Shown here one piece after another: positions 1 to 64,000 of a DNA stretch of 64,000 nt. The number at the start of each line of letters is the position of its first letter. Positions within the stretch are counted from its first letter, which is position 1. The stretch lies in the NCBI RefSeq assembly GCF_054482595.1, contig NZ_CM137008.1. One strand, written 5' to 3'. Made by a program: the position numbers and the translations under genes. The notes beneath the pieces are model-generated. The model saw only the letters and a program-made list of their open reading frames with translations. It ran no database searches and was not told the DNA's origin.

Positions 1-1408
1 AATAGAGGGTTTGCCCCAGTTTTGCCAGACCATCCTTCAGATTGTTCATTGCTTTTTCGGCGTTATTGGCTTCGTCGAACTGCCCGTCCAGCGTATGCGT
101 GATGCTGACACCCTCTTCACTGGTGAGGGTCAGAATCAGTTGTTCCTGCCAGCCGCCCAGTTCAATGTCTACCGCCACCCGACGTTCGCTGGAGGTTTTT
201 GTCAGTGCCTGCTGCCAGTTATGATCAAGATTACGGTTTAGTGGGTGATGTGGACGAATTTTGTGCAAATCTGCTGGCATTTCATTGGGCCAGACGCGGT
301 ACTGATTTTCTCCGGTTTTCTCGACCGTATTGGCACGAAAACCGACGACTTCACGTTTAATCATCACGTTCAGGCCATCACCATTTGCCAGTGGCTCGGT
401 GACGGCAACATCGAGATGATCTTTCGCCACTTTCAATACTTCGCCTACCGGCAGGCCGATAAATTTCGGCGAATCGAACGCGCCAATATCGCCTTTACGG
501 GCATTCACAAAATAATCTGTGCTACCACGGTGGAAAGTCTTTTCCGTCGATGGAACAAAGAAATGTTCAGTACGACCTGATGAAGCGCGCGCCAGATCGC
601 CACGTTCTTCAATAATGGCATCAAGCATCTGGCGATAATGGGCGGTGATATTCTTCACGTAGCTCATATCTTTGTAACGCCCTTCAATCTTGAAGGAGCG
701 TACGCCAGCATCAATCAGCGCGCCGAGGTTGGCAGTCTGATCGTTATCTTTCATCGACAGCAGATGTTTTTCATAGGAAACCACCCGCCCCTGATCGTCT
801 TTCAATGTGTATGGCAAACGGCACGCCTGCGAGCAATCACCACGGTTGGCGCTACGCCCTGTTTGCGCATGAGAAATGTAGCACTGACCCGAATAGGCCA
901 CGCACAGTGCCCCATGAATAAAGAATTCAATGGTCGCGTCCGTGGCCTGGTGAATCGCGCGGATCTGCTCAAGATTCAGCTCTCGCGCCAGCACAATCTG
1001 CGTGAAGCCAACATCAGAGAGGAACTTCGCTTTTTCAACTGTACGAATGTCGCACTGCGTACTGGCGTGCAGTTCAATCGGCGGAATATCAAGTTCCAGA
1101 ATCCCCATATCCTGAACAATCAGCGCATCGACACCGGTCTGGTAGAGGTCAGTAATCAGCCGTTGCGCGGGTTCCAGCTCATCATCATGCAAAATGGTGT
1201 TAAGCGTGACGAAAATTTTTGCACCATAACGATGGGCAAACGGCACCAGCTCGGCAATATCTTTCAGGCTATTACTGGCATTATGACGGGCACCAAAACC
1301 AGGGCCGCCGATATAAACAGCATCGGCACCGTGCAAAATAGCTTCGCGGGCAATGGCGGCATCGCGTGCCGGGCTTAACAGTTCAAGTCGATGAGAAGAT
1401 ACGGTCAC
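1..1408 (-). CDS. ydcP: Peptidase U32-family protein YdcP (RlhA), 5' part only; GTG start, 3' end beyond window start
   Basis: Minus-strand translation from GTG at 1408 reads VTVSSHRLELLSPARDAAIAREAILHGADAVYIGGPGFGARHN... without stops to position 1; absent from ORF track because no in-window stop; plus-strand ORF 638..1378 is its antisense shadow. Confidence 0.8.
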   Translation of the reverse strand, partial: MTVSSHRLELLSPARDAAIAREAILHGADAVYIGGPGFGARHNASNSLKDIAELVPFAHRYGAKIFVTLNTILHDDELEPAQRLITDLYQTGVDALIVQDMGILELDIPPIELHASTQCDIRTVEKAKFLSDVGFTQIVLARELNLEQIRAIHQATDATIEFFIHGALCVAYSGQCYISHAQTGRSANRGDCSQACRLPYTLKDDQGRVVSYEKHLLSMKDNDQTANLGALIDAGVRSFKIEGRYKDMSYVKNITAHYRQMLDAIIEERGDLARASSGRTEHFFVPSTEKTFHRGSTDYFVNARKGDIGAFDSPKFIGLPVGEVLKVAKDHLDVAVTEPLANGDGLNVMIKREVVGFRANTVEKTGENQYRVWPNEMPADLHKIRPHHPLNRNLDHNWQQALTKTSSERRVAVDIELGGWQEQLILTLTSEEGVSITHTLDGQFDEANNAEKAMNNLKDGLAKLGQTLY

Positions 1409-1480
1409 ATTCTTATCCAGTAGCTGAAAAATGGCGGCTATTTTAGCCACAAGCGCGACGTTGCGAAATAGTTTTCCCGC

Positions 1481-2017
1481 TTAACTGCGCGGGTAATGGA
1501 TGAGGGAATGAAAATGTACGGTTTGCTCCCCACCATTACGATAGATATGCGTGACGTCTGCAGCAAATCGAACGCCTTCCCCACAATTAAGGGTCTGCCA
1601 TTCCCCATCAACGCACAGATCAAGTTGTCCATCAATGACGACGACATGTTCGATTACCCCCTTCTCATGGGGCGTCGATTCGCTTATTGCACCAGATGCC
1701 ATCTGAATCGAGAAGTGTTCGAAGCAGAGTTGTGGATCATAAGGAAACAGCGAAGTGATCACCATCGCCTGCTGTTGTGGATCATAAACTGAAGGCGTAG
1801 CGGACTGCGGCGGAGAAATAAATGTTGAAAATGGTACGTTCAACCCGGTGGCAATTTTCCATAATGTCGCGACCGTCGGACTGGACTCATTACGCTCAAT
1901 CTGCCCTAACATTGCTTTAGAAACGCCCGTCGCTTCTGCCAGTCGCGAAAGACTCCAGCCGCGCTGCTGGCGTAGTTGTTTAAGTGTGGTGGATAAAAAG
2001 CGAGCGAGATTTTCCAT
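1481..2017 (-). CDS. ydcN: XRE-family HTH plus cupin transcriptional regulator
   Basis: 178-aa ORF, N-terminal HTH (LSRLAEATGVSKAMLGQIERNESSP), C-terminal cupin-like region. Confidence 0.85.
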   Translation of the reverse strand: MENLARFLSTTLKQLRQQRGWSLSRLAEATGVSKAMLGQIERNESSPTVATLWKIATGLNVPFSTFISPPQSATPSVYDPQQQAMVITSLFPYDPQLCFEHFSIQMASGAISESTPHEKGVIEHVVVIDGQLDLCVDGEWQTLNCGEGVRFAADVTHIYRNGGEQTVHFHSLIHYPRS

Positions 2018-2108
2018 GCGACTCCTCCGGCAAAACGGAAGTTTATCACTTGTGCGTTATAACGGACAAATGCTACGGTGCCTGTACGCTATAACGCACG
2101 AGGTGACT

Positions 2109-3284
2109 ATGCGTCTGTTTTCTATTCCTCCACCCACGCTACTGGCGGGGTTTCTGGCGGTATTAATTGGCTACGCCAGTTCAGCGGCAATAATCTGGCA
2201 AGCAGCGATTGTCGCCGGAGCCACCACTGCACAAATCTCTGGCTGGATGACGGCGCTGGGGCTGGCAATGGGCGTCAGTACGCTGACTCTGACATTATGG
2301 TATCGCGTACCTGTTCTCACCGCATGGTCAACGCCTGGCGCGGCTTTGTTGGTCACCGGATTGCAGGGACTAACACTTAACGAAGCCATCGGCGTTTTTA
2401 TTGTCACCAACGCGTTAATAGTCCTCTGCGGCATAACGGGACTCTTTGCTCGTCTGATGCGCATTATTCCGCACTCGCTTGCGGCGGCAATGCTTGCCGG
2501 GATTTTATTACGCTTTGGTTTACAGGCGTTTGCCAGTCTGGACGGTCAATTTACGTTGTGTGGAAGTATGTTGCTGGTATGGCTGGCAACCAAGGCCGTT
2601 GCGCCGCGCTATGCGGTAATTGCCGCGATGATTATTGGGATCGTGATCGTCATCGCGCAAGGTGACGTTGTCACAACTGATGTTGTCTTTAAACCCGTTC
2701 TCCCCACTTATATTACCCCTGATTTTTCGTTTGCTCACAGCCTGAGCGTTGCACTCCCCCTTTTTCTGGTGACGATGGCATCGCAAAACGCACCGGGTAT
2801 CGCAGCAATGAAAGCAGCTGGATATTCGGCTCCTGTTTCGCCATTAATTGTATTTACTGGATTGCTGGCACTGGTTTTTTCCCCTTTCGGCGTTTATTCC
2901 GTCGGTATTGCGGCAATCACCGCGGCTATTTGCCAAAGCCCGGAAGCGCATCCGGATAAAGATCAACGTTGGCTGGCAGCTGCCGTTGCAGGCATTTTCT
3001 ATTTGCTCGCAGGTCTGTTTGGTAGTGCCATTACCGGGATGATGGCTGCCCTGCCCGTAAGTTGGATCCAGATGCTGGCAGGTCTGGCGCTGTTGAGTAC
3101 CATTGGCGGCAGTTTGTATCAGGCGCTGCATAATGAGCGTGAGCGCGACGCGGCGGTGGTGGCATTTCTGGTAACGGCAAGTGGATTGACGCTGGTCGGG
3201 ATTGGTTCTGCGTTCTGGGGATTAATTGCCGGAGGCGTTTGTTACGTGGTGTTGAATTTAATCGCTGACAGAAACCGATATTGA
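2109..3284 (+). CDS. ydcO: BenE-family membrane transporter
   Basis: Track ORF 1848..3284; start moved to internal ATG (MRLFSIPPPTLLAGFLAV...) giving 391 aa; polytopic hydrophobic protein. Confidence 0.8.
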   Translation: MRLFSIPPPTLLAGFLAVLIGYASSAAIIWQAAIVAGATTAQISGWMTALGLAMGVSTLTLTLWYRVPVLTAWSTPGAALLVTGLQGLTLNEAIGVFIVTNALIVLCGITGLFARLMRIIPHSLAAAMLAGILLRFGLQAFASLDGQFTLCGSMLLVWLATKAVAPRYAVIAAMIIGIVIVIAQGDVVTTDVVFKPVLPTYITPDFSFAHSLSVALPLFLVTMASQNAPGIAAMKAAGYSAPVSPLIVFTGLLALVFSPFGVYSVGIAAITAAICQSPEAHPDKDQRWLAAAVAGIFYLLAGLFGSAITGMMAALPVSWIQMLAGLALLSTIGGSLYQALHNERERDAAVVAFLVTASGLTLVGIGSAFWGLIAGGVCYVVLNLIADRNRY

Positions 3285-3323
3285 CATCCTCCACGCCCTG
3301 AAGGACGTGGATCCCTGCTACGT

Positions 3324-4532
3324 TCAGGCTGTCGCCTGAATCATTTCGGTGGGTTCCTGCTTCAACGGGCGGCCTGACTGCACCATCTCTCCACAGGCAA
3401 GAACGGCGTGCCCCGCCGCTAAAATGTTACGAGCGCCATTTACATCGGCGTTCGCTGTATATCCACATACCTGGCATCTGAATTTACTTTGTGACAGGCG
3501 GTTCTCTTTCGCTGTATGACCACAGTACGCGCAACGCTGGCTTGTATACGCTGGCGGAACAGCAAGCACCTGACCGCCACGCCAGAGCTGCTTGTACTCA
3601 AGCTGGCGGTGCATTTCATACCAGCCCTGATCCAGTATCGAACGGTTTAAACCTGATTTTGCCCGGACATTGCGCCCCGGCTGGCTGACCGTACCCGCTG
3701 CTGACTTTGACATGTTGCTGACCTTCAAATCCTCAATGACTATCATTGCGTGGTTTTTGCTGACGGCCGTTGTGACTTTGTGAAGGTAGTCCCTGCGGAT
3801 ATTTGCGATACAGGAATGCAGTCGCTGTATTTTGCGTTTCTGCTTCTGCCAGTTGTTGCTGAATTTGACCTTGCGGCTTAACTGTCGCTGAAGTCTCGCC
3901 AGCGTCTTCTGGTTTTTCTGAAAACTGTTTACAGGCTCAAAGACTGTGCCATCTGACAGCGTGGCGAGTTTAGCCACGCCAGCATCCAGCCCGACCATTG
4001 ATGCTGAAGGGTGAGCCGGAGTGGATACTTCACTTTCTGTCTGAATACTGATGTACCACTTACCGCAGGACTGGCTGACAGTGACATTTTTCACAACACC
4101 CGTGACCTGACGGCTGTTCCGGTAGCGCATCCAGCCCAGTTTCGGCAGAAAAATACGGCTGTTTTCCTGATCGAGCTTAACGCCCTGCGGGTAGCGGAAT
4201 GCATCATTCTGTCCCCGCTTTTTGAATCGGGGAAAAGCAGCCCGCTTCCGGAAGAAGTTTTTGTAAGCCCGCTCAAGGTCTTTCAGTGACTGTTGCAATG
4301 GCTGTGAGGGAGAATCTTTAAGCCATTGCGTTTCAGTGGCATTTTTCCACTCAACCAGCCAGGAAGCCATTTTCCCGTAAGGGATGTATTTATTACCGGC
4401 CTCATGATTCTCATTCTGACGTGCCAGAGCACGATTGAAAACGAAACGACATGCGCCTGCGAAGCGCCTCATTTCACACTCCTGTTGACCACCTGGTCTT
4501 AACTGGAATTTAAATGCCTGTAATCGTTTCAC
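3324..4532 (-). CDS. insQ: TnpB (OrfB) RNA-guided endonuclease of IS200/IS605 family
   Basis: 402-aa ORF with RuvC-like motifs [22 protein letters not shown] and zinc finger CAYCG...CQVCG. Confidence 0.9.
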
Positions 4533-4539
4533 AGGTCAA

Positions 4540-5046
4540 ATGATACTTTGGTCTGTGAAAAAAGAAACCGATATCCGGCGTGGAAGGCATTGTGTTTTCC
4601 TGATGCATGTTCACCTGGTCTTTGTCACCAGATACCGACGCCAGATTTTTGACCATGACGCGACAGAAAAACTACGCACTTACTTTTCAAATGTATGTGC
4701 TTATTTTGAAGCTGAACTGGTTGAAATGGATGGCGAACCAGATCACGTCCATTTGTTAATTAACTAACCTCCCAAACTGGCGATATCCAGTCTGGTAAAC
4801 AGCCTCAAAGGCGTATCGGGTAGGTTACTGCGACGAGATCGACCAGATATTGCAGTCAGGTATTACTACAAAGGCGTTTTGTGGAGTCCTGGCTATTTTG
4901 CCAGTAGCTGCGGAGGTGCGCCAATATCCGTCATCCGCCAATACATTGAACAACAGCAAACACCTGGTCAGGTGGAAAACCGCGCCTTATATCCCCGCCC
5001 TGAAGGATGGGGTTTTACGGCGCACCGGATAAAAAGCGCCATCTAA
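4540..5046 (+). pseudogene. IS200-type HuH/Y1 transposase TnpA interrupted by in-frame TAA at 4765-4767
   Basis: N-terminal part ...HVHLVFVTRYRRQIF...DGEPDHVHLLIN then TAA; same frame continues PPKLAISSLVNSLKGVSGRLL...YYKGVLWSPGYFASSCGGAPISVIRQYIEQQ to stop at 5044-5046. Confidence 0.7.
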
Positions 5047-5055
5047 CGATGGCGC
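5031..5055 (-). terminator. Intrinsic terminator downstream of ydcL
   Basis: Hairpin gcgccatc-taac-gatggcgc (5036-5055) followed on minus strand by U5 (5031-5035); 8 nt after ydcL stop. Confidence 0.5.
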
Positions 5056-5063
5056 GTCTGGAA

Positions 5064-5732
5064 CTACTTTTTGTTAACGTCAAACATGGTGGCATCGGTC
5101 GCCATGTCATCAATAACTTGTTTAATATTTTCGAAAGCCATTGGCGTACTTTCGTTATTCAGGTCTTTACCTTCGCCCTGACGAACGACTTTGATAACCG
5201 GTTTATTAGTCGCTGCATCAATCAGCTCACCTTCAAAATAGAGGCGAGTATCCATGGTACGGTGGCCTGTAGCCATTTGCGTCCCCGCAACCACTAATGC
5301 AACAGGAACCACTTCATAGAATTGCAGCCCTTCTTTGCTGGTATCTACACCGGTAATGGCCCCACGGAAAATCAGACTACGCGGCCCAGCGGTGGTAACC
5401 ACTGGTTTACGCTGCGCTATCGCTTCTTTCATTTCGGTGTTGGTATAGTTCAAAATTTTATCCAGAACTTTCTGCCCTACCTGGGTAGAAGGTTTTGGTA
5501 CCGGATAATAAGTGATTGGGTTCCAGACGATGCTGTCATATTTGCTTTGATCAAAACTCGGGTCTACCCAACGTAAAACAGGTTTACCTGTTGCTGAGGT
5601 TGTTTCTTTTAAATCAGAGTAATTGTTTAAAAAACCAGAATATTTATCTGGCTGGGTGATTTTAGAGGCACAACCAGACAGAGCCAACAAGCCGCATAAA
5701 GCTGCAACTTTCGCAAATGATGTGGTACGCAT
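5064..5732 (-). CDS. ydcL: Lipoprotein YdcL
   Basis: 222-aa ORF with lipobox LALSGCAS after signal peptide. Confidence 0.85.
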   Translation of the reverse strand: MRTTSFAKVAALCGLLALSGCASKITQPDKYSGFLNNYSDLKETTSATGKPVLRWVDPSFDQSKYDSIVWNPITYYPVPKPSTQVGQKVLDKILNYTNTEMKEAIAQRKPVVTTAGPRSLIFRGAITGVDTSKEGLQFYEVVPVALVVAGTQMATGHRTMDTRLYFEGELIDAATNKPVIKVVRQGEGKDLNNESTPMAFENIKQVIDDMATDATMFDVNKK

Positions 5733-6035
5733 GAATAGTTTCCTGAGATGATTATATTACTTTTTAAGTTATAGCAAAAAGCGCCGCTTCGTGTTGTGGC
5801 AAAAAAAGTGTTGGTGAAAATAAATTTTTTTAGCCCCTTTTCAGACGACATAGTCAATGCCGCAAAAGGGGCTAAGTCAATCATCAGTAGTTAAATTTCA
5901 GTAAGTTAAGCTGCTAAAAAACTTCGACTACTGTGATTAATTTCACATCCCTTCGATAAAAAATATGCTTACCGAAAAGAAGAACAGTAAATCATCTCAG
6001 CGTGGGGAATTTTCACGCGCCTTATTCTTAGCGGG

Positions 6036-6629
6036 TCATTTTTTACGTGCCAGCATCGTGGCGAAACGCAGTTTAATACGATTACCGTTGGCGTCGGTGC
6101 GGTGCAGCTCGCCGACGTCTTCATTGTATTTCACCCTCTCCCAGCCTTCGTAATATCGACGTAATTCTCCCTCTTTGAAGGCAAACGGGAAGCCGACGGT
6201 ACATGGATAATCAGCGGTATCCATCGCCGCCACAATCAGGTTGTAACCACCAGGTTTAGTGCAACGTTGCATATTGGCAATCAACCCGGGGATGGTTTTA
6301 GCCTCAAGGAACATCAGCACCACAGTCGAAAGAATAAAATCGTACTGTCCATCAAATGTGAGGTTATTCAGATCAACGACCCGGGTGTGTAAATTATCCA
6401 GATTTTCAATGGATTTAATGCGCTCGACGTTGGCGATACTCATGGCATTTTTATCCCATGCGTCAACATCATAACCATTGGCTGCCAGGTAAAGACTGTT
6501 ACGACCATTGCCACAGCCCAGATCCAGCGTTTTACCCGGTTTAACCACTTTCACCGCTTCCAGTACTTCAGAGTGTGTGCGGGTTAATTCATATTTATCA
6601 GTAAAATAGTTTTCGTCACGAATGATCAT
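6036..6629 (-). CDS. tehB: Tellurite resistance SAM-dependent methyltransferase TehB
   Basis: 197-aa [25 protein letters not shown]..., motif [15 protein letters not shown]. Confidence 0.9.
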
Positions 6630-7618
6630 TCTTTGTCCTCTGCTTTCATTAAAACGGCGCGCTCGGTTCTGACTAACAATTTTCCCTGCATCAGAAGCGC
6701 GAAAGTACGGATGAGCAGTATTGCAATAATAAAATTGGTAAAGATAAACAGCGGTACCGCCAGCGTATGGAAAAATCCATTTTCGCTGCCACTCCCCAGA
6801 TGCAAACCGGTGGTTGCCAGTGCAGATACGCCGAACGAGAAACTCCAGAATGAAGCATTAAATGGCTGGGAGAGATACCATGGCATCAGACGTAGCATAA
6901 ACAGCAGTTGCAGCAGTCCATAACCAAAAAGCATTTTCGCCAGCGTATCACCCTCGCCGCCGTTGACGCTCAACCAAGCACTACAGGCCACCAGCGCAGG
7001 AGCGAGCTGAATGCCGAGTGATGTCCGCAGTGCCGTGGGTAATTCTCCCGAACTGCGCAGACGCTGCAAGATCACAGGTTCAAGGCTTAGCCATGAGAAA
7101 ACGCCTGCGCCTAAAAACACCAGACCGGCGTCGGTGTAGCCCAACGCACCACAGGCCATTGCGCTGATAAAGTTGTTGGCAACTGTCGGCAGATACAGTC
7201 CAGGCGTGGTAGCTTCTTCAGGGTGAGATCCGCGCCATAATCCCGCAGTTTGCCAGGCGGCATAAGCCAACTGAACCACGACACCAAAACTGAACAGGCA
7301 CACCGCCAGTGGGCGAAACCACGGAACAAAACCAATCGCCACCAGCATCGTCGTTGCCGGAAACAAACTCACAAAACTGCTCATCACTGGATGGCGCACT
7401 TCTGCCAGCACGCTATGCGGAAAGCGTATGAGTCGGGTAATAAATGCGCTAGTTAACAATCCCCAGATGATCATCGCCAGAATCACCAGCCCATCCCCTA
7501 ACCAGTGGCTGACCTGCCAAACCTGGCTGGCATAGCGCCAGGCAAATCCCATCCCTATCGTCCCCAACACAATACCAAAGTAGCCTGCCGGCAAATTGAG
7601 CACTTTATCGCTCTGCAT
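6626..7618 (-). CDS. tehA: Tellurite resistance / dicarboxylate transporter-family membrane protein TehA
   Basis: Track ORF 6626..7726 trimmed to internal ATG ([19 protein letters not shown]...) giving 330 aa; 4-nt overlap with tehB start. Confidence 0.85.
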
Positions 7619-7741
7619 CTTCTTACTCATTTTGTTTAATTTATAAAGTATATTTGAAATGCATTTTATGGAATTTTCTCGAGCATAGCCAGAGCCGCAG
7701 AATTTGCTACGGTTATAGTAAGTCACCTGTGGGAAAACGCT

Positions 7742-8722
7742 ATGCGCAAATATCGTCTAAGTGAAGAACAGCGAGCCTTTAGTTATCAGGAAGATGGCAC
7801 TAAAAAAAATGTGTTATTACGGCAGATTATCGCCATTAGCGATTTTAACGATGTGATAGCAGGAACCGCTGGCGGCTGGATCGATCGCGAAACGGTGTTA
7901 GCACAGGAAGGAAATTGCTGGATTTACGACCAGAACGCTATTGCGTTCGGCGGAGCGGTGATTTCCGGTAATACGCGCATCACCGGCACCAGCGTGCTGT
8001 GGGGAGAGGTTTACGCAACGGATAATGTCTGGATCGATAATAGTGAAATCAGCCAGGGTGCATATATAAGTGACAGCGTCACCATTCATGACTCACTGGT
8101 TTGCGGGCAATGTAGAATATTTGGTCACGCCTTAATTAATCAACATTCTATGATCGTCGCAGCACAAGGCTTAACGCCTGACCATCAACTCCTGCTACAA
8201 ATTTATGATCGCGCAAGGGTTAGCGCCTCGCGTATTGTCCACCAGGCACAAATTTATGGCGATGCCGTCATCCGGTATGCTTTTATTGAACATCGTGCCG
8301 AAGTTTTTGATTTTGCCAGTATTGAAGGTAATGAAGAGAACAACGTCTGGCTATGCGATTGCGCTAAAGTCTACGGTCACGCGCAGGTGAAAGCTGGCAT
8401 AGAAGAAGATGCCATTCCAACGATTCATTACAGTTCGCAGGTGGCGGAATATGCCATTGTGGAAGGTAATTGTGTGTTAAAACATCATGTCTTGATTGGC
8501 GGAAATGCCGTGGTACGTGGTGGACCGATTCTGCTCGACGAGCACGTTGTAATACAAGGTGAGAGCCGTATTACAGGTGCGGTGATAATTGAAAACCATG
8601 TGGAGTTAACCGACCACGCCGTCGTTGAAGCCTTTGATGGCGACACGGTTCATGTCCGTGGTCCAAAAGTCATTAACGGCGAGGAGCGCATTACGCGAAC
8701 GCCGCTGGCAGGGTTATTATGA
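7742..8722 (+). CDS. ydcK: Uncharacterized protein YdcK (hexapeptide-repeat-like)
   Basis: 326-aa ORF; 3' end overlaps rimL 3' end by 6 nt (convergent). Confidence 0.8.
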
Positions 8723-9253
8723 ATCGATAATACGCGCGTATAAGTTCACATCATCATAGGCATCATTCAGGAACTCAGCCTGTTTCAGGCAACCTTCAAG
8801 GATAAAACCATTGCGCAAAGCGACCTGGTTGCTTTGCGGATTGTCCACCCGACATTTGATCACGAAGCGTCTAAGTTCACCAGACTGGGCGTAATGATGA
8901 ATCAATGCCTGCAGCGCCTGAGAAATGATCCCCTGCCCCTGATGAGATTCGTCCAGCCAGTAGCCTATTTCAGCGGTTTTATTCAGTGGTTCAATACGAT
9001 TAAACGAGATAACGCCGATAAGTTCATCTTCTTTGAAAATCATGAACATTTTGGCATAGCCGCGTTGATGCAACATCACATTACCCTGCACCGTTTTTCG
9101 CGTGTCCTCTTCACTCTGAACGAACTGCGGCCAGTTTAGCGACTGCTGTAACCAGGTTTTATTTTTACAGATTAACTGATAAAGAGGAGTGACGTGATTT
9201 TCTGCAACAGCATGTAATTCAAGTGATTCGCTTACTTTTATCGTTTCAGTCAT
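8717..9253 (-). CDS. rimL: Ribosomal-protein L7/L12 serine N-acetyltransferase
   Basis: Track ORF trimmed to [16 protein letters not shown]...; GNAT-fold sequence. Confidence 0.85.
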
Positions 9254-9315
9254 CTTATCTCCAGTCAATCCATGCTGTTGTTAAAAAAGCCGCCTGGCTG
9301 GCGGCTTAGGAAAGT

Positions 9316-9540
9316 TTACACCTCTTTGACGCTCTCCTGCTGCAGGATTTTGAGCATCTCATCTTTTAACTGTAGCTTTTGTTTTTTCATGCGGACCACT
9401 TCCGCATTGTACCCTCGACCGTCGGAACCTTCCTTTCTGGCAATTTCATGATCAAGTTTATTGTGTTTATCGAACAAGGACATAAAGCGAGGATTTTCGT
9501 TTTTCAGACGGGATATTAAATCTCGGTATTCTGGAAACAT
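9316..9540 (-). CDS. ydcH: Small conserved protein YdcH
   Basis: Track ORF trimmed to MFPEYRDLISRLKNENPRF... (74 aa). Confidence 0.8.
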   Translation of the reverse strand: MFPEYRDLISRLKNENPRFMSLFDKHNKLDHEIARKEGSDGRGYNAEVVRMKKQKLQLKDEMLKILQQESVKEV

Positions 9541-9679
9541 ACGCACTCCCTGTTAGTGGCTGACAAGGTGTATCTGAAATACACACCATCAGATTACTCA
9601 TTTAACTTAGGGAAAAATGCGAGCGGGATCGTGTTTAACCAGACGGCACCTCCCGAAGAAGGTGCCGAAGAAAAAACGA

Positions 9680-11335
9680 TTAACTCATCACGCGGTCGTC
9701 AACATACTGACGTTTATCCGGCGCTGGCGGGAAATACTGATACAGCCATGTTTCACTGATAGCGTCCCCCTGACAACGTAGATACATCCGCATATCGACC
9801 GGATCAGTGGAGTCCGAAGTCGGATACCAGTCAAACTGAATACGATAACCATCGATGGGTTCAATATAGAGAATTTCGATTTGCTTCGCTTCCCCACTGG
9901 AAAGCGTAATCACCGGCTCAATGCCTTTTGGCGCGGCAGCTTTCAGATCACCACCAACGAAATCAACGGCAAAACGACGCGCCCATTTTTCGGGATAGTG
10001 TTCACCTGGCGCCCAACCTTCCGGGAAACCGCCCATGCCGGTACGCGTCGCCATAACGCGCGCTAATGGGCAATGAACAGGCGGTTGCGCACTCCAGTAC
10101 AGACGATACTGGAATGCAAACTCATCACCTGCTTTTACAGCTTTTTCTGGCTGCCAGAAGCAGACAATGTTATCCAGCGTTTCGCCCGTTGTTGGGATTT
10201 CCATCAGGCCGATGGTGCCCTTACCCCACTTGTTACGCGGTTCCACCCACAGACTTGGGCGTTTGTTATACCAGCCCATAATGTCCTGATAATGGGAGAA
10301 GTCACGATCCAGTTGCAATAAACCAAACCCTTTCGGGTTGTTGTCGGTGTAAGCATTGAATTGCAATTTTTGCGGATTATTCAGCGGACGGCAAATCCAC
10401 TCGCCGTTGCCCCGCCACATGGACAGACGATCAGAGTCATGAATTTGCGGATGAATTGTATCGCACATCCGACGTTCATTAGTACCGCAGCTGAACATAC
10501 TGGTCATCGGCGCAATGCCCAGCTGTTTAATGTCTTTGCGCGCATACAGGTGATTTTCCACATCCATAATCACCTGACTTTTCTCACAATGGATAGTGAA
10601 CTTATAGGCACCAGTAATGCTGGCGCTATCGAGCAACGCATAAACGGTAAAGGTAGTTGCCCCCGGTTTTACCGTATCAAACCAGAAGGCGGTAAAGTCG
10701 GGGAACTCTTCTTTACTGTCGGTGTAAGTGTCGATCGCCAGGCCGCGGGCCGACAAACCGTATTGATATGTATCATCAACGGCGCGGAAATAACTCGCGC
10801 CGAGAAATGATACTACATCACGGCGCGCCAGTTCGGGGGCTTTAAACACGCGAAAACCGGCAAAGCCGAGATCGCTTTGCCCTTCTAATTGTTTTGTATC
10901 AACACCTGCATCGTTGTATTTGAACAACTCCGGGCGAAAGTGAATTTCACGCGCCAGATGTGTTGCTGGATCTACAGAAAACATACGAACGCGGCGACGG
11001 AATCCCATTCCCATATGGAAGAACTGAGCGTCCAGTTGACGGTTCTCAACGTTATGCCAGAGCGATTTTTCGGCGTCGTATTGAATACTGTTATAAGCCT
11101 GCGGCGTCATTGTCGCCAGCGTGTCAGGTAACGGACGAGGCGCACCACGCCACGCTGTTTGCGCTAAGTCGTGCGCCATTGACTGTAGAATGGAGAAGTC
11201 AAAACGCTGGGTTTGCCCGTCGGCAATATCAGAATCTGCCGCGAATGCCGCCTGAGAAAAAAGAGAAGCAATGCCGCTGGTACCGCACACGGCGGCCATA
11301 GCCATTGAACCTTTAATAAATCGTCTACGATCCAT
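9680..11335 (-). CDS. opgD: Periplasmic glucans biosynthesis protein OpgD (MdoD), Tat signal
   Basis: 551-aa ORF starting [21 protein letters not shown]... (twin-arginine motif). Confidence 0.9.
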
Positions 11336-11559
11336 ACCTGAAAGTGAGTCCTTCTGGTGTTGTGAATGGTCCCGCGCTGGTCGTTTTCAGCGGCAAGAAA
11401 GTGCTTATTTATGACCGCTCACTCTAGACAATATTTATTAATAATCCAATTGTTGAACTGAGAGAATATGCATAAATCGGCATTTTTTTTATGTCGATGG
11501 GATGAGCCTGATTCGTTTGTAAAATCAGGCAAATTTTTGCAAAGGCGGATGGTCAGAAT

Positions 11560-12903
11560 TTAAAGCAAACCACAGCGACGTTTACTGCGTTCTTCCGCTT
11601 CCTGGTAAAGCTGGAACTCATCCAAAACCGGACAACCCAACGCCTGCTCAAATGCTTCGCGACTGGCATTACCGTGACTGCGTGTCTGCGTTTCATTACC
11701 CAGATTTGACTGGAAGATCCCCGCCGCGCTAACGGGCAAGAAATCTTCATAGGTGATGGGTTGCGCCACTACCCAACCACGTTCAATTAAGGGCTGTGGA
11801 TCGTCTCCAGGATGAATCGCCTGACGATGCGCCTCACCCGAAGGCGTCAGACGGTACCGGAACCATGCCAACCCTTGCTGACGCATTAAAAACTCACTGT
11901 CAGGAAAAGTGCGGAAGGTTTCCTGTAAATGCATTTGGTGAGTGAGATTATCCTGCCCGGTTCCAGCGTTACGCAGAAGATCATCATACAGTTGTCGCCC
12001 TTTCGGCGTTAATGCCACACCACGCTGCTCTATTTCACCAAAGCGCGCAGTATGCGTGCCCTGTTTCTGCCCCGCAAACAACACCGTCTCTTCCAGTGCT
12101 TTAAAGCTGGTCTGGCGTAGTAAAATCGGTACCTCGCGGCGCGGCGGCCCTTCGATCAGAATTTTTGGTTCAATTCCGCATTCAGGCATCATCGACTGCA
12201 CCCGGTCAATATCCAGCGTACGTGGCGTCAGGTGGTTGATATGGCATCCAGGAAAACAGACCACATCAGCAATCAACCGATGTTCGTTGTGCAAGGCGCG
12301 ATAGGTTTCTTCATCTACCGTTGCTGACTGGTGCCAGCGAAACGTTTCCAGGGCTTCCTGCACAAACTCCTGTGCCTGTGTTTCGTTAAAACCGCCCTGC
12401 TGCTCATATTCCTCTAACAGTTGTCGACAACGTGGGGTGAAGATATCGCGCTGACGCAGAATCTCCGCCGCTTTCTGGCGCAAAATTTCGTTCTCGATAA
12501 GCTCAAGGCGGAGTAAGGAGGTAAAAACGCGGAAGGGATTACGCGCCAGAGAAGCATCATCAATGGGCCGAAATGCTGTCGAATGTACCGGCACCCCTGC
12601 CTGCGAGAGATCGTAATAGCTCACCGGGTACATCCCCATAATGGCAAACATCCGCCGAAGAGTAGCAAGCTCTTGTGCAGTCCCAACGCGAATCGCCCCA
12701 TGACGTTCAACATTCAGTCGCGCCAGCTCGTCTGCATTTACCATTTTTTCGTGCAGTTGAGGATTGTTTTCCAGCACAGCCAGATTCACATCAGCTACCA
12801 GTTCCAGCAGCGTGCCATATTGCGGAACTTCTTGCTGGTACATGGCTGACATTGCCTGCGAAAACTGTTCCCGAATCTCATCCGCCGTGATGCTGTTCGC
12901 CAT
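11560..12903 (-). CDS. ydcJ: DUF1338-family protein YdcJ
   Basis: 447-aa ORF recognised as YdcJ. Confidence 0.85.
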   Translation of the reverse strand: MANSITADEIREQFSQAMSAMYQQEVPQYGTLLELVADVNLAVLENNPQLHEKMVNADELARLNVERHGAIRVGTAQELATLRRMFAIMGMYPVSYYDLSQAGVPVHSTAFRPIDDASLARNPFRVFTSLLRLELIENEILRQKAAEILRQRDIFTPRCRQLLEEYEQQGGFNETQAQEFVQEALETFRWHQSATVDEETYRALHNEHRLIADVVCFPGCHINHLTPRTLDIDRVQSMMPECGIEPKILIEGPPRREVPILLRQTSFKALEETVLFAGQKQGTHTARFGEIEQRGVALTPKGRQLYDDLLRNAGTGQDNLTHQMHLQETFRTFPDSEFLMRQQGLAWFRYRLTPSGEAHRQAIHPGDDPQPLIERGWVVAQPITYEDFLPVSAAGIFQSNLGNETQTRSHGNASREAFEQALGCPVLDEFQLYQEAEERSKRRCGLL

Positions 12904-13119
12904 AGTGTCTGCCTCCAGTGGTCAGTAATCTGGAGTGTAGGTAACCGCATTCACTCTGGCGGGAAGAATTTACAAACTGTGATCTCGCCGCGAAAACATC
13001 AATATTATCCATTTTGCTGTAACACAATTGCTTTAATTGTTAATAATATTTTGCAATCAAGTTATCATAATCAAACAACTTCACTTGTCAGCGACACCGC
13101 TTCGTTTTTAACATCGCTT

Positions 13120-14043
13120 ATGGAAAAAAATAGTCTGTTTAGTCAGCGCATCCGTTTGCGCCACCTTCATACATTCGTAGCTGTCGCACAACAAGGAACT
13201 TTGGGGCGCGCGGCTGAAACCCTTAATTTGAGTCAACCTGCGCTCTCTAAGACATTGAATGAACTGGAGCAGCTGACTGGCGCTCGCTTGTTTGAGCGTG
13301 GTCGTCAGGGGGCGCAACTTACCTTACCCGGCGAACAATTTTTAACGCATGCAGTCAGAGTTCTTGACGCCATCAACACTGCCGGACAGTCGCTTCATCG
13401 TAAAGAAGGTCTTAATAATGATGTCGTCAGGGTTGGTGCACTACCTACTGCGGCACTGGGGATATTACCTTCGGTTATAGGTCAGTTTCATCAGCAACAA
13501 AAAGAGACGACCTTGCAAGTTGCGACAATGAGTAACCCTATGATTCTGGCGGGTTTAAAAACCGGGGAAATCGATATCGGCATTGGTCGGATGTCAGATC
13601 CTGAACTGATGACCGGGCTTAATTACGAACTGCTGTTTCTTGAATCGTTGAAGCTGGTTGTCCGCCCTAATCACCCGCTACTTCAGGAGAACGTAACGCT
13701 AAGCCGGGTGCTGGAATGGCCGGTCGTTGTATCACCAGAAGGCACTGCGCCACGCCAGCATTCAGATGCATTAGTGCAGAGCCAGGGCTGTAAAATTCCT
13801 TCGGGTTGTATCGAAACGCTGTCTGCTTCGCTATCTCGTCAACTTACGGTTGAATACGATTACGTGTGGTTTGTCCCTTCTGGCGCTGTAAAAGACGACC
13901 TGCGTCATGCCACGCTGGTGGCCCTGCCTGTTCCGGGACATGGTGCAGGCGAACCGATTGGAATACTGACCCGCGTAGATGCGACGTTCTCTTCTGGTTG
14001 CCAGTTGATGATTAACGCTATTCGAAAATCAATGCCGTTCTGA
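13120..14043 (+). CDS. ydcI: LysR-family transcriptional regulator YdcI
   Basis: Track ORF 12979..14043 trimmed to ATG at 13120 (MEKNSLFSQRIRLRHLHTFVAVAQQGTLGRAAETLNLSQPALSKTL) giving 307 aa. Confidence 0.85.
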   Translation: MEKNSLFSQRIRLRHLHTFVAVAQQGTLGRAAETLNLSQPALSKTLNELEQLTGARLFERGRQGAQLTLPGEQFLTHAVRVLDAINTAGQSLHRKEGLNNDVVRVGALPTAALGILPSVIGQFHQQQKETTLQVATMSNPMILAGLKTGEIDIGIGRMSDPELMTGLNYELLFLESLKLVVRPNHPLLQENVTLSRVLEWPVVVSPEGTAPRQHSDALVQSQGCKIPSGCIETLSASLSRQLTVEYDYVWFVPSGAVKDDLRHATLVALPVPGHGAGEPIGILTRVDATFSSGCQLMINAIRKSMPF

Positions 14044-14080
14044 AAGGTGAAGGGATCTGTCGATCCCTCCTTGAACATTT

Positions 14081-15721
14081 TCACACCGTAGCGAAACTAA
14101 CTGGTTCACCCGCTCCGCGAGGTTCTGCCGACACAGAATGTTTGTGCAGACGGAATACATCCACCGCCTCAGTTAATCGTGCCGCCTGTTCTTCAAGGGA
14201 CACCGCCGCCGCTGAGGCCTCTTCTACCAGAGAAGCATTCTGTTGCGTCACCTTATCCATTTCAGAAATCGCCTGGCTAACCTGCGTTATGCCCCTACTT
14301 TGCTCATCCGAGGCGGCGGCAATTTCCTGCATGATATGTGTGACACTCGCGACGGCATCAACAATAGTGCTCATGGTTTTCCCGGCCGTTGCCACCTCAT
14401 CCGATCCCAGGTCAATTAACCTGACTGATTCACTGATCAAGCCTTCAATTTCTTTTGCCGCCTGGGCGCTGCGGCTTGCGAGTGTCCGTACTTCGCTGGC
14501 GACAACGGCAAATCCACGCCCTTGCTCACCCGCTCGCGCAGCTTCAACGGCAGCATTCAGTGCCAGAATATTCGTCTGGAAAGCAATACTGTTGATGACG
14601 GCGGTGATCTCAGAAATTTTCTTCGAACTCGTGGAGATAGCGCCCATCGTTTTTACTACACCGGAAACCGTCTGCCCGCCATCGCTGGCTTTAATAGAAG
14701 CCTCTTGCGCCAGTTTACTGGCATAATGCGCATTATCCGCATTCTGTTTCACCGTCGCAGTGAGTTGCTCCATGCTGGCGGCAGTTTGTTCAATTGCCGC
14801 CGCTTGTTCTTCGGTGCGAGATGAAAGGTCCGCATTGCCAGCGGAAATTTCGCTGGTGCCACGATAAATCTCTTCCGCGCCCTGTCGAACAGTCCCTACT
14901 GTCATCCCCAGTGAATGCTGCATTTGCTGTAAATGACGACTTAAGCGACCGATTTCATTACGACCCGCCGGTTCATCATTCATCGTCAGATCGCCACTGG
15001 CGATTTTTTCAATCCGTTGTGCGGCATGTTGCAGTGGACGAATGACGATCCGACGTAGCACCATAAATGTTATCAGCGTCATGACCAGGGCAAGCACAAA
15101 CGCGCCAATCATAAACATCCCACCCAGGCTGGTGCGCTGATGGGCCAGTTCCGCCAGTTGGTTGGCTCTGGTGCTACGTATCTTAACGGCTTTGTTCAAA
15201 ATATCGGTATAAGCATTATCCAGCGTTCGGATCTGCTCACTTTCATGATTGATAATCGCTTCAAACATGCCATTTTTGGCATATTTCATCATAGGTTGCA
15301 TACCCGTGATATAAGCCTGGAAGCGTTGATTTAATTCAGTGTCTAGGGCTTCATCAGCAGGTGTTTTCACCGGCCGATTCTGATAAGCACGATAACCTTG
15401 CTGCGACTGTTTAATCTCCGATTCGGCTTGCGTAATATTTCGCTTCATTGCTTCCATTTCCGCAATACGACTCGCAGCCCCGGCCTGAATCATATTGATC
15501 CGGGCTGAACGCAAAAAATCTGAACTGTTCGCTAACCCGGTCCGAATCTCAATCTCCGCAGTAACATCACGCTGATCGCGATCGGCCTGCCAGAGGAAAT
15601 AGCCAGCCAGGGCTGAACTTAATGCGAATAGAACTAAGATACCGCCTAGAATGCAGGCAAATAACGGAACCAACCTGATGTGATGCAAAAAACCTAATCG
15701 CTGTGAGGGAGTTGTATTCAT
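14081..15721 (-). CDS. trg: Methyl-accepting chemotaxis protein III (ribose/galactose sensor)
   Basis: 546-aa ORF with HAMP and conserved MCP signalling domain. Confidence 0.9.
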
Positions 15722-15760
15722 TACCGTTGTCTCTCGTCCAGGTTTACTCCTGATAGAAAG

Positions 15761-15787
15761 TCATCGGCATTTGACGGTAATTACTTA
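15761..15787 (-). promoter_or_regulatory. Candidate sigma28 (FliA) promoter of trg
   Basis: Minus strand reads TAAGTAAT-N11-GCCGATGA about 40-65 nt upstream of trg start; close to sigma28 consensus TAAAGTTT-N11-GCCGATAA. Confidence 0.5.
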
Positions 15788-16016
15788 CGACTAAAAGCCT
15801 CTTTGCGTCACATTTTTACAACAATTATTGCAGAGAAGATTAATGCCATTGGAATGAAGAGAGTAACGAATGGTTAAACTGGCTAACCCGAATGACGAAA
15901 AATTCTGGAAAACAGCACGCAATTTCGTCAGGTGATTATTTTCGTCCCTAAGGAAACCACATAGGATGCTCACGGGTGCCTGAGACTTTCTGTTTTCAGG
16001 CTAACCGGGAATCAGA

Positions 16017-16061
16017 AAGACGAAGGCCCCGACCGATATTTCTATCAACCGAGGCCAACGA

Positions 16062-16072
<11 letters not shown>
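16017..16072 (-). ncRNA. sokB: sokB antisense RNA of the hokB/mokB locus; position inferred, boundaries approximate
   Basis: Placed antisense to the mokB translation-initiation region by analogy with hok/sok architecture; no independent sequence recognition. Confidence 0.35.
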
Positions 16073-16269
<197 letters not shown>

Positions 16270-16340
16270 GGGCAAGCGCGGGGATTTTCCCCGCGCATCT
16301 GACTAGCAGATTCATTTTCTCATGGCACCCCTTTTACACT

Positions 16341-16514
16341 TCAGTTAGTGCATGTTTTTTTCGATGCACTAATAGAACCATCATTACAGACAAATTTGCC
16401 GCCTGCCGTACAGTGTGAGATCCCCCCTTTCGAACCAGAACAGGGTTTGCGCCCGGCATCGGCATAAAAGGAAACAAGCGTTCCCATAAACAAAATAAGT
16501 GCCAGTTTTTTCAT
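16341..16514 (-). CDS. ydcA: Small secreted protein YdcA
   Basis: 57-aa ORF MKKLALILFMGTLVSFYADAGRKPCSGSKGGISHCTAGGKFVCNDGSISASKKTCTN; below track cutoff. Confidence 0.8.
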   Translation of the reverse strand: MKKLALILFMGTLVSFYADAGRKPCSGSKGGISHCTAGGKFVCNDGSISASKKTCTN

Positions 16515-16684
16515 ATAACCTCCATGGTTTATCGAATCTTATGTTCGATTTGAACGTTATACGCTGGTTTATTTTGATACCGTTGATGAGATCAAAGATC
16601 GGGTGAATTGATTAAAAATAAGGCAGATGGACGTATGGGCAAGGATTATGGTTTTATTTGTCATACAAATAAATATAATAGGCG

Positions 16685-16748
16685 CTTCCGATGTAGACCC
16701 GTATTCTTCGCCTGTACCACGGGTCGGTTTTAGTACAGGCGTTTTCTT
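16685..16748 (+). ncRNA. rydC: RydC small RNA (Hfq-dependent, pseudoknot-forming)
   Basis: 64 nt CTTCCGATGTAGACCCGTATTCTTCGCCTGTACCACGGGTCGGTTTTAGTACAGGCGTTTTCTT matches the RydC sequence as I remember it; ends in hairpin plus U-tract. Confidence 0.8.
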
Positions 16749-16758
16749 TAAATATCCT

Positions 16759-17289
16759 TCAGGAACGTTTACGCGGCATCATGCGTAGAAGTGTGTTGTC
16801 CTTCCAGAAATAGTGGTGTGCCAGTGCAGCCGCAGCGTGCAACCCGATGAGAAAATATCCCAGATTCGCCAGCGTCTCATGCCACGACTTTAAGCTATCA
16901 ACCCGTTCGAAATTGGCCTCTGAAGCGTAAGGCATCGTCAAACCAAACACAAACCACGGGTTGCCCCGGTTATACATCATCACCAAACCAATCACTGGCA
17001 GCGCAATAAACAGGAGATAAATCACCAAATGTCCCAAATGCGCCAGTCCCGTCATCATCGGTTTCGGCTTAGGTATAATCGGCGGGGTTGGGTATTTCAG
17101 TCTTAACAAAAGACGAACCACCATCAGCACGAGAATTGAGATGCCACAGGAAACATGAATCATGTTGATGAGCGGCCGATCGCTACGTGGGAAGAAACCC
17201 CGAAACTCCATTGCGCAATACGCTGCGATAACCAGCAAAAAGACCAGCCAGTGAATGCTGATTTGTAACCTTGAGTATTTATTTTCCAT
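16759..17289 (-). CDS. cybB: Cytochrome b561
   Basis: Track ORF trimmed to MENKYSRLQISIHWLVFLLVIAAY... (176 aa). Confidence 0.9.
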   Translation of the reverse strand: MENKYSRLQISIHWLVFLLVIAAYCAMEFRGFFPRSDRPLINMIHVSCGISILVLMVVRLLLRLKYPTPPIIPKPKPMMTGLAHLGHLVIYLLFIALPVIGLVMMYNRGNPWFVFGLTMPYASEANFERVDSLKSWHETLANLGYFLIGLHAAAALAHHYFWKDNTLLRMMPRKRS

Positions 17290-17477
17290 AACATTTCCTG
17301 CTTTAACATAATTTTCCGTTAACATAACGGGCTTTTCTCAAAATTTCATTAAATATTGTTCACCCGTTTTCAGTACGTTACGTTTCACTGTAAGAATGGA
17401 GATTGCCCATCCCACAATCCTGGGCTAAGCCTGGAAAGGATCAATTTTCATCCGAACGTTCCTGACAGGAGAAAACC

Positions 17478-18479
17478 ATGAGTAAAGTTGGTATTAACGG
17501 TTTTGGTCGTATCGGTCGACTGGTGTTGCGTCGATTACTTGAAGTCAAAAGCAACATAGACGTTGTCGCTATTAATGATCTTACTTCCCCAAAAATTCTC
17601 GCCTATCTGCTGAAACATGATTCAAACTATGGTCCGTTCCCCTGGAGCGTTGATTTTACGGAAGATTCACTTATCGTTGATGGGAAAAGTATCTCGGTTT
17701 ACGCCGAAAAAGAGGCTAAAAATATTCCGTGGAAAGCGAAAGGTGCAGAAATCATTGTCGAATGTACTGGCTTTTATACCTCCGCCGATAAATCGCAGGC
17801 GCATCTTGATGCTGGTGCGAAGAAGGTGTTGATTTCCGCTCCTGCCGGTGAAATGAAAACCATCGTTTATAACGTTAATGACGACACTCTGGATGGCAAC
17901 GATACCATTGTTTCCGTGGCGTCATGCACCACTAACTGCCTTGCGCCGATGGCCAAAGCCTTGCATGACAGTTTCGGGATAGAAGTCGGCACGATGACGA
18001 CCATTCATGCCTATACTGGCACCCAGTCACTGGTGGATGGCCCGCATGGTAAAGATTTACGTGCTTCACGCGCCGCGGCAGAAAATATCATTCCCCACAC
18101 TACGGGCGCGGCAAAAGCCATTGGTCTGGTGATCCCGGAACTGAGCGGCAAACTGAAAGGTCATGCGCAACGCGTGCCGGTGAAAACAGGTTCGGTCACT
18201 GAACTGGTATCGATTCTCGGAAAAAAAGTGACTGCCGAAGAGGTGAATAACGCACTTAAACAAGCAACCACCAATAACGAGTCATTTGGTTATACCGATG
18301 AAGAAATAGTCTCTTCCGATATCATTGGCAGCCATTTCGGTTCGGTGTTTGATGCCACGCAAACGGAAATTACCGCCGTGGGCGATTTACAACTGGTGAA
18401 AACGGTCGCCTGGTACGATAACGAATATGGCTTCGTCACGCAGCTTATTCGCACCCTCGAAAAATTCGCTAAACTCTGA
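17478..18479 (+). CDS. gapC: Glyceraldehyde-3-phosphate dehydrogenase GapC, intact 333-aa frame
   Basis: [19 protein letters not shown]..., catalytic SCTTNCLAP motif; continuous ORF. Confidence 0.9.
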
Positions 18480-18486
18480 CGCGCAC

Positions 18487-18518
18487 AGGCGGAGGAAAAA
18501 ACCTCCGCCTCTTTCACT
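18487..18518 (+). terminator. Intrinsic terminator after gapC (hairpin shared with convergent aldA)
   Basis: Perfect 9-bp stem aggcggagg/cctccgcct with A6 loop, followed by tctttcac. Confidence 0.5.
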
Positions 18519-18520
18519 CA

Positions 18521-19960
18521 TCAAGACTGTAAATAAACCACCTGGGTCTGCAGATATTCATGCAGGCCATGTTTACCATCTGCGCCGCCAATACCGGATT
18601 TACGCCATCCGGCGTGGAAGCCTTGCATAGCTTCGAAGTTTTCACGGTTGATGTAAGTTTCACCAAACTTCAGCCCTTTAATGGCTTTCATCGCGACGTT
18701 CAGATTTTGGGTATAGATTGATGAGGTCAGGCCGTAATCACTGTCATTAGCCATTGAGATAGCATCTTCCAGCGTGTCAAATGCGACTACCGGCAGAACC
18801 GGGCCAAAGGTTTCCTCATGCATAATCGACATTTCCTGGCGAACATCCAGCAGCAATGTCGGCGGATAATAATATCCTTTCCCCTCTACCGCTTTGCCAC
18901 CCAACGCCACTCTCGCCCCTTCTTCTACTGCGCGCGCCACTTTTTGCTCGACCCTTTCCAGCGCCGCGGCGTTAATCAACGGCCCCATCGCAATGTCGTT
19001 GCGTTCAGCGGGGTTACCAAATTGAACCGCCTGCATCGCTTCACCCAGCCGATTGACGAACTGATCATAAATGCCTTTCTGTACATAAACACGTTCTGCA
19101 CAGTTACACACTTGCCCACTATTAATGACACGTGAATCAACGATGGCTTTGACTGCCAGTTCAAGATCGGCATCGTCCATTACGATAGCTGGTGCTTTAC
19201 CCCCCAGTTCCAGGCACACTTTGGTGATGTTTTTCGCCGCAGTCGCCATGATCTTCTCACCTGCAGAGACGCTGCCTGTCATACTGACCATTGCGACCTT
19301 TGGGTTACCCGCCAGTTCTTGCCCAACGGTTTCACCACGCCCCAGAACAAGGTTAAACACGCCGCGCGGAAGGCCTATTTCATCGACGATTTTGGCGAAT
19401 GCAATCGCATTGTTTGGCGTAAATTCACTGGGTTTAATGACAATGGTATTACCAGTCAAAAGAGCGGGAGCCATTTTGCGGGCAATGAGGAAGAACGGGA
19501 AGTTCCACGGCAGAATGCCGGTAGTCACACCAAGCGCACGTTTAAACAGAAGAATATTTTCTCCTGGACGATCGCTTTGAATAATCTCGCCCTCGTAACG
19601 CCGTGCCCACTCCGCCATGTAATCGATATAGTCGGCAGTAAAAGCCACTTCGACTTCAGCCAGCTGCTGGATCTTGCCCCCTTCTTCAACAATCAGCGCA
19701 CTGATTTCACTGGCGCGTTCGCGGATCCCGGCGGAGATTTTGCGCAACCAACTGGCGCGTTCAATTGCAGGCAACGCTTCCCATTCTGGTTGTGCACGTT
19801 CTGCTGCATCGATTGCCTTACGGGCATCCTCGGCCTGACCATCGGGAATGCGGGAAATGACAGCCTCTGTAGCAGGGTTTACCACATCAATCCATGCGTC
19901 TCCACGCCAGGTAACAAACTGTCCATCAATATACATAGGATGTTGAACGGGTACTGACAT
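18521..19960 (-). CDS. aldA: Lactaldehyde dehydrogenase (NAD-dependent aldehyde dehydrogenase)
   Basis: 479-aa ORF MSVPVQHPMYIDGQFVTWRG... with ALDH catalytic region VCLELGGKAP and VCNCAERVYV. Confidence 0.9.
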   Translation of the reverse strand: MSVPVQHPMYIDGQFVTWRGDAWIDVVNPATEAVISRIPDGQAEDARKAIDAAERAQPEWEALPAIERASWLRKISAGIRERASEISALIVEEGGKIQQLAEVEVAFTADYIDYMAEWARRYEGEIIQSDRPGENILLFKRALGVTTGILPWNFPFFLIARKMAPALLTGNTIVIKPSEFTPNNAIAFAKIVDEIGLPRGVFNLVLGRGETVGQELAGNPKVAMVSMTGSVSAGEKIMATAAKNITKVCLELGGKAPAIVMDDADLELAVKAIVDSRVINSGQVCNCAERVYVQKGIYDQFVNRLGEAMQAVQFGNPAERNDIAMGPLINAAALERVEQKVARAVEEGARVALGGKAVEGKGYYYPPTLLLDVRQEMSIMHEETFGPVLPVVAFDTLEDAISMANDSDYGLTSSIYTQNLNVAMKAIKGLKFGETYINRENFEAMQGFHAGWRKSGIGGADGKHGLHEYLQTQVVYLQS

Positions 19961-20156
19961 GGGCGACTCCTGTGATTTATATGTTTGTTTTTGGTGAATA
20001 CATTGTTAATTAACATCAATCATCAGAGAGACGGCATCGCGAAAGGACAATTCTGTGAAGGGCTTCATAAAAACAAGTGTAAAAGGAATAAAAGGCAGAA
20101 ATAAAAGTCAGGAGTCATGCCCGTTTGCAAACAAGTGGTTCACAAACGGGCAATTT

Positions 20157-20957
20157 TTAACGTAACGAGCGACTTTCCATCGCCTCGATGAGCACCGCAT
20201 CGTGTTTCAGCGTTTGCCATGCATGGATGACTTCTGCCGGAAAATCAACGTGAACGATAAAATCTCGCCCGCGGGGACCGTAGCCATCGCTATCATCGCG
20301 TAAACGCGGCAGCTCGCCAGTGAGTAGTGAGAGATAACGCTCAACCGGCCATAATCCTTGTAACTGATTAATAAAGATTACACTGTCTGCGTTATTTCCT
20401 AACTGAGGAACGAATCCGGGATAACTCAACCAGCGGGGTGCATCGGGATTGTCCCCGGTCATACGGCGGAACGTTGCCATCGTGCGCCGCTGCATGGTGG
20501 GGTCCTGTACAACGATAGCCGTATGAACTCGTTCTACGGCCTGATTCAATAGCGCGATGCTAAAGCGTGCGTTTTCACCGCAGTTTGTTGACTGGTCTTC
20601 AATCCAGATTTTTTCATGCGGAATATGCCAGAACTGATGAGCGATATCCGCCAGGATGGTCGCTTCTGCTCTGCCAGTGGTGCGGATAGTGTTGTAGTGC
20701 GGATGCTGTGCGATGGCGCTATACAAAAAAGTGGTCGAGTGACCGATACCACCACTAATCAGTAAAGGAATTTGCTGATCGCGAGCAATCTTACATGCCG
20801 CATCGATAGTCGGCATAACCGCATTTCCTGCAAGTATGACGCAATCAGCCTGATACGGCACCTCACCGGAGAAATCATCCTGCGCCAGCCACTGTCCGAT
20901 AACATTTATGGCATCTATAGTTGCCGTCGAAAGCGTCGGAAACGGGGTAATGTTCAT
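20157..20957 (-). CDS. ydcF: DUF218-family protein YdcF
   Basis: 266-aa ORF recognised as YdcF. Confidence 0.85.
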
Positions 20958-21171
20958 GGTTCCTCCTTATCGTTCCCTTAAGAATACTGCGTGAGATAAT
21001 AGTGAGAAGCGGAGCACTCTGAAAGGAGGATGTCGTATTTCCTTAACCGCCACTCCGCAAGCCTGACATATCTTTTAAGGAAATGCTGTAGATAAACATT
21101 ATTCATCTTGCAGCAGAGAATTGTATTTTTCTGAATTCCTGAATTTTTGCCCTTACCGTTTTAGAATTAAT

Positions 21172-21201
21172 AAAAAACCCGGCGCTAAATGCTTACCGGG
21201 T
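21172..21201 (-). terminator. Intrinsic terminator downstream of hrpA
   Basis: Hairpin acccgg-cgctaaatgctta-ccgggt (21177-21201) followed on minus strand by U6 (21172-21177). Confidence 0.5.
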
Positions 21202-21228
21202 TTTATATTTATCAGGCAAATAGCCGCG

Positions 21229-24200
21229 TTAACCGCTAATCTGCTCCATCGCCTGCAAAATACGCTTATCTGAAATCGGATAAGGTGTACCGAGTTGTTG
21301 GGCAAAATAGCTGACGCGCAGCTCTTCTATCATCCAACGGATCTCTTTCACGTCTTCATCCTCACGACGTGCAGGCGGCAGTTTGTTGATCCATTGCTGC
21401 CACGCCTGCTGGACGTTTTCGACTTTCAGCATCTGAGCACGGTCGCGATGTGGGTCAACCCCCAGTTTTTCCAGTCGTTTTTCAATCGCCTGCAAATAAC
21501 GCAGCGTGTCGCCCAGCCGTTTGAAGCCGTTACCAGTCACAAAACCGCGATACACCAACCCGCCCATCTGCGCTTTAATGTCAGAAAGCCCCAGCGCCAT
21601 GGTCATATCCACCCGCCCTTTCAGGCGTTTGTTGATATTGAACACTGCCGTAAGGATTTGCTCGACCTGCTTCGCAATATCCACCACCGTGTCGTTCAGT
21701 TCAGCGCGAACTTTTTCATGCAGCGCAGCAAAGCCTTCTTCCGTCCAGACCGGGCCACCATTGGCGTCGATCAGTTGATCCACACCGCAGGAGATACAGT
21801 CGTCGATCAGCTCCAGCACTTTGCCATACGGGTTAAAGTACAGCCCCAGCTTGGCTTTGTTTGGTAACTTCTCATGTAAATACTTGATTGGTGAGGGAAT
21901 ATTCAGCAGCAGTAGACGGCGAAGACCGTTCCACATTGCCTGTTTTTGCTCCAGCGGGTTATCAAACAGTTTGATCGCCACACTGTCGCGCTCATCCACC
22001 AGCGCCGGCCACGCCTTCACTTTGTAGTTACCACGCTTCTGTTCGTAGCTTTCCGGCAACTGACCAAAACTCCAGATATGTAAGCCGCTCTGCTCGATAC
22101 CGTCATCCGCCACCGCAGATAGCGTTTCCTGCACTTTGCCTTTCAGCGCATCTTTCAGATCTTGTAGCGAGCGCCCTTCTTTTAGCTTCTTGTTTTTGTC
22201 ATCCACCACGCGGAAGGTGATTTTCAGGTGATCGGGCACCTGATCCCAGTGCCAGTCTTCGCGGTCAACGGTAACGCCGGTCATCCGCCGTAACTCGCGC
22301 TCAAGGCTGTCGAGCAACGGTAACTCCAGCGGTGTGACGCGGCCTAAAAACGCTTCGGCATAGTTTGGCGCAGGTACAAAATTACGGCGTACCGGTTTCG
22401 GCAACGATTTAATCAGAGCAATCACCAGTTCGCGGCGCAGACCAGGGATCTGCCATTCAAACCCGCTTTCCTCAACCTGGTTAAGTAACGGCAGCGGAAT
22501 ATGTACGGTCACACCGTCAGCATCCGCGCCGGGCTCAAACTGATAGCTCAAACGCAGCTTGAGATTGCCCTGATGCCAGAAGTTCGGGTAATCCAGCTTG
22601 CTGATCTTTTCCGCCCCTTCTTTGATCAACATGCTCTTTTCAAAGTTGAGCAAATCAGGCGTTTCGCGGCTGACTTTTTTCCACCAGCTGTCGAAGTGAC
22701 GAGCGGAGATTACATCGTGGCTGATGCGCTGGTCGTAGAACTCAAACAGCGTTTCGTCATCAACCAGAATATCGCGGCGACGTGATTTGTGTTCAAGCTC
22801 TTCCACTTCGGCCCGCAGTTTCAGGTTTTCACGGAAGAATGCGTGACGCGTCTGCCAGTCACCTTCCACCAGCGCGTGGCGAATAAAGAGTTCACGACAT
22901 AACGCCGGATCGATCTGGCTGTAGTTGACCTTGCGCGCGGCAACAATCGGCAAACCATAAACAGTGACTTTTTCCGTTGCCATCACCGCGCCCTGCGCCC
23001 GTTCCCAGTGCGGTTCGCTGTAGGTACGTTTAATCAAATGCTGAGCGACAGGCTCCACCCATTCCGGGTCGATACGCGCAGCAATGCGCCCCCACAGGCG
23101 GCTGGTTTCTACCAGTTCCGCCACCATTACCCATTTCGGCGGTTTTTTGAATAAACCAGAACCGGGGAAGATGGAGAAACGCGCGTTACGTGCGCCGGTA
23201 TATTCTTGTTTATCGGCATCTTTCATGCCGATATGGGAAAGCAAACCCGTCAGCAACGCAATGTGAATTTCGCGATATTCCGCCGGTTCGCTGTTCACCG
23301 GAATGCCGAGTTCTTTCACCACCTGGCGCAACTGGGTGTAGATATCCTGCCATTCGCGCACGCGCAGATAGTTGAGATAATCGGTACGACACAGGCGACG
23401 GAAGGCGTTGGAAGAAAGCGCCTTTTGCTGCTCGCCAAGATAATTCCACAGATTCACAAACGCGAGGAAGTCAGACTCTTTGTCGTGGAAGCGACGATGT
23501 TTTTCGTCCGATGCCTGCTGTTTGTCCATCGGACGTTCGCGCGGATCCTGAATGGAGAGCGCGGACGTGATAATCATCGCCTCACGCACGCAGCCATGTT
23601 TTTGCGCTTCCAGCACCATACGCGCCAGACGTGGGTCGACAGGCAACTGCGAGAGCTGGCGACCGAGCGGCGTCAATTTATAGGCGCTGGCCTGTTCATC
23701 AGTGGTGATCGCGCCCAGCTCTTCGAGCAGACGCACGCCATCCTGGATATTGCGTTTATCCGGTGCTTCGACAAACGGGAACGCAGCGATATCGCCCAGC
23801 CCCAGCGCGGTCATCTGCAAAATAACCGAGGCCAGGTTGGTACGCAGAATTTCCGGGTCGGTAAACTCCGGGCGCGAGAGGAAATCGTCTTCGGAATAGA
23901 GACGAATACAGATCCCTTCGGACACACGACCACAGCGGCCTTTACGCTGATTGGCAGACGCCTGCGAAATGGGCTCAATCGGCAAACGCTGCACTTTGGT
24001 GCGATAGCTGTAGCGGCTGATACGCGCCGTACCGGGGTCGATAACGTATTTAATCCCCGGTACAGTCAGCGAGGTTTCCGCGACGTTGGTCGCCAGCACA
24101 ATGCGTCGCCCGCTGTGCGACTGGAACACGCGGTTCTGTTCGCTATTCGAAAGCCGCGCATAAAGCGGCAAGATTTCGGTATGGCGTAAGTTCAGCTTGT

Positions 24201-25131
24201 TCAGCGCATCGGCGGTATCGCGAATTTCCCGCTCGCCGCTCATAAAGATCAGAATGTCGCCGGGGCTTTCCTGGCTTAGTTCGTCTACGGCGTCAAAAAT
24301 CGCCTGCAACTGATCGCGCTCGGTGTCATCGGCTTCTTCAACAATCGGGCGATAGCGCACTTCCACCGGATAGGTCCGACCGGAGACTTCAATAATCGGC
24401 GCATTATTAAAGTGGCGCGAAAAGCGTTCCGGGTCGATAGTCGCGGAAGTGATAATGATTTTTAGGTCAGGACGCCGCGGCAGCAACTCTTTCAAATAGC
24501 CGAGCAGAAAATCGATATTCAGGCTGCGTTCGTGCGCTTCGTCAATAATGATGGTGTCGTACTGCATCAGCAGGCGGTCTTGCTGGATCTCCGCCAGCAG
24601 GATACCGTCGGTCATCAGCTTGACCATCGTGTTATCACTTACGTGATCGCTGAAACGCACTTTGTAACCGATGCAACCGCCCGGCTCCGTTTTCAGCTCT
24701 TCCGCAATACGGTTCGCCACCGTTCTTGCCGCCAGGCGACGCGGCTGGGTATGGCCGATCAGCCCTTTAATCCCGCGCCCCAGCTCCATACAGATTTTCG
24801 GTAACTGAGTCGTTTTACCAGAACCCGTTTCCCCGGCGACGATCACCACCTGGTGATCACGAATCGCTTCGAGAATGTCCTGCTTTTTCTGACTAACCGG
24901 TAAATTGTCAGGATAAGTAATTTCCGGTCGTGCCGCTTCACGCAGCAGGACTTTCCCTGCCGCCTGGTCAATCTCTTTCGCCATCTCCTGGAAAATGGCC
25001 TGTTGTGCATCAGGATTTTTAACCTTCTTCACGCCGTGCAGACGGCGAGAAAAACGCAGTCTGTCACGCAGCATCAGCGAATCCAGCCGCTGCTGCAAGG
25101 CCGTAAAGGTCAATTTTTGTTGTTCTGTCAT
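21229..25131 (-). CDS. hrpA: ATP-dependent RNA helicase HrpA (DEAH-box)
   Basis: 1300-aa ORF with Walker A GETGSGKTTQ and DEAH motif IIIDEAHERS. Confidence 0.95.
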   Translation of the reverse strand: MTEQQKLTFTALQQRLDSLMLRDRLRFSRRLHGVKKVKNPDAQQAIFQEMAKEIDQAAGKVLLREAARPEITYPDNLPVSQKKQDILEAIRDHQVVIVAGETGSGKTTQLPKICMELGRGIKGLIGHTQPRRLAARTVANRIAEELKTEPGGCIGYKVRFSDHVSDNTMVKLMTDGILLAEIQQDRLLMQYDTIIIDEAHERSLNIDFLLGYLKELLPRRPDLKIIITSATIDPERFSRHFNNAPIIEVSGRTYPVEVRYRPIVEEADDTERDQLQAIFDAVDELSQESPGDILIFMSGEREIRDTADALNKLNLRHTEILPLYARLSNSEQNRVFQSHSGRRIVLATNVAETSLTVPGIKYVIDPGTARISRYSYRTKVQRLPIEPISQASANQRKGRCGRVSEGICIRLYSEDDFLSRPEFTDPEILRTNLASVILQMTALGLGDIAAFPFVEAPDKRNIQDGVRLLEELGAITTDEQASAYKLTPLGRQLSQLPVDPRLARMVLEAQKHGCVREAMIITSALSIQDPRERPMDKQQASDEKHRRFHDKESDFLAFVNLWNYLGEQQKALSSNAFRRLCRTDYLNYLRVREWQDIYTQLRQVVKELGIPVNSEPAEYREIHIALLTGLLSHIGMKDADKQEYTGARNARFSIFPGSGLFKKPPKWVMVAELVETSRLWGRIAARIDPEWVEPVAQHLIKRTYSEPHWERAQGAVMATEKVTVYGLPIVAARKVNYSQIDPALCRELFIRHALVEGDWQTRHAFFRENLKLRAEVEELEHKSRRRDILVDDETLFEFYDQRISHDVISARHFDSWWKKVSRETPDLLNFEKSMLIKEGAEKISKLDYPNFWHQGNLKLRLSYQFEPGADADGVTVHIPLPLLNQVEESGFEWQIPGLRRELVIALIKSLPKPVRRNFVPAPNYAEAFLGRVTPLELPLLDSLERELRRMTGVTVDREDWHWDQVPDHLKITFRVVDDKNKKLKEGRSLQDLKDALKGKVQETLSAVADDGIEQSGLHIWSFGQLPESYEQKRGNYKVKAWPALVDERDSVAIKLFDNPLEQKQAMWNGLRRLLLLNIPSPIKYLHEKLPNKAKLGLYFNPYGKVLELIDDCISCGVDQLIDANGGPVWTEEGFAALHEKVRAELNDTVVDIAKQVEQILTAVFNINKRLKGRVDMTMALGLSDIKAQMGGLVYRGFVTGNGFKRLGDTLRYLQAIEKRLEKLGVDPHRDRAQMLKVENVQQAWQQWINKLPPARREDEDVKEIRWMIEELRVSYFAQQLGTPYPISDKRILQAMEQISG

Positions 25132-25322
25132 AACGTTAGTGGGCAGTAGTCTGCCTGATTAATTTTCTTTGAAATGATAGATATAGAGTACCACATCGCG
25201 GCTTTCTATGCGTTGTTCAATAAATTCGAACATAGGCTTCGATTTATTGCGCTATCTCTGTGGCAGGATTGTGAATAAAGTGTCAACAAGCAACGGGGCA
25301 TCGCCCATTCAAATATCCATAA

Positions 25323-25937
<615 letters not shown>

Positions 25938-25990
25938 CCGGACACGGTCTTGATGTGGACTGTAGATATTCAGTCCACATCTCAATCCAC

Positions 25991-29054
<3,064 letters not shown>

Positions 29055-29069
29055 TTTCTCTATTTTCCT

Positions 29070-29966
29070 TCAGTAACAGCAGTAGCGAATAAAATAAAAA
29101 AATACCGGAGCGGTGAAAATTAATGAGTCAATCCTGTCAAGGAGTCCGCCATGTCCTGGTAATAGTTTTCCGCTATCTTTAACACTAATATCTCGTTTGA
29201 TGGCTGACATCACTACATCGCCGCAAAAACCACTAATACCAATTAACAAACCCGCTAATAATGCCTGTAATGTATTTAGCGGTGTCAGCAACGGTCCAAT
29301 AATAAGTGACGCAATCATGGTGGTGATTACGCCCCCCACCAGACCTTCCAGCGTTTTTCCCGGGCTGACTTTGGGGACCACTTTTCTTCTGCCGCAGGAT
29401 TTCCCCCATAAATACTGTGCAATATCGTTTGACTCTGTTGTCGCCAAAAGAAATAACACCAGTAACGCCCCGCCCTGGGTATTTGTGGTTGGCAACATTA
29501 ATAACCAGGCGGCATGACTCAAGGCGAAAACGGTCATTATCCAGCCCCAAAAAATGGCGCTCACGGTATGCAGAAAACCGGAGGTATCACCTACTAAAAC
29601 TCGCCAGGTGGTTAATATCAGAAACCCAGCCAAAGGTATAAATAACAGAAACAGCTCAAAGCAATTAAAACCGATAAGCAAATAGTTAAGAGGAATAACC
29701 CAATATAACCAACGCGGAAAATGTACGGATATAAGCGTACAATATTCTTTCAATGCCAGAAAACTTATCAGCGCAAAAAACGTCAACGTCATCCAGCGTG
29801 GACCTGAAATCACCAGTGAAAAACAAATGACGATACCCCACCAGGTACGAATACGTAATGTAACTTCATCCTCTTTTCTCTCCGGTAACCGCCATACCCG
29901 AAAACGGTTTATCAGCGTTGCTAAAATTAACAACGCGAAAAGTGTTGCCAGAGATTTTTCCAGCAT
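29070..29966 (-). CDS. ynbB: YnbB, CdsA-like phosphatidate cytidylyltransferase family
   Basis: 298-aa membrane ORF with CDS signature SAIKRDISVKDSGKLLPGHGGLLDRIDSL. Confidence 0.85.
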   Translation of the reverse strand: MLEKSLATLFALLILATLINRFRVWRLPERKEDEVTLRIRTWWGIVICFSLVISGPRWMTLTFFALISFLALKEYCTLISVHFPRWLYWVIPLNYLLIGFNCFELFLLFIPLAGFLILTTWRVLVGDTSGFLHTVSAIFWGWIMTVFALSHAAWLLMLPTTNTQGGALLVLFLLATTESNDIAQYLWGKSCGRRKVVPKVSPGKTLEGLVGGVITTMIASLIIGPLLTPLNTLQALLAGLLIGISGFCGDVVMSAIKRDISVKDSGKLLPGHGGLLDRIDSLIFTAPVFFYFIRYCCY

Positions 29967-30571
29967 TATCTTTCAGCACTCATCAGGAGCACACTCCGAC
30001 AACGATTAATCGCAGTCCAGATAAGCAGAATTGAAGCAATGCCCCATAAAAGATTATTCCATTGCATCCACTGTGGATAAATGGCAACGGCCAGCCCCCA
30101 CAACCCAAATATTAACGCACGATCGCTTTTGCCGAATGGACCGGCATAACTGCGAATACCGTTAATCGTCTGCGCGAGTAAACCGCAAAACTCAGTCAAT
30201 ATGGTGAAAAATAACATGAGTATTACGAGTGATGCGTTACTTTCTGGTAAAAATAAAAACGGTAAATAGAGCGCAATATCGGAAATAACATCGCCAGTTT
30301 CATTCAAAATCGCCCCCAGACGTGTTTGCAGATTGCACTCACGCGCCAACATGCCATCCAGCGCATTGAGTGCCATACGGATAAAAAGCACGATGGGCAA
30401 TAGCAAAAAGAGGATGGGTTGTGCGACCAACATCAACAGCAATCCGGTAATAAGAGAAAGCGCCAGTGCAGCAAGAGTGATGTGATTCGCTGTAACATGG
30501 TGCTTATAAAGCCAAAACATCGTCGGCCTTAACAGCGACTGAAAGAGCGGTTTTATCTGGTAGAGCGTCAT
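29966..30571 (-). CDS. ynbA: YnbA, CDP-alcohol phosphatidyltransferase family
   Basis: Trimmed to MTLYQIKPLFQSLL... (201 aa); motif DGMLARECNLQTRLGAILNETGDVISD; ATGA overlap with ynbB start. Confidence 0.85.
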   Translation of the reverse strand: MTLYQIKPLFQSLLRPTMFWLYKHHVTANHITLAALALSLITGLLLMLVAQPILFLLLPIVLFIRMALNALDGMLARECNLQTRLGAILNETGDVISDIALYLPFLFLPESNASLVILMLFFTILTEFCGLLAQTINGIRSYAGPFGKSDRALIFGLWGLAVAIYPQWMQWNNLLWGIASILLIWTAINRCRSVLLMSAER

Positions 30572-30740
30572 TATCAATCCTTGATAATTCGGTTTGCGCT
30601 ATGGTGCATCAATTCCCCTGACGGAGATATCGCAACACGACGCTTCATTAAAAATTCAGAATATATCAAGGTATTGGGGACTCACTGTCAGGAATGATTA
30701 TCCCAATAAATCAAGTGGTTAAAAATTATTACGCTGTTAT

Positions 30741-33047
30741 TCAATACAACTCATCAAGTTTTCTCATCGCTTGTTCCCGTATTGCGCGCGTCTTACCGTT
30801 AAGCGCCAGCTGGCGAACTAAATCCAGTTCAGGGTTAACAAGCTCTAACGCCAGCAAAGGATCACGTTTCAGCCTCGCCTTTAATACATCAACTGGAAAA
30901 CGGGGATTATTCATCGCCACAATCCACCACTCGGGATCAATTTCTGCCGCCAGTACTGCAGGCGGTGTGTGGCGGTTGTTAAGTGCGCCGAACTTGAAAA
31001 ATGTGAGATTGCTTTTCGCCAGTGTACTCCACCATATACGATCCGGTTGTTTTGCCAGTACATCCAGTTGTGCTAACGCATCGGGGTCTAGTGCATAATA
31101 AACACGTAACGCTTCGTTAACCTGCGCACGGGAACTGTTTTCCTGCCTCAGAAAAAACTTCGCCCAAATATCATTGCGTGGCGTGTTTTGCTGTAATTCC
31201 TTGAGAACAACAGCGGGTAAATTATCCCAACTAATTAATGCTCTCTCTAAAAAGTCCCAGTCGTCCGAACGTATCAGAGAGGTGGCATTTAATAGCATCT
31301 GGTCATCAACTTCACCGTAGCTGATAAGCTCAGACAAAATCATATCAGCGCTGGTTTCATATGCATCTGAATCTGCTTTGGGATTATTTTTCCGATGCGA
31401 TAAAGCACGTTGCCAAATTTTTTGTTTCATCGACGTGCTCAGATACTGATTTTTCGCCAGATTACTCCACCCCTCAGGATCGTTGAAACGTGTCAATAAC
31501 CGTTGTAAAGCAGCGTCAGAGTGAATTATCTGCATATCCCGACAGCAAAAGTAGGCAGGGGATTTTTTCTCCATCCTTTTAACAAAATTAAACTGTAAGT
31601 TATCTGGCAACGCTAAAAATAACGCACCTATTAGATCATCGTCATTCTCGAATTTTTGGTATAAATATACTGCTATTTTGTCACTCTCTTGTGGCGTCAT
31701 CCGCAACAATTGACCATGGTGTTTCATCTCTGCCAGCTTTAACGCTAAGCTTGTGACAACATCGTTTGATGAATCGTTCGCCAACTGCATTGCCTGATTG
31801 TAGGTGAGTTGTCCTCCAGCACCGACCTGACGAATAGAGGAATCATCACTGCGGATATAGCCATCAATAATGGATTCGGGCAATAACCACGCATCTTTAT
31901 AAAGCTCCTGAATGATCATATCCCAATCTCTTTTCGCCAGAGTCATGACGATATCCAGAGGGAGATTTTCACGTAGCGCAAGATTCAACGGACCGACACC
32001 ATCAGGTAGATGACTCATTCGCGTCATTATTTCGACAGAGAGCGGTTCACGGTCGAGCAACCCCAGAACAACAGGCTGGTAACCCAATTGCTGATCGGTC
32101 AACTCCAGAATCTCATTGTCAGGCATATATCTCGCCATACTTGCAATCGTTTGTCCATCATTGCTATTAATAAGTTGTTTGCGTAGGTTAGCTGAAATTC
32201 CTTTAAGCCTTGGGAGAGTTCGCATTATGGCAAGATCAAATGTCGCAATATCTCGTCCTTCAAATGCAGCAACGTTGCCTTCATCCAGCATTTGCAATTC
32301 CTGCACTAACTCAGGAGAAGGCTTAGGGCGAAACAGCGCTTCTTTTTTCATCTGATTACAGACATTCCCTGCCATGCGAATATTGCTTCGCTTAAAAATT
32401 TCTTTCAGAGCATCTTCATCATTTATTAGACCCCAATAATATGCATCAGGATTTATTATCTTCAACGCTTTTTTGACATTTTCAGTGTCATTTTTATCAC
32501 TCGCACGGACCATGAATTCACTATTTGTCGAAGACGCAACAACAGGTGCAATTATGTCATTGATAAATATCCCACGCGCATTAATACTCCCCTTAATCGT
32601 AGACGGATTATCGTAATATGAGTCGATAAATACCAGTCCACTTGCATTTATCGAACCGGTAATTAACAGTGGTGAATCCGTAACTATATTCGTTGCCGTC
32701 ACGTTACCGAGAATAACCCATGGATTAGAAAGAGAGAAAGTGGAAATATTACCTTTGACTGTCAAATTGCCAAGAACAATCAATTTTTGATTACTCTCTA
32801 TATTACCTTCTACCACTAAATCGCCACGATGCACTTTCCAGTCCGATGCAGATAAACCGAAGGGGACAAGATTCACGCTACTGTTGATAGCTTGTTCAAC
32901 TTGTTGTTTATCTTCAGCGGTAGCCGCAGAAAAAAATGGTTCAATATCAACTGCATTTGCAACACATCGAAGTTCCGCCTGTACTGGAAGACTCAGCATA
33001 AACAGGGGGAGTAAACCTATCCAGCTGCAAATCCTGGGCTTAAACAT
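30741..33047 (-). CDS. ydbD: YdbD, large secreted protein of unknown function (signal peptide); start ATG 33047 or GTG 33053
   Basis: About 768-aa ORF MFKPRICSWIGLLPLFMLSLPVQA... Confidence 0.8.
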   Translation of the reverse strand: MFKPRICSWIGLLPLFMLSLPVQAELRCVANAVDIEPFFSAATAEDKQQVEQAINSSVNLVPFGLSASDWKVHRGDLVVEGNIESNQKLIVLGNLTVKGNISTFSLSNPWVILGNVTATNIVTDSPLLITGSINASGLVFIDSYYDNPSTIKGSINARGIFINDIIAPVVASSTNSEFMVRASDKNDTENVKKALKIINPDAYYWGLINDEDALKEIFKRSNIRMAGNVCNQMKKEALFRPKPSPELVQELQMLDEGNVAAFEGRDIATFDLAIMRTLPRLKGISANLRKQLINSNDGQTIASMARYMPDNEILELTDQQLGYQPVVLGLLDREPLSVEIMTRMSHLPDGVGPLNLALRENLPLDIVMTLAKRDWDMIIQELYKDAWLLPESIIDGYIRSDDSSIRQVGAGGQLTYNQAMQLANDSSNDVVTSLALKLAEMKHHGQLLRMTPQESDKIAVYLYQKFENDDDLIGALFLALPDNLQFNFVKRMEKKSPAYFCCRDMQIIHSDAALQRLLTRFNDPEGWSNLAKNQYLSTSMKQKIWQRALSHRKNNPKADSDAYETSADMILSELISYGEVDDQMLLNATSLIRSDDWDFLERALISWDNLPAVVLKELQQNTPRNDIWAKFFLRQENSSRAQVNEALRVYYALDPDALAQLDVLAKQPDRIWWSTLAKSNLTFFKFGALNNRHTPPAVLAAEIDPEWWIVAMNNPRFPVDVLKARLKRDPLLALELVNPELDLVRQLALNGKTRAIREQAMRKLDELY

Positions 33048-33110
33048 ATGCACTCCATGCCATTAAAAAAGAAACAAAAGGGAAATGCATCTTTCCCTTT
33101 TGTATATTCG

Positions 33111-33971
33111 TTATTCTCGCGAAATACCATCCAACGTAGACAACACTTCCTCAGAAAGATGCAATTTTTCAGCAGCCATATTCTCCCGTAAATGCGCAAC
33201 AGAAGACGTCCCTGGGATCAGCAAAATATTCGGTGAACGTTGTAACAGCCACGCCAGCGCCACCTGCATTGGTGTTGCACCCAGGCTCGCAGCAACATCG
33301 GAAAGCGTGGAAGATTGCAGCGGCGTAAAGCCCCCGAGCGGAAAGAACGGCACGTAGGCAATGCCGTCACGAGCCAAAGCTTCAATCATTGCGTCATCAG
33401 CACGATGAGCAATGTTGTATTCGTTCTGCACACAGACGATTTCGGCAATCTTGCGCGCCTCTGCAACCTGCGTCGGTGTGACGTTGCTCAGGCCAATATG
33501 TTTTACCAGGCCTTGTTGTTGCATCTCTGCCAGCACGGTCAGGCTGGCTTCAATCGATCCTTCCGCCGGGCCATGACCATCCCCCATCATCACGCGCAGG
33601 TTAACCACATCCAGTATGTCCAGGCCGAGATTACGTAGATTATCGTGTACCGCTTTTTGCAGCTCTGCCGGAGAAAATGCGGGCAACCAGGATGCGTCCT
33701 CTCCACGCCGCGCACCAATTTTAGTGACAATTGTCAGATCGTCAGAGTAAGGATAAAGCGCTTCGCGGATAATCTGATTGGTGACGTGCGGACCATAAAA
33801 GTCGCTGGTATCAATGTGATTGACGCCCAATGCCAGCGCCTCACGCAGCACGGTTATAGCGACGTGGCGATCTCTTGGGGGGCCAAAAACCCCAGGACCT
33901 GCCAGTTGCATCGCGCCATAACCAAGACGGTTAACGGATTTTGTACCGAGAGTAAATGTATTGCTGCTCAT
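33111..33971 (-). CDS. ydbC: Aldo-keto reductase (pyridoxine 4-dehydrogenase PdxI / YdbC)
   Basis: 286-aa ORF with AKR-family sequence. Confidence 0.85.
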   Translation of the reverse strand: MSSNTFTLGTKSVNRLGYGAMQLAGPGVFGPPRDRHVAITVLREALALGVNHIDTSDFYGPHVTNQIIREALYPYSDDLTIVTKIGARRGEDASWLPAFSPAELQKAVHDNLRNLGLDILDVVNLRVMMGDGHGPAEGSIEASLTVLAEMQQQGLVKHIGLSNVTPTQVAEARKIAEIVCVQNEYNIAHRADDAMIEALARDGIAYVPFFPLGGFTPLQSSTLSDVAASLGATPMQVALAWLLQRSPNILLIPGTSSVAHLRENMAAEKLHLSEEVLSTLDGISRE

Positions 33972-34133
33972 CGCACCCTGCCCTGTAATAAAACGGATTA
34001 AGAAAAATCAGTATAGAAACGAAAAGAGATAAATAATGCGAAGGCGTAAACAAGATTTCTGGATGAGTAGCACTATTGTCCTGAAAGACACCAAAACATT
34101 AGACAGCAAAAGATAAGTCAAGCGTCGCATCCG

Positions 34134-34170
34134 GCAATAAAAAACCGCAACCTGTATCAGCGTTGCGGTT
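34134..34170 (-). terminator. Intrinsic terminator downstream of ydbA
   Basis: 9-bp stem aaccgcaac/gttgcggtt with 10-nt loop, followed on minus strand by UUUUAUU; about 20 nt after ydbA stop. Confidence 0.5.
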
Positions 34171-34190
34171 TGTGTATCACATGCTAAAAA

Positions 34191-37100
34191 TTAGAACGTT
34201 TTCTTAAAGTTCAGCATCACGCCTTTGTCGCTGATGCCGTCCTCTTTCCAGTGATACGCATCCAGATTCAGCGAACTTTCTTTGCTACTGTACTTCACGC
34301 CGACGCTCGCCAGGCTGTTGATACCGCCGCCCTTCTGACCGTCATCGACGTTAAAGTGCTGGCTGCCTGCCCCTGCAAGGCTTGCCGTGCGCTGGCTCTT
34401 GCTGTAGCTCAGGTTCGGCCCGCCTTCCAGCGTCGCATTCGCGCTCCAGCCGCCTTTCCCTGCGTAGTCCAGTTTCAGCCCGACGATGCTGTCCACCGCC
34501 GTTTCGCTGCCACTGTTCATATTCAGGTTAAAGTCTCCGGCATTGCGCTCCTGATAGCCACCTTCCAGTGTGTGACGCAGTTTTACACCCGCATATGGCG
34601 TAACCTTCAGTCCTTCGCTCGGTTCGAAAGTCTTCGCCACTTCGCTGCGGAACTCCAGGTACTGCTGCTTCACGTCGGTATCAGCCGTTTTGTTTGTGTT
34701 GCTAAATGCAATCGAACGGCTACTGTCAAGGTTGTGAACGTCATAACGCAATGCGTTATTCCAGTTCATGCCGTTGTCGAAGGACATCTGGTGCTTCAGG
34801 CCAAAGAACTGGCTATAACCACCTGTGACGCCATTATCACCCGCTTTCTGCGCACCATCACCATCGAGACGAGCGATACCGTACTCCAGACTCATCGTCT
34901 GGCTTTCGCTCAGGTCGATGGTTTTACGCAATGCCAGCATGTCGTATTCGGTATTATTACCTAACTCGGCACGTGGATCGCCTTTCGCAACAACGTTGAA
35001 CGCCAGACCGTTACCCACCTTCGGCGCGGCATCCGCCAGCATGCTGAAGCGGTTGCTTAACACACGCGCTTCACGGAATACCGTGGTCGCCTGGCTACCG
35101 CTCACCTGCTTCAGGGCGCTATTCAGTTCAGCAGTGGTGCCCACGTTCAGGCTGGTATACAGCTCGTTATTGGTGTAACCCGCATCCAGTGCCTTCGCCA
35201 CATCGTTCACCGAAGCATCGGTCGCCACATCGGTGTAGGCGTTTTTGCTCATGATGACGTCAACGTTGCCGCTGGCATCGGTGCTGCCTTTGGCGGTCCA
35301 TACCACGGACGTTGAGGTGATGGCATCGGCGTCGGTCAGGTTGATGCCTTCCACCACGTTGTCGAAACTGACCGTGGTGTCTGCCGTACCGGCGGCGAAA
35401 CCGGTGTTGATCCCGACACCATTCATGCTGGCGTTGTTAACCTTCAGTTTACCGGCGCTGCCGTCAACGTTGGTACCGACGATATAGCCGTTGAGGTTGT
35501 TACTGCTGCCATCGCTACTACCGCTATCAGTCGTTTCACTGAAAGGTGAAGTGGTGTAAGTGTTTGGCATGTCCGGCAACGTGTAGTCGGTGTAATGCAC
35601 TTCGGTATTGTTACCGCTGTTGCCGTTCACCCCTTCCACATTCACGCTGTCGCCCTGCTTAATCAACCCCGAACCAGTCACGCCGTCGGCAATCACCACC
35701 GTACCGTTGTTAACGATATGACCTTCTGTGCCCAGTACGCTGAACGCAAACGAGTCGTTAGCAAAAATATTGATCGTGCCGTTGTTCTCAATTACCGCAT
35801 CGGCGGTGGCATTGGCATCCAGTTGCATACCAGTCAATCCGGTATCGGTGGTGCCTTCGGTGCCGAGATTGATAACGCCGTTGTTAACCAGTTGTGCGTT
35901 TTTATCACCTTCCATCGCCACGGCATTGTTGCCGCTGATGTTCATCACGCCATCGTTGAGGGCAACATAGTTGTTGTGGGTGAATTTAACTGCGCTGGCG
36001 TTGTCTTTATCGAAGTTAATCACCCCGCCATCCTGGTTCCACAGGAAGGCATCGCTTTCTGTCGCACCAGCGGTACTTACCGCCACAGTGACTTTCGCAT
36101 CCACCACGCCCTTGTTAATAAACTGGCTGGCGCCGTCGTCATAGTGAATAGCGCCCGCGCCAAGTGCGGCATCCAGCGTCATTTCACCGGTGTTATATAA
36201 CGTGGCGTTAGCATTGCTTCCCTGGAAGCGAATGGCGTTTTTACTGTTATCAAGGATGAGCTTGCCGCTGTTGTTGAACGTTGATTGGTCGTCAATATCC
36301 AGCGTCCCGGCATTGTTATTTTCATCCTGATAACCCATTTTCCAGGTCCCCGCGTTATTCACCACCGCAGAGTTATAGAGAATGGCACCTTTACGCGCCT
36401 CGCCGCCTGCAAGGTTATTGAATACAGCATCGCCCTGGGCGTTAACGCGCGCCGACGCGATACCGCTGTTATTCACCGTGCCATCGTTAAGCTGTAAGGT
36501 TGACAGTGAACCGGTATTATTAATTACCGCGTTGCTGTTTTTCTCAATTTTTACGACGTCATTAAGCGTTCCGTTGTTATTGAAGGTTCCTCCTTCCAGA
36601 GTCACCGTGTTCAATACACCTTCATTGGTTAACGCACCGCCTTCATTCACGACGATGGCTGAGCTAATGGTTCCGCTCGACTCGTTAACCAGCGCACCAT
36701 TTTCGAGTATCCTGATCGTTCCATTTTTAACAGCACCCGCACTGGTGACATCCCCGTTGATAATCGCACCTGACGATAATAATACGGTCTCACCCGCAGA
36801 ACTTAATACATCGCCATCATCATATAAATCGGCAATATAATTATCCGTTGGATTATATTCATCGGCCCCCTGGCAAACGCCAAAGGTACAAATTGTGCCA
36901 TAGTTGATAATAAGCCCAGTGCCATCGTTATAGAATGCCTGACCATTTTCCGCGTTAATGTTGATTACGCCTGTCTGGTCATTAATGGCGGTGCCTTCGT
37001 GATAAACCGCCATGCCGACGAGTTTATTCACACCGAGAGAATCGTTGTAATTTTCATTTTTCTCCAGGTTGATGGTTCCCTGGTTAATGACCGTATTAGT

Positions 37101-40085
37101 ATTCCCATACGCCGCCATCCCCGCACCGGCGTTGTAGACAGTAATCACACCATTCTCGTGGTTGGTTGCCGTGGCTTTAGTTAATGCCCCATTATAGGCA
37201 TCGGTACCTGAAGCCATTCCCACACCGAAATCTTTCGCCGTGCTATTTGCAACATTATTACGCAGCGATGTTTCATCATTTTCATCGACCCACAGCGTAT
37301 CCAGGGTGATTTGCCCTTCGTTATCCGCGGTTGATTTATCGATAGCCAACATCCCCACGCTGCCACGACCATACATCTCAATAATACCCGTTTCGCCGTT
37401 CAGAATGGATGACGAGTAGCTGGCAAGCATACCTGTCAGCCCTAATGCCTTGTTATTGAAAGAGGTACCATCAGACAAGTTCCACTCTGCCGGATAATTC
37501 AGCACACTGTGCTGATTCATCATTTTGGTGGTCATGGTACCATTGTTAACGCCAATCCCACCGTATTCAACGTCAAAGACTTTTGGTGCCGGGTCGGTAC
37601 CAAAATCGTACATCGCCAGGCCAATGGATCCGTTATTGATTACCGTTGAATCTTTATTCCAGGCAGCCGCAAAACCGATATTTTTCAGTTCCACTTCACC
37701 GTTGTTTGTCGCCTTCGCACCAGAATCAATACTAATGGTGGATAACGCTACACGATAATAATAAGTGAAAGAATCCACATCACTCATATCAAACGTTGCG
37801 TCAGCGCCAATCTCCAGCTCCGCGCCATGGCTCAACTGAATGAGATTTTCGAACCCCAGCGGGAACTCGCCGCTGATGGTTGACTCACCATTCAGGTAGA
37901 CCGAGGAATGCCCATCAACGTTAATAAGCGGTGTGTCTCCGATACCACGACGAGATGCGGCAGGTTTTGAGCCATCATCCATGACATTTTTTTCACCGAC
38001 AAAATGAACACCGCCATTAAGCGTAAAGGTATTGTCATCGCCAGCAATAACAATACCCGCAATGTGTTCCTGAGCACCGTCGTAACTCGCATAGGAACGC
38101 GACGTGGTTTCACTATCAGCAACAACGGTTAACTGACCATCCAGCGTGACGTCGTTGTTGTCACCGCTGATATTTACCCCGGTTGAGGGATTAAAGAAGT
38201 AAGGCTGCGCATTATCAGCTTTCTGATCTTTATCAACCAGAATACTGCCCGCTATTTCGATAGTATTACCATCACCCGAAACATTAACACCTGTCGCTTC
38301 TTGCCCTGTCACATTCAGCCCATAAGTCGACAGCGTCATGTTGTTATTATCACCAGAGACATCAAGACCGGTGGAGAAATCCCCAACGTCTAACCCGCCC
38401 GCAAGTGAAATATTGGCTTTATCGCCTGCAACGCTGATACCGGTTCCGGCGTTGGTCGCGGTAATATCACCAACGTTAACAAATGTCGCATTATTACCGT
38501 CGATCTGAATGCCGATTGCATTTTCACCTGTAGCGGCCTGACCAACATTGAGGTCACCCATGTTGATCACGCTGACACCATCACCATCAAGCAGCATGCC
38601 GATAGAGTTTTCCTCGACGACCGTAATATTACCTTTGTTGCTGACGAACGTGTTGTTGCCGACAACGTCAATACCGTGCGCACCGCCGCTAACGTATAAG
38701 TCGCCTTCCTGTTTGATGATGGCATCGTCACCGACAACTTTCGAGCCAGTGGAATTCGCACCGTCAACGGTCATAGTACCTTTATTATCAACCCGCGCAT
38801 TATCGCCATTGATAAGGCTACCCGTACCGCCATTGGTGATGGTCGAGTCGCCCGCAGTGTTTAGCTTGGTATTATCGCCATTGATGATTACCGCGGTACC
38901 GCCATCAACTTCCGTCTCGCCATTATTGTTAATGGTGATATTGTCGCCGGTGAGTATACCGACAACCGAGCCTTCTCCGATGGCCGTCGTTTTGCCGTCG
39001 TTGTTGAGGGTGATGTTGTCACCATCAACCGTCATGACAGTACCGCCATTCAGCGCCGTGTTGCCGCCCTGATCGGTGATGATCGCGTTACCAAACTCAA
39101 TCGCATTCCCGGTTGTGCCGTCAACAACGACGCCGGCCTCTTTAGTGATGTGGATGAGTCCATCATCGTCGTAACTCCAGGTGATGCCACCTGAGGTATT
39201 TACGCCATCAAAGACAACGGTGTTGCTGTCGTCATGGACTGTCCAGGACTTAACTATCGTCTCCTTGCCCTCAGGCGCCGTTAAGGTGTAGCTCCCATCG
39301 GCATTTTGGCTGTAGGTAAAGGTGGTTTCGCGAATTTTGACGGTTTTCGCGTCCTGATCCCAGGTTACGTCATTTTTATAGACGACAGGATCGTGTTTAA
39401 CCGGGGTATCGCCACCATCGTCTGGCGGAACAGGCGTATCACCGCCGTCGTCTGGAACTGGCGTATCACCGCCATCATCTGGTGGAACCGGCGTATCACC
39501 GCCGTCATCTGGTGGAACCGGCATATCACCGCCGTCATCTGGCGGAACTGGCGTATCACCGCCGTCATCTGGCGGAACTGGCGTATCACCGCCGTCATCT
39601 GGCGGAACCGGCGTATCATCGCCGTCATCTGGCGGAACTGGCGTATCACCGCCGTCATCTGGCGGAACTGGCGTATCACCGCCGTCATCTGGCGGAACCG
39701 GCGTATCACCGCCGTCATCTGGCGGAACCGGCGTATCACCGCCGTCGTCTGGCGGAACAGGCGTATCACCGCCATCATCCGGAACTGGGGAGTTATTATG
39801 GTGGTGATTGTCATCGTCACTTAAGGTATATATAGCAATTCCCGTAGCTACTGCAGCAAGACCTGCAGCTGCCCATGGTAAAACTGCACTATCTTTATTT
39901 TCTCTGCACTCCGCGGATAAATTTTCTAGCTGCTCTTTGCTCAGGGAATGAATATTTGCCGGACATGTTATCTTACTGGACTTACGTGTTTTTTCGGTTG
40001 AGTCGGGTATTGAAGTATCCGCAGCCCATGTCTGGCTACTTAACGCCATGGCAACACAAACAGACAATAATTTTTTCCTTTGCAT
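34191..40085 (-). CDS. ydbA: Giant autotransporter (type Va) YdbA, uninterrupted: signal peptide, Pro/Asp/Gly-rich decapeptide repeat stalk, beta-helical passenger, C-terminal beta-barrel ending in Phe
   Basis: Track ORF 34191..40124 trimmed to MQRKKLLSVCVAMALSSQTWA (SD AAGGA 8 nt upstream); passenger full of GxNxT/GDNxxV beta-helix repeats; terminal ...VMLNFKKTF. Confidence 0.85.
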   Translation of the reverse strand: MQRKKLLSVCVAMALSSQTWAADTSIPDSTEKTRKSSKITCPANIHSLSKEQLENLSAECRENKDSAVLPWAAAGLAAVATGIAIYTLSDDDNHHHNNSPVPDDGGDTPVPPDDGGDTPVPPDDGGDTPVPPDDGGDTPVPPDDGGDTPVPPDDGDDTPVPPDDGGDTPVPPDDGGDTPVPPDDGGDMPVPPDDGGDTPVPPDDGGDTPVPDDGGDTPVPPDDGGDTPVKHDPVVYKNDVTWDQDAKTVKIRETTFTYSQNADGSYTLTAPEGKETIVKSWTVHDDSNTVVFDGVNTSGGITWSYDDDGLIHITKEAGVVVDGTTGNAIEFGNAIITDQGGNTALNGGTVMTVDGDNITLNNDGKTTAIGEGSVVGILTGDNITINNNGETEVDGGTAVIINGDNTKLNTAGDSTITNGGTGSLINGDNARVDNKGTMTVDGANSTGSKVVGDDAIIKQEGDLYVSGGAHGIDVVGNNTFVSNKGNITVVEENSIGMLLDGDGVSVINMGDLNVGQAATGENAIGIQIDGNNATFVNVGDITATNAGTGISVAGDKANISLAGGLDVGDFSTGLDVSGDNNNMTLSTYGLNVTGQEATGVNVSGDGNTIEIAGSILVDKDQKADNAQPYFFNPSTGVNISGDNNDVTLDGQLTVVADSETTSRSYASYDGAQEHIAGIVIAGDDNTFTLNGGVHFVGEKNVMDDGSKPAASRRGIGDTPLINVDGHSSVYLNGESTISGEFPLGFENLIQLSHGAELEIGADATFDMSDVDSFTYYYRVALSTISIDSGAKATNNGEVELKNIGFAAAWNKDSTVINNGSIGLAMYDFGTDPAPKVFDVEYGGIGVNNGTMTTKMMNQHSVLNYPAEWNLSDGTSFNNKALGLTGMLASYSSSILNGETGIIEMYGRGSVGMLAIDKSTADNEGQITLDTLWVDENDETSLRNNVANSTAKDFGVGMASGTDAYNGALTKATATNHENGVITVYNAGAGMAAYGNTNTVINQGTINLEKNENYNDSLGVNKLVGMAVYHEGTAINDQTGVININAENGQAFYNDGTGLIINYGTICTFGVCQGADEYNPTDNYIADLYDDGDVLSSAGETVLLSSGAIINGDVTSAGAVKNGTIRILENGALVNESSGTISSAIVVNEGGALTNEGVLNTVTLEGGTFNNNGTLNDVVKIEKNSNAVINNTGSLSTLQLNDGTVNNSGIASARVNAQGDAVFNNLAGGEARKGAILYNSAVVNNAGTWKMGYQDENNNAGTLDIDDQSTFNNSGKLILDNSKNAIRFQGSNANATLYNTGEMTLDAALGAGAIHYDDGASQFINKGVVDAKVTVAVSTAGATESDAFLWNQDGGVINFDKDNASAVKFTHNNYVALNDGVMNISGNNAVAMEGDKNAQLVNNGVINLGTEGTTDTGLTGMQLDANATADAVIENNGTINIFANDSFAFSVLGTEGHIVNNGTVVIADGVTGSGLIKQGDSVNVEGVNGNSGNNTEVHYTDYTLPDMPNTYTTSPFSETTDSGSSDGSSNNLNGYIVGTNVDGSAGKLKVNNASMNGVGINTGFAAGTADTTVSFDNVVEGINLTDADAITSTSVVWTAKGSTDASGNVDVIMSKNAYTDVATDASVNDVAKALDAGYTNNELYTSLNVGTTAELNSALKQVSGSQATTVFREARVLSNRFSMLADAAPKVGNGLAFNVVAKGDPRAELGNNTEYDMLALRKTIDLSESQTMSLEYGIARLDGDGAQKAGDNGVTGGYSQFFGLKHQMSFDNGMNWNNALRYDVHNLDSSRSIAFSNTNKTADTDVKQQYLEFRSEVAKTFEPSEGLKVTPYAGVKLRHTLEGGYQERNAGDFNLNMNSGSETAVDSIVGLKLDYAGKGGWSANATLEGGPNLSYSKSQRTASLAGAGSQHFNVDDGQKGGGINSLASVGVKYSSKESSLNLDAYHWKEDGISDKGVMLNFKKTF
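39401..39790. repeat. Tandem array of about 13 units of a 30-bp repeat (one 27-bp unit) inside ydbA, encoding PPDDGGDTPV
   Basis: ggcggaacYggcgtatcaccgccgtcatct repeated head-to-tail in exact 30-nt register from 39481 to 39780 with degenerate flanking units. Confidence 0.9.
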
Positions 40086-40492
40086 ATAAAATTCCTTAGA
40101 TCTAGACCGTGCGTAACAAGCCATGCAGAATTTGAAGATAAATCGTAGTAAATATTCATAGTGAAATAAGCAATAAAGAAATGCTTATATAATTCACAAA
40201 ATCAATATTAAAATCAGGCAAGTAAAAGCATACAAAAAAACAGTTGATGGAATTATATTCCACAAAAAACTCACTTCAATCTAAAAATTAACGACAAAAA
40301 ACAAAAACACACTAATAATTCATTGACGCTGCATATATATTTTGTGATTACATATATATTGGTAATGATTTGTTATTTAAGGGAAGGATATATAAGGTTT
40401 TTGTAGAAATACCCACGGTAATTAAGCATGCTAACGTCAGTTTAAATACTGTAAAAGATCATTAATAGATACATTTTGTAGCCAACTATAAT

Positions 40493-40819
40493 TTATTTGC
40501 GCAACCATTTACCATTAACTCCCTGAACATATTGCCCCGACTTCGCGCGAGCAACAAGCTTTTGTCCAGCCAGTTTGGCTATCTCTTTAGTGGATACATT
40601 ATTTTGCTTTGCCAGTTGTTGGTAACTATGGTTACGAGCTTCATTAATATCTTTTACTAATGCCTGTGTTTCGGCATCCGTTTGTAGCGCCACCAGGTAA
40701 CCGTTAAGCGTTTCACCTACCCGCCCCTGACTTCTGGCTTCGTTCAGGGTTAAAGCCATTGCACTGTCGCTCATCAGGCCAATGGCCCATACAGCTATGA
40801 GTAATGTTCTTTTCATCAT
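40493..40819 (-). CDS. ydbL: DUF1318-family periplasmic protein YdbL
   Basis: Track ORF trimmed to MMKRTLLIAVWAIGLMSDSAMA... (108 aa). Confidence 0.8.
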   Translation of the reverse strand: MMKRTLLIAVWAIGLMSDSAMALTLNEARSQGRVGETLNGYLVALQTDAETQALVKDINEARNHSYQQLAKQNNVSTKEIAKLAGQKLVARAKSGQYVQGVNGKWLRK

Positions 40820-40823
40820 CACC

Positions 40824-41009
40824 TCAAAATAGATCGCTACGGGTTTTGAGCAGGTCTTCAACGTCCTTATCCGCTTTAATGATGATTTCATGCTCAATTT
40901 TAACGTTCATATTAATGGTGATTGGCTCTTTCGGCGCAGCTACTTCAATGCGAGGCGTGCAACCAACCAACATAAAAGAGGACGCAAACGCGGCTATCAC
41001 TATTTTCAT
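40824..41009 (-). CDS. ynbE: Lipoprotein YnbE
   Basis: 61-aa ORF MKIVIAAFASSFMLVGCTP... with lipobox; 4-nt overlap with ydbH stop. Confidence 0.8.
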   Translation of the reverse strand: MKIVIAAFASSFMLVGCTPRIEVAAPKEPITINMNVKIEHEIIIKADKDVEDLLKTRSDLF

Positions 41010-43645
41010 TGTTTTTCCTCACACTCTTTTCCTGATGGGCAGCCAGTTTCCGGTAGCTGGGCATTCTGCTCCAGCCATAACTGGAGATTATCGCCAAAGC
41101 GTAAACTGCGCCATAACGTAAAAATATTCTCTTCATGGTGATAATTAAGGTTTACCGTACCGCTTTTACCATCGACGCGACTGGTGCCCGAAATGTTGGC
41201 CTGCATGGTTAACACACCGAGATTATCTAAATTAATCCTTGTTGATGAGCGACTGATTTCCATATAACGCAACCAGTTGATGGCAGTTCCAGCGGTCATA
41301 TTGTCTTTGGCCACCGCATCTGCAGTGTCTTTATCCAGCCGCAAGGTCATTGGCCCGCTATTTGCCAGCCAACCATCTTTCACTATCCATTTTTCATTGT
41401 TCAGCCATAGTGGCAAGGCCCCACTGAATGCCCCGGACATGGCAAATTGTTTCGGATTGACGGCGCTAACCAGTTCGCTGGATGAGAGATTATTCAGCCG
41501 CAACAGCGCCGGGTCATGTTGCGGCATACGTAATTGTTTCATCAGCACGTTACCGCCTAACACATCGACGCTAACATCAGTCAACAGCAATGGTTCTTCT
41601 TCAGTCCACGGATAACGCCCTTGCAAATCAGCCGTAATATTTTTCGCTGTCACCAGATTAATCACTTCGGCAATTCGCAACGTAACGGGGCCGCGAGTCC
41701 CAAGATGCCAGGCTCCATCGGCAAAACGGAAAGGCAGGACAAAATCGACACCGTTAACCTGATTATCTGGCATCCAGGCACTACCGCCTTTCAACACGCC
41801 GTGCCCTCCCGCGCGGAATCCTTGTTCAGGCGCAGCAGAAAATGCAACCTGAGCATACAGTTCACCATCGCGTAAGTTCATCTTCCAGTCGGGTGGCACC
41901 AGCGGCTGGAATACAGTCAGTGATTGTTTAGGCCACCAGGCGTTACCGCGCAGACGAATACCGTCCCAGCGACCATTTACCCGAACCGGGCCAATCTCAC
42001 CAGCATGTAAATCGCCTTTAAAGAGGAAATACGTCGGATCGCGCCCATCGACGCTAAACTTTAAGGTTGATGGCGGTAACACACTGCCGCCAGTGAACAG
42101 CGTTTGCCCGGCGTCCAGTGACAGCGCGCCGCTGAAGGAGAGATGCTGTGCGTCACGTACCCAGACGACGGGCTTGTCGAGAATTAGTCGCGGCTTTTCT
42201 ACCGTCATCGTACCGTATTGTAACTGGTCGAAACCGGTGGAGAGGTCGGTCAGCGTAATCGTGCTGTCATGCCACTCACCTTTTCCTGCGACATCCCAGG
42301 TGGCATTCATCGGTGTAAAACTGCCTTTTCCCCAGTAGCGCCACTGCCAGCGGCCAGCGTCAGGGAGAAAATCATTCGCCAGCCCATCCATATGCAGCAC
42401 GAAATCGCCCAGTTCATTTTCATGCGCCTGCAAAATGGCCTGCAAACGTCCGTCAACACCACGTTGGGTGACTTTTACACCCGCTAAAGGCCAGCGGATT
42501 TCATCGATGTCCAGCGAATCGATGACTCTTCCCTTTGAACGAAGTAACGCGCCTGGCTCAAAGGTCAGCGTTGGGTCAGACAGACTTCCACTTACCTGCG
42601 CAGGTAAACGGGCATATAAAATGAGGTCCGCCTGTTTCGCTTCACCGGTCAGTTGCATAGGCAGCTGGCTGTTATCCATGCTTAATTTTCCTGGGCCAAA
42701 ATTTAGCACCGCGTTGCCCTTACCCGCTTGCCCCTGGGTCAGCACACTCAGTCGTCCGCTGACCAGAGCGTTCTCAAGCCCTGCCTGCCAGTTGTCGACT
42801 TTGACACCCAGTCGGCCACTCAAAGGAAAACCTGCATACGGCCAGCTCCAGCGACCATCGCTTACGGTCAATTGTTGACGCGTAATTTGCCACGGCAAAT
42901 CGAGCAACGGATCGCCGTTATCCCGTGCCAGCACAATCAATTGCCCGCTATTCTCCTGCCAGTCCAGCTCGGCATCTACCAGTGACGGTTCCTGCGGCAA
43001 GTTTAACGTCGCAGTAGCATGACCACTTACAGGAAGTCCATCCGGCACGAGCGGCATAGTAAATTCCCCCACCAGTTTAACCGGCGGCTGATTTTCAAAC
43101 GCGACGACATCCAGTTCGCTGACTGTAAGTTGTTGCCCTTTCAGCTGGCCTTGAAATTTAACTTTTTCGCCCTGATAACGCAGTTGCTGGATATCGGAGG
43201 TTAATGCGAGAGAGAGTTTTCCCTGCCATTCCTGCCAGGGAGAAAAAATCAGTTTATCGATATTGATCCAGGTGTTAGGCAGCATGGACTGCCATTGCGC
43301 GAGGGTTTTTGGAGCAGCTGGCGATTGCTCCGTCTGCGGCAATTTCGCCAGACAAGCAGAATCAAGTTCTACCGTGCCGACGTTCAATAACCAGCGGCTG
43401 GGATGTGAAAGGCTGGCGTTGGTGATATGCGCAAGCTGACAATCTCCCACCAGATAACGGAGATCGGGAATGATTAAACCTTTACGCGTAATGCGTGGGC
43501 TTTCATCTAATGCAATACGTGTCCCGAGCGGTAGCCAGATGCCCGCCAGCGTGGGAACCCACAGCCCGAGCGTCATCAGCAGCGTCAACGGCACAAGAAT
43601 AATCAGTAATAACAGCGCGAGAACGGCTTTATATTTACCCAGCAT
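41006..43645 (-). CDS. ydbH: AsmA-like large envelope protein YdbH
   Basis: 879-aa ORF with N-terminal membrane anchor MLGKYKAVLALLLLIILVPLTLLM... Confidence 0.9.
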   Translation of the reverse strand: MLGKYKAVLALLLLIILVPLTLLMTLGLWVPTLAGIWLPLGTRIALDESPRITRKGLIIPDLRYLVGDCQLAHITNASLSHPSRWLLNVGTVELDSACLAKLPQTEQSPAAPKTLAQWQSMLPNTWINIDKLIFSPWQEWQGKLSLALTSDIQQLRYQGEKVKFQGQLKGQQLTVSELDVVAFENQPPVKLVGEFTMPLVPDGLPVSGHATATLNLPQEPSLVDAELDWQENSGQLIVLARDNGDPLLDLPWQITRQQLTVSDGRWSWPYAGFPLSGRLGVKVDNWQAGLENALVSGRLSVLTQGQAGKGNAVLNFGPGKLSMDNSQLPMQLTGEAKQADLILYARLPAQVSGSLSDPTLTFEPGALLRSKGRVIDSLDIDEIRWPLAGVKVTQRGVDGRLQAILQAHENELGDFVLHMDGLANDFLPDAGRWQWRYWGKGSFTPMNATWDVAGKGEWHDSTITLTDLSTGFDQLQYGTMTVEKPRLILDKPVVWVRDAQHLSFSGALSLDAGQTLFTGGSVLPPSTLKFSVDGRDPTYFLFKGDLHAGEIGPVRVNGRWDGIRLRGNAWWPKQSLTVFQPLVPPDWKMNLRDGELYAQVAFSAAPEQGFRAGGHGVLKGGSAWMPDNQVNGVDFVLPFRFADGAWHLGTRGPVTLRIAEVINLVTAKNITADLQGRYPWTEEEPLLLTDVSVDVLGGNVLMKQLRMPQHDPALLRLNNLSSSELVSAVNPKQFAMSGAFSGALPLWLNNEKWIVKDGWLANSGPMTLRLDKDTADAVAKDNMTAGTAINWLRYMEISRSSTRINLDNLGVLTMQANISGTSRVDGKSGTVNLNYHHEENIFTLWRSLRFGDNLQLWLEQNAQLPETGCPSGKECEEKQ

Positions 43646-43852
43646 GGGTAGTTAATATCCTGATTTAGCGAAAAATTAAGCATTCAATACGGGTATTGTG
43701 GCATGTTTAACCGTTCAGTTGAAGGTTGCGCCTACACTAAGCATAGTTGTTGATGAATTTTTCAATATCGCCATAGCTTTCAATTATATTTGAAATTTTG
43801 TAAAATATTTTTAGTAGCTTAAATGTGATTCAACATCACTGGAGAAAGTCTT

Positions 43853-44842
43853 ATGAAACTCGCCGTTTATAGCACAAAACAGTACGACAAGAAGTACCTG
43901 CAACAGGTGAACGAGTCCTTTGGCTTTGAGCTGGAATTTTTTGACTTTCTGCTGACGGAAAAAACCGCTAAAACCGCCAATGGATGCGAAGCGGTATGTA
44001 TTTTCGTAAACGATGACGGAAGCCGCCCGGTGCTGGAAGAGCTGAAAAAGCACGGCGTTAAATATATCGCCCTGCGCTGTGCCGGTTTCAATAACGTCGA
44101 CCTTGACGCGGCAAAAGAACTGGGGCTGAAAGTAGTTCGTGTTCCAGCCTATGATCCAGAAGCCGTTGCTGAACACGCCATCGGTATGATGATGACGCTG
44201 AACCGCCGTATTCACCGCGCGTATCAGCGTACCCGTGACGCTAACTTCTCTCTGGAAGGTCTGACCGGCTTTACTATGTATGGCAAAACGGCAGGCGTTA
44301 TCGGTACCGGTAAAATCGGTGTGGCGATGCTGCGCATTCTGAAAGGTTTTGGTATGCGTCTGCTGGCGTTCGATCCGTATCCAAGTGCAGCGGCGCTGGA
44401 ACTCGGTGTGGAGTATGTCGATCTGCCAACCCTGTTCTCTGAATCAGACGTTATCTCTCTGCACTGCCCGCTGACACCGGAAAACTACCATCTGTTGAAC
44501 GAAGCCGCCTTTGATCAGATGAAAAATGGCGTGATGATCGTCAATACCAGTCGCGGTGCATTGATTGATTCTCAGGCGGCAATTGAAGCGCTGAAAAATC
44601 AGAAAATTGGTTCGTTGGGTATGGACGTCTATGAGAACGAACGCGATCTGTTCTTTGAAGATAAATCCAACGACGTGATCCAGGATGACGTATTCCGTCG
44701 CCTGTCTGCATGCCACAACGTGCTGTTTACCGGGCACCAGGCATTCCTGACAGCAGAAGCTCTGACCAGTATTTCTCAGACTACGCTGCAAAACTTAAGC
44801 AATCTGGAAAAAGGCGAAACCTGCCCGAACGAACTGGTTTAA
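43853..44842 (+). CDS. ldhA: Fermentative D-lactate dehydrogenase (NAD-dependent)
   Basis: 329-aa ORF MKLAVYSTKQYDKKYLQQVNE..., NAD-binding GVIGTGKIG. Confidence 0.95.
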   Translation: MKLAVYSTKQYDKKYLQQVNESFGFELEFFDFLLTEKTAKTANGCEAVCIFVNDDGSRPVLEELKKHGVKYIALRCAGFNNVDLDAAKELGLKVVRVPAYDPEAVAEHAIGMMMTLNRRIHRAYQRTRDANFSLEGLTGFTMYGKTAGVIGTGKIGVAMLRILKGFGMRLLAFDPYPSAAALELGVEYVDLPTLFSESDVISLHCPLTPENYHLLNEAAFDQMKNGVMIVNTSRGALIDSQAAIEALKNQKIGSLGMDVYENERDLFFEDKSNDVIQDDVFRRLSACHNVLFTGHQAFLTAEALTSISQTTLQNLSNLEKGETCPNELV

Positions 44843-44952
44843 TCTTGCCGCTCCCCTGCAATCCAGGGGAGCTGATTCAGATAATCCCCAATGACCTTTC
44901 ATCCTCTATTCTTAAAATAGTCCTGAGTCAGAAACTGTAATTGAGAACCACA

Positions 44953-45375
44953 ATGAAGAAAGTAGCCGCGTTTGTTGCGCTAAGCCTGCTGATGGCGGGA
45001 TGTGTAAGTAATGACAAAATTGCTGTAACGCCAGAACAGCTACAGCATCATCGCTTTGTGCTGGAAAGCGTAAACGGTAAGCCCGTGACCAGCGATAAAA
45101 ATCCGCCAGAAATCAGCTTTGGTGAAAAAATGATGATTTCCGGCAGCATGTGTAACCGCTTTAGCGGTGAAGGCAAACTGTCTAATGGTGAACTGACAGC
45201 CAAAGGGCTGGCAATGACCCGTATGATGTGCGCTAACCCGCAGCTTAATGAACTCGATAACACCATTAGCGAAATGCTGAAAGAAGGTGCACAAGTGGAT
45301 CTGACCGCGAACCAGTTAACGCTGGCGACCGCGAAACAGACATTAACTTATAAGCTGGCGGATTTAATGAATTAA
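44953..45375 (+). CDS. hslJ: Heat-shock lipoprotein HslJ
   Basis: Track ORF (TTG 44941) trimmed to ATG 44953 MKKVAAFVALSLLMAGCVSN... (140 aa). Confidence 0.85.
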   Translation: MKKVAAFVALSLLMAGCVSNDKIAVTPEQLQHHRFVLESVNGKPVTSDKNPPEISFGEKMMISGSMCNRFSGEGKLSNGELTAKGLAMTRMMCANPQLNELDNTISEMLKEGAQVDLTANQLTLATAKQTLTYKLADLMN

Positions 45376-45638
45376 TAGCTGCCACAGCTCCCGGCGGCAA
45401 GTGACTGTTCACTACAGCGTTTGCCGTTGGGTAATGCACACATCCCAATCGCCGTACCATCCAGTTGACGGGCAACAGAAAGCGAACCGCCGATCATTGC
45501 ACAATTTGCTTCTCCACTACTGGACATCGACGCTTTTAAACCTGGCGCTACGTGCGCCGCAGTCGCCTGCTGAACAGGCTCACTACTACACGCCGACAAC
45601 AATAAAGCGGCACCCCCTACCCAAAACGCTGCTCGCAT
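45372..45638 (-). CDS. ydbJ: DUF333-family lipoprotein YdbJ
   Basis: 88-aa ORF MRAAFWVGGAALLLSACSSEP...; 3' end overlaps hslJ 3' end by 4 nt. Confidence 0.8.
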   Translation of the reverse strand: MRAAFWVGGAALLLSACSSEPVQQATAAHVAPGLKASMSSSGEANCAMIGGSLSVARQLDGTAIGMCALPNGKRCSEQSLAAGSCGSY

Positions 45639-45911
45639 CTCTTCTTCCTCTAATCTTCAAGCCAAACGACACCGCCATAAATAATAGGCAGCACAGAGGG
45701 CGGCGTCGAGAGCTGTCCTGCGCGTTGCCCCGCATTTTTACTTTTTTTTGGCTATTTTTTTGCCCTCTGTTTGATCAAAACATTCATTACTCTGATGTGG
45801 GGGACACAAAAGCGAAAATGCAGAAGAAAGCCATTTGCTAAAATTGAAGGATTACTACTGGGCGCGCAGCAATTTCGTGCGCCCCTCATTTGCGCAATGT
45901 AAGGGTGTCAT

Positions 45912-48900
45912 ATGATTACTATTGACGGTAATGGCGCGGTTGCTTCGGTGGCGTTTCGCACCAGTGAAGTTATCGCCATCTACCCTATTACCCCCAGTTC
46001 CACGATGGCAGAACAGGCTGATGCCTGGGCCGGAAACGGCTTGAAGAACGTTTGGGGAGACACACCACGCGTGGTTGAAATGCAGTCGGAGGCGGGTGCT
46101 ATCGCTACCGTGCATGGCGCTTTGCAGACGGGTGCCCTTTCAACATCGTTTACGTCATCGCAGGGTTTGCTGCTGATGATCCCGACGCTGTACAAACTGG
46201 CAGGCGAACTCACACCGTTTGTCCTGCATGTAGCGGCACGTACCGTTGCCACACATGCACTTTCTATTTTTGGCGATCATTCCGACGTCATGGCGGTGCG
46301 CCAGACGGGTTGCGCGATGTTGTGTGCGGCAAACGTCCAGGAAGCGCAAGACTTTGCTCTCATTTCGCACATCGCGACGCTGAAAAGCCGCGTGCCATTT
46401 ATTCATTTCTTTGATGGTTTCCGTACGTCCCACGAAATCAACAAAATTGTCCCGCTGGCCGATGACACTATTCTTGATCTCATGCCGCAGGCCGAAATTG
46501 ATGCTCATCGCGCCCGGGCGCTCAACCCGGAACATCCGGTGATCCGCGGTACGTCAGCCAATCCTGACACTTATTTCCAGTCTCGCGAAGCCACCAACCC
46601 ATGGTACAACGCGGTCTATGACCATGTTGAACAGGCGATGAATGATTTCTCTGCCGCGACAGGTCGTCAGTATCAGCCGTTTGAATATTACGGGCATCCG
46701 CAAGCGGAACGGGTGATTATCCTGATGGGCTCTGCCATTGGCACCTGTGAAGAAGTGGTTGATGAATTGCTAACCCGTGGCGAAAAAGTTGGCGTGCTGA
46801 AAGTTCGCCTGTACCGTCCCTTCTCCGCCAAACACTTGCTGCAAGCTCTGCCGGGATCCGTACGCAGCGTGGCGGTACTGGACAGAACCAAAGAACCCGG
46901 TGCCCAGGCAGAACCGCTCTATCTGGATGTAATGACCGCACTGGCAGAAGCCTTTAATAATGGCGAGCGCGAAACTCTGCCCCGTGTCATTGGTGGGCGC
47001 TATGGTCTTTCATCCAAAGAATTTGGCCCGGACTGTGTACTGGCGGTATTTGCCGAGCTCAACGCGGCTAAACCGAAAGCGCGCTTTACGGTTGGTATTT
47101 ACGATGATGTGACCAATCTGTCACTGCCGTTGCCGGAAAACACCCTGCCAAACTCGGCGAAACTGGAAGCCTTGTTTTATGGCCTTGGTAGTGATGGCAG
47201 CGTTTCCGCGACCAAAAACAATATCAAGATTATCGGTAATTCCACGCCGTGGTACGCACAGGGTTATTTTGTTTACGACTCCAAAAAGGCGGGCGGCCTG
47301 ACGGTTTCTCACCTTCGCGTGAGCGAACAGCCGATTCGTTCCGCTTATCTCATTTCCCAGGCTGATTTTGTTGGCTGCCACCAGTTGCAGTTTATCGATA
47401 AATATCAGATGGCTGAGCGTTTAAAACCTGGCGGCATTTTCCTGCTTAATACGCCGTACAGCGCAGATGAAGTGTGGTCGCGCTTGCCGCAAGAAGTTCA
47501 GGCCGTGTTAAACCAGAAAAAAGCGCGCTTCTATGTAATTAACGCAGCGAAAATCGCCCGCGAATGTGGCCTGGCGGCCCGTATTAATACCGTCATGCAG
47601 ATGGCTTTTTTCCATCTGACGCAAATTCTGCCTGGCGATAGCGCCCTCGCAGAATTGCAGGGTGCGATTGCCAAAAGTTACAGTAGCAAAGGCCAGGATC
47701 TGGTGGAACGCAACTGGCAGGCTCTGGCGCTGGCGCGTGAATCCGTAGAAGAAGTTCCGTTGCAACCGGTAAATCCGCACAGCGCCAATCGACCGCCAGT
47801 GGTTTCCGATGCCGCCCCTGATTTCGTGAAAACCGTAACCGCGGCGATGCTCGCCGGGCTTGGTGATGCCCTCCCCGTTTCGGCGCTGCCGCCAGACGGC
47901 ACCTGGCCGATGGGCACCACTCGCTGGGAAAAACGCAATATCGCCGAAGAGATCCCCATCTGGAAAGAGGAACTCTGTACCCAATGTAACCACTGCGTCG
48001 CCGCTTGCCCACACTCAGCTATTCGCGCAAAAGTGGTACCGCCTGAAGCGATGGAAAACGCCCCTGCCAGCCTGCATTCGCTGGATGTGAAATCGCGTGA
48101 TATGCGCGGGCAGAAATATGTCTTGCAGGTGGCTCCAGAAGATTGCACCGGTTGTAACCTGTGCGTCGAAGTTTGCCCGGCGAAAGACCGTCAGAATCCA
48201 GAGATTAAAGCCATCAATATGATGTCGCGCCTGGAACATGTCGAAGAAGAGAAAATCAATTACGATTTCTTCCTCAACCTGCCAGAAATCGACCGTAGCA
48301 AACTGGAACGTATTGATATTCGTACATCGCAGCTGATTACACCACTGTTTGAATATTCCGGTGCTTGCTCCGGTTGTGGCGAGACGCCGTATATTAAATT
48401 GCTGACTCAGCTCTATGGCGACCGGATGTTGATCGCTAACGCCACCGGCTGTTCTTCAATTTATGGCGGTAACCTGCCCTCTACACCGTATACCACCGAT
48501 GCCAACGGTCGTGGGCCGGCATGGGCGAACTCTCTATTTGAAGATAATGCCGAATTTGGCCTTGGTTTCCGCCTGACGGTCGATCAACACCGTGTCCGCG
48601 TGCTGCGTCTGCTGGATCAATTTGCCGATAAAATCCCGGCGGAATTACTGACGGCGTTGAAATCAGACGCCACGCCAGAGGTTCGTCGTGAACAGGTTGC
48701 AGCTTTACGCCAGCAACTCAATGATGTTGCCGAAGCACATGAACTGCTGCGTGACGCAGATGCACTGGTGGAAAAATCAATCTGGCTGATTGGTGGCGAC
48801 GGCTGGGCTTACGATATCGGCTTTGGCGGTCTGGATCATGTATTGAGTTTGACGGAAAACGTCAACATTCTGGTGCTGGATACGCAATGCTATTCCAACA

Positions 48901-49436
48901 CCGGTGGTCAGGCGTCGAAAGCGACACCGCTGGGTGCAGTAACTAAATTTGGCGAGCACGGCAAACGTAAAGCGCGTAAAGATCTTGGCGTCAGTATGAT
49001 GATGTACGGTCATGTTTATGTGGCGCAGATTTCTCTCGGCGCGCAACTGAACCAGACGGTGAAAGCGATTCAGGAAGCGGAAGCGTATCCGGGACCATCG
49101 CTGATCATTGCTTATAGCCCGTGTGAAGAGCATGGTTACGATCTGGCACTCAGCCATGACCAGATGCGCCAACTCACAGCTACCGGCTTCTGGCCGCTAT
49201 ATCGCTTCGATCCGCGTCGTGCCGATGAAGGCAAACTGCCGCTGGCGCTGGATTCACGCCCGCCGTCAGAAGCACTGGAAGAAACGTTACTTCACGAGCA
49301 ACGTTTCCGTCGTCTGAATTCGCAGCAGCCAGAAGTGGCAGAACAGTTATGGAAAGATGCTGCAGCTGATTTGCAAAAACGCTATGACTTCCTGGCACAA
49401 ATGGCCGGAAAAGCGGAAAAAAGCAACACCGATTAA
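45912..49436 (+). CDS. ydbK: Pyruvate:flavodoxin/ferredoxin oxidoreductase (PFOR)
   Basis: 1174-aa ORF with two 4Fe-4S ferredoxin motifs (CTQCNHCVAACP, CTGCNLCVEVCP) and TPP-binding region. Confidence 0.95.
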   Translation: MITIDGNGAVASVAFRTSEVIAIYPITPSSTMAEQADAWAGNGLKNVWGDTPRVVEMQSEAGAIATVHGALQTGALSTSFTSSQGLLLMIPTLYKLAGELTPFVLHVAARTVATHALSIFGDHSDVMAVRQTGCAMLCAANVQEAQDFALISHIATLKSRVPFIHFFDGFRTSHEINKIVPLADDTILDLMPQAEIDAHRARALNPEHPVIRGTSANPDTYFQSREATNPWYNAVYDHVEQAMNDFSAATGRQYQPFEYYGHPQAERVIILMGSAIGTCEEVVDELLTRGEKVGVLKVRLYRPFSAKHLLQALPGSVRSVAVLDRTKEPGAQAEPLYLDVMTALAEAFNNGERETLPRVIGGRYGLSSKEFGPDCVLAVFAELNAAKPKARFTVGIYDDVTNLSLPLPENTLPNSAKLEALFYGLGSDGSVSATKNNIKIIGNSTPWYAQGYFVYDSKKAGGLTVSHLRVSEQPIRSAYLISQADFVGCHQLQFIDKYQMAERLKPGGIFLLNTPYSADEVWSRLPQEVQAVLNQKKARFYVINAAKIARECGLAARINTVMQMAFFHLTQILPGDSALAELQGAIAKSYSSKGQDLVERNWQALALARESVEEVPLQPVNPHSANRPPVVSDAAPDFVKTVTAAMLAGLGDALPVSALPPDGTWPMGTTRWEKRNIAEEIPIWKEELCTQCNHCVAACPHSAIRAKVVPPEAMENAPASLHSLDVKSRDMRGQKYVLQVAPEDCTGCNLCVEVCPAKDRQNPEIKAINMMSRLEHVEEEKINYDFFLNLPEIDRSKLERIDIRTSQLITPLFEYSGACSGCGETPYIKLLTQLYGDRMLIANATGCSSIYGGNLPSTPYTTDANGRGPAWANSLFEDNAEFGLGFRLTVDQHRVRVLRLLDQFADKIPAELLTALKSDATPEVRREQVAALRQQLNDVAEAHELLRDADALVEKSIWLIGGDGWAYDIGFGGLDHVLSLTENVNILVLDTQCYSNTGGQASKATPLGAVTKFGEHGKRKARKDLGVSMMMYGHVYVAQISLGAQLNQTVKAIQEAEAYPGPSLIIAYSPCEEHGYDLALSHDQMRQLTATGFWPLYRFDPRRADEGKLPLALDSRPPSEALEETLLHEQRFRRLNSQQPEVAEQLWKDAAADLQKRYDFLAQMAGKAEKSNTD

Positions 49437-49464
49437 ATGCTCTGGATAAGGATTATCCAATTCT

Positions 49465-49500
49465 AAAAAAAAGCCCGGACGACTGTTCGGGCTTGTCTTT
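49465..49500. terminator. Bidirectional intrinsic terminator shared by ydbK (+) and micC (-)
   Basis: Hairpin gcccggacgactgttcgggc flanked by A8 upstream and ttgtcttttt downstream. Confidence 0.6.
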
Positions 49501-49574
49501 TTATATGTTGGAAAATCAGTGGCAATGCAATGGCCCAACAGAAAATAAAATCTGTGACAATAAAGGCATATAAC
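49466..49574 (-). ncRNA. micC: MicC small RNA (porin-mRNA repressor)
   Basis: Minus strand reads GTTATATGCCTTTATTGTCACAGATTTTATTTTCTGTTGGGCCATTGCATTGCC...GCCCGAACAGTCGTCCGGGCTTTTTTT, matching MicC as I remember it; lies between ydbK and ompN. Confidence 0.8.
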
Positions 49575-49801
49575 CCGCGCAGAATAACGTATAGAAAATT
49601 AAAAGTATAATTTTTATTTTGTATGTATTATCTTCGATACATTCACCAGACTTATTATCATTTCAGAGGAATTATTTGATTAAGGTTTTACTTAAGGCGT
49701 AACAAATGATATTTATCAGCTAACTGAACTTCTCCTTTAGGATGTTTTCACTCCCCGAAATGGGGATAAAAGGCAAATAAAATAACTAAAGGATTTATTC
49801 A

Positions 49802-50935
49802 ATGAAAAGCAAAGTACTGGCACTTTTAATTCCTGCCCTGCTCGCCGCAGGTGCTGCACATGCAGCCGAAGTTTATAATAAAGACGGCAACAAATTAGAT
49901 CTGTATGGCAAAGTTGATGGCCTGCATTATTTTTCTGATAATTCAGCGAAAGATGGCGACCAGAGCTATGCGCGTCTGGGTTTTAAAGGCGAAACCCAAA
50001 TTAACGATCAACTTACTGGCTACGGTCAATGGGAATACAATATTCAGGCAAACAACACTGAATCTTCAAAAAACCAGTCATGGACCCGTCTGGCATTTGC
50101 CGGACTGAAATTTGCAGATTACGGTTCTTTCGATTACGGACGTAATTATGGCGTAATGTACGACATCGAAGGCTGGACCGATATGCTGCCTGAATTTGGC
50201 GGTGACTCTTATACCAATGCAGACAACTTTATGACTGGTCGAGCCAATGGCGTCGCGACTTATCGTAATACTGATTTCTTCGGTCTGGTAAATGGTCTGA
50301 ACTTCGCGGTGCAGTATCAAGGTAACAACGAAGGAGCCAGTAATGGTCAGGAAGGCACCAACAACGGACGTGATGTTCGCCATGAAAACGGTGACGGCTG
50401 GGGTCTTTCCACAACATATGATTTAGGCATGGGCTTTAGCGCTGGTGCGGCATACACATCTTCTGACCGCACCAATGACCAGGTTAACCATACTGCGGCG
50501 GGTGGTGATAAAGCAGACGCGTGGACTGCTGGGCTAAAATACGATGCTAACAATATTTACCTGGCAACCATGTATTCAGAAACGCGTAATATGACCCCGT
50601 TTGGCGACAGCGATTATGCTGTTGCAAACAAAACCCAGAACTTTGAAGTCACTGCACAGTACCAGTTTGATTTTGGTCTGCGTCCGGCAGTCTCTTTCCT
50701 GATGTCTAAAGGCCGTGACCTGCACGCTGCCGGTGGTGCAGACAACCCGGCAGGTGTTGATGATAAAGATCTGGTTAAATACGCCGATGTTGGCGCGACT
50801 TACTATTTCAATAAAAACATGTCCACCTATGTTGACTATAAAATCAACCTGTTGGATGAAGATGACAGTTTCTACGCTGCCAACGGCATCTCTACCGATG
50901 ATATTGTCGCTTTAGGTCTGGTTTATCAGTTCTAA
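49802..50935 (+). CDS. ompN: Outer membrane porin OmpN (OmpC/F family)
   Basis: 377-aa ORF with signal peptide [21 protein letters not shown] and C-terminal ...GLVYQF. Confidence 0.9.
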
Positions 50936-50943
50936 ATCCTCCT

Positions 50944-50967
50944 GCCCGCTGTTATGGCGGGCTTTTT
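50944..50967 (+). terminator. Intrinsic terminator of ompN
   Basis: gcccgc-tgttatg-gcgggc followed by T5, 9 nt after stop. Confidence 0.6.
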
Positions 50968-50994
50968 CTGCTTATTCTTCCTCCTTTGATCTAA

Positions 50995-51510
<516 letters not shown>

Positions 51511-51517
51511 CACTAAC

Positions 51518-51542
51518 GCCCGCACATTGCTGCGGGCTTTTT
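51518..51542 (+). terminator. Intrinsic terminator of uspF
   Basis: gcccgca-cattgc-tgcgggc followed by T5. Confidence 0.6.
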
Positions 51543-51685
51543 GATTCATTTCGCAAATGTGCTGACATTTTCCCCTCTAATCCGTACCATACACGCCACA
51601 GTTTTTATATCAGATTTCTTATGCTGGGCGTTCCGGCATGACGCATACTCTTCTGATGCCATATAACGAATTGAGTCGCTTTTAA

Positions 51686-52621
51686 ATGTCGCAAAATCAA
51701 GAAATTAGCAAGAAAGAACAATACAACCTGAACAAATTACAAAAACGCCTGCGTCGTAACGTGGGCGAAGCCATTGCTGACTTCAATATGATTGAAGAAG
51801 GCGATCGCATCATGGTTTGCCTCTCCGGGGGTAAAGACAGCTATACCATGCTGGAGATTCTGCGCAATTTGCAGCAAAGCGCGCCAATCAATTTTTCGCT
51901 GGTGGCTGTTAACCTCGATCAAAAGCAACCGGGCTTCCCGGAACACGTTCTGCCCGAGTATCTTGAAAAGCTGGGCGTTGAGTACAAGATTGTTGAAGAG
52001 AACACTTACGGTATCGTGAAAGAGAAGATTCCAGAGGGCAAAACCACTTGCTCACTGTGTTCTCGGCTACGTCGCGGTATCCTTTATCGCACCGCAACGG
52101 AACTGGGGGCGACGAAGATCGCGTTGGGCCACCATCGTGACGATATCCTGCAAACGTTGTTCTTAAATATGTTCTACGGCGGCAAGATGAAAGGTATGCC
52201 TCCGAAACTGATGAGCGATGATGGCAAACATATTGTTATTCGTCCGCTGGCCTACTGCCGCGAGAAAGATATTCAGCGATTTGCCGATGCAAAAGCGTTC
52301 CCGATTATTCCGTGCAACCTGTGCGGTTCACAGCCTAACCTGCAACGTCAGGTGATTGCTGACATGTTGCGTGACTGGGATAAACGTTATCCAGGGCGTA
52401 TCGAGACGATGTTCAGCGCGATGCAGAATGTGGTGCCGTCACATCTGTGCGATACCAACCTGTTCGATTTCAAAGGCATCACCCACGGTTCTGAAGTGGT
52501 TAACGGGGGTGATCTGGCGTTTGATCGCGAAGAGATCCCACTACAACCGGCGGGCTGGCAGCCAGAAGAAGATGAAAATCAGTTGGATGAGTTACGGCTG
52601 AATGTGGTTGAAGTGAAATAA
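51686..52621 (+). CDS. ttcA: tRNA 2-thiocytidine(32) synthetase TtcA, full length
   Basis: 311-aa ORF with PP-loop SGGKDS and CxxC pairs. Confidence 0.95.
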
Positions 52622-52631
52622 CCAGGATAGC

Positions 52632-52701
52632 GCCCGATGCGCAAGCGTATCGGGCTACTCTTATGGAGGCCGGATAAGACGCGGCCAGCGTCGCATCCGG
52701 C
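52632..52701. repeat. REP/BIME-like element (two palindromic units) between ttcA and dbpA
   Basis: gcccgatgcgcaagcgtatcgggc and gccggataagacgcggccagcgtcgcatccggc, typical REP palindromic units. Confidence 0.6.
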
Positions 52702-52749
52702 AATCCCGAATAAGATGTTTACTCTTGCACCCGGCAATTCAACATTTCA

Positions 52750-54123
52750 TTATTTTAATAACCGCACCCGGCACGTTTTTCCTTTAATCTTCCCGCCCTG
52801 TAACTGTTTCCATGCTTTATGAGCAACAGCCTGACGGACCGCGACATAGACATGCGCCGGATGCACGGCGATTTTGCCTATATCTGCGCCATCAAGCCCG
52901 ATATCTCCTGTCAGTGCACCTAATACATCACCCGGGCGCATTTTGGCTTTTTTCCCGCCATCGATACACAACGTTGCCATTTCTGCTTCCAGCGTCACAA
53001 TGGAACTATTAGCTGGCGGCGTTTGCCAGTTAAGTTTTATCTGCAACATGTCAGAAATGATATTGGCCCGCTGTGCTTCTTCCGGAGCACAGAAACTGAT
53101 CGCCAGACCGCTATTTCCTGCACGAGCTGTACGACCGATGCGATGTACATGAACTTCAGGGTCCCACGCCAGCTCAAAGTTCACCACCAGCTCAAGCGAT
53201 TTAATATCCAGACCACGCGCAGCAACATCAGTCGCGACCAGTACACGGGCGCTACCGTTAGCAAAACGTACCAGGGTCTGATCGCGATCGCGTTGCTCCA
53301 AATCGCCGTGTAATGACAATGCACTTTGCCCTACTTCATTCAGCGCGTCGCAGACAGCCTGGCAATCTTTTTTGGTATTGCAAAACACCACGCAAGAGGA
53401 TGGCTGATGCAAGCTTAATAACCGTTGCAACAGAGGAATTTTGCCTTTACTGGATGTCTCATAAAATTGTTGTTCAATGGGTGGCAAAGCATCTGTTGAG
53501 TCAATTTCAATCGCCAAAGGATCGCGTTGCACTCGTCCGCTGATTGCGGCGATGGCTTCCGGCCAGGTTGCCGAAAACAGAAGCGTCTGTCGAGATGCAG
53601 GCGCAAAACGGATGACATCATCAATGGCATCGCTAAATCCCATATCCAGCATGCGGTCGGCCTCATCCATCACCAAAGTATTCAGCGCATCCAGTGATAC
53701 CGTGCCTTTTTGCAGGTGATCCAGCAAACGGCCCGGCGTTGCCACGATAATATGCGGCGCATGTTGCAACGAATCACGCTGCATACCGAACGGTTGACCA
53801 CCGCACAACGTCAAAATTTTGGTATTTGGCAGAAAACGCGCCAGCCGACGCAATTCACCTGCCACCTGATCCGCCAGTTCACGCGTAGGACACAGCACTA
53901 AAGCCTGGGTTTGAAATAGCGACGCATCAATTTGCTGTAACAAGCCGAGGCCAAAAGCCGCCGTTTTGCCGCTGCCAGTTTTCGCCTGCACGCGAACATC
54001 TTTTCCGGCAAGGATCGCCGGAAGCGCGGCGGCCTGCACCGGCGTCATGGTTAAATAACCCAACTCATTAAGGTTCGTGAGTTGGGCGGGAGGCAAAACA
54101 TTCAGGGTAGAAAAAGCGGTCAC
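52750..54123 (-). CDS. dbpA: ATP-dependent 23S rRNA-specific DEAD-box RNA helicase DbpA (GTG start)
   Basis: 457-aa ORF with Walker A AKTGSGKTAAF and DEAD motif VMDEADRMLD. Confidence 0.95.
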   Translation of the reverse strand: MTAFSTLNVLPPAQLTNLNELGYLTMTPVQAAALPAILAGKDVRVQAKTGSGKTAAFGLGLLQQIDASLFQTQALVLCPTRELADQVAGELRRLARFLPNTKILTLCGGQPFGMQRDSLQHAPHIIVATPGRLLDHLQKGTVSLDALNTLVMDEADRMLDMGFSDAIDDVIRFAPASRQTLLFSATWPEAIAAISGRVQRDPLAIEIDSTDALPPIEQQFYETSSKGKIPLLQRLLSLHQPSSCVVFCNTKKDCQAVCDALNEVGQSALSLHGDLEQRDRDQTLVRFANGSARVLVATDVAARGLDIKSLELVVNFELAWDPEVHVHRIGRTARAGNSGLAISFCAPEEAQRANIISDMLQIKLNWQTPPANSSIVTLEAEMATLCIDGGKKAKMRPGDVLGALTGDIGLDGADIGKIAVHPAHVYVAVRQAVAHKAWKQLQGGKIKGKTCRVRLLK

Positions 54124-54155
54124 AATCTATTCTCGTGGTCATCGACGCAAAGTCA

Positions 54156-54326
54156 TCAGGCGCGTATCCTCGCAGATCTACGCTCACGATGCGACAATTT
54201 AATCGGTTCTTCATCGGGTGGTGGGTCAGGCATGGGTTGCGGGCGAGGGATCGGATCGGGCACTGGAACAGGATCGCCAGGAATCGGTTCAGGGACAGGA
54301 ATTTGCAAATAAATAAGTATCGTCAT
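54156..54326 (-). CDS. Hypothetical proline-rich small protein (56 aa) immediately upstream of dbpA; not in ORF track
   Basis: ATG at 54326 preceded by GGAGGG 5 nt upstream; MTILIYLQIPVPEPIPGDPVPVPDPIPRPQPMPDPPPDEEPIKLSHRERRSARIRA; stop 32 nt before dbpA start. Confidence 0.3.
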   Translation of the reverse strand: MTILIYLQIPVPEPIPGDPVPVPDPIPRPQPMPDPPPDEEPIKLSHRERRSARIRA

Positions 54327-54382
54327 ATTTCCCTCCGGTCATTGGGTGGACTCTTAAAGGGTAGACGCTGATAAATAACAGG

Positions 54383-54505
54383 CAAAAAAAAGCCGACTCA
54401 TCAAAGTCGGCGTCGTACGAATCAATTGTGCTATGCAGTAATTCAAAAAAGGAAGTAAGACAATATGGAGCGCAACGCCCATCGCTTGACGTTGCATTCA
54501 CCTGC
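54383..54505 (-). ncRNA. fnrS: FnrS small RNA (FNR-activated)
   Basis: Minus strand reads GCAGGTGAATGCAACGTCAAGCGATGGGCGTTGCGCTCC...GCCGACTTTGATGAGTCGGCTTTTTTTT, matching FnrS as I remember it; terminator hairpin 54392-54411 plus U8. Confidence 0.8.
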
Positions 54506-54540
54506 AAGAGAGATATTGCCCTGAATGGGTAGAGAGTTTA

Positions 54541-54554
54541 TTGACTTCGCTCAA
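54541..54554 (-). promoter_or_regulatory. Candidate FNR binding site centred about -41.5 of fnrS
   Basis: Minus strand TTGAGCGAAGTCAA (consensus TTGAT-N4-ATCAA, 2 mismatches) 35 nt upstream of candidate -10 CAATAT. Confidence 0.55.
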
Positions 54555-54600
54555 ACTTTGCGGCGTTTTTGTATACAGACAGCCGGAAAAATTGCTTTTG

Positions 54601-55605
<1,005 letters not shown>

Positions 55606-55838
55606 TTATTTTGTAGTCTAGCCTTCTGGCCCTGTTACGCAACATCTCATCACCCCATTACCCTGAAATGATTAATAAAATTCTGTCTAAATTGAATACA
55701 AAAAGCAAAATGCTTTTCCGTATACAAACCGTGTGAAGTGTTAAATAGCGTCTATCATTATCAGAATTATCTGATCATATGACGTGGCTTTTTTGCGATC
55801 GGATAGCAACAAAAATTGATAAAAATAATGGGATCTCA

Positions 55839-57071
55839 ATGATTACGCACAACTTCAATACCCTGGACTTACTCACCAGTCCTGTCTGGATCGTTTCGCC
55901 CTTTGAGGAACAGTTAATTTATGCCAATAGCGCGGCGCGACTGTTGATGCAAGACCTCACGTTTAGTCAGCTACGAACCGGTCCCTATTCCGTCTCCTCA
56001 CAAAAAGAACTGCCGAAATACCTCTCCGATCTGCAAAACCAACACGATATTATCGAAATCCTCACTGTTCAGCGTAAAGAAGAGGAAACAGCATTAAGCT
56101 GTCGGCTTGTTTTGCGAGAGCTGACAGAAACAGAACCGGTGATTATTTTCGAAGGTATCGAAGCGCCGGCAACGCTGGGTTTAAAAGCCAGTCGCTCAGC
56201 AAATTATCAGCGCAAAAAACAAGGTTTTTATGCGCGCTTTTTTCTGACTAACTCTGCACCAATGTTGTTGATTGACCCGTCACGAGATGGCCAAATCGTC
56301 GATGCTAACCTCGCCGCGCTCAATTTCTATGGTTATAACCATGAAACGATGTGCCAGAAACATACCTGGGAAATAAATATGCTCGGGCGTCGCGTCATGC
56401 CTATCATGCATGAAATTTCGCATTTACCCGGCGGTCATAAACCTTTGAATTTTGTTCATAAACTGGCGGATGGATCTACTCGTCATGTGCAGACCTATGC
56501 CGGACCGATTGAAATTTATGGCGACAAGCTCATGTTATGTATTGTGCATGATATTACTGAGCAAAAACGGCTGGAGGAGCAGCTGGAACATGCTGCTCAC
56601 CATGACGCGATGACCGGATTACTGAATCGGCGACAGTTTTATCACATTACGGAACCAGGCCAAATGCAGCATCTCGCCATCGCTCAGGATTACAGCTTGT
56701 TGCTCATCGACACCGATCGTTTTAAACACATTAACGATCTCTATGGGCATTCTAAAGGTGATGAGGTGTTATGCGCCCTCGCCCGCACCCTCGAAAGTTG
56801 CGCTCGCAAAGGCGATTTGGTGTTTCGTTGGGGAGGCGAAGAGTTTGTCTTATTGCTACCAAGAACCCCACTGGATACCGCGCTTTCGCTGGCTGAAACT
56901 ATCCGCGTAAGCGTGGCAAAAGTGAGTATTTCGGGCTTACCACGCTTTACCGTCAGCATTGGTGTGGCGCATCACGAAGGAAATGAAAGCATCGATGAAC
57001 TGTTTAAACGCGTTGATGATGCTTTGTATCGGGCGAAAAATGATGGACGCAACCGCGTGCTGGCGGCATAA
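55839..57071 (+). CDS. dgcM: Diguanylate cyclase DgcM (PAS-PAS-GGDEF)
   Basis: Track ORF trimmed to MITHNFNTLDLLTSPVW... (410 aa); GGEEF active-site motif (RWGGEEFVLLL). Confidence 0.85.
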   Translation: MITHNFNTLDLLTSPVWIVSPFEEQLIYANSAARLLMQDLTFSQLRTGPYSVSSQKELPKYLSDLQNQHDIIEILTVQRKEEETALSCRLVLRELTETEPVIIFEGIEAPATLGLKASRSANYQRKKQGFYARFFLTNSAPMLLIDPSRDGQIVDANLAALNFYGYNHETMCQKHTWEINMLGRRVMPIMHEISHLPGGHKPLNFVHKLADGSTRHVQTYAGPIEIYGDKLMLCIVHDITEQKRLEEQLEHAAHHDAMTGLLNRRQFYHITEPGQMQHLAIAQDYSLLLIDTDRFKHINDLYGHSKGDEVLCALARTLESCARKGDLVFRWGGEEFVLLLPRTPLDTALSLAETIRVSVAKVSISGLPRFTVSIGVAHHEGNESIDELFKRVDDALYRAKNDGRNRVLAA

Positions 57072-57091
57072 GCCGCGGATGCGTCTCGAGA

Positions 57092-57655
57092 TCAACGACT
57101 GCGCTTAGCGTGGCGCTCCCAGTTTTCTTGCTTCGCCTGCGCCGTTTTACGTAGTGCGACGTAACACGCCCCGCTGCCGCCATGATGCGGTAGCGCGGTG
57201 CAATATGCCTGAACATCATCAAATTCGGTCAGCCAGCGCGCCACATAGCTGCGGACAATATTGGCATGCGATTTATCATCCCGCCCTTTACCATGAATAA
57301 TCAGCACGTTACGCAAACCATCCGCCAGGGCTTGTTGAATAAAACTGAACACCATTTTGCGGCACTCTTCCACCGGCTGGCGCAAAAGATTCAGGCTCGC
57401 CTGTTGCGGATATTTACCACTGCGCAGCTTATCCAGCACCCCATGTTGCAACCCTTCCCGCCGAAACTCCAGCGGCTGACTTAGTGGGATAATGTCGAGA
57501 AATCCGGTAGTGAGGAAATTATCAAGCTGCAGCGTGTCGATACGCTGTGGCGCACGTTGGTTACGCGTGGGATGCCAGTGGACATCGGTAGCACGTTTCA
57601 GCGGCTGGACATCTTCCATGGCGTCAAGAAACAGCGATTTGTCGTCAAGGTTCAT
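57092..57655 (-). CDS. smrA: Smr-domain DNA endonuclease SmrA
   Basis: 187-aa ORF with C-terminal Smr domain. Confidence 0.85.
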   Translation of the reverse strand: MNLDDKSLFLDAMEDVQPLKRATDVHWHPTRNQRAPQRIDTLQLDNFLTTGFLDIIPLSQPLEFRREGLQHGVLDKLRSGKYPQQASLNLLRQPVEECRKMVFSFIQQALADGLRNVLIIHGKGRDDKSHANIVRSYVARWLTEFDDVQAYCTALPHHGGSGACYVALRKTAQAKQENWERHAKRSR

Positions 57656-57881
57656 GTTACATCCTCCCGCAATTAAGAGCGCGATATGATAACCAGACCG
57701 GGTCGGTCCAACAACGTATTACCCAAAATTCCAGTAATAAGTTCCAAATGTTGCCGATATTTTAAGCAAAATGCTTATGCATGATTATTCATTCACGATA
57801 TTAATAATGTAACTTATATTTTCGTGAAATCTGTCACTGAAGAAAATTGGCAACTAAAGGTTAAAACCGTTATAACACAGT

Positions 57882-57976
57882 CACCGGCGCAGAGGAGACA
57901 ATGCCGGATTTAAGACGCGGATGCACTGCTGTGTGTACTATAGAGTCTGGCGGATGTCGACAGACTCTATTTTTTT
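57882..57976 (+). ncRNA. mcaS: McaS (IsrA) small RNA
   Basis: sigma70-like promoter TTGGCA-N18-TATAAC (57846-57875), transcript ACCGGCGCAGAGGAGACAATGCCGG...TAGAGTCTGGCGGATGTCGACAGACTCTA plus T7; matches McaS as I remember it. Confidence 0.75.
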
Positions 57977-57984
57977 ATGCAGTT

Positions 57985-58893
57985 TTAACTTTGCAGATAG
58001 CCGCATTCTCGCCGGAATTGCGTGATTAATGACGCGGTCAGTGGTGTCTGGCGACTATCACGCCGCTGAATCAAATAATAGGCCGCTTTCGGTAAAATTT
58101 CGCTAACCGGCAACATCACCAGCCCCTGTCCGTGCAAGGGATCGCAGCCCATTTCTTCAGGCAGTATGCTGAGAAAATCGCTTTTTGCCACCAGACTGAT
58201 ACAGGCTGAGAACGTCTCGCAGACTACACCGACCTGTGGCGTTTGCGCCTGATCGTCAAGCAATTCACTCAACTGTTTGTAGTAGCTGCCGTGTGGCGTC
58301 GGCATTGTCCAGCTGTAATCCAGTAACTGTTTGATCGAACGGGCACCAATGGCGGGGTGTCCCGGGCGGCAAAAGATCGCGAATTGCTTTTCCAGTAATT
58401 TCTCAAAAGTAAATTCGTGGTCGTACGATCCCTGATAATAGGTATTGATGGTGAAATCCAATTCTCCCTGACGCAATTCATTAATCATCGACACCAGTTG
58501 CCCTTCCATAATGCGTACTTTTACCTGCGGATGCTGCTGATGAAAACGAGATATGACAGCTGGCATCAGACTGCGGGAAATACTGGCCCCCATGCCGATA
58601 TTAATCTGCCCTGCCAGTTGCCCTTGTCGTTGGCGAATATCCTCTTGGGCTGCGCGCAGCTCTTCAAGAATAAGACTGGCGTGCTGATAAAAACTTTCAC
58701 CGGCATCAGTTAACGTCACGCCTTTACTACGGCGAAAAAAGAGTTGCGCCGCTAACCCTTCTTCCAGCTCCTGAATAGATTTACTCAGTGCCGGTTGCGA
58801 CATATTCAACATTCGGCTCGCTCCGCGAATGCTGCCCTGACGAGCCACTTCAACAAAAGCCCGAATTTGATGAATTTTTACCTGAAAAGCCAT
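57985..58893 (-). CDS. abgR: LysR-family regulator AbgR
   Basis: 302-aa ORF with N-terminal HTH (GSIRGASRMLNMSQPALSKSIQELE). Confidence 0.9.
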   Translation of the reverse strand: MAFQVKIHQIRAFVEVARQGSIRGASRMLNMSQPALSKSIQELEEGLAAQLFFRRSKGVTLTDAGESFYQHASLILEELRAAQEDIRQRQGQLAGQINIGMGASISRSLMPAVISRFHQQHPQVKVRIMEGQLVSMINELRQGELDFTINTYYQGSYDHEFTFEKLLEKQFAIFCRPGHPAIGARSIKQLLDYSWTMPTPHGSYYKQLSELLDDQAQTPQVGVVCETFSACISLVAKSDFLSILPEEMGCDPLHGQGLVMLPVSEILPKAAYYLIQRRDSRQTPLTASLITQFRRECGYLQS

Positions 58894-59068
58894 GACGCCA
58901 CCGATAACCGTTATTTATCAGACCAAAGAAACTGGCATCTACTTTAATGCAGATGATTGTGTCAGGGTAATTTATGAACGGTTAAAACTGTGAAAAATCA
59001 GTTAGTGATAAGTAAAAACTATCGCTACGTGAACCGGGTCACACTTTTTACTGATGACGGGAAAGGTT

Positions 59069-60379
59069 ATGGAGTATTTGAATCAATTTGTTAATTCGCT
59101 TGCCCCAAAATTATCGCACTGGCGACGTGATTTTCATCACTATGCAGAGTCTGGCTGGGTGGAATTCCGCACTGCCACCCTTGTTGCGGAAGAATTGCAG
59201 CAGCTCGGCTATTCACTGGCGCTGGGCCGCGAAGTAGTTAATGAAAGTAGCCGGATGGGACTACCTGATGAACTCACTCTACAACGCGAATTCGAGCGCG
59301 CTCGTCAACAGGGTGCGCTAGCACAATGGATTGCGGCTTTTGAAGGTGGTTTCACTGGTATCGTCGCCACCCTGGATACCGGTCGCCCCGGTCCGGTGAT
59401 GGCTTTCCGTGTCGATATGGACGCGCTGGATCTCAGTGAAGAGCAGGATGTCAGCCATCGCCCCTACCGCGACGGTTTTGTGTCATGTAACGCCGGAATG
59501 ATGCATGCCTGTGGTCATGATGGGCATACCGCCATTGGGCTTGGGCTGGCGCATACCCTTAAACAGTTCGAGTCCGGACTACATGGCATCATCAAACTGA
59601 TTTTTCAACCTGCAGAAGAAGGTACGCGTGGCGCGCGGGCGATGGTCGATGCAGGTGTAGTGGATGATGTTGATTATTTTACTGCCGTGCACATTGGCAC
59701 TGGCGTACCTGCGGGCACCGTGGTGTGCGGCAGTGATAATTTTATGGCAACCACCAAATTTGACGCGCACTTCACCGGGACCGCCGCTCACGCAGGCGCA
59801 AAACCAGAAGACGGTCACAATGCCTTGTTGGCGGCAGCACAAGCAACTCTTGCACTGCATGCAATCGCCCCGCACAGCGAAGGCGCTTCCAGAGTAAACG
59901 TGGGCGTTATGCAGGCAGGAAGCGGTCGTAATGTTGTTCCTGCCTCGGCGTTGCTGAAAGTGGAAACACGCGGGGCCAGCGACGTCATTAATCAATATGT
60001 TTTTGACCGTGCACAACAAGCGATTCAGGGCGCAGCAACCATGTATGGTGTCGGCGTTGAAATTCGTCTGATGGGTGCAGCTACCGCCAGTTCTCCTTCG
60101 CCGCAATGGGTCGCATGGTTGCAAAGTCAGGCGGCTCAGGTCGCGAGGGTCAATCAGGCCATTGAACGTGTCGAAGCGCCTGCGGGTTCCGAAGATGCCA
60201 CATTAATGATGGCCCGCGTGCAGCAACATCAAGGGCAAGCCTCCTACATGGTGTTTGGCACACAGCTGGCGGCAGGTCATCACAACGAAAAATTCGATTT
60301 TGACGAGCAGGTTCTCGCTATTGCCGTCGAAACGCTGGCGCGCACCGCGCTCAATTTTCCCTGGACGCGAGGTATCTGA
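59069..60379 (+). CDS. abgA: p-Aminobenzoyl-glutamate hydrolase subunit A (M20 peptidase family)
   Basis: Track ORF trimmed to MEYLNQFVNSLAPKLSHWRRDFHH... (436 aa). Confidence 0.85.
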   Translation: MEYLNQFVNSLAPKLSHWRRDFHHYAESGWVEFRTATLVAEELQQLGYSLALGREVVNESSRMGLPDELTLQREFERARQQGALAQWIAAFEGGFTGIVATLDTGRPGPVMAFRVDMDALDLSEEQDVSHRPYRDGFVSCNAGMMHACGHDGHTAIGLGLAHTLKQFESGLHGIIKLIFQPAEEGTRGARAMVDAGVVDDVDYFTAVHIGTGVPAGTVVCGSDNFMATTKFDAHFTGTAAHAGAKPEDGHNALLAAAQATLALHAIAPHSEGASRVNVGVMQAGSGRNVVPASALLKVETRGASDVINQYVFDRAQQAIQGAATMYGVGVEIRLMGAATASSPSPQWVAWLQSQAAQVARVNQAIERVEAPAGSEDATLMMARVQQHQGQASYMVFGTQLAAGHHNEKFDFDEQVLAIAVETLARTALNFPWTRGI

Positions 60380-61824
60380 TGCAGGAAATCTATCGTTTTA
60401 TCGACGATGCGATTGAAGCCGATCGCCAACGTTATACCGATATTGCCGATCAAATCTTGGATCATCCAGAAACACGTTTTGAAGAGTTCTGGTCAGCGGA
60501 GCATCTGGCTTCGGCGCTGGAATCTGCAGGCTTCACCGTTACCCGCAACGTAGGCAATATCCCAAATGCCTTTATTGCTTCGTTTGGTCAAGGCAAACCG
60601 GTTATCGCCCTGCTGGGAGAATATGACGCCCTGGCAGGTTTAAGTCAGCAAGCAGGTTGCGCGCAACCTACATCCGCGACGCCCGGTGAAAATGGTCACG
60701 GTTGCGGACACAATTTGCTGGGAACCGCCGCCTTTGCCGCTGCAATAACCGTCAAGAAATGGCTGGAACAATATGGGCAAGGCGGCACGGTGCGCTTTTA
60801 TGGTTGTCCTGGCGAAGAAGGCGGCTCGGGTAAAACGTTCATGGTTCGCGAGGGGGTATTTGATGATGTGGATGCGGCACTCACCTGGCACCCGGAAGCC
60901 TTTGCCGGTATGTTCAATACCCGCACGCTGGCAAACATTCAGGCATCATGGCGCTTTAAAGGGATCGCAGCACATGCCGCGAATTCCCCTCATTTGGGAC
61001 GCAGCGCCCTTGATGCCGTAACGTTGATGACCACTGGCACCAACTTCCTCAACGAACATATTATTGAAAAAGCGCGCGTACACTATGCCATCACAAATAG
61101 CGGCGGGATCTCGCCCAACGTGGTCCAGGCGCAGGCAGAAGTGCTTTATCTTATCCGCGCCCCCGAAATGACCGACGTGCAGCATATTTATGATCGGGTC
61201 GCCAAAATCGCCGAAGGTGCGGCATTGATGACCGAAACCACGGTTGAATGCCGCTTCGACAAAGCCTGTTCCAGTTATCTCCCGAATCGCACCTTAGAAA
61301 ATGCCATGTACCAGGCCCTATCCCATTTTGGTACCCCGGAATGGAACTCCGAAGAACTGGCTTTTGCGAGACAAATTCAGGCTACGCTCACCTCCAACGA
61401 TCGGCAAAACAGTCTGAATAATATCGCCGCAACCGGTGGCGAAAACGGCAAGGTTTTTGCACTACGTCATCGTGAAACGGTACTGGCGAATGAGGTCGCT
61501 CCATATGCCGCCACCGATAACGTGCTTGCGGCATCGACTGATGTCGGCGACGTCAGTTGGAAACTGCCTGTTGCCCAGTGTTTCAGCCCCTGTTTTGCCG
61601 TCGGTACACCGCTACATACGTGGCAACTGGTTAGCCAGGGGCGAACATCTATTGCTCATAAAGGAATGCTGCTGGCGGCGAAAACTATGGCAGCAACCAC
61701 AGTCAATCTCTTCATTGATTCAGGGCTATTGCAAGAATGCCAACAAGAGCATCAGCAAGTTACGGACACGCAACCGTATCACTGCCCTATCCCGAAAAAC
61801 GTGACACCGTCACCTTTAAAATAA
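60379..61824 (+). CDS. abgB: p-Aminobenzoyl-glutamate hydrolase subunit B (M20 peptidase family)
   Basis: 481-aa ORF; start overlaps abgA stop. Confidence 0.9.
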   Translation: MQEIYRFIDDAIEADRQRYTDIADQILDHPETRFEEFWSAEHLASALESAGFTVTRNVGNIPNAFIASFGQGKPVIALLGEYDALAGLSQQAGCAQPTSATPGENGHGCGHNLLGTAAFAAAITVKKWLEQYGQGGTVRFYGCPGEEGGSGKTFMVREGVFDDVDAALTWHPEAFAGMFNTRTLANIQASWRFKGIAAHAANSPHLGRSALDAVTLMTTGTNFLNEHIIEKARVHYAITNSGGISPNVVQAQAEVLYLIRAPEMTDVQHIYDRVAKIAEGAALMTETTVECRFDKACSSYLPNRTLENAMYQALSHFGTPEWNSEELAFARQIQATLTSNDRQNSLNNIAATGGENGKVFALRHRETVLANEVAPYAATDNVLAASTDVGDVSWKLPVAQCFSPCFAVGTPLHTWQLVSQGRTSIAHKGMLLAAKTMAATTVNLFIDSGLLQECQQEHQQVTDTQPYHCPIPKNVTPSPLK

Positions 61825-61857
61825 CAACAACGCAAACACAACAACCGAGGAATGCCC

Positions 61858-63384
61858 ATGAGTATGTCATCCATACCGTCGTCCTCCCAATCCGGGAAGC
61901 TCTATGGCTGGGTCGAAAGAATTGGTAACAAGGTTCCCCATCCTTTTTTGCTCTTTATCTATTTGATAATCGTACTCATGGTGACGACGGCAATTTTGTC
62001 AGCCTTTGGCGTCAGTGCGAAAAACCCGACCGATGGTACGCCGGTGGTGGTGAAAAACCTGCTCAGTGTGGAAGGATTACACTGGTTTTTACCCAATGTG
62101 ATTAAAAACTTTAGCGGTTTTGCTCCACTTGGAGCGATCCTGGCGCTGGTTTTAGGTGCCGGCCTAGCGGAGCGCGTCGGCTTACTGCCAGCGCTAATGG
62201 TTAAAATGGCATCGCATGTTAATGCCCGCTACGCCAGTTATATGGTGCTGTTTATTGCTTTTTTCAGCCACATTTCTTCCGATGCGGCGTTAGTGATCAT
62301 GCCACCGATGGGTGCGCTGATTTTTCTGGCGGTGGGCAGGCATCCAGTTGCAGGTTTACTGGCCGCCATTGCAGGCGTAGGTTGCGGCTTCACGGCTAAT
62401 TTACTGATTGTCACAACCGACGTGTTGCTGTCGGGGATCAGCACGGAAGCGGCGGCTGCGTTCAATCCGCAAATGCACGTCAGTGTAATTGATAACTGGT
62501 ATTTTATGGCCAGCTCCGTAGTCGTACTGACGATTGTTGGCGGCCTGATAACCGACAAAATCATCGAGCCACGGTTAGGTCAATGGCAGGGAAACAGCGA
62601 TGAGAAACTGCAGACATTGACCGAAAGTCAGCGTTTTGGTTTACGCATAGCAGGTGTCGTATCGCTACTTTTTATTGCTGCGATCGCGCTGATGGTGATC
62701 CCGGAAAACGGGATATTGCGCGATCCGATTAATCACACCGTGATGCCATCACCCTTTATTAAAGGTATCGTGCCACTGATCATTCTTTTTTTCTTTGTTG
62801 TCTCGCTGGCTTATGGCATCGCTACCCGCACAATTCGACGTCAGGCGGATTTACCGCATTTAATGATTGAACCGATGAAAGAGATGGCGGGATTTATCGT
62901 GATGGTTTTTCCCCTAGCCCAGTTTGTCGCCATGTTTAACTGGAGCAACATGGGGAAATTCATCGCCGTGGGGCTGACCGATATACTTGAAAGTTCAGGG
63001 CTTAGCGGCATCCCGGCGTTTGTCGGTCTGGCGTTGCTTTCCTCTTTCTTATGCATGTTTATTGCCAGCGGTTCCGCAATCTGGTCGATTCTGGCCCCCA
63101 TTTTCGTACCAATGTTTATGCTACTTGGCTTTCACCCGGCATTTGCGCAAATCCTCTTTCGTATTGCCGACTCATCCGTATTGCCTTTAGCGCCGGTATC
63201 TCCTTTTGTTCCACTGTTTCTTGGATTCCTGCAACGCTACAAACCAGACGCGAAACTGGGTACTTACTATTCGTTAGTCTTGCCCTATCCGCTTATCTTT
63301 TTGGTGGTATGGCTGCTGATGTTGCTGGCGTGGTATCTTGTCGGTCTGCCGATAGGTCCGGGTATTTACCCACGTTTGTCTTAA
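61858..63384 (+). CDS. abgT: p-Aminobenzoyl-glutamate transporter AbgT
   Basis: Track ORF trimmed to [30 protein letters not shown]... (508 aa), polytopic. Confidence 0.85.
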
Positions 63385-63394
63385 GAGAGAACGG

Positions 63395-63910
63395 ATGCTG
63401 AGATTACTTGAAGAAAAAATTGCCACGCCACTGGGTCCACTGTGGGTGATTTGCGATGAGCAATTTCGCCTGCGGGCGGTTGAATGGGAAGAGTACAGCG
63501 AACGCATGGTGCAGCTGCTGGACATCCATTATCGCAAAGAAGGCTATGAGCGCATTTCTGCCACCAACCCAGGTGGTTTAAGCGACAAGCTTCGTGAATA
63601 TTTTGCCGGTAATCTTAGCATTATTGATACGCTTCCCACTGCCACGGGGGGGACGCCATTTCAGCGCGAAGTCTGGAAAACACTGCGCACTATCCCCTGC
63701 GGGCAGGTAATGCATTATGGCCAACTGGCTGAACAATTAGGCCGCCCTGGCGCGGCGCGTGCCGTTGGTGCGGCAAACGGATCGAATCCCATCAGCATCG
63801 TCGTACCTTGCCATCGGGTTATTGGCCGAAACGGCACCATGACCGGATATGCAGGCGGAGTTCAGCGAAAAGAGTGGTTATTGCGCCACGAAGGTTATCT
63901 TTTGCTGTAA
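63395..63910 (+). CDS. ogt: O6-methylguanine-DNA methyltransferase
   Basis: 171-aa ORF with active-site PCHRV motif ([10 protein letters not shown]). Confidence 0.9.
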
Positions 63911-64000
63911 ACATTAAACAATTTGTGCCAGCTTGTTCACACTTTTATGTAAAGTTACCCTTAACAACTTAAGGGTTTTCAAATAGATAGACATATATTT

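Follow-up and report, generated by a model that had tools for sequence, protein, structure and literature searches.

The longest open reading frame at the locus (34191..40124, minus strand, 1977 aa) occupies part of a window of 64,000 nucleotides, which is the whole stretch of DNA analysed here. The gene that it contains is flanked by ydbH-ynbE-ydbL on one side and by pdxI-ydbD on the other, in the window as in E. coli XH990, and the downstream neighbours pdxI (ydbC)-ydbD-ynbABCD are common to the window and XH990, to O157 and to K-12. The pdxI and ydbD neighbours bear out the position of the gene at ydbA that had been proposed in a preliminary description of this DNA. Translation from the ATG at 40085-40083 yields a product of 1964 aa that contains no internal stop codon and terminates in KKTF. 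The start is kept in 119 of 120 close homologues; of the 120 closest in the database, 102 begin with MQRKKLLS and 17 more with MQRKNLLS, and a Shine-Dalgarno-like element precedes the codon (Table 1). Judged from these sequences, this ATG is the credible start. An N-terminal extension of 13 codons, beginning at the ATG at 40124, was rejected because it has no ribosome-binding site and the homologues begin at MQRK. The overlapping plus-strand reading frames, of up to 237 aa, were discounted as shadow frames opposite the long frame on the minus strand, and an open reading frame of ~5.9 kb is no chance product in DNA of 49% GC. The same coding sequence is annotated in XH990 as WP_065311097.1, with 100% DNA identity. 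The single uninterrupted frame reported previously is therefore upheld by the translation and by the identical XH990 gene, and neither a frameshift nor a stop was found in the locus.

Table 1. Features of the autotransporter gene and its flanks (positions in the window; aa, residues of the 1964-aa product).
Feature	Coordinates	Strand	Details	Basis
AT-rich spacer between ydbL and the autotransporter gene	40086..40492	-	407 bp; presumed promoter/regulatory region	Composition
Best sigma-70-like match, TTGAAG-16-TATAAT	40252..40279	-	10/12; ~165 nt 5' of ATG	Consensus scan only
AAGGA, Shine-Dalgarno-like	40093..40097	-	7 nt 5' of ATG	Read from sequence
YdbA/BigA-family type Va autotransporter CDS (probable)	34191..40085	-	1964 aa + stop	ORF list and translation
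Sec signal peptide	40017..40085	-	aa 1-23 (MQRKKLLSVCVAMALSSQTWA, followed by AD)	Inspection of translation only
Conserved Cys pair	39906..39965	-	C41-P...C60	Cys positions
Second hydrophobic, Gly/Ala-rich segment	39822..39887	-	aa 67-88, then DDDNHHH	Hydropathy
Proline-rich tandem repeat	39399..39782	-	13 x PPDDGGDTPV, aa 102-229; in frame	TRF and regex count
BigA_N domain (PF25784)	39144..39386	-	aa 234-314	Pfam, E = 6e-33
Right-handed beta-helix passenger	35661..39128	-	aa ~320-1475	AlphaFold2 models and Foldseek
Codon Gln1072 (CAG)	36870..36872	-	TAG in the O157:H7/O55:H7 allele	Pairwise alignment, O157:H7 86-24
BigA_beta sandwich domain (PF25783)	35238..35489	-	aa 1533-1616	Pfam, E = 5.9e-24; AlphaFold2 model
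Helical linker region	35028..35237	-	aa ~1617-1686; last helix directly before barrel	DSSP of AlphaFold2 model
Autotransporter beta-barrel, ~12 strands	34194..35006	-	aa ~1694-1964, ending in Phe	Pfam, AlphaFold2, Foldseek
Intrinsic-terminator hairpin and U-run	34136..34172	-	Begins 19 nt past stop codon	Sequence and RNA fold

The C-terminal part of the product matches the Pfam family Autotransporter (PF03797) with an E value of 3.4e-18. In the AlphaFold2 model that includes this region (pLDDT 87.8), about 12 long strands span aa 1694-1962, where the pLDDT is above 90. The best PDB matches of the barrel in Foldseek were all type Va translocators, namely EstA, AaaA, NalP (TM 0.68 on the target), EspP, Hbp and BrkA; the alignments with NalP and EspP cover their whole chains, and the first barrel strand follows straight after a helix at aa ~1668-1686. 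The protein ends in MLNFKKTF, and the F in the final column, a C-terminal aromatic residue of the kind that forms the beta-signal for BAM, is nearly invariant in the family alignment. Thus, the C terminus passes the tests of both sequence and fold for the barrel ending in Phe that the preliminary description had placed there.

A phmmer search of all PDB chains with the full-length protein gave no match at E <= 1; fold comparison of AlphaFold2 models took its place. The model of aa 235-1329 (pLDDT 88.4) consists of an unbroken run of short strands, three per turn, and across the models the helix has a length of ~1150 residues. Its best PDB matches were Fap2, Ag43, pertactin, TibA and the tailspike/pectate-lyase beta-helices, all of which are right-handed beta-helices, so the beta-helical passenger suggested earlier is well founded. 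A linker of low confidence (aa ~1507-1526) lies ahead of BigA_beta. Precomputed Pfam annotation places BigA_3rd (PF27417) and BigA_4th (PF27415) on close homologues, and in the precomputed table BigA_N, BigA_3rd, BigA_4th and BigA_beta all occur in each of the 120 closest homologues. The Pfam search of the protein itself, at independent E <= 10, revealed no AIDA, pertactin, PATR or other named adhesin repeat family. In all, the passenger would comprise ~1650 residues.

At the N terminus, the first 23 residues have the layout of a signal peptide: MQRKK with the n-region RKK, a hydrophobic core LLSVCVAMAL, and SSQTWA ahead of AD. By inspection, this fits the n-h-c pattern and the -3/-1 rule, and the signal peptide of the preliminary description was found with the cleavage motif TWA followed by AD. 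The CP..C motif that follows is part of the family consensus, and 22 of 36 full-length representatives have it. A second hydrophobic segment (aa 67-88), conserved family-wide, reaches a Kyte-Doolittle maximum of 1.86 and sums to ~+2.5 kcal/mol on the Hessa scale. An inner-membrane anchor role for this segment was ruled out on topology, because a stop-transfer helix after a cleaved signal peptide would strand the barrel in the cytoplasm.

The proline-rich repeat was resolved by TRF as a 30-bp unit present 12.8 times at 39399-39779, corresponding to the 13 PPDDGGDTPV units. Its copy number varies among strains, from 2 to 14 in close homologues, with lengths stepping by 10 aa, and all changes in repeat number, both among the homologues and in the comparison with O157, keep the frame. 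The repeat had been described as a stalk. The repeat itself is present, but it sits at the N terminus of the passenger, far from the cell, and would therefore not serve as a stalk raising the passenger from the membrane. Apart from this role, the domain order is as previously described, and the protein displays these features of a type Va autotransporter: a Sec signal peptide as judged by inspection, a beta-helical passenger, a 12-strand PF03797 barrel and a C-terminal aromatic residue.

The sole NCBIfam match of the protein was auto_BigA (NF033178), with the best stretch at aa 1323-1964 in the C-terminal third. The score of 1083.7 bits is below the curated cut-off of 3400, which indicates a relative of the BigA family and not BigA itself. 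Salmonella BigA, annotated as a 'putative surface-exposed virulence protein', possesses the same set of Pfam domains in the same order (BigA_N, BigA_3rd, BigA_4th, BigA_beta); we take its locus to be different from that of ydbA. The best fold match of the passenger was Fap2 of Fusobacterium nucleatum (PDB 9qe7, E = 4e-5), a giant autotransporter adhesin with a very long rod-like beta-helix; however, the identity is 13%, the TM-score is low (0.19), the phylum is different and no accessory domain is shared. Ag43/AIDA-I/TibA and pertactin resemble the protein studied here in their type Va secretion and in having a passenger folded as a right-handed beta-helix, and their fold matches were weak (E 5e-3 to 7e-2). 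In contrast to them, our protein has a passenger two to three times longer with no Pfam match to AIDA, pertactin or PATR, additional BigA_N and BigA_beta domains, a proline-rich N-terminal tether, and a barrel nearer the NalP/EstA type. EhaC, presumably the yfaL homologue, was considered as a published name for the gene and dropped, as the EhaC paper gives no link to ydbA.

Comparison with K-12 showed that ydbA there is a pseudogene of the same architecture and size (~2007 aa when reconstructed), annotated as the fragments ydbA_1 and ydbA_2. In W3110 we confirmed the splitting by IS2 and IS30 that the preliminary description had mentioned; the K-12 copy is interrupted, whereas the copy here is intact. 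The two proteins are collinear; identity is 34% for fragment 1, which covers the first ~780 aa, and 70% for fragment 2, which covers the rest. Per 100-aa window, identity ranges from 11 to 71% up to aa 1400 and from 79 to 99% beyond, and it attains 96-99% only in the last ~360 aa. The K-12 gene shares the N-terminal module, including the signal peptide, the Cys pair, the hydrophobic segment and a DDDHHH motif, but it does not have the long PPDDGGDTPV array. In addition, fea/tynA/paa lie between ydbL and ydbA in K-12 and are absent in this strain. Thus, the earlier comparison holds in that an intact gene occupies the ydbA locus; this gene is not the K-12 gene minus its insertions, but a divergent allele.

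A much closer relative was found in O157:H7/O55:H7. On the evidence of sequence, the gene here is the intact counterpart of that allele, which has the same passenger allele, 96.3% DNA identity over the gene, the same AT-rich spacer and the same order of ydbL, the gene and pdxI with no paa. In the pairwise alignment with O157:H7 strain 86-24, the codon matching Gln1072 is changed from CAG to TAG, which splits the O157 allele into two annotated open reading frames (WP_001303278.1 and WP_001001996.1). It also carries six fewer of the 10-aa repeats. Its barrel segment has diverged, with a dS of 0.55 compared with 0.06-0.10 elsewhere, implying recombination.

The spacer upstream of the gene, which had been described as an AT-rich region of roughly 400 bp, indeed contains 27% GC, compared with 49.4% for the window, and falls among the 0.07% of all 407-bp windows that are poorest in GC; A/T tracts number 32 per kb in the spacer versus 12 per kb in the window. 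Spacer and allele appear to travel together, the former being present in 374 genomes and the latter in 372. The DNA upstream of K-12 ydbA is not homologous to it: BLASTN at word size 7 between the 815 bp 5' of the start and the 931 bp 5' of K-12 ydbA returned no match above chance level, indicating that the two promoter regions are unrelated. The paaY/ydbA spacer of K-12, which is thus non-homologous to the spacer here, has been listed as an H-NS-bound 'promoter island' with ChIP (PMC3661553). In our own scan, promoter-like sites in the region were fewer than in its shuffles. The H-NS motif TCGATAAATT, with up to 2 mismatches allowed, occurred at 4 sites in the spacer versus 1.4 in composition-matched shuffles, 6% of which reach 4; this count is not significant and adds no evidence beyond AT-richness. 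The H-NS silencing that had been proposed would therefore be suggested by base composition alone. The spacer showed no credible small open reading frame (20 aa or longer), and no credible Rfam family was found in or adjoining the gene. At the other end of the gene, the terminator hairpin is strong (RNA fold -19.3 kcal/mol, z = -3.4); it was located by sequence reading and folding, the promoter/terminator consensus scan having missed it. Behind ydbL, by contrast, no terminator could be seen.

Taken together, 34191-40085 on the minus strand very probably encodes a classical, type Va monomeric autotransporter that belongs to the BigA/YdbA family. The gene is intact and chromosomal, and it occupies the ydbA locus in an E. 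coli strain from which the fea/tynA/paa island is absent. The precursor would be exported via Sec, with the signal peptide cut after Ala23. BAM would then insert the last ~270 residues, folded as a barrel of 12 strands with the preceding helix in the pore, and the ~1650-residue passenger would be threaded outward, C-terminus first. The passenger would fold as a rod, beginning with the beta-sandwich and continuing through the ~1150-residue beta-helix to BigA_N, and the proline-rich repeat and short N-terminal module would end at the distal tip, far from the cell. Displayed on the surface, such a protein would most likely serve in adhesion or aggregation, and its reach would depend on how many repeats it carries. 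Our literature searches found no experiment on the function of YdbA or BigA; the adhesin or invasin role proposed in the preliminary description comes from the family name and the fold, and 'adhesin' is in this case a name and not a result. Expression in laboratory culture is probably low, since the DNA around the promoter would be very rich in AT, as is the DNA to which H-NS binds.

The selective history of the gene bears on whether it contributes to a phenotype at all. Against two other intact alleles, dN/dS was 0.08-0.10 for the whole gene and 0.08-0.11 for the passenger, values that point to a maintained coding gene under purifying selection. On the other hand, the repeated inactivation of the gene, by IS2/IS30 in K-12 and by a nonsense codon in O157:H7/O55:H7, indicates that it is dispensable in at least some niches. 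These independent inactivations would also agree with the view that the gene is intact yet cryptic, that is, silent, dispensable and heading to decay in this lineage with no contribution to phenotype, as would the observation that ~85% of the sampled complete-genome carriers of the allele have it split (a single CDS in 9 of 60 evenly spaced rows), the extreme AT content of the upstream DNA, and promoter evidence that consists of one consensus match only. However, the low dN/dS among intact alleles reflects long-term purifying selection, the changes in repeat number are all in frame, many intact full-length copies exist in E. coli, E. albertii, Enterobacter and Citrobacter, and silence in the laboratory would not imply silence in the host. 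We therefore regard a cryptic gene as unlikely. Intactness of the autotransporter at the ydbA locus is, by the sequence record, not unusual, because full-length homologues (1844-1986 aa) form more than 100 clusters and a full-length ydbA has been reported in ~42% of phylogroup A strains (PMC4951805).

It is also conceivable, if very improbable, that the passenger is no adhesin and that, once secreted, it is cut off the barrel and released as an effector, a toxin or an enzyme. The barrel is structurally nearest NalP and EstA, whose passengers are enzymes, and the BigA barrel was grouped with NalP-type proteases by Celik et al. (PMC3419190); the same paper, however, called the BigA passenger AIDA-I-like. 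Moreover, no catalytic domain was matched in Pfam or NCBIfam, the entire passenger models as a beta-helix with small beta domains, and the folds that it matches belong to adhesins, among them Fap2, Ag43, TibA and pertactin. An artefactual origin of the intact frame, such as a collapsed repeat or a missed frameshift, is hardly credible: the nearly perfect 380-bp tandem repeat is prone to short-read mis-assembly, but errors there would shift the length in multiples of 30 bp and keep the frame, the complete genome of XH990 matches the locus at 100% identity over its entire 6.3 kb, two further independent complete genomes contain the 3.2-kb allele-specific core at 100% identity or close to it, and the homologues align end to end.

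Within the preferred reading of an intact surface autotransporter, the second hydrophobic segment is unusual, as the protein needs to pass SecYEG completely, and its presence counts against that reading. In the VacA autotransporter toxin, an N-terminal hydrophobic region with GxxxG motifs inserts into the membrane. By analogy, the N-terminal module, which is found throughout the family, might have a function of its own at the tip of the rod farthest from the cell, possibly inserting into the membrane of a target, a host or a neighbouring bacterium; we consider this decidedly unlikely. The working module would consist of a Cys pair capable of forming a disulfide, a Gly/Ala-rich hydrophobic helix, a His-rich patch and a proline-rich tether of variable length.

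The finding as such matters little. RefSeq already contains the protein, Pfam has families for its domains, and it has been described which E. coli strains have or lack ydbA and where the gene is intact. The conserved hydrophobic segment on a distal proline-rich tether is the sole feature that could repay experiment. If it did insert into membranes, the repeat number would tune the reach of the N-terminal module, and the YdbA/BigA proteins would be something different from simple adhesins. Genome papers on Salmonella and E. coli often list this family under 'virulence protein', with no characterisation in the literature searched, and the practical value of the gene here is that it offers a clean, intact template of an allele that is a pseudogene in O157:H7, suited to a first functional test of the BigA/YdbA family.

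The longest minus-strand frame at the ydbA locus, identified from the six-frame ORF list, spans 34191..40124 (1977 aa), and its translation contains no internal stops. The ATG at 40085-40083 follows AAGGA at a distance of seven bases and gives a protein starting with MQRKKLLS; of the 120 database homologues closest to it, 102 start in the same way and another 17 with MQRKNLLS. RefSeq also uses this start for the identical CDS in the complete genome of E. coli XH990; thus, this ATG is the credible start. The product has 1964 aa and ends in KKTF. The XH990 chromosome shows 100% identity over the 6.3-kb locus, and its annotation matches the window ORF coordinates across the first 50 kb, so that the window must derive from XH990 or a strain very close to it. 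The uninterrupted autotransporter frame (34191-40085) of the preliminary description was therefore confirmed: the gene is a single frame with neither frameshift nor stop, and the XH990 CDS is identical. The gene is already known, since the RefSeq protein WP_065311097.1 is identical, its domain families are curated in Pfam, and a full-length ydbA has been published (PMC4951805).

Pfam matches, structural models and the neighbouring genes also supported the domain architecture and the ydbA position proposed earlier. In an AlphaFold2 model built on 32 family sequences, aa 235-1329 (mean pLDDT 88.4) form an unbroken series of short strands, and the first PDB fold match of this passenger is the autotransporter adhesin Fap2 (E = 4e-5), followed by Ag43, pertactin, TibA and tailspike/pectate-lyase beta-helices. 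A second model, of aa 1330-1964 (pLDDT 87.8), opens with the last part of the beta-helix and continues through a linker of low confidence, a beta-sandwich and a helical region to a barrel of about 12 strands; among PDB structures it best matches the translocators of EstA, AaaA, NalP (TM 0.68 on target), EspP, Hbp and BrkA. The C terminus thus behaves as an autotransporter barrel in the PF03797 search, the barrel model and the translocator matches alike. For the barrel, these fold matches agree with Celik et al., who grouped that of BigA with the NalP type and described the BigA passenger as AIDA-I-like (PMC3419190). No AIDA-I-type repeats were detected in the window protein by Pfam, and its score for Salmonella BigA proper was 1083.7 bits, below the cut-off of 3400. 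The gene belongs to the BigA/YdbA Pfam family and combines a signal peptide, a PF03797 barrel, a terminal Phe and a beta-helix passenger; judged from sequence and models, it is a type Va autotransporter with predicted secretion.

Features of the autotransporter (protein positions) and small RNA matches (window positions)
Feature	Position	Basis or remark
Sec signal peptide	aa 1-23	canonical by inspection
Cys pair	C41, C60	after signal peptide
Second hydrophobic Gly/Ala-rich segment	aa 67-88	then DDDNHHH
PPDDGGDTPV tandem repeat, 13 copies	aa 102-229	TRF: 30 bp x 12.8 at 39399-39779
BigA_N	aa 234-314	Pfam E = 6e-33
BigA_beta	aa 1533-1616	Pfam E = 5.9e-24
Autotransporter PF03797	aa 1738-1935	Pfam E = 3.4e-18
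sok (with hokB)	15974-16125	Rfam gathering-score match
RydC	16685-16748	Rfam gathering-score match
MicC	49457-49577	Rfam gathering-score match
FnrS	54388-54505	Rfam gathering-score match
McaS	57883-57978	Rfam gathering-score match

As the preliminary description had stated, ydbA of K-12 is split by IS2 and IS30: strain W3110 holds two pseudogene fragments divided by both elements. However, the equivalence of the window gene to K-12 ydbA did not hold, because the fragments align to the window protein with only 34% (fragment 1) and 70% (fragment 2) identity and the upstream DNA is unrelated. Measured per 100-residue window, identity varies between 11% and 71% as far as aa 1400, and values of 96-99% are confined to the last ~360 aa; by megablast K-12 DNA aligns only to the last 1.86 kb of the gene (88.8%). 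Downstream, pdxI(ydbC)-ydbD-ynbABCD are common to the window, XH990 and W3110. Upstream, the paa genes immediately precede ydbA in K-12, where a fea/tynA/paa cluster lies between ydbL and ydbA, whereas in the window this cluster is absent and ydbL is followed by an AT-rich spacer and then the gene; the K-12 paaY/ydbA spacer showed no significant similarity to the DNA upstream of the window gene. The scenario of K-12 ydbA minus its insertions is thus ruled out by the fragment identities, the unrelated upstream DNA and the missing paa genes. The paa/ydbA region has been described as a zone of genomic heterogeneity (PMC4951805).

A search of 5426 complete E. coli genomes located the allele-specific 3.2-kb core in 372 and the spacer in 374; given these near-equal counts, allele and spacer appear to travel together. 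Most carriers are O157:H7 or O55:H7, in which RefSeq annotates two ORFs. Alignment with the O157:H7 strain 86-24 attributes these to a single CAG-to-TAG change at the codon matching Gln1072; this allele is also shorter by 180 bp (six repeats) and otherwise 96.3% identical in DNA. A single intact CDS was found in 9 of 60 evenly spaced rows of the genome ranking for the core. The rarity of intact copies implied by the preliminary description did not hold, since full-length homologues (1844-1986 aa) form >100 clusters at 90% identity and about 42% of phylogroup A strains are reported to carry a full-length ydbA (PMC4951805). The lengths of these homologues differ in 10-aa steps, with 2-14 repeat copies. 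The family is compact, because the C-terminal 1200 aa matched only 213 clusters at E <= 1e-3 among 1.84 billion representative proteins; the members looked up belong to E. coli, E. albertii, Enterobacter and Citrobacter, and the distant members among them to Microvirgula. On a contig of GCA_032071645.1 (749-2544), a 252-aa BigA_N-containing ORF adjoins a 347-aa ORF that encodes the barrel alone; this member seems to have collapsed through a large internal passenger deletion.

Nei-Gojobori comparisons with two other intact alleles gave dN/dS values of 0.08-0.10 for the whole gene and 0.08-0.11 for the passenger; these values indicate that the protein is under purifying selection. Against the O157 allele, dS was 0.55 in the barrel segment (34194-35006), compared with 0.06-0.10 over the remainder. 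Together with the K-12 identity gradient, which peaks at 96-99% in the barrel, this difference is evidence that the gene is a recombination mosaic.

Starting 19 nt past the stop codon, a stable hairpin (-19.3 kcal/mol, z = -3.4) runs into a U-run, and just past this terminator, at 34100-34135 (-), lies GCCGGATGCGACGCT, which resembles part of a REP element. The AT-rich region noted upstream of the gene was verified: the 407-bp spacer (40086-40492) has 27% GC vs 49.4% for the window and ranks in the bottom 0.07% of all stretches of that length. Silencing by H-NS is plausible from this composition; besides AT-richness, nothing supportive was found in the spacer. The K-12 spacer, which is not homologous, appears among the H-NS-bound 'promoter islands' of a published list (PMC3661553). 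The ydbH-ynbE-ydbL genes lie on the strand of the autotransporter gene, and ydbL directly precedes the spacer; no obvious terminator was seen in this interval (40086-40816), so transcription could conceivably read through into the autotransporter gene.

Elsewhere in the window, MicC lies inside the only other patch of GC <= 34% (49393-49951), between nifJ and ompN. An intact gene for a 333-aa type I glyceraldehyde-3-phosphate dehydrogenase occupies 17478-18479 (+) and is annotated 'gap' in XH990; in K-12, its counterpart gapC is a pseudogene. At 3324-5046, an intact insQ/TnpB-family gene adjoins an IS200/IS605 tnpA for which the XH990 annotation records a pseudogene carrying an internal stop.

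With the architecture observed and modelled here, established type Va biology would have the precursor exported by Sec and the signal peptide cut after Ala23, the C-terminal barrel inserted by BAM as a pore holding the preceding helix, and the passenger translocated C-terminus first, folding vectorially into a rod. Given this direction, the proline-rich repeat, being N-terminal, would be cell-distal and therefore a tip tether rather than the 'stalk' of the preliminary description, a word that would place it at the membrane. Literature searches yielded no study of what YdbA or BigA does, and BigA appeared only as a putative adhesin or pseudogene in genome comparisons. From the fold relatives (Fap2, Ag43, TibA, pertactin) and the family name, we infer a possible adhesin role.

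A conserved N-terminal module (aa 24-88; 39822-40016) that no Pfam family covers separates the signal peptide from the Pro-rich repeats; it is made up of a CP..C Cys pair, the second hydrophobic Gly/Ala-rich segment and a patch rich in His. Both a CP..C pair and the second hydrophobic Gly/Ala-rich segment (~aa 63-90) occur in 22 of 36 full-length representatives, in which His- and Pro-rich sequence follows. With a Kyte-Doolittle value of 1.86 and a summed Hessa scale of about +2.5 kcal/mol, aa 67-88 are only marginally hydrophobic enough for membrane integration, which fits transit through SecYEG. A stop-transfer role was rejected, because the barrel would then remain cytoplasmic. By its sequence conservation the module, which would sit at the distal tip, is a hallmark of the family; of the whole locus, only this module might offer anything new.

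What the first reader, a model, noticed from the sequence alone, without database searches (positions are those of the whole stretch)
39401..39790. 30-bp in-frame tandem repeat array (about 13 units) encoding PPDDGGDTPV in ydbA
The head-to-tail array is nearly perfect and in register, so it is a likely substrate for slipped-strand mispairing or recombination. Copy-number changes would alter the length of a proline-rich stalk near the N-terminus of the passenger domain without breaking the frame. It also generates three artefactual overlapping ORFs in the track.
Basis: seen in the sequence. Interest (0 to 1): 0.45.

Follow-up and report, generated by a model that had tools for sequence, protein, structure and literature searches.

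The report
Variable 30-bp coding repeat in ydbA
A run of 13 head-to-tail 30-base repeats inside an intact E. coli surface-protein (autotransporter) gene is real. It changes copy number between strains without breaking the reading frame, which is an ordinary kind of variable repeat, though this one is not described in the papers searched.

Summary
Window 39399-39782 (gene on the minus strand) holds 13 tandem units, 11 of 30 bp (PPDDGGDTPV) and 2 of 27 bp (PDDGGDTPV), all in frame. They encode residues 102-229 of an intact 1964-aa YdbA/BigA-family type Va autotransporter at the ydbA position.

Copy number differs among complete E. coli genomes. The window's allele class has 2, 4-13 and 15 units. 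Two more divergent allele classes have 8-12.

The mechanism is visible in two pairs of alleles:
- Strain Santai lacks exactly 90 bp, and its junction unit is a hybrid of two marked window units.
- Another pair differs by one 120-bp four-unit block.

The O157:H7/O55:H7 lineage shares a nonsense codon in the gene yet shows 2-9 units, so the array is mutationally unstable without selection.

The unit's peptide is under purifying selection. All 10 fixed differences between allele-class consensus units are synonymous.

Every family representative inspected that retains its N-terminus has an acidic Pro/Gly-rich stretch at this position, mostly tandem repeats of differing unit length. E. albertii has 3-16 copies of a 27-bp unit.

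The region is predicted to be non-globular. It sits at the distal N-terminal end of the passenger, so "tether" fits better than "stalk". This is a new member of a known kind, of modest interest.

The parts
39399..39782 (-). In-frame tandem array of 13 units (11 x 30 bp PPDDGGDTPV, 2 x 27 bp PDDGGDTPV). It encodes aa 102-229 in PGAP numbering: 128 aa, 37 Pro, 40 Asp, 25 Gly, net charge -40.
34191..40085 (-). Intact YdbA/BigA-family autotransporter CDS of 1964 aa. The open frame extends to an upstream ATG at 40124. The sequence is identical to WP_065311097.1 of E. coli XH990.
40023..40085 (-). Signal-peptide-like N-terminus MQRKKLLSVCVAMALSSQTWA. This was read from the sequence; no predictor was run.
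39906..39965 (-). Conserved C-x18-C segment (C41...C60). C41, P42, L56 and C60 are invariant in 24 family N-termini.
39822..39884 (-). Ala/Gly-rich hydrophobic segment VLPWAAAGLAAVATGIAIYTL (aa 68-88). It is a conserved feature of the family and its role is unknown.
39783..39821 (-). Asp/His/Asn-rich run SDDDNHHHNNSPV (aa 89-101) just before the array.
39144..39386 (-). BigA_N beta-barrel domain (Pfam PF25784, E = 1e-32). The AF2 model has pLDDT above 90 here. It begins 5 residues after the array.
35238..35489 (-). BigA_beta sandwich domain (Pfam PF25783, E = 1e-24).
34281..34877 (-). C-terminal autotransporter beta-domain (Pfam PF03797, E = 4e-19, above the gathering score).
39306..39835 (.). 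Span of three spurious ORFs (39306-39824 +, 39365-39820 -, 39482-39835 +) created by the stop-free periodic sequence.

Best explanation
The array is an in-frame coding minisatellite (variable-number tandem repeat) in an intact YdbA/BigA-family type Va autotransporter gene.

Shown: units are gained and lost in steps of 30, 57 (27+30), 90 and 120 bp by misalignment between repeat copies, either replication slippage or unequal recombination. The first and last units stay as fixed anchors, and the frame is never broken.

Shown: the repeat peptide PPDDGGDTPV is kept by purifying selection, while synonymous sites are homogenised within each allele class (concerted evolution).

Inferred: the encoded 128-residue segment is very acidic, is 29% proline, and forms an extended, non-globular tether. 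The tether joins a small conserved N-terminal module (a C-x18-C segment, a hydrophobic Gly/Ala segment and a His run) to the BigA_N barrel at the membrane-distal end of the passenger.

Inferred: copy-number change only lengthens or shortens this tether, and its length is loosely constrained. The locus therefore acts as a length-polymorphic linker, not as an on/off switch.
For: - Array anatomy.
- Copy number: among 16 fetched loci, 2, 4, 5, 6, 7, 8, 9, 12, 13 and 15 units in the window's allele class, and 8-12 in two divergent classes. Flank-to-flank spans in 95 listed genomes are consistent with these counts and add 10 and 11.
- Direct events: the window/XH990 unit map is abcddeddfghij and Santai's is abcddkghij. 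Unit k combines the G-to-D change of unit e with the T-to-M change of unit f, which marks a 90-bp deletion junction. EC1515 (abdldmccdmcchij) and Z1322HEC0005 (abdldmcchij) differ by one dmcc block. The rest of the gene is 99.88% identical in both pairs.
- Homology for misalignment: exact runs of 55 bp at shift 30 and 89 bp at shift 90.
- Instability without selection: all seven O157:H7/O55:H7 alleles share one TAG nonsense codon yet carry 2-9 units.
- Selection on the peptide: class consensus units differ at 4-8 of 30 nt, all at third codon positions and all synonymous. That is 10 of 10 inferred changes, where about 27% would be synonymous by chance (my calculation).
- Family-wide feature: almost all representatives with an intact N-terminus carry acidic tandem repeats at this position (period 3-14 aa, up to 16 copies), and the few others have a short acidic Gly/Asp-rich stretch.
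- E. albertii: intact proteins measure 1769 + 9n aa, with n = 3-16.
- Structure: AF2 gives no secondary structure and pLDDT 50-60 across the array, next to a confident BigA_N barrel.
- Autotransporter identity.
Against: - No experiment or expression data shows that the protein is made or displayed.
- The rate of change is not measured, and the array can be stable. 14 of 15 genomes with identical flanks all have 13 units.
- Strong conservation of the exact peptide is more than a pure spacer needs, so a sequence-specific role (metal binding, modification or a partner) may be missed.
- The role and location of the hydrophobic segment upstream are unknown, so the 'tether at the distal end' picture rests on general type Va topology.
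- AF2 low confidence is weak evidence of disorder, since the alignment had only 24 sequences.
- Slippage and RecA-dependent unequal exchange cannot be told apart from sequence.
Confidence: 0.8

Rival explanations
1. The length variation is adaptive. Diversifying selection from the host immune response or from surface architecture (O-antigen or capsule depth) favours different tether lengths, as proposed for polymorphic Pro-rich repeat regions of other surface proteins such as Bordetella pertactin.
For: - The array is at the exposed distal end of a putative adhesin.
- Intact alleles in E. coli and E. albertii cover a wide range, 8-15 and 3-16 units.
- The region is repetitive across the family but with different units.
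- The peptide is under selection.
Against: - The truncated O157:H7/O55:H7 alleles vary just as much, 2-9 units, so mutation alone explains the spread.
- No association with serotype, host or phylogroup was tested.
- Immunogenicity is unknown.
Confidence: 0.2
2. The array is a spacer for an anchor. The hydrophobic segment just upstream stays embedded in a membrane, and the Pro-rich array spans a defined distance, as the TonB Pro-rich region spans the periplasm. Copy number would then set a physical reach.
For: - The order hydrophobic segment, then charged run, then Pro-rich repeats is conserved in all full-length representatives.
- The segment's mean hydropathy is 1.7-2.1 over 18 residues.
Against: - A cleavable-type signal peptide precedes the segment, so a true stop-transfer would leave the passenger in the cytoplasm (an inference from Sec topology).
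- The segment is Ala/Gly-rich and only marginally hydrophobic.
- Intact E. albertii proteins have as few as 3 units (27 aa) and as many as 16, so no fixed reach is kept.
- AF2 predicts no helix there.
Confidence: 0.08
3. The array is a phase-variation (contingency) locus. Repeat changes would switch expression of the autotransporter on and off.
For: Repeat-mediated switching is common in surface-protein genes (general knowledge).
Against: - Both unit lengths (27 and 30 bp) are multiples of three.
- All 18 alleles read stay in frame through the array. The only premature stop seen lies about 2.5 kb downstream and is unrelated to the repeats.
Confidence: 0.01
4. The copy-number differences are assembly artefacts of a repeat that short reads cannot span.
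For: A 384-bp array is longer than most short reads.
Against: - All records are complete genomes.
- Differences are exact multiples of units.
- Related strains agree with each other: 14 of 15 genomes with identical flanks have 13 units, 7 of 8 in the next group have 15, and groups of O157 strains share values.
- The junction unit in Santai is a clean hybrid.
- E. albertii protein lengths fit 1769 + 9n exactly.
Confidence: 0.03

Closest known systems
E. coli K-12 YdbA (b4492 pseudogene) and Salmonella BigA; Pfam BigA_N PF25784 and BigA_beta PF25783; NCBIfam NF033178
   Same: - Same chromosomal position next to pdxI/ydbC and ydbD.
- Same Pfam domains and a C-terminal autotransporter barrel.
- Same N-terminal order: signal peptide, C-x18-C, hydrophobic segment, His/Asp run, Pro/Asp-rich stretch, BigA_N.
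   Different: - K-12 ydbA is broken by IS2 and IS30. Its Pro-rich stretch is short and degenerate with no 30-bp array, and it has a 294-bp x 3.2 repeat in the passenger instead.
- The NCBIfam BigA model scores 1084 bits, below its cut-off of 3400, so this protein is a relative of BigA and not BigA itself.
Polymorphic Pro-rich repeat regions of Bordetella pertactin (regions 1 and 2); comparison from my own knowledge, not tested here
   Same: Both are in-frame short Pro-rich repeats inside the passenger of a classical autotransporter, with copy number differing between strains.
   Different: - There is no detectable sequence relationship. The search of solved structures, which should include pertactin, found nothing at E <= 0.01.
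- Pertactin's repeats are loops on the beta-helix. Here the array is a long N-terminal linker of up to about 150 residues.
- The antigenic role is unknown here.
Variable-number tandem repeat loci used for MLVA typing of E. coli O157:H7 (for example Vhec1)
   Same: It is a tandem repeat whose copy number differs among closely related O157:H7 strains, 2-9 units.
   Different: - It is not Vhec1, which has 21-45 short repeats.
- The papers opened on the Vhec/O157 and CVN MLVA schemes did not describe it, and no scheme's locus list was read. No paper in the library holds the repeat peptide, and the two that combine 'ydbA' with 'tandem repeat' were not about this locus by title and abstract.
- The unit is long (30 bp) and coding.
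Ser-Asp repeat 'stalk' regions of staphylococcal Clf/Sdr adhesins and the TonB Pro-rich spacer (functional analogies, from my own knowledge)
   Same: All are low-complexity, extended, charged repeat regions of variable length that act as spacers between functional modules.
   Different: - Those spacers sit between the anchor and the functional domain. Here the array is at the end of the passenger farthest from the beta-barrel anchor.
- No fixed minimal length is evident.
- There is no homology.
Simple-sequence contingency loci of Neisseria and Haemophilus
   Same: Repeat misalignment generates heritable, reversible variants of a surface protein gene.
   Different: The unit length is a multiple of three, so changes alter length and not frame or expression state.

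Membership tests
Coding variable-number tandem repeat (in-frame minisatellite) | Head-to-tail copies of one unit, far beyond chance | tested here: met
   TRF gives period 30, 12.8 copies and score 601. There are 10 consecutive matches at 3 or fewer mismatches against 0 in shuffles.
Coding variable-number tandem repeat (in-frame minisatellite) | Unit length a multiple of 3, within an open reading frame | tested here: met
   Units are 30 and 27 bp, and they encode aa 102-229 of an open 1964-aa frame.
Coding variable-number tandem repeat (in-frame minisatellite) | Copy number differs between strains with conserved flanks | tested here: met
   2-15 units were counted in fetched loci. Flank-to-flank spans in 95 listed genomes are consistent with this.
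Coding variable-number tandem repeat (in-frame minisatellite) | Signature of misalignment events (hybrid junction units, block gain or loss) | tested here: met
   Santai unit k is an e/f hybrid after a 90-bp loss. EC1515 and Z1322HEC0005 differ by a dmcc block. O157 alleles differ by 57-bp blocks.
Type Va (classical) autotransporter | C-terminal autotransporter beta-barrel domain | tested here: met
   PF03797 scores E = 4e-19 and 69.7 bits against a cut-off of 26, on the C-terminal 369 aa.
Type Va (classical) autotransporter | N-terminal Sec signal peptide | not tested
   MQRKKLLSVCVAMALSSQTWA looks like a signal peptide by eye. No predictor was available.
Type Va (classical) autotransporter | Surface display or secretion of the passenger | not testable with these tools
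   This needs an experiment.
BigA/YdbA family | BigA_N and BigA_beta domains | tested here: met
   PF25784 at 1.1e-32 and PF25783 at 1e-24.
BigA/YdbA family | Reaches the NCBIfam 'autotransporter adhesin BigA' cut-off | tested here: not met
   NF033178 scores 1083.7 bits against a cut-off of 3400. The protein is a relative, not BigA proper.
BigA/YdbA family | Positional orthology with K-12 ydbA | tested here: met
   The gene lies immediately next to pdxI(ydbC) and ydbD, as ydbA does in K-12. On its other side is ydbL, because the window's genome lacks the fea/tynA/paa block that separates ydbL from ydbA in K-12.
Phase-variable contingency locus | Repeat changes shift the reading frame or promoter spacing | tested here: not met
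   All 18 alleles are in frame through the array, and the array is inside the CDS.
Pertactin-type polymorphic region | Sequence homology to pertactin, and an immunodominant epitope | tested here: not met
   No solved-structure sequence matched at E <= 0.01. Immunodominance is not testable here.

The most novel reading that the evidence does not exclude
The array may be one instance of an uncharacterised, family-wide N-terminal device of BigA/YdbA autotransporters. The device consists of a disulfide-capable C-x18-C segment, a conserved Gly/Ala hydrophobic segment and a His cluster, held on a length-variable, sequence-conserved acidic polyproline-like tether. The exact-peptide conservation (10 of 10 synonymous changes) would then reflect a specific activity, for example divalent-metal binding or a second membrane or partner attachment point for the passenger tip. 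Copy number would tune the reach or valency of that activity.
Probability: 0.12. Interest if true: 0.6.

Novelty: new member of a known kind. Interest (0 to 1): 0.3.

Why it matters
The practical value is modest.
- The array is a clean, long-unit coding repeat that separates closely related strains. The O157:H7/O55:H7 lineage alone shows 2-9 units, so it could serve as a typing or lineage marker.
- It is a place where short-read assemblies and gene callers will go wrong. The same gene is annotated as "proline-rich domain-containing", "beta strand repeat-containing" or "hypothetical" depending on copy number.

Biologically, the result shows that an acidic Pro/Gly-rich stretch, in most members a tandem repeat, is a general feature of the little-studied BigA/YdbA autotransporters. 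In E. coli the repeat's sequence is under selection, though its length seems not to be. It also points to an unexplained conserved N-terminal module.

Tried and rejected
- **Known MLVA locus?** Vhec1 was checked and rejected because it has 21-45 repeats. Searches for ydbA with autotransporter or tandem repeat, for ECs2006/2007, and for the repeat peptide found no description of this array.
- **Word-indexed protein search with the N-terminus.** It returned only 13 short fragments and was of little use for counting. Genome loci and the representative search were used instead.
- **Pfam on the repeat alone.** The only hit was a sub-threshold match to the Spt5 CTD nonapeptide repeat (22 bits against a cut-off of 25.4), which I judge compositional. 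The N-terminal module alone gave nothing.
- **Solved structures.** There was no sequence match. Foldseek of the AF2 model against PDB gave no match at E <= 0.001.
- **Hairpin-driven instability.** Single-stranded DNA folding of either strand of the array is not better than shuffles (z = -1.66 and -0.20), so simple misalignment is enough.
- **Do intact genes need at least 8 units to span a fixed distance?** I dropped this idea after finding intact E. albertii proteins with 3, 6 and 7 units.
- **Phase variation and assembly artefact.** Both were rejected, as set out under the rival explanations.
Full report
**1. The observation**

The window holds one strong tandem repeat. Tandem Repeats Finder places it at 39399-39779 with period 30, 12.8 copies, 91% matches and score 601. 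It is the only array scoring at least 60 in all 64 kb.

Reading the coding (minus) strand codon by codon gives 13 units:
- 11 units of 30 bp encoding PPDDGGDTPV, with two single-residue variants (PPDDGDDTPV and PPDDGGDMPV).
- 2 units of 27 bp encoding PDDGGDTPV, the 1st and the 12th.

The exact span is 39399-39782, 384 bp. The majority unit matches ten consecutive sites at 3 or fewer mismatches, while 100 shuffles gave none. Within the array, 20 of the 22 nucleotide differences from the majority unit are synonymous.

They translate into periodic peptides such as ...WRNRRITAVI..., so they are by-products of a stop-free periodic sequence.

**2. The gene**

The array lies in frame in the minus-strand ORF 34191-40124. 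The annotated start in the identical XH990 record is the Met at 40085, giving 1964 aa. The window is 100% identical to E. coli XH990 and several other strains over this region.

Domain evidence:
- Pfam finds BigA_N (E = 1e-32) five residues after the array, and BigA_beta (E = 1e-24).
- The C-terminal 369 aa match the autotransporter beta-domain PF03797 (E = 4e-19).
- NCBIfam's Salmonella BigA model matches at 1084 bits, below its cut-off of 3400. The protein is therefore a relative of BigA, not BigA itself.

The neighbours are ydbL/ynbE/ydbH on one side and pdxI(ydbC)/ydbD on the other. This is the K-12 ydbA position, except that the fea/tynA/paa block is absent. The name ydbA is justified by position and family.

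The K-12 allele itself is different. It is disrupted by IS2 and IS30. Its Pro-rich stretch is short and degenerate (SPLPPTPPDDESDDTPVPPTPGGDEIIPDDPDDTPTPPKP) and has no 30-bp array.

**3. Variation between strains**

A query made only of the two 200-bp flanks finds both flanks in 371 of 5426 complete E. coli genomes. The distance between the flanks differs among them. I fetched 18 loci and counted units.

| Allele class | Strain(s) | Units |
|---|---|---|
| Window's class, intact frame | XH990 | 13 |
| | A16 | 12 |
| | 4FM, EC1515, 100181 | 15 |
| | Z1322HEC0005 | 11 |
| | O157:H16 Santai | 10 |
| Window's class, O157:H7/O55:H7 | seven strains | 2, 4, 5, 6, 7, 8, 9 |
| Second, more divergent class | VE-T9; strain 222 | 12; 10 |
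| Third class | M7424; AHB30 | 8; 10 |

In an evenly spaced sample of 35 genomes with both flanks, the spans correspond to these counts:

| Units | 2 | 4 | 5 | 6 | 7 | 8 | 9 | 12 | 13 | 15 |
|---|---|---|---|---|---|---|---|---|---|---|
| Genomes | 5 | 3 | 2 | 1 | 15 | 1 | 3 | 2 | 2 | 1 |

Every allele stays in frame.

The array is not hypervariable on the shortest time scales. 14 of 15 genomes with identical flanks have 13 units, and 7 of 8 in the next group have 15.

**4. Mechanism**

The first unit and the last unit are the same in all alleles of the window's class. Only interior units change. Two pairs of nearly identical genes (99.88% identity outside the array) show single events.

- The window/XH990 array reads abcddeddfghij and Santai reads abcddkghij. 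Unit k carries the GGT-to-GAT change that marks unit e and the ACG-to-ATG change that marks unit f. It is the recombinant junction of a 90-bp deletion between e and f.
- EC1515 reads abdldmccdmcchij and Z1322HEC0005 reads abdldmcchij. They differ by the gain or loss of one 120-bp block, dmcc.

O157 alleles differ by one to three copies of a 57-bp (27+30) block. The array offers exact homology of 55 bp at a shift of one unit and 89 bp at a shift of three units. Single-stranded DNA folding is no better than shuffled controls, so hairpins need not be invoked.

These data show misalignment between copies. Whether it is replication slippage or RecA-dependent unequal exchange cannot be told from sequence.

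**5. Selection**

All seven O157:H7/O55:H7 alleles carry the same TAG nonsense codon (...TFGVC*GADEYNP). The homologous window codon, 1072, is Gln. These alleles are annotated as two genes. The 2-9 unit spread in that lineage therefore reflects mutation without selection on the protein.

The peptide itself is conserved. The consensus 30-bp units of the three allele classes differ at 4-8 positions. All are third codon positions and all are synonymous, and the consensus peptide is PPDDGGDTPV in each class. On a three-class tree this is 10 changes. With about 27% of single-base changes in this unit being synonymous, ten out of ten is very unlikely under neutrality (about 2e-6, my calculation).

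Within each class the units share their synonymous codon choices, which is concerted evolution. So the sequence is selected, but I see no constraint on length. In E. albertii, otherwise equal-length intact proteins measure 1769 + 9n aa, with n = 3, 6, 7, 12, 14, 15 or 16 copies of PPDDGGNVT.

**6. Family context**

An exhaustive HMMER search of 1.84 billion representatives with a natural two-unit N-terminus found only 65 proteins. Those that carry a source name are from Escherichia, Citrobacter, Enterobacter, Rahnella and Superficieibacter.

Every full-length representative has the same N-terminal order:
- a signal peptide;
- a C-x18-C segment, with C41, P42, L56 and C60 invariant;
- an Ala/Gly-rich hydrophobic segment (mean hydropathy 1.7-2.1);
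- a His/Asn/Asp/Gly run;
- an acidic stretch, in most members Pro/Asp tandem repeats of varying period (PVD, PDDGGNT, PPDDGGNVT, PIPPDDGGDT, PPDDGGDDNVI, TPTPPDDGGDI and others; 1.3-16 copies), and in a few a short Gly/Asp-rich stretch without clear repeats;
- the BigA_N barrel.

The window's array is thus one version of a family-wide variable linker.

**7. What the segment is likely to be**

The 128 residues comprise 37 Pro, 40 Asp and 25 Gly, with net charge -40. AF2 with a 24-sequence alignment gives no secondary structure and pLDDT 50-60 across the array. The adjacent BigA_N barrel has pLDDT above 90.

I infer an extended, flexible, acidic tether. In type Va autotransporters the passenger's C-terminus is attached to the barrel and the N-terminus is distal (established topology). 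The array therefore does not lift the passenger off the surface. Instead it connects the roughly 80-residue N-terminal module to the passenger tip, so "stalk" is a loose term for it.

**8. What remains unexplained**

- It is unclear why a second, TM-like hydrophobic segment follows a signal peptide in an autotransporter.
- It is unclear why the exact repeat peptide is conserved so strongly if it were only a spacer.
- A membrane-anchor-plus-spacer reading is not excluded, but the 3-16 unit range in intact E. albertii proteins and Sec topology both argue against it.

**9. Comparison and novelty**

The kind of element is well known: an in-frame repeat polymorphism in a surface protein. Pertactin is the closest autotransporter analogy, from my own knowledge. 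It is not a contingency (frame-shifting) locus, and it is not the MLVA locus Vhec1. I found no paper in the library describing it, and no solved-structure relatives.

I rate it a new member of a known kind, with modest interest. Its uses are as a typing marker and as an annotation caveat. It also points to the uncharacterised N-terminal module of BigA/YdbA proteins.

Noticed in passing
window 39822-39965 (aa 41-88 of the CDS): A C-x18-C segment followed by an Ala/Gly-rich, TM-like hydrophobic segment lies downstream of the signal peptide. It is conserved in every full-length BigA/YdbA representative. This is odd for a type Va autotransporter and remains unexplained. AF2 gives it low confidence.
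   Followed up: partly
window 36870-36872 (codon 1072); loci L002, L004-L009: All seven O157:H7/O55:H7 alleles fetched have TAG at this Gln codon. The gene is therefore truncated in that lineage and annotated as two CDS (Sakai ECs_2006 'BigA-like' and ECs_2007 'BigB-like').
   Followed up: yes
window about 40125-40500, compared with L017 (K-12 1462000-1478000): The fea/tynA/paa gene block that separates ydbL from ydbA in K-12 is absent here, so ydbA directly follows ydbL.
   Followed up: partly
L017 4053-5006 (K-12 ydbA): K-12 ydbA carries a 294-bp x 3.2 tandem repeat inside the passenger. The window's allele has nothing like it, and K-12 lacks the 30-bp array.
   Followed up: partly
proteins P0014, P0077-P0090 (Escherichia albertii): The E. 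albertii orthologue has a 27-bp (PPDDGGNVT) array at the same position. It has 3-16 copies, and protein length is exactly 1769 + 9n aa.
   Followed up: yes
window 40000-40400: The upstream region of the gene is only about 30% G+C. It contains a sigma70-like site (TTGAAG, 16-nt spacer, TATAAT) at 40279-40252 on the minus strand. This would be compatible with a silenced, horizontally variable locus, but that was not tested.
   Followed up: no
window 34191-40124 (protein scans): The Pfam scan of the full-length ORF did not list the autotransporter beta-domain, although the C-terminal 369 aa alone hit PF03797 at 4e-19. This is a caution for automated domain calls on long repetitive proteins.
   Followed up: partly
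L018 4174-7296 (E. coli O157:H16 Santai): PGAP flags this allele as 'incomplete, missing C-terminus'. However, from the same start it translates as an open 1934-aa frame, which is 1964 minus 30.
   Followed up: partly

Follow-up and report, generated by a model that had tools for sequence, protein, structure and literature searches.

A feaRB-tynA-paa-free ydbL-ydbA junction in Escherichia coli lies in a divergent haplotype that was probably imported from a non-coli Escherichia

The window analyzed here is a stretch of 64,000 nucleotides (contig NZ_CM137008.1 of RefSeq assembly GCF_054482595.1), in which the genes ydbA, ydbL, ynbE and ydbH form a series on the minus strand according to the ORF list and are followed, past ydbH, by the plus-strand genes ldhA (43853..44842) and nifJ/ydbK (45912..49436). 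ORF list, translation and Pfam analysis identified an intact autotransporter gene of the ydbA/BigA family at 34191..40085 (minus strand, 1964 aa). The longest ydbA ORF opens at 40124 (34191..40124, 1977 codons), and its second ATG, at 40085, is the start of a typical signal peptide in the translation (MQRKKLLSVCVAMALSSQTWA/AD, beginning MQRKKLL). The peptide aligns with the N-terminus of K-12 YdbA, and the annotation of strain XH990 (99.99% identity to the window over 25 kb) begins the gene at the same ATG. With 40085 as the ydbA start, the intergenic interval that separates the stop of ydbL from this start (no strand) is therefore exactly 40086..40492. The first-pass annotation, made from the sequence alone, had placed ydbL about 400 bp from ydbA and described an AT-rich spacer without ORFs between them. 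Both statements hold: sequence and ORF list put ydbL and the BigA-type start 407 bp apart, the G+C content of the spacer is 27% versus 49% for the whole window, and the ORF list contains no credible ORF in 40086..40492, only chance ORFs of at most 39 aa.

The ydbA product contains the Pfam domains BigA_N and BigA_beta (PF25784 and PF25783), both above cut-off. Its C-terminal 1167 aa are 70.6% identical to K-12 YdbA, and its N-terminal passenger shows 34% aa identity. These two domains, together with the K-12-like translocator region, place the protein in the YdbA/BigA autotransporter adhesin family. Its score against the NCBIfam equivalog model auto_BigA was 1084 bits, below the cut-off of 3400, and the protein is therefore a member of the family and not BigA itself. 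Tandem Repeats Finder and translation revealed a 30-bp tandem repeat of 12.8 copies at 39399..39779 (minus strand), encoding a proline-rich PPDDGGDTPV linker near the YdbA N-terminus. XH990-type and O157 genomes contain different numbers of copies of this repeat, within which the draft contig of Escherichia sp. E1V33 breaks off. Whereas ydbA is a single 1964-aa ORF in the window, the K-12 copy is a pseudogene interrupted by IS2 and IS30. In ATCC 25922, a phylogroup B2 strain, a 2698-aa ydbA autotransporter (positions 525-8621 of locus L005) is labelled 'EntS/YbdA MFS transporter' in RefSeq, an apparent confusion of the names ydbA and ybdA. The 3′ end of ydbA and the end of pdxI in this strain (L005 1-1634, compared with window 33666-35288) show about 85% identity to both the window and K-12, and would thus represent a third deep allele class of the locus.

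Directly beyond the spacer lies ydbL (40493..40816, minus strand; DUF1318 by Pfam, from the ORF list), a divergent allele whose identity is 71% aa and about 78% nt to K-12 and 99% aa to E1V33. The next gene, ynbE (40824..41009, minus strand; Lipoprotein_19 by Pfam), encodes the outer-membrane lipoprotein partner of YdbH and is 90% identical to K-12 at the aa level. It is followed by ydbH (41006..43645, minus strand), encoding an AsmA-like lipid-bridge protein. The divergent block described below takes in the 3′ end of ydbH up to about 41483. The remainder of the gene is E. coli sequence of the ordinary kind, with 98-100% identity to K-12, and the differences of YdbH from its K-12 counterpart are concentrated in the final 100 residues. 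It has been reported that YdbH, YnbE and YdbL interact, forming or regulating a lipid bridge from the inner to the outer membrane, and that YdbL is a periplasmic chaperone of YnbE (PMC11126948). The gene order and the YdbH-like, Lipoprotein_19 and DUF1318 domains found here identify the three genes as this lipid-bridge operon.

Judging from its position, the spacer plausibly acts as promoter and 5′ leader region of ydbA, and it is expected to hold the end of the ydbH-ynbE-ydbL transcript. The best sigma-70-like match is a candidate site at 40252..40279 (minus strand; TTGAAG, 16 nt, TATAAT; 10/12 positions), reading from 40279 to 40252 and located 167 nt upstream of the ydbA ATG. Around the spacer four sigma-70-like matches were counted versus 3.3 ± 2.3 in shuffled sequences, which is not an excess. 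A promoter and terminator scan found no terminator-like hairpin after ydbL, and an Rfam scan of 39900-40700 gave no match.

In the annotated record of K-12 MG1655, the gene order is ydbL-feaR-feaB-tynA-paaZ-paaABCDEFGHIJK-paaXY-(ynbG, a 21-aa ORF)-ydbA, in agreement with the first-pass annotation; its figure of about 17 kb for the intervening island has to be corrected to 18.8 kb (positions 1128..19931 of the K-12 locus L002). Relative to K-12, all of these 18.8 kb and all 17 island genes are missing from the window. When the 17 genes were used as queries in tblastn and blastn searches, no DNA or protein-coding remnant of the island was detected in the 64 kb, and the sole tblastn matches to island proteins fell in a paralogous aldehyde dehydrogenase at about 18500-19950 (26-32% identity). 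Sequence, ORFs and these searches thus bear out the central claim of the annotation, that the feaRB-tynA-paa island is absent from the ydbL-ydbA junction. The surroundings are those of the K-12 region, with ydbK/nifJ, ldhA, ydbH, ynbE and ydbL to one side and ydbA, pdxI, ydbD and ynbA-D to the other, the differences being the island genes and the IS2- and IS30-split ydbA of K-12. The fea-paa region of K-12 does not have the hallmarks of a classical mobile island, as no mobility gene is annotated in it, no direct repeats were found at its boundaries, set by the empty site of B2 strains, and several other genera share the ydbL-feaR synteny. One MG1655 isolate record (NZ_CP174267.1) lists paaA (L002 11346-12275) as a pseudogene that contains an internal stop. 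Farther along the window, at about 51510-51735 (compared with L002 31017-31243), homology to K-12 stops just after uspF. There, XH990 continues from uspF to ttcA and dbpA, and in K-12 the site is occupied by the terminal part of the Rac prophage (ynaM, ydfK, pinR, stfR); from the continuity of uspF, ttcA and dbpA it follows that Rac is absent from the uspF site.

Copies of paa elsewhere in the genome, singled out beforehand as evidence that would count against the claim, were found neither in XH990 nor in the other closest junction-type genomes. The search used a combined query of 1651 nt of junction DNA and five 300-nt probes (feaR, tynA, paaC, paaH and paaX). It hit one place per genome in the 60 best genomes by megablast and in the 25 best by sensitive blastn (word size 11), XH990 being in both sets, and no genome of either set had a second matching record, so homologues of the five genes were absent elsewhere in these genomes. 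An earlier joined query had matched 3656 places in 3651 genomes, hence five extra places, and a joined query including the ydbA passenger gave 14 places per genome, a number inflated by the 30-bp repeat. The source genome of the window itself was read over 64 kb, and absence of the island elsewhere rests on its closest complete relatives; for all 373-374 junction-type genomes, the absence of island genes has been bounded but falls short of proof.

TynA, FeaB and the Paa enzymes have established roles in the breakdown of phenylethylamine and phenylacetate. Because these roles are established and the genes are absent, the strain is predicted not to grow on phenylacetate or 2-phenylethylamine. 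The same prediction had been made in the initial reading of the locus; it follows from the genotype and agrees with published data for O157:H7.

The junction (window 39850-40950, 1101 nt) is present at an identity of at least 99% in 373 of 5426 complete E. coli genomes, among them O157:H7 and O55:H7, and is 100% identical in XH990. Of the island genes, at least part of paaA-paaZ-tynA was detected in about 3277 genomes (intact in 3123), and one or more island probes matched about 3316 genomes. In 1035 genomes, ydbL lies within about 1.2 kb of K-12-type DNA from upstream of ydbA. The window has in common with O157:H7 and O55:H7 (phylogroup E) the same junction (98.4-99.2% identity), the lack of fea, tynA and paa genes, and the same divergent YdbL protein (WP_000831640.1). 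The match is contiguous from the 5′ end of ydbA to ynbE and includes no island genes, which assigns the window to the O157:H7-type island-free junction haplotype. It differs from O157 in three respects: ydbA is one intact ORF in the window but is annotated as two ORFs (1011 and 819 aa) in the O157 strain AR-0430, the number of ydbA repeat copies is not the same, and the ydbH-side breakpoint, sharp in O157, takes the form of a mosaic (41462-41339) in the window.

Absence of the island as such is already known, having been published for O157:H7, phylogroup E and B2. Heterogeneity of the paa locus, situated between ydbH-ynbE-ydbL and ynbC-ynbD-azoR, has been described (PMC4951805), paa was reported to be absent from phylogroups B2 and E (PMC5422975), and tynA was PCR-negative in 28 of 28 O157:H7 and 11 of 11 neonatal-meningitis isolates (PMC4640556). 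In other E. coli the fea-tynA-paa region has been partly deleted or rearranged many times independently, examples being a tynA-paaX fusion and, in E. coli C, a feaR-paaB/C junction. In the capybara strain A23, an IS1-mediated inversion/deletion splits ydbL.

The spacer had been suggested at first to hold the scar of a deletion or insertion, which could be checked by alignment with the ydbL-feaR and paaY-ydbA junctions of K-12. This alignment gave no similarity above that of shuffled sequences (Smith-Waterman). No BLAST match was obtained between the spacer and the spacer of the B2 empty site, and tblastn and blastn with the 17 island genes detected no paaY or feaR fragments in or near it. Lacking homology to the K-12 and B2 junctions, lacking remnants and flanked by deeply divergent sequence, the spacer gives no support to the scar idea. 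Two kinds of island-free site that occur in E. coli were compared with it. In ATCC 25922, position 8932 joins K-12 positions 1127 and 19932 of L002, both flanks being K-12-like (88-97% identity). A true scar is found in strain S6, where a 3′ fragment of paaY is fused to a 3′ fragment of feaR adjoining ydbL (L026 4245-4823). The B2-type sites (ATCC 25922, Nissle 1917 and CFT073-like) and S6 resemble the window in that ydbL is a few hundred bp from ydbA, the island is absent and the predicted phenotype is the same, but they keep K-12-type ydbL and junction DNA and show either a precise 18.8-kb gap or gene remnants. Accordingly, a clean empty site of the B2 type was rejected for the window on the Smith-Waterman scores and the missing B2 match, and a scar of the S6 type on the missing paaY and feaR fragments. 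Since the spacer and flanks of the window are unrelated to those of B2-type sites, the loss is independent of theirs and different in kind. We conclude that 40086-40492 is an ordinary intergenic region of an island-free ydbH-ynbE-ydbL/ydbA haplotype.

Sliding identity and BLAST analyses delimited a haplotype block of about 6.3 kb (35200..41483, no strand) that is divergent from K-12 and contains the ydbA passenger, the spacer, ydbL, ynbE and the 3′ end of ydbH. On the ydbH side, homology to K-12 starts at 40495 and amounts to 73-84% over ydbL and ynbE, 84-93% up to 41500 and 98-100% above that position. Toward ydbA, identity to K-12 is 93-97% in the translocator region, drops at 35200-36000 and then stays under 60-70% over the passenger. 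When one genome per species was scanned, the YdbL of the window matched those of E1V33 (99%), E. whittamii (89%), SCPM-O-B-8794 (87%) and E. albertii (80%). E1V33 is 99-100% identical to the window from about 41300 to 39724, where its contig ends, including the spacer (99-100%) and the 5′ end of ydbA, and its flanks (nifJ, ldhA and most of ydbH) are about 88% identical. Apart from E1V33, the sole match found for the spacer was a weak one, of its ydbA-proximal 126 nt to the equivalent spacer of E. whittamii (67% identity); comparison with the K-12 junctions, B2, E. albertii, SCPM-O-B-8794 and Citrobacter revealed no homology.

Analysis of informative sites, i.e. the roughly 170 positions separating K-12 from E1V33, located a recombination breakpoint zone at 41339..41483 (no strand). 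At essentially all of these sites, O157 has the K-12 state down to 41483 and the E1V33 state from 41462. Between 41462 and 41339, the window displays alternating patches of K-12 and E1V33 state, with the E1V33 state thereafter, whereas O157 is uniformly of E1V33 state; the mosaic suggests later recombination within E. coli at the edge of an imported block. The divergent block and its breakpoint on the ydbH side are thus directly visible. The E1V33 copy differs from E. coli copies by 0.4-1.0% and E. coli copies differ from the window by 0.2-0.8%, and since these distances are similar, sequence distance gives no direction of transfer. The E1V33 type was represented by one genome, from a species-representative collection, in which the shared tract lies at a contig end within the ydbA repeat, and the comparison therefore covers the ydbH-side boundary only. 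Looking up the exact YdbL protein of E1V33 returned eight loci, all eight from ordinary E. coli. A literature search for strain E1V33 yielded nothing relevant.

The layout of the locus was also compared across species. The synteny ydbL-feaR-feaB-tynA-paaZ occurs in SCPM-O-B-8794, the representative of a separate non-coli Escherichia species, and in Pseudocitrobacter, Pluralibacter and Cedecea; in Raoultella about 4 kb separate ydbL from the fea genes. The presence of this synteny in other genera indicates that the position of the island beside ydbL is ancient, and the island-free haplotype must therefore have undergone a deletion at some stage of its past. In E. albertii ydbL is directly adjacent to pdxI, and next to the E. 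whittamii ydbL come a collinear spacer similar in length to that of the window, a ydbA remnant and pdxI. The shared layout of E. whittamii indicates that the island-free arrangement is old in non-coli Escherichia. Island-free layouts have arisen several times, and the loss in the donor lineage is old enough to have left no trace. The island of SCPM-O-B-8794 is 91-98% identical to that of K-12 in most 200-bp windows, with two near 0.83-0.90, and its ydbH about 88% identical, a comparison to be read with the reservation that metabolic genes may evolve more slowly. The K-12-type ynbE-ydbL segment (window 40493-41050 compared with L002 19996-20560) shows 74-82% identity to other Escherichia, the others being 85-93% identical to one another, and the majority E. 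coli allele thus appears as a phylogenetic outlier.

The absence of the island does not stem from a recent deletion in situ. We favor the interpretation, with a probability of roughly 0.65, that the island-free segment was imported from an E1V33-like non-coli Escherichia by homologous recombination. A donor segment without the island would have replaced the resident locus in an ancestor of the O157:H7, O55:H7 and XH990-type lineages, by one crossover in the 3′ end of ydbH (41462-41483) and a second one inside ydbA (about 35200-36000); the direction of transfer, like the crossover within ydbA, is our inference. The boundary within E. coli and the boundary between E. coli and E1V33 share the same 21 bp, which makes one import the most economical account, as a transfer in reverse or a chimeric contig would require a coincidence. 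That a single import from an E1V33-like cryptic Escherichia both deleted the island and installed foreign lipid-bridge alleles and a foreign YdbA passenger is a stronger statement, for which we consider the odds to be about even. The tract resembles known introgressions at surface-protein loci between Escherichia lineages (cryptic clades) in being a short stretch of 99-100% identity within about 12% divergence, with a sharp breakpoint and a hypervariable adhesin gene. It differs from them in that it also removes, or never had, a metabolic island, and in that it carries the YdbH C-terminus, YnbE and YdbL of the lipid-transport bridge (PMC11126948). It is tempting to speculate that these three were exchanged as a co-adapted set.

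A caveat to the import is the anomaly of the K-12-type ynbE-ydbL, because of which it may be the majority E. coli allele that was imported instead. The island-free haplotype would then be an old native allele of E. coli that was donated to E1V33, with the K-12-type ynbE-ydbL introduced, possibly along with the island, from a relative that branches more deeply. This polarity would fit the outlier status of the K-12 type (74-82% to E1V33, E. whittamii and E. albertii, against 85-93% for the window type), as well as the position of the E1V33 copy about within the range of E. coli copies and the wide occurrence of its exact YdbL protein on E. coli chromosomes. However, it needs two independent crossovers in the one 21-bp interval 41462-41483. 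Moreover, from 41462 to about 41050 the window and O157 match E1V33 while K-12 is at a species-level distance (85-91%), as predicted by import from E1V33, and SCPM-O-B-8794 has the island beside a window-like ydbL, showing that the K-type ydbL is no prerequisite of the island. We therefore regard the reverse polarity as unlikely, although it is the most serious of the alternatives.

Considerably less probable is an artefact, in which the E1V33 draft contig is chimeric or contaminated and the window haplotype is an old balanced polymorphism of E. coli. The shared tract does occupy the final 1.6 kb or so of a draft contig that ends in a repeat, and only a single such genome is present in the species-representative collection. 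Nevertheless, a chimeric join would have to hit the E. coli-internal breakpoint by chance, the E1V33 copy is identical to none of the E. coli copies examined (99.0-99.6%), and its distances to E. whittamii and SCPM-O-B-8794 are continuous across the boundary.

The loss of feaR to paaY from a K-12-arranged ancestor in one deletion, with the spacer as its scar, is the least probable account: despite the paaY′-′feaR fusion kept beside ydbL in S6, the clean 18.8-kb gap of ATCC 25922 and Nissle relative to K-12, and internal island deletions in many genomes and in the literature (PMC4951805; PMC3032704 for E. coli B), it predicts K-12-like flanks, while the spacer matches neither K-12 junction above shuffles and holds no gene remnants, and ydbL (78% nt) and the ydbA passenger (34% aa) are far from K-12 in a window where 1-2% divergence is typical of E. 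coli.

As first stated, the finding matters little, since variable carriage of fea-tynA-paa is already documented, and the island's absence gives a simple prediction of a growth phenotype; what the analysis adds lies in method and evolution. The introgressed island-free haplotype with its mapped breakpoint is a modest new detail, one that calls for more genomes of the donor lineage. The paa-negative state of E. coli would be reached by at least three routes, namely the clean 18.8-kb gap, the deletion leaving a paaY′-′feaR scar, and replacement by a foreign island-free haplotype, and tables of presence and absence therefore conceal independent histories. The 29%-divergent YdbL, the variant YnbE and the variant C-terminus of YdbH offer natural variants for probing the partner specificity of YdbH and YnbE. 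If the introgression is true, EHEC would owe one of its typical metabolic losses, as a by-product, to recombination at a hypervariable locus for a surface protein, and the loss as such would not have been the object of selection.

Follow-up and report, generated by a model that had tools for sequence, protein, structure and literature searches.

Asymmetric bidirectional hairpin between micC and convergent ydbK in Escherichia coli, a probable intrinsic terminator for both genes

The stretch of DNA analysed here (the window; 64 kb) is part of an E. coli chromosome and is oriented in reverse with respect to MG1655. Positions 49300–49900 are 100% identical to the sequence of many complete genomes, with a match in 5412 of the 5426. 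The segment holds the gene of the small RNA MicC, placed between ydbK (nifJ), with which it is convergent, and ompN, from which it diverges, as in E. coli K-12.

45912–49436, + strand: coding sequence of ydbK/nifJ, pyruvate:flavodoxin/ferredoxin oxidoreductase, 1174 amino acids (ORF list; RefSeq nifJ/ydbK on identical E. coli DNA).
49466–49574, − strand: micC, an sRNA of ∼109 nt (Rfam RF00121; RefSeq ncRNA in MG1655; 109-nt length in PMC5745476).
49555–49574, − strand: conserved 5′ end of MicC with the seed (target-pairing) region, GTTATATGCCTTTATTGTCA = GUUAUAUGCCUUUAUUGUCA (a pattern unique within the window).
49581–49586, − strand: probable −10 hexamer of micC, TATTCT (read from the sequence, −12 to −7 relative to the 5′ G).
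49802–50935, + strand: coding sequence of ompN, which follows ydbK in the same direction and diverges from micC (ORF list; RefSeq).

The Rfam model RF00121 (MicC) matches the minus strand from 49577 to 49457 over model positions 1–123 of 123, i.e. at full length, with a score of 125.3 bits (gathering score 90) and an E value of 2e-19. The 5′ G of MicC is at 49574, and an RNA with the stated length of 109 nt (PMC5745476) would end at 49466. A consensus scan of the window made no call at the −10 hexamer. MicC was reportedly described by Chen and coworkers in 2004 (J Bacteriol 186:6689). In the RefSeq annotation of MG1655, the ncRNA micC (1437121..1437231) is flanked by ompN (1435760..1436893, − strand) and ydbK (1437260..1440784, − strand). 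In sequence, length, 5′ seed, terminator and location between ompN and ydbK the gene here matches this known E. coli sRNA, apart from a tail of T8 in the window strain versus T9 in MG1655, with no other difference of substance; the gene at 49466–49574 is the known E. coli micC. MicC represses the ompC and ompD mRNAs in an Hfq-dependent manner in E. coli and Salmonella (PMC5745476).

The ydbK reading frame ends in ...AEKSNTD with the stop codon TAA at 49434–49436, and the 3′ end of MicC lies 28–29 nt from this stop. The features around the two gene ends are as follows.

49465–49472, both strands: A8/T8 run, which MicC carries as its poly-U tail (− strand) and which stands upstream of the ydbK-sense terminator as an A-tract (+ strand).
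49471–49494, both strands: shared terminator hairpin, with the GC core GCCCGGACGACTGTTCGGGC = gcccggacgactgttcgggc at 49473–49492.
49493–49504, + strand: ydbK-sense U-rich tail TTGTCTTTTTAT (tail score 3.24); in the MicC sense this is the A-rich AUAAAAAGACAA just 5′ of the MicC terminator.

The stem of the hairpin has 10 bp, including two flanking A-U pairs, and closes a loop of 4 nt. It has a folding energy of −15.8 kcal/mol in the ydbK sense (one G·U pair) and −11.8 kcal/mol in the MicC sense (one A·C mismatch). The tails were scored over the 15 nt following each arm, with a weight that decays by a factor of 0.9 per T and 0.6 otherwise and is summed over the T positions, and with a threshold of 3.0; the MicC side reaches 5.22 versus 3.24 for the ydbK side. 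In the MicC direction the GC-rich 10-bp stem is followed directly by U8, where at least seven are required of an intrinsic terminator. In the ydbK direction the GC-rich hairpin is followed directly by the U-rich tract UUGUCUUUUU, in which eight of ten positions are T, with a G at position 3 and a C at position 5 breaking the run; this too is the sequence pattern of an intrinsic terminator. One hairpin with an A-tract and a U-tract on its flanks, placed between convergent transcription units, has the make-up of a bidirectional terminator. The consensus scanner calls a terminator on the + strand only, because the A·C mismatch of the MicC-sense stem is a G·U pair in the ydbK sense.

A preliminary description made from the sequence had placed micC at 49465–49574, convergent with ydbK and with its 3′ end about 30 nt from the ydbK stop. 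The span agrees with the micC gene to within one base (Rfam, RefSeq and the 109-nt length), the convergence is borne out by both the ORF list and the RefSeq annotation, and the distance in the sequence is the 28–29 nt given above. The same description had the hairpin flanked by an A-tract and a T-tract: the A8 run stands at 49465–49472 on the + strand, and the T-tract on the ydbK side is present but interrupted (8 T in 10).

A scan of the whole 64 kb window took in hairpins with stems of 7 bp or more that include 5 or more GC pairs. There are 44 such hairpins, five of which have a tail score of at least 3.0 on one side only; the shared hairpin (49473–49492) is the only one that scores at least 3.0 on both strands. 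Thirty dinucleotide-preserving shuffles gave a mean of 0.43 one-sided sites and zero two-sided sites. Four further sRNAs lie above the Rfam cut-offs in the window, namely FnrS (54388–54505, − strand), McaS (57883–57978, + strand), RydC (16685–16748, + strand) and Sok (15974–16125, + strand), and the T-tail scan found no two-sided terminator at any of them.

Published maps of RNA 3′ ends place a terminus of ydbK at this hairpin. The ydbK entries in Supplementary Data 2 and 3 of the TRS study (PMC10687069) give a minus-strand 3′ terminus with a dominant position of MG1655 1437194, assigned to ydbK and shown with the sequence AUUAUCCAAUUCUAAAAAAAAAGCCCGGACGACUGUUCGGGCUUGUCUUUUU and the shared hairpin at −16.9 kcal/mol. 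In these entries the terminus has a signal of 0.93 in MG1655 RNAtag-seq (Barsheshet sheet; adjusted p values of 1e-105, 3e-74 and 4e-83), of 1.0 in the re-analysed Term-seq data of Dar & Sorek for BW25113 and of 0.97 in the authors' own paired RNAtag-seq/Term-seq, a higher value meaning lower local read-through (PMC10687069). Position 1437194 (− strand) corresponds to 49501 in the window, the fourth U of the UUUUU run at 49498–49502. The peak as listed runs from 1437187/93 to 1437201/02, and its bounds of 1437187–1437202 correspond to 49493–49508. The ydbK end at 49501 is 7 nt past the extended stem and 9 nt past the GC core, and it defines a 3′ UTR that overlaps MicC by ∼36 nt.

49437–49501, + strand: 3′ UTR of ydbK, 65 nt (mapped TRS terminus converted to the window).

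The RefSeq annotation, the Rfam model and the stated length of 109 nt all place the 3′ end of MicC in the poly-U that follows the hairpin directly. Among the TRS table rows listed there is no MicC 3′ end, and the ydbK end is sharp there in exponential LB cultures. Rows labelled 'nifJ' in the TRS tables are from Listeria and were discarded as irrelevant to ydbK. The curated Term-seq set of Adams 2021 (PMC7815308) has no 3′ end on either strand at 14369xx–14372xx and no micC or ydbK rows; this silence is probably due to low expression and is uninformative. The SMRT-Cappable-seq supplements mention neither micC nor ydbK. The proposal in the preliminary description that the hairpin can terminate both genes thus finds support from the published ydbK termini, which lie directly past the hairpin and not elsewhere in three data sets, and from the Rfam model and RefSeq annotation, which keep the MicC 3′ end at the hairpin and not outside it.

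We consider that the site is probably a classical but asymmetric bidirectional intrinsic terminator, strong for MicC and good but leaky for ydbK. The Rho-independent terminator of MicC would consist of the 10-bp GC-rich hairpin and U7–8, and would also serve as the Hfq-binding 3′ module, as in Hfq-dependent sRNAs. The same DNA would work in reverse for the convergent ydbK (nifJ) mRNA: on this strand the palindrome is predicted to fold into a more stable hairpin, and the A-rich stretch before the MicC terminator would supply the U-rich tail UUGUCUUUUU. Transcripts of ydbK would then end 7–10 nt past the stem, so that the two RNAs would overlap by ∼36 nt at their 3′ ends. Termination of MicC would be the conserved, primary function and termination of ydbK a secondary and leaky one; most ydbK transcripts would stop at the hairpin in ordinary growth, and some would read through micC (in antisense) into ompN under strong induction of ydbK.

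The first part of Supplementary file 1 of Adams 2021 supplied 25 hairpin-associated Term-seq 3′ ends on which the strength of the ydbK side was calibrated by the same scoring. Over 10 nt of tail these ends have scores (T10) from 0.1 to 5.4, with nine of the 25 below 1. The ydbK side, with a T10 of 3.11, falls in the upper third, and only seven of the 25 equal or exceed it. As to leakage, the listed TRS rows class the ydbK terminus as 'alternative primary in TU' (PMC10687069), and therefore the BioCyc annotation has ydbK upstream of another gene, ompN. According to the account of Fabrega 2012 in PMC6176095, ydbK and ompN are 'coexpressed in an operon' that is activated by SoxS in a multidrug-resistant strain. 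Since ydbK is not the last gene of its annotated transcription unit and its co-expression with ompN has been reported, the terminator leaks; some polymerases get past the hairpin, at any rate under strong induction of ydbK, and the resulting read-through transcripts cover all of micC in antisense. This leakiness would depend on the growth condition. The + sense RNA from the hairpin to ompN has no C-rich, G-poor stretch (C is 16%, and no 78-nt window exceeds 21% C or a C/G ratio of 1.43), and Adams 2021 (PMC7815308) has no Rho-dependent region at the locus. An origin of the ydbK end in Rho-dependent termination followed by trimming is without positive support.

A mapped 3′ end alone cannot separate termination from trimming by 3′ exonucleases back to a hairpin, and both Term-seq and RNAtag-seq show stable ends, not termination events. 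The hairpin could accordingly terminate MicC only, with the ydbK ends left by PNPase or RNase II trimming of read-through or Rho-terminated RNA. The imperfect tail on the ydbK side would suit this explanation, as would the Adams 2021 ends with T10 below 1 (9/25), from which it is clear that hairpins alone can define ends, and the co-expression of ydbK and ompN as cited, which shows that polymerase can pass the hairpin. We nevertheless regard it as unlikely: an end in a U5 run at 7 nt from the extended stem and 9 nt from the GC core has the geometry expected of intrinsic termination, the tail score belongs to the upper third of the scored ends, local read-through is very low (signal 0.93–1.0) and the downstream RNA has neither an obvious rut-like C-rich region nor a Rho-dependent region in Adams 2021. 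The make-up of the site, its conservation and where the ydbK ends lie are direct observations; we infer that these ends are made by intrinsic termination rather than by trimming.

It is very unlikely, in our estimate, that the hairpin only pauses polymerase and that release on both strands results from head-on collisions between polymerases transcribing micC and ydbK (Ju 2019; Wang 2022). Collision-dependent overlapping bidirectional terminators such as that of ynaJ–uspE are described as unlike intrinsic terminators and as needing dense converging traffic (10.1101/2022.10.23.513370). The micC/ydbK site shares the architecture of that class, as a convergent pair whose 3′ ends overlap across a hairpin, but it looks intrinsic, with a canonical hairpin and U-rich stretch on either strand. 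The collision model would also predict a need for dense traffic in both directions, whereas micC and ydbK are both weakly expressed (neither has an end in Adams 2021), and the site appears to work for ydbK, giving a sharp end in the TRS rows listed, where no MicC 3′ end is called. The highly significant ydbK-strand terminus at the hairpin, with low read-through in three data sets, contradicts a plain ydbK–ompN operon for which the hairpin is irrelevant and whose transcripts end only after ompN; we give this explanation almost no credence, even though the listed TRS class has ydbK as not the last gene in its transcription unit and co-expression with ompN is reported in the citing paper.

For a comparison across enterobacteria, the 20-mer at the 5′ end of MicC was searched for in a set of species-representative genomes. 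This gave 45 stretches, 34 of which are enterobacterial micC loci; the other 11 are chance matches to the pattern in unrelated taxa and were left out. With the window and MG1655 the set comprises 36 loci from Escherichia, Citrobacter, Salmonella, Klebsiella, Pseudocitrobacter, Superficieibacter and others. A match to the C-terminus of a convergent nifJ is present at every locus with enough downstream DNA, except for one Citrobacter locus (L032). The ompN gene adjoins micC in most loci; no ompN match was found next to micC in the two Salmonella loci (L024 and L042; Salmonella enterica arizonae and diarizonae), and nifJ is convergent there. The shared hairpin is present in 36 of 36. Across the 36 aligned terminators AAGCCCGAA...CGGGCTTTTTTT does not vary, nor do eight of the ten stem pairs, and there is one compensatory change from C-G to U-A, seen in four distinct sequences; because eight of the ten pairs never vary, covariation lends little support either way. 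The MicC-side tail is T7–T10 in all 36 loci, with a score of 4.7–6.1. On the ydbK side the tail is good only in Escherichia and in one of the two Pseudocitrobacter loci and is weak (2.3–2.7) outside Escherichia:

Escherichia: TTGTCTT(T/C)TTAT, score 2.9–3.3.
Pseudocitrobacter faecalis: TTGTCTTTTATT, score 3.1.
Klebsiella: TTGTCGTTTTAC, score 2.6.
Most Citrobacter and Salmonella: TTGTCAATTTAT (UUGUCAAUUUAU), score 2.4–2.5.
Superficieibacter: TTGTCATAAA, score 2.3.

The weakness of the ydbK-side tail outside Escherichia means that the two-way function is not a conserved constraint. As the MicC-side tail is invariant and the ydbK-side tail varies, the conserved constraint is the terminator of MicC itself; termination and the binding of sRNAs by Hfq both require a long poly-U tail. 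Judged from the tail sequences, the capacity in the ydbK direction appears to be a lineage-specific extra that is strongest in Escherichia.

Some smaller differences among the loci can be added. At 49486, in the 3′ arm, K-12-like E. coli carry a T-to-C change (in the MicC sense) that gives an A·C mismatch in the MicC stem and a G·U pair for ydbK. The change leaves the hairpin ∼4 kcal/mol less stable for MicC than for ydbK; the stem is fully paired in most other loci. Among the 36 loci the A·C mismatch is found only in the window, in MG1655 (L001) and in one other Escherichia genome (L043). A small AT-rich hairpin, TGGATAA-GGA-TTATCCA (49443–49459), lies in the ydbK 3′ UTR, past the stop codon and ahead of the A8 run; it folds in both senses and is downstream of the MicC 3′ end. 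Its stem is kept, with a variable loop, in the Escherichia loci only, and the spacers of Citrobacter, Klebsiella and Salmonella differ. The automated search for a second hairpin in the nifJ–micC spacer took wrong reading frames in many loci, and its result, that the hairpin is Escherichia-specific, is qualitative only.

Read-through into the downstream gene also occurs at the rpsO–sraG–pnp locus. There, too, the gene of an sRNA sits between two protein genes that share one direction and is itself read in the opposite one, and in E. coli the terminators of the upstream gene rpsO and of the sRNA sraG 'are the same bidirectional terminator' (PMC5029454). The genes and the sRNA are others, and the two-way terminator and co-transcription at rpsO–pnp have been dissected experimentally, whereas those at ydbK–micC–ompN are known only from genome-wide tables and one RT-PCR report. 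A-tracts are described as the essential feature of bidirectional terminators, and the order A-tract, hairpin, U-tract is their recognized signature (PMC12207403). The micC site resembles the classical bidirectional intrinsic terminators in its A8 run, 10-bp GC-rich stem and U-rich tail, and in that the ydbK 3′ end as mapped and the MicC 3′ end as annotated fall on opposite sides of one hairpin. It differs from them in its asymmetry, with a perfect U7–8 on one side and the interrupted UUGUCUUUUU on the other, and in that conservation of the weaker side does not extend past Escherichia.

In the literature searched, we found no paper with an explicit statement that one terminator serves both micC and ydbK. 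The shared terminator is already known in substance, as the public 3′-end data show the ydbK end at the hairpin and the step from there is routine. Its weight as a discovery is small: MicC is textbook knowledge, together with its terminator and its place between ompN and ydbK, and the same layout is known at rpsO/sraG/pnp. For annotation, ydbK gains a defined 3′ UTR of 65 nt, and the ydbK–ompN 'operon' crosses a leaky terminator.

A more far-reaching idea, to which we attach a low probability, is that the ydbK terminator acts as a conditional gate. Transcription of ydbK driven hard by SoxS would read through the hairpin, collide with transcription of micC and produce a ydbK–ompN RNA with a perfect, full complement of MicC, which would turn OmpN on and neutralize MicC. 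Were this the case, the neutralization would proceed by antisense titration or by transcriptional interference, and would relieve the repression of OmpC/OmpD under oxidative stress. On the Affymetrix arrays of Blanchard et al. 2007, 'MicC' and ydbK were both among the SoxR-dependent signals induced by paraquat, and in Dam et al. 2017 neither MarA nor RamA affected a micC-lacZ fusion. The array signal may, as a matter of speculation, be ydbK read-through across micC in antisense; under the gate it would be read-through RNA and not MicC. Measurements of 'MicC' that are not strand-specific may likewise report ydbK read-through under SoxS-inducing conditions.

Two of the loci depart from the usual layout. 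In the Citrobacter locus mentioned above (L032; MAG HRGM_Genome_0066), positions ∼1–135 hold the MicC terminator followed by an unrelated strong GC hairpin, CCCCCAGCCTAGCTGGGGG; no nifJ 3′ end was found in the 247 nt available, and the usual convergence of nifJ and micC may be broken there. In E. coli YZMc3-1 (L047; NZ_CP123244.1), a chicken isolate, an IS1 element is inserted inside micC at the position corresponding to 49511–49519 in the window; together with its 9-bp target duplication, the 768-bp element splits the sRNA gene and adds 777 bp between ydbK and ompN.

Follow-up and report, generated by a model that had tools for sequence, protein, structure and literature searches.

The closest known counterpart of the locus analyzed here is the attachment site of the prophage Rac in Escherichia coli K-12. 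As described by Liu et al. (2015, Sci Rep 5:16074; PMC4632033), Rac is located between ttcA and ttcC', with attL inside the ttcA coding region, and its integration and excision are attributed to IntR and XisR (YdaQ). The same account reports that excision alters four residues near the N terminus of TtcA; this form, TtcA', occurs in excised K-12 and in natural strains that lack any Rac-like prophage, is regarded by those authors as the ancient form, and lowers the tolerance of carbenicillin stress relative to TtcA. Strain CFT073 is presented there as an exception, carrying the lysogen-type N terminus but no Rac-like prophage in ttcA. In the RefSeq annotation of K-12 MG1655, the gene order is dbpA, ttcA, Rac (from intR to ynaE), ttcC' and uspF, with dbpA on the plus strand and ttcA, ttcC', uspF and the more distal ompN on the minus strand. 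The ttcA gene spans 1411013 to 1411948, with its start codon at 1411948, the cryptic prophage spans 1411899 to 1434958 (intR, xisR, rcbA, ralR, recT, recE through pinR and ynaE), and the 51-nt pseudogene ttcC (ttcC') spans 1434958 to 1435008. The boundary of Rac therefore falls 50 nt into the ttcA coding sequence, and, since ttcA is encoded on the minus strand, it is the start-codon end of the gene that touches the prophage. Rac is thus flanked by uspF and by the start of ttcA, and dbpA is found on the other side of ttcA.

The DNA analyzed here (the window) is a stretch of 64,000 nucleotides from contig NZ_CM137008.1 and represents E. coli chromosome. Between positions 31000 and 64000, it differs at only 4 of 33,001 bases from XH990 (NZ_CP019359.1), a strain isolated in China from urine, and gene names and coordinates were taken from the annotation of this near-identical strain (locus coordinate + 30999). 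On the plus strand, ydbK/nifJ (45912-49436), ompN (49802-50935) and uspF (51076-51510; collinear with K-12 uspF) precede ttcA (51686-52621), which encodes tRNA cytosine-32 2-sulfurtransferase. Comparison with K-12 and the XH990 annotation both agree with the open reading frame that ttcA is full length, with 311 codons and a product identical to K-12 TtcA at 306 of 311 residues. It is followed by the convergent gene dbpA (52750-54123, minus strand), an open reading frame of 457 codons annotated as an ATP-dependent RNA helicase in both K-12 and XH990. The uspF gene is the bacterial gene across the Rac site from ttcA, and in K-12 it adjoins ttcC' and attR. Downstream of uspF, a consensus scan detected a terminator-like hairpin that leads into a T run (51518-51537, plus strand); this putative terminator has a 7-pair stem with 6 GC pairs, followed by TTTTTGATTC. 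Alignment with K-12 attR defines the 175-bp uspF-ttcA spacer (51511-51685, plus strand) as the native upstream region of ttcA. The consensus scan found one weak promoter-like site in this spacer, at 51562-51590; its role as a promoter is putative, as is the place assigned to the native promoter of ttcA. No RNA family was found by an Rfam scan of positions 51500 to 52800. Elsewhere in the window, Rfam gathering scores were exceeded by the small RNAs FnrS (54388-54505, minus strand), MicC (49457-49577, minus strand), McaS (57883-57978, plus strand) and RydC (16685-16748, plus strand), and by the sok antitoxin of hokB/mokB/sokB (15974-16125, plus strand), whose hok/sok locus (16016-16269) is 100% identical to that of K-12.

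Next, the window was compared with K-12 by blast. Two blocks were obtained, in which window positions 40495-51735 correspond to K-12 1446201-1434959 and window positions 51693-64000 correspond to K-12 1411941-1399631, with Rac missing between them. As seen, the two blocks overlap by 43 bp at window positions 51693-51735, and this stretch, which matches Rac positions 1 to 43, represents the extended attB region. In K-12 each end of Rac carries a copy of it, the two copies forming an imperfect duplication (93% identical), and a three-way alignment showed that the duplication reaches back approximately to the ttcA start codon. Inside it lies a perfect core of 26 bp, AAGAAAGAACAATACAACCTGAACAA (51710-51735), which falls within ttcA codons 9 to 17 and has the same sequence in the window as in both attL and attR of K-12. 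The same 26-bp core characterizes the attB of Rac and of the Rac-like prophages CP-933R, Sp10 and Rac-SA53 treated by Liu et al.; in the record of phage Rac-SA53 (KU052037), the annotated 26-bp attP (722-747) aligns to 51710-51735 with 23 of 26 bases identical. On these alignments, the true attB for Rac is the 5' end of ttcA, at 51693-51735, and its core at 51710-51735 is the predicted substrate of IntR. The original prediction had assigned the site to the 3' end of ttcA and the junction with dbpA (52600-52750). Its choice of gene and its statement that Rac is absent from the locus hold, and its placement at the 3' end does not; comparison of that junction with K-12 and with the whole Rac gave no attB core there, and the actual core was found approximately 900 bases upstream.

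We also evaluated the state of the site. In the three-way alignment, the window consists of the left, bacterial half of attR, the shared core and the right, bacterial half of attL. The gap of 175 bp between uspF and ttcA contains no inserted DNA, and positions 51600-51735 differ from the bacterial side of K-12 attR only by an extra T in a T run and a synonymous base at 51709. The diagnostic mismatch positions between 51689 and 51709 are all of the bacterial (ttcC') type, and neither a hybrid att pattern nor a prophage scar was detected by alignment at the true attB. In agreement, comparison of the whole K-12 Rac with the 64-kb window by blastn and tblastx returned only the 43-bp att overlap at 51693-51735; no integrase, xisR, other Rac gene or phage-type attL was found in the window, which bears out the earlier claim that integrase and phage genes are absent here. 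The spacer DNA downstream of uspF, which in K-12 is parted from ttcA by the 23-kb Rac, is contiguous with ttcA in the window. As nothing interrupts the stretch from uspF through the native upstream region into the native 5' end of ttcA, the encoded TtcA is of the ancestral or excised form, starting with MSQNQEIS, compared with MQENQQIT in K-12 (residues 2, 3, 6 and 8 differ). Beyond these four att-derived residues, the two proteins differ only at residue 290 (window position 52553), which is Gly in the window and Cys in K-12. K-12 delta-rac and natural nonlysogens have the same flanks (uspF and the body of ttcA) and the same MSQNQEIS, and the window differs from them in nothing of substance. 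To judge by these comparisons, the Rac attB of the window is intact and empty.

To place this state among other strains, contiguity of the locus was counted in complete E. coli genomes. The order uspF-ttcA-dbpA was contiguous in 2,487 of 5,426 genomes (46%). The remaining genomes, approximately 54%, were not contiguous, and among the rows sampled the break fell at window positions 51693-51698. A K-12-type intR was found directly upstream of ttcA in 1,835 genomes, and a further class, CFT073 included, had only a partial intR match; in all, approximately 1,100 of the 5,426 genomes were neither contiguous nor equipped with a full K-12-type intR. The CFT073 locus (NZ_CP058222.1; extracted locus 7031-9290) carries a decayed remnant of 2.26 kb between uspF and ttcA, comprising the C-terminal part of an integrase together with a phage-type attL and a TtcA that begins with MQENQQIT, and it lacks DNA equivalent to window positions 51583-51692. 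This remnant, with its phage-type ttcA 5' end, explains why CFT073 appeared as an exception in the study by Liu et al. CFT073 and the window share the locus and the att core; however, none of the CFT073 features (2.26 kb of phage DNA, an integrase fragment, a phage-type attL, MQENQQIT or the deletion) is present in the window.

Overall, we consider that the Rac attB of the window is located at the 5' end of ttcA, is intact and empty, and was either never lysogenized or precisely excised rather than decayed, and that the ttcA-dbpA spacer is ordinary; we assign this reading a probability of approximately 0.95. In the proposed mechanism, the tyrosine recombinase IntR of the phage would recombine the attB core at 51710-51735 with the matching attP core, the exact point of strand exchange presumably lying within the 26 bp. 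The phage brings along the first 50 nt of ttcA in a copy of its own, so that integration restores an intact ttcA in which four N-terminal residues are changed (MQENQQIT), and the original 5' end of ttcA is left beside uspF as the 51-nt pseudogene ttcC'. In a lysogen, ttcA would probably be transcribed from phage DNA, since the native upstream region is then 23 kb away. The position of the core within codons 9 to 17, the phage-borne 5' end of ttcA, the displaced ttcC' and the change of four residues in TtcA were all seen by sequence comparison. The lineage, therefore, may never have had a Rac-like prophage at this site, or may have lost one by precise Int/Xis excision and not by decay, in keeping with the earlier description of the strain as naive for Rac or cured of it: the attB is intact, unoccupied and bacterial in type throughout.

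Of these two histories, the one in which a former Rac-like lysogen was cured by precise IntR/XisR excision, with regeneration of both attB and the TtcA' N terminus, is the less expected, and we regard it as an unlikely but serious possibility. Rac excision is precise in the description given by Liu et al. and yields exactly this sequence, so that sequence alone cannot separate a site that was never lysogenized from one that was excised. A K-12 delta-rac locus built in silico differed from the window at 13 positions between 51400 and 52900, and in the att region only the synonymous position 51709 and position 51748 differed. Rac-like prophages are also very common at this site, as the proportion of interrupted genomes indicates. 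On the other hand, an event that leaves no footprint offers no positive evidence for itself, and the uniformly bacterial type of the diagnostic positions, without any hybrid, speaks against curing. Moreover, every one of the 14 genomes that match the window exactly over 51000-53000 has an empty site as well, and any loss was thus not very recent; the view of TtcA' as the ancient form, expressed by Liu et al., points the same way. We infer that the site was more probably empty from the outset, or lost its prophage long ago, than cured recently. A step in divergence from K-12 at att, a possible mark of a recombination breakpoint tied to the prophage, was also sought, and none was found, with approximately 0 to 11 differences in each 500 bp to either side.

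The reduced identity of the left blast block stems entirely from positions 40495-41494, next to where the paa cluster is missing. This segment of 1 kb, which includes ydbL and ynbE, has 167 differences from K-12 (78 to 82% identity), compared with a divergence of approximately 1 to 2% elsewhere. The adjoining K-12 segment, 1446202-1472160 (26 kb; feaRB, tynA, the paa operon and, carrying IS2 and IS30 insertions, the 5' portion of ydbA), is absent from the window. In its place are 4.4 kb (36053-40494) that complete an intact ydbA-type autotransporter gene, an open reading frame of 1,977 codons (34191-40124, minus strand) containing a 30-nt tandem repeat present in 12.8 copies (39399-39779). The divergence of ydbL and ynbE suggests an allelic replacement that may have arrived together with the paa-region indel. 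A copy of IS609 (insQ/TnpB type) at 3281-5028 occupies the same position in K-12 with 99.2% identity and is, therefore, shared and not strain specific.

A degraded prophage remnant that still occupies the locus and was overlooked is hardly credible. Such cases do exist, as in CFT073, and approximately 1,100 genomes are neither contiguous nor equipped with a full K-12-type intR; nevertheless, the DNA of the 175-bp gap aligns collinearly with K-12 attR on its bacterial side, no Rac similarity was returned by blastn or tblastx, and the TtcA N terminus is of the nonlysogen type. For the window, an overlooked remnant is ruled out by the att alignment, the Rac blast comparison and the delta-rac reconstruction; the closer alignment proposed in the original prediction likewise revealed no remnant in the window.

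The remaining alternative concerns the other end of ttcA, where an intergenic region of 128 bp (52622-52749) separates the stop codons of ttcA and dbpA and contains two imperfect palindromes. Palindrome 1 (52632-52655, plus strand), identified by palindrome search and folding, has arms of 11 nt that are 91% complementary and is a REP-like palindrome of variant form, GCCCGATGCGC..GCGTATCGGGC followed by TAC. Palindrome 2 (52669-52701, minus strand), identified by the same two approaches and by pattern match, has arms of 14 nt that are 86% complementary and is inverted relative to palindrome 1; its minus strand reproduces exactly the canonical REP pattern GCCGGATGCGACGCTGGCCGCGTCTTATCCGGC, which had 0 matches in 100 shuffles. 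Folding of the spacer yielded two strong hairpins (-53.7 kcal/mol; z = -5.1 relative to shuffled versions). Palindrome 2 thus has the properties of a REP element, being an imperfect palindrome that matches the consensus and is extragenic, and palindrome 1, with its TAC tail facing palindrome 2 across 13 nt, is a variant REP. One more exact REP half-site occurs in the window, at 34122-34135. When 2 mismatches were allowed, 5 half-sites were found in the 64-kb window compared with 2.35 expected, which is no excess over chance, and the assignment to the REP family is accordingly based on the full-length, exact match. E. coli REP/BIME elements resemble 52669-52701 in their exact pattern, extragenic position between convergent genes and inverted pairing, whereas palindrome 1 (GCCCGAT...) departs from the strict consensus. 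Together, the two palindromes appear to form a BIME-like pair between convergent genes, as the original prediction had noticed along with the full-length ttcA and the convergent dbpA, and as RNA hairpins they might stabilize or terminate the ttcA and dbpA transcripts.

The proposal that this junction is itself the Rac attB, with the REP pair marking an empty site, deserves virtually no credence: the placement of Rac next to ttcA holds as far as the gene is concerned, but K-12, a Rac lysogen, is 100% identical to the window across 52560-52800, the annotated ends of Rac are the ttcA 5' end and ttcC', attL lies in ttcA's N-terminal coding region in the description by Liu et al., and a search of 52600-52750 with the whole K-12 Rac by blastn and tblastx gave no similarity. 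Furthermore, the ttcA-dbpA junction is uninterrupted in 5,388 of 5,426 complete E. coli genomes (99.3%; 611-bp probe), compared with a 5' site that is split in approximately 54%. The K-12 annotation, the att alignment and the identity across 52560-52800 rule the junction out as attB; in K-12, the Rac site is elsewhere. Identity with a lysogen and near-universal contiguity mean that the junction carries no information on Rac. The ttcA-dbpA spacer is an ordinary conserved junction of convergent genes across E. coli and is unrelated to prophage integration. As a separate observation, the junction was not contiguous in 38 of the 5,426 genomes; in strain CY34 (NZ_CM181225.1), the match to the junction probe stops at probe position 119, approximately window position 52498, within ttcA.

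The original prediction had also held that the absence of Rac removes the recET, kilR and ralR functions, and this was addressed with a chimeric probe made of window positions 51000-53000 and the K-12 segments rcbA-ralR-recT and ydaE-kilR. The probe was run by megablast, counting the places matched per genome record; it did not include recE, homologues below approximately 85% identity would escape it, and chromosome records were counted with plasmids separate. XH990 and the 13 other genomes that show full identity with the window over 51000-53000 each gave one place, the window part, with no megablast match to rcbA-ralR-recT or ydaE-kilR. Other genomes gave up to 8 places with the same probe, which served as an internal positive control. 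These results from 14 close relatives indirectly suggest that the lineage would lack near-identical chromosomal copies of rcbA-ralR-recT and ydaE-kilR; the claimed loss is supported to this extent for recT, kilR and ralR, with recE outside the probe. In at least one genome, that of strain FDAARGOS_943 (NZ_CP065615.1), the ttcA site is empty and yet a second match to the recT/ralR/kilR probe occurs elsewhere on the chromosome, and an empty attB alone is therefore no proof that Rac-like genes are absent.

As described above, an empty Rac site is ordinary and already known biology. The empty state is common, being found in approximately 46% of complete E. coli genomes, and its anatomy, with attB inside the 5' part of the ttcA coding sequence, four altered residues in TtcA and the pseudogene ttcC', was described in 2015 (PMC4632033). 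What changes is the position of the site: Rac abuts the start of ttcA and not its end, and the REP-containing spacer thus says nothing about lysogeny. It is rather improbable, and somewhat more so than curing as such, that this clinical lineage, a near relative of XH990, shed a Rac-like prophage through precise excision and that TtcA', together with the loss of recET, kilR and ralR, alters its behavior, for example through lower carbenicillin tolerance; if true, this would be one more case of a published phenomenon. The comparison provides a simple rule for reading the locus: a TtcA beginning with MSQNQEIS and a uspF located 175 bp upstream indicate an empty or precisely excised site, and a TtcA beginning with MQENQQIT, if an integrase or a fragment of one lies upstream, indicates an occupied or decayed one.

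Follow-up and report, generated by a model that had tools for sequence, protein, structure and literature searches.

DPP, PPP and PPD are among the motifs whose translation depends most strongly on EF-P. The closest precedent for a leader that responds to this factor is mgtP of Salmonella, an 18-codon ORF with three Pro codons, through which EF-P controls mgtCBR by way of alternative stem-loops (PMC5299641). The mgtP ORF belongs to an attenuator that senses Pro-tRNA as well as EF-P. Its leader is 296 nt long, the alternative stem-loops (D and E) are defined, and no role is known for the mgtP peptide as such (PMC5299641). In addition, the loss of EF-P brings about Rho-dependent polarity on polyproline mRNAs (PMC5021804). 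A different kind of small upstream ORF is represented by SecM-secA, TnaC-tnaAB and MifM-yidC2, in which a conserved peptide is encoded ahead of a downstream start that lies in a small hairpin. Alternating X-Pro sequence, which is expected to form an extended and rigid polyproline-II structure, is found in the proline-rich spacer of TonB (PF16031, NF008084).

The small protein YnaL of Escherichia coli has been detected as a specific immunoblot band by means of a chromosomal SPA tag, and ynaL was positive in a tetracycline ribosome-profiling screen of K-12 (VanOrsdel et al. 2018, PMC6001520). The same authors noted the adjacency of dbpA and a possible common operon and function for the two genes. 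In the E. coli literature searched, this discovery paper is the only one found to discuss ynaL.

Here we describe the ynaL locus in a window of 64,000 nucleotides, which is the whole stretch of DNA analysed (NCBI RefSeq assembly GCF_054482595.1, contig NZ_CM137008.1). Like mgtP, ynaL is a short ORF with three consecutive Pro codons. However, it has 56 codons, 23 of its residues are selected at the protein level, the PPP is dispensable in some lineages, and the product accumulates. Alternative stem-loops of the mgtP type were looked for in the ynaL-dbpA region and were not found. The gene shares with the arrest-peptide systems the small upstream ORF, the conserved peptide and the downstream start in a small hairpin, but its most conserved part is frozen at the nucleotide level and its C-terminus differs in length between genera. 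YnaL also has the X-Pro alternation of the TonB spacer and the expected polyproline-II form that goes with it. This likeness is compositional only (PF16031 i-Evalue 1, not a significant match; 20.5 bits against an NCBIfam cut-off of 315), and YnaL has neither the TonB C-terminal domain nor a transmembrane helix of normal length.

The ORF is a genuinely translated small-protein gene that keeps its place directly upstream of dbpA across Enterobacteriaceae, and we consider the wider account given here, with its proposals on function and coupling, to be probable as a whole. The gene splits into three regimes, namely a variable N-terminus, a protein-selected (Pro-X)n core and a nucleotide-frozen 3′ end, and it can serve as a case study of how such regimes help to separate a small protein, a leader and a cis-element.

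Identity and layout of the locus

The minus-strand ORF, which codes for MTILIYLQIPVPEPIPGDPVPVPDPIPRPQPMPDPPPDEEPIKLSHRERRSARIRA, is the known small-protein gene ynaL and is not novel. A sequence-only reading of the window had called the ORF unlisted, but this holds only for the ORF track used in that reading. When positions 54000-54600 were compared by megablast with all complete E. coli genomes, the region was found in 5392 of 5426, and each of 30 sampled RefSeq records annotates the matching stretch beside dbpA as ynaL, '(proline-rich small) protein YnaL'. An identical allele in strain XH990 is annotated as WP_021556762.1, and in K-12 MG1655 the gene (b4743, 1409308-1409481) is flanked by fnrS and dbpA. 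The Pfam model PF23677.1, 'Protein YnaL-like', aligns with the whole product (128 bits, i-Evalue 1.3e-37; residues 1-56 on model positions 1-56 of 57), and this match, the genomic position and the evidence for translation, both comparative and published for K-12, all place it in the YnaL family. Since ynaL is a long-standing entry of RefSeq and Pfam and its protein was detected in 2018, the ORF carries little weight as a discovery.

The allele in the window differs slightly from the K-12 form. Whereas K-12 YnaL has 57 amino acids (MTT...IRAC), the window allele codes for 56, with the change T3I and without the C-terminal Cys. A stop replaces the final Cys codon, so that the sequence reads TGA TGA in place of TGC followed by TAA or TGA. 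An exact look-up in a collection of 15 billion proteins recorded neither the 56-aa nor the 57-aa protein.

The features of the locus are listed in Table 1. The sequence and the ORF list agree with the sequence-only reading on the 56 codons, the ATG start and the strong GGAGGG ribosome-binding sequence. Its figure of 32 nt between the ynaL stop and the dbpA GTG is exact, and it correctly placed the ORF between fnrS, identified here by its Rfam family, and dbpA, which is directly downstream.

Table 1. Features of the ynaL locus, in coordinates of the 64,000-nucleotide window
Feature	Position	Strand	Basis or remark
ynaL CDS	54156..54326	-	ORF list, RefSeq annotation, Pfam PF23677, K-12 sequence in PMC6001520
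ynaL TGA stop	54156-54158	-	sequence
ynaL Shine-Dalgarno GGAGGG	54331..54336	-	4 nt before ATG; sequence
(Pro-X)n proline-rich core DPVPVPDPIPRPQPMPDPPPDEE	54207..54275	-	protein-level purifying selection
DPPPD	54213..54227	-	sole consecutive-proline run of ynaL; predicted EF-P-dependent site
Block A CCGATTAAATTGTCGCAT, codons P41-H46	54189..54206	-	pS 0.000 for P41-S45
Block B AGATCTGCGAGGATACGCGCC, codons R50-A56	54159..54179	-	pS 0.000; includes rare AGA, AGG, ATA
ynaL-dbpA spacer, 32 nt	54124..54155	-	alignment
dbpA, ATP-dependent RNA helicase	52750..54123	-	GTG start at 54121-54123
fnrS sRNA gene	54388..54505	-	Rfam RF01796, 134.8 bits
fnrS terminator	54392-54411	-	terminator scan
Candidate weak ynaL promoter TTGCCT-16 nt-TACCCT	54358..54385	-	alignment; tentative
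zntB end	54601		upstream of fnrS
Plus-strand ORF, 76 aa	54082..54312	+
Plus-strand ORF, 78 aa	54135..54371	+

Conservation and coding status

The comparison set consists of 30 Enterobacteriaceae genomes or sequences from at least 10 genera, and the loci comprise 26 from a scan of one genome per species and those of three further genera found by exact protein look-up. The ynaL frame is open and its ATG is kept in all 30. A GGAGG-type SD is kept in most of them and is weakened to AAAGGG or AAGGGG in four. A protein search yielded 162 homologues, every one of which carries PF23677, and the homologues whose source is named belong to the genera Escherichia, Salmonella, Citrobacter, Enterobacter, Klebsiella, Kosakonia, Leclercia, Lelliottia, Superficieibacter and Intestinirhabdus. 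The downstream partner of ynaL is dbpA in every genome examined. The gene order CorA/zntB, YnaL, DbpA, ttcA is maintained in the 26 genome loci and in three more genera, the Klebsiella, Kosakonia and Leclercia loci have ynaL immediately upstream of dbpA, and fnrS adjoins ynaL on its upstream side in 18 of the 18 other loci checked.

Substitution rates were calculated by the Nei-Gojobori method for 12 genus-level representatives. The 23-residue core, DPVPxPDPIPRPQPMPDPPPDEE, has a pS of 0.653 and a pN of 0.100 (pN/pS 0.153), which can be set beside values of 0.658 and 0.070 for dbpA (pN/pS 0.106) and of 0.762 and 0.492 for the N-terminal ~15 residues of YnaL (pN/pS 0.65). Judged by these estimates, the core is under the same selection regime as dbpA and the N-terminus is nearly free. 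The Pro codons of the core differ in their third base, with two to four bases in use, but the residues are invariant. Only in-frame changes in the length of ynaL were seen: E. coli E69 has a deletion of 11 codons, and a Salmonella protein has an insertion or duplication of 10 residues.

On the strength of these comparisons, we regard it as settled that ynaL is protein-coding and under purifying selection. The sequence-only reading had left the coding status uncertain and had proposed a check of conservation and synonymous sites across Enterobacteriaceae; with the frame preserved in 30 genomes and purifying selection on the core (pN/pS 0.15), the status is now clear.

The contrary reading, that the ORF is not a gene and is open only by chance in DNA that is C-rich and periodic, retains practically no probability. 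It would draw on the shortness of the ORF, on the long open frames that are also present on the antisense strand, and on the 6-nt periodicity of the sequence. The periodicity reported in the sequence-only reading is real (autocorrelation z of 2.3, 3.5 and 3.8 at lags of 6, 12 and 18), but Tandem Repeats Finder detected no tandem array at the locus and the period arises only at the codon level, from the alternation of Pro-X. The two plus-strand ORFs that were also reported do exist, but their frames are not conserved. In other genera, the antisense and +1 frames are interrupted by stops at varying places or have no conserved start, and what keeps the antisense frames open in E. coli is simply that CTA and TCA are absent from the sense strand and TTA occurs there just three times. 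The plus-strand ORFs are thus by-products of composition. A chance frame is also at odds with an ATG and frame kept in 30 genomes of at least 10 genera, with the GGAGG-type SD in most of these, with a pN/pS of 0.15 at saturating pS, with the restriction of the observed indels to in-frame changes, and with the detection of the protein by immunoblot. The comparative data and the published immunoblot have already refuted this reading.

The YnaL peptide

AlphaFold, run on the alignment of the family, predicts an extended chain whose core is without secondary structure (pLDDT ~90 at residues 21-40, pTM 0.21). The model fits a rod of the polyproline-II-like type rather than a globular fold. In this view, YnaL would consist of a variable, hydrophobic N-terminus, an extended (Pro-X)n rod of the polyproline-II type and a basic tail. 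The balance tips slightly towards YnaL acting as a protein, with some connection to DbpA or the ribosome, rather than serving only as a disposable leader peptide. Protein-level selection alone is no proof of a trans-acting product, because a ribosome-arrest peptide would also show extended residue conservation.

Two codon blocks with frozen synonymous sites near the end of ynaL

Two blocks of codons near the end of ynaL show no synonymous variation among 12 representative genomes for which the background pS is 0.65. This is a side observation that leaves the identity of the gene as ynaL unchanged. Block A, CCG ATT AAA (T/A)TG TCG (CAT), has 0 synonymous differences in 224 site comparisons over P41-S45, and block B, AGA TCT GCG AGG ATA CGC GCC, has 0 in 394. 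Four of the first five codons of block A are identical in all 30 genomes and the remaining one is only TTG or ATG, and the H46 codon that follows P41-S45 varies (CAA, CGT; H/Q, H/R). Within the two blocks, the substitutions seen among the 12 representatives are all non-synonymous (L/M, R/G, A/E), and the full set of 30 genomes holds a single GCC-to-GCT change. The codons that separate the blocks vary freely. For comparison, 17 of the 450 codons of dbpA are fully invariant across 29 genomes, and these are never consecutive. Block B can form the hairpin GCG-AGGAUA-CGC with GGA in its loop, and its distance from the dbpA GTG stays at ~33-37 nt although the intervening sequence varies.

This pattern points to a constraint on the nucleotides of blocks A and B rather than on the peptide. 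Since hardly any nucleotide of the C-terminal tail varies, its conservation is compatible with selection on either protein or RNA. Comparison of the sequences indicates that the last 16 codons of ynaL carry a putative nucleotide-level element upstream of dbpA, which most likely serves dbpA expression. Candidates for this element include an internal dbpA promoter or a 5′-UTR operator, with the TAAA[T/A]T of block A as a -10 sequence, a protein-binding hairpin, and part of a domain closed by a weak long-range helix. The frozen sites are not mentioned in the literature searched and are possibly new.

Several other candidates for the cause of the frozen sites were tried and rejected. A mimic of 23S rRNA hairpin 92, through which DbpA would regulate its own synthesis, was sought by local alignment of 54124-54215 (minus strand) with K-12 rrlH, and 293 of 300 shuffles equalled or exceeded the real score. 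When the alignment was confined to the PTC region, 199 of 300 shuffles did as well or better. An overlapping antisense or +1 ORF was rejected on the grounds that these frames have stops at varying places and no conserved start. In a crude duplex-energy test of FnrS pairing with ynaL or dbpA mRNA, 242 of 300 dinucleotide shuffles were as good. An Rfam search of 54050-54400 gave no match up to E = 10, and FnrS is the sole family nearby that reaches the gathering threshold.

A dual-purpose gene would accommodate both kinds of conservation. The (Pro-X)n peptide would be selected as a protein, 54159-54206 would be frozen for a dbpA cis-element, and EF-P-dependent translation of ynaL would gate both this element and the weak start of dbpA. 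An internal promoter, a 5′-UTR operator, and a binding site for a protein or sRNA are candidates for such an element. We hold this combination to be unlikely as a whole. If true, it would connect the synthesis of a 50S-assembly helicase with translational capacity, a link hitherto uncharacterised.

Possible coupling of ynaL to dbpA

The distance from the ynaL stop to the dbpA GTG ranges from 14 to 32 nt across genera. The dbpA GTG and the CGAGA located 7 nt upstream of it are invariant, and the spacer is otherwise variable in sequence except for ACC(A/G)CGAGA, which is a weak dbpA SD. A terminator scan found no terminator-like site between the two genes. The consensus fold of the region includes small invariant hairpins only, plus one 5-bp closing helix between AGAAC (54206-54210) and GUUUU (54095-54099). 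This helix is paired in 94.7% of cases and has three compensated cells, and 8 of 500 shuffles were as good.

These features are compatible with a model in which ynaL and dbpA are on one mRNA and ribosomes that finish ynaL help to load the dbpA start, a GTG with a GAGA-type SD 14-32 nt downstream. Slowed translation of ynaL, including that caused by EF-P limitation at DPPPD, would then passively lower DbpA synthesis. We give an even chance to a shared mRNA with ribosome loading of dbpA from ynaL, and this arrangement is compatible with YnaL acting as a protein. A point against coupling is that a 32-nt spacer is long for termination-reinitiation. If translation of ynaL does control DbpA, the locus would be a further case, after mgtP, of downstream control linked to EF-P, with a ribosome-biogenesis factor as its target.

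A more specific proposal, made in the sequence-only reading, is that ynaL is a translation-sensing leader. Stalling at DPPPD under limitation of EF-P or Pro-tRNA would alter dbpA expression through mRNA refolding, lost coupling or Rho-dependent polarity, and would tie synthesis of this ribosome-assembly helicase to translational capacity. The choice of stall site is sound by established motif knowledge, in that DPPPD combines DPP, PPP and PPD and is a predicted strong EF-P-dependent motif, and PPP is present in 25 of the 30 genomes. The position of ynaL 14-32 nt ahead of a GTG start with a weak SD, the lack of a terminator between the genes, and the weakly covarying AGAAC:GUUUU helix that encloses the end of ynaL and the start of dbpA also suit such a leader, for which mgtP (PMC5299641) and Rho polarity (PMC5021804) are precedents. 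However, PPP is replaced by PSP in E. albertii and three Citrobacter (the C. youngae group) and by PPQ in C. amalonaticus (DPPQED), and these lineages show no change in the rest of the YnaL peptide or in the locus. In the (Pro-X)n repeat, the middle Pro of PPP falls on an X, and among the 30 genomes PPP is conserved no more strongly than adjacent non-Pro positions. Moreover, selection for 23 specific residues (pN/pS 0.15) extends far beyond the needs of a PPP sensor, and tagged YnaL accumulates to detectable levels. The stall site is ~90 nt from the dbpA start, which is beyond a ribosome footprint, the stretch that begins at the stall site and runs to dbpA +30 has a minimum free energy no better than that of shuffles (z -0.45), and neither alternative hairpins nor a terminator was found downstream of the stall site. 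The literature and supplements searched contain no paper that links ynaL or dbpA to efp and no report of an efp-dependent effect on dbpA; ynaL is absent from the supplement of an EfpL/EF-P profiling study, in which dbpA is listed solely for a PPI motif of its own, and dbpA is not mentioned in Elgamal 2016. The comparative data weaken the dedicated-sensor form of the leader idea, which we judge improbable, and the passive version of coupling seems more plausible.

It is more doubtful still, to the point of being very improbable, that ynaL codes for a nascent-chain arrest or termination-stalling peptide of the SecM/TnaC/MifM type. Such a peptide would act in the exit tunnel, and a ribosome stalled near the stop would uncover or block the region where translation of dbpA initiates. 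Conservation extends over about 40 residues ahead of the stop, which is roughly one tunnel length, and the C-terminus RSARIRA(C/I)-stop is invariant, with a UGA-C stop context in most genomes. The stop is closely preceded by rare AGA, AGG and AUA codons that do not vary, and a small conserved CACG/UGUG hairpin lies over the dbpA GTG. We take the IRA of YnaL to resemble part of the SecM sequence GIRAGP, a likeness that is three residues long. However, the synonymous sites of P41-S45 and R50-A56 are frozen and the substitutions among the 12 representatives are non-synonymous, which points to RNA or DNA rather than to the peptide. Furthermore, the terminal Cys is lost in the window allele and in the identical XH990 copy, the tails of Klebsiella and some Citrobacter are longer by one to six residues, which would shift the arrest point, and full-length tagged YnaL is made.

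Transcription of the locus

The end of the fnrS terminator is 61 nt from the ynaL ATG, and the only conserved motif between this terminator and the ynaL SD is CTACCCT (54358-54364; invariant CTAC-CT). This motif could be part of a weak ynaL promoter, or it could base-pair through its CCCU with AGGG in the SD. A sigma-70 promoter scan of 53900-54750 found none at threshold, and the ynaL candidate falls below it. By eye, the only candidates are weak ones, namely the TTGCCT-16-TACCCT sequence upstream of ynaL, whose TTGCCT is at the end of the fnrS terminator T-tract, and the TAAA(T/A)T of block A. Inspection by eye for consensus sequences of other sigma factors or of transcription factors gave nothing convincing, and no TSS entries for dbpA, ynaL or fnrS were found in the published supplements searched.

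The fnrS gene is activated by FNR and is expected to be induced anaerobically. It is unlikely that dbpA mRNA comes mainly from fnrS read-through, because Shigella dbpA falls under these same anaerobic conditions. The decrease in Shigella is 1.86 log2, in a report that does not mention fnrS (PMC4229854). The DbpA protein is more abundant in exponential phase than in stationary phase (PMC13393375).

Conserved sequence features around ynaL and the dbpA start
The final 16 codons of ynaL contain two blocks that lack synonymous changes across 12 representative enterobacterial genomes, compared with a background pS (synonymous differences per synonymous site) of 0.65. The substitutions that do occur within the blocks in these genomes are non-synonymous. 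This combination points to a putative nucleotide-level element, located about 35-80 nt 5′ of the dbpA start codon. A hairpin within the dbpA coding region is supported by covariation, wherein 97.7% of the alignment cells at paired positions maintain pairing, compensatory changes occur at three pairs, and none of 500 shuffles matched the covariation score. This hairpin may influence the stability of the dbpA mRNA or the initiation of its translation.

The fnrS terminator and the ynaL start are separated by 61 nt, in which CTACCCT is the sole conserved motif. Together with a TTGCCT sequence that closes the T-tract of the terminator, it makes up a weak promoter-like arrangement. Alternatively, the CCCU of the motif could pair with AGGG in the ynaL SD.

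Features of the ynaL region and of its homologues
Feature	Location	Strand	Description
Two conserved blocks	54159-54206	-	Last 16 ynaL codons; CCGATTAAA(T/A)TGTCG(CAT) and AGATCTGCGAGGATACGCGCC
CTACCCT and TTGCCT	54358-54385	-	Weak promoter-like TTGCCT-16-TACCCT
Hairpin, 9 bp	54059-54086	-	dbpA codons 13-22; CCCAACUCA...UGAGUUGGG
ynaL end	54156-54161	-	GCC TGA TGA; window strain allele
ynaL deletion	L010 (E. coli E69 locus, CP089930.1) 2501-2641		11 codons, in frame, Pro-rich repeat
ynaL duplication	P0075 (Salmonella enterica YnaL homologue)		PDPRPHPQPM, 10 residues, in frame, Pro-rich repeat
ynaN	L001 (genome locus) 1456-1503		K-12 b4773

Variation among ynaL alleles
Other Escherichia ynaL genes end with GCC TGC followed by TAA or TGA, whereas the window strain carries TGA in place of TGC and therefore lacks the otherwise conserved C-terminal Cys. 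This allele also appears in the annotation of E. coli XH990. Enterobacter and Lelliottia carry Ile in place of the Cys. The deletion in E. coli E69 and the duplication in S. enterica suggest repeat-mediated slippage, with the frame apparently always preserved.

In the RefSeq records of E. coli, a tiny annotated ORF of 15 codons, ynaN, is located directly 5′ of the zntB gene. The counterpart of this region in the window is just beyond 55584.
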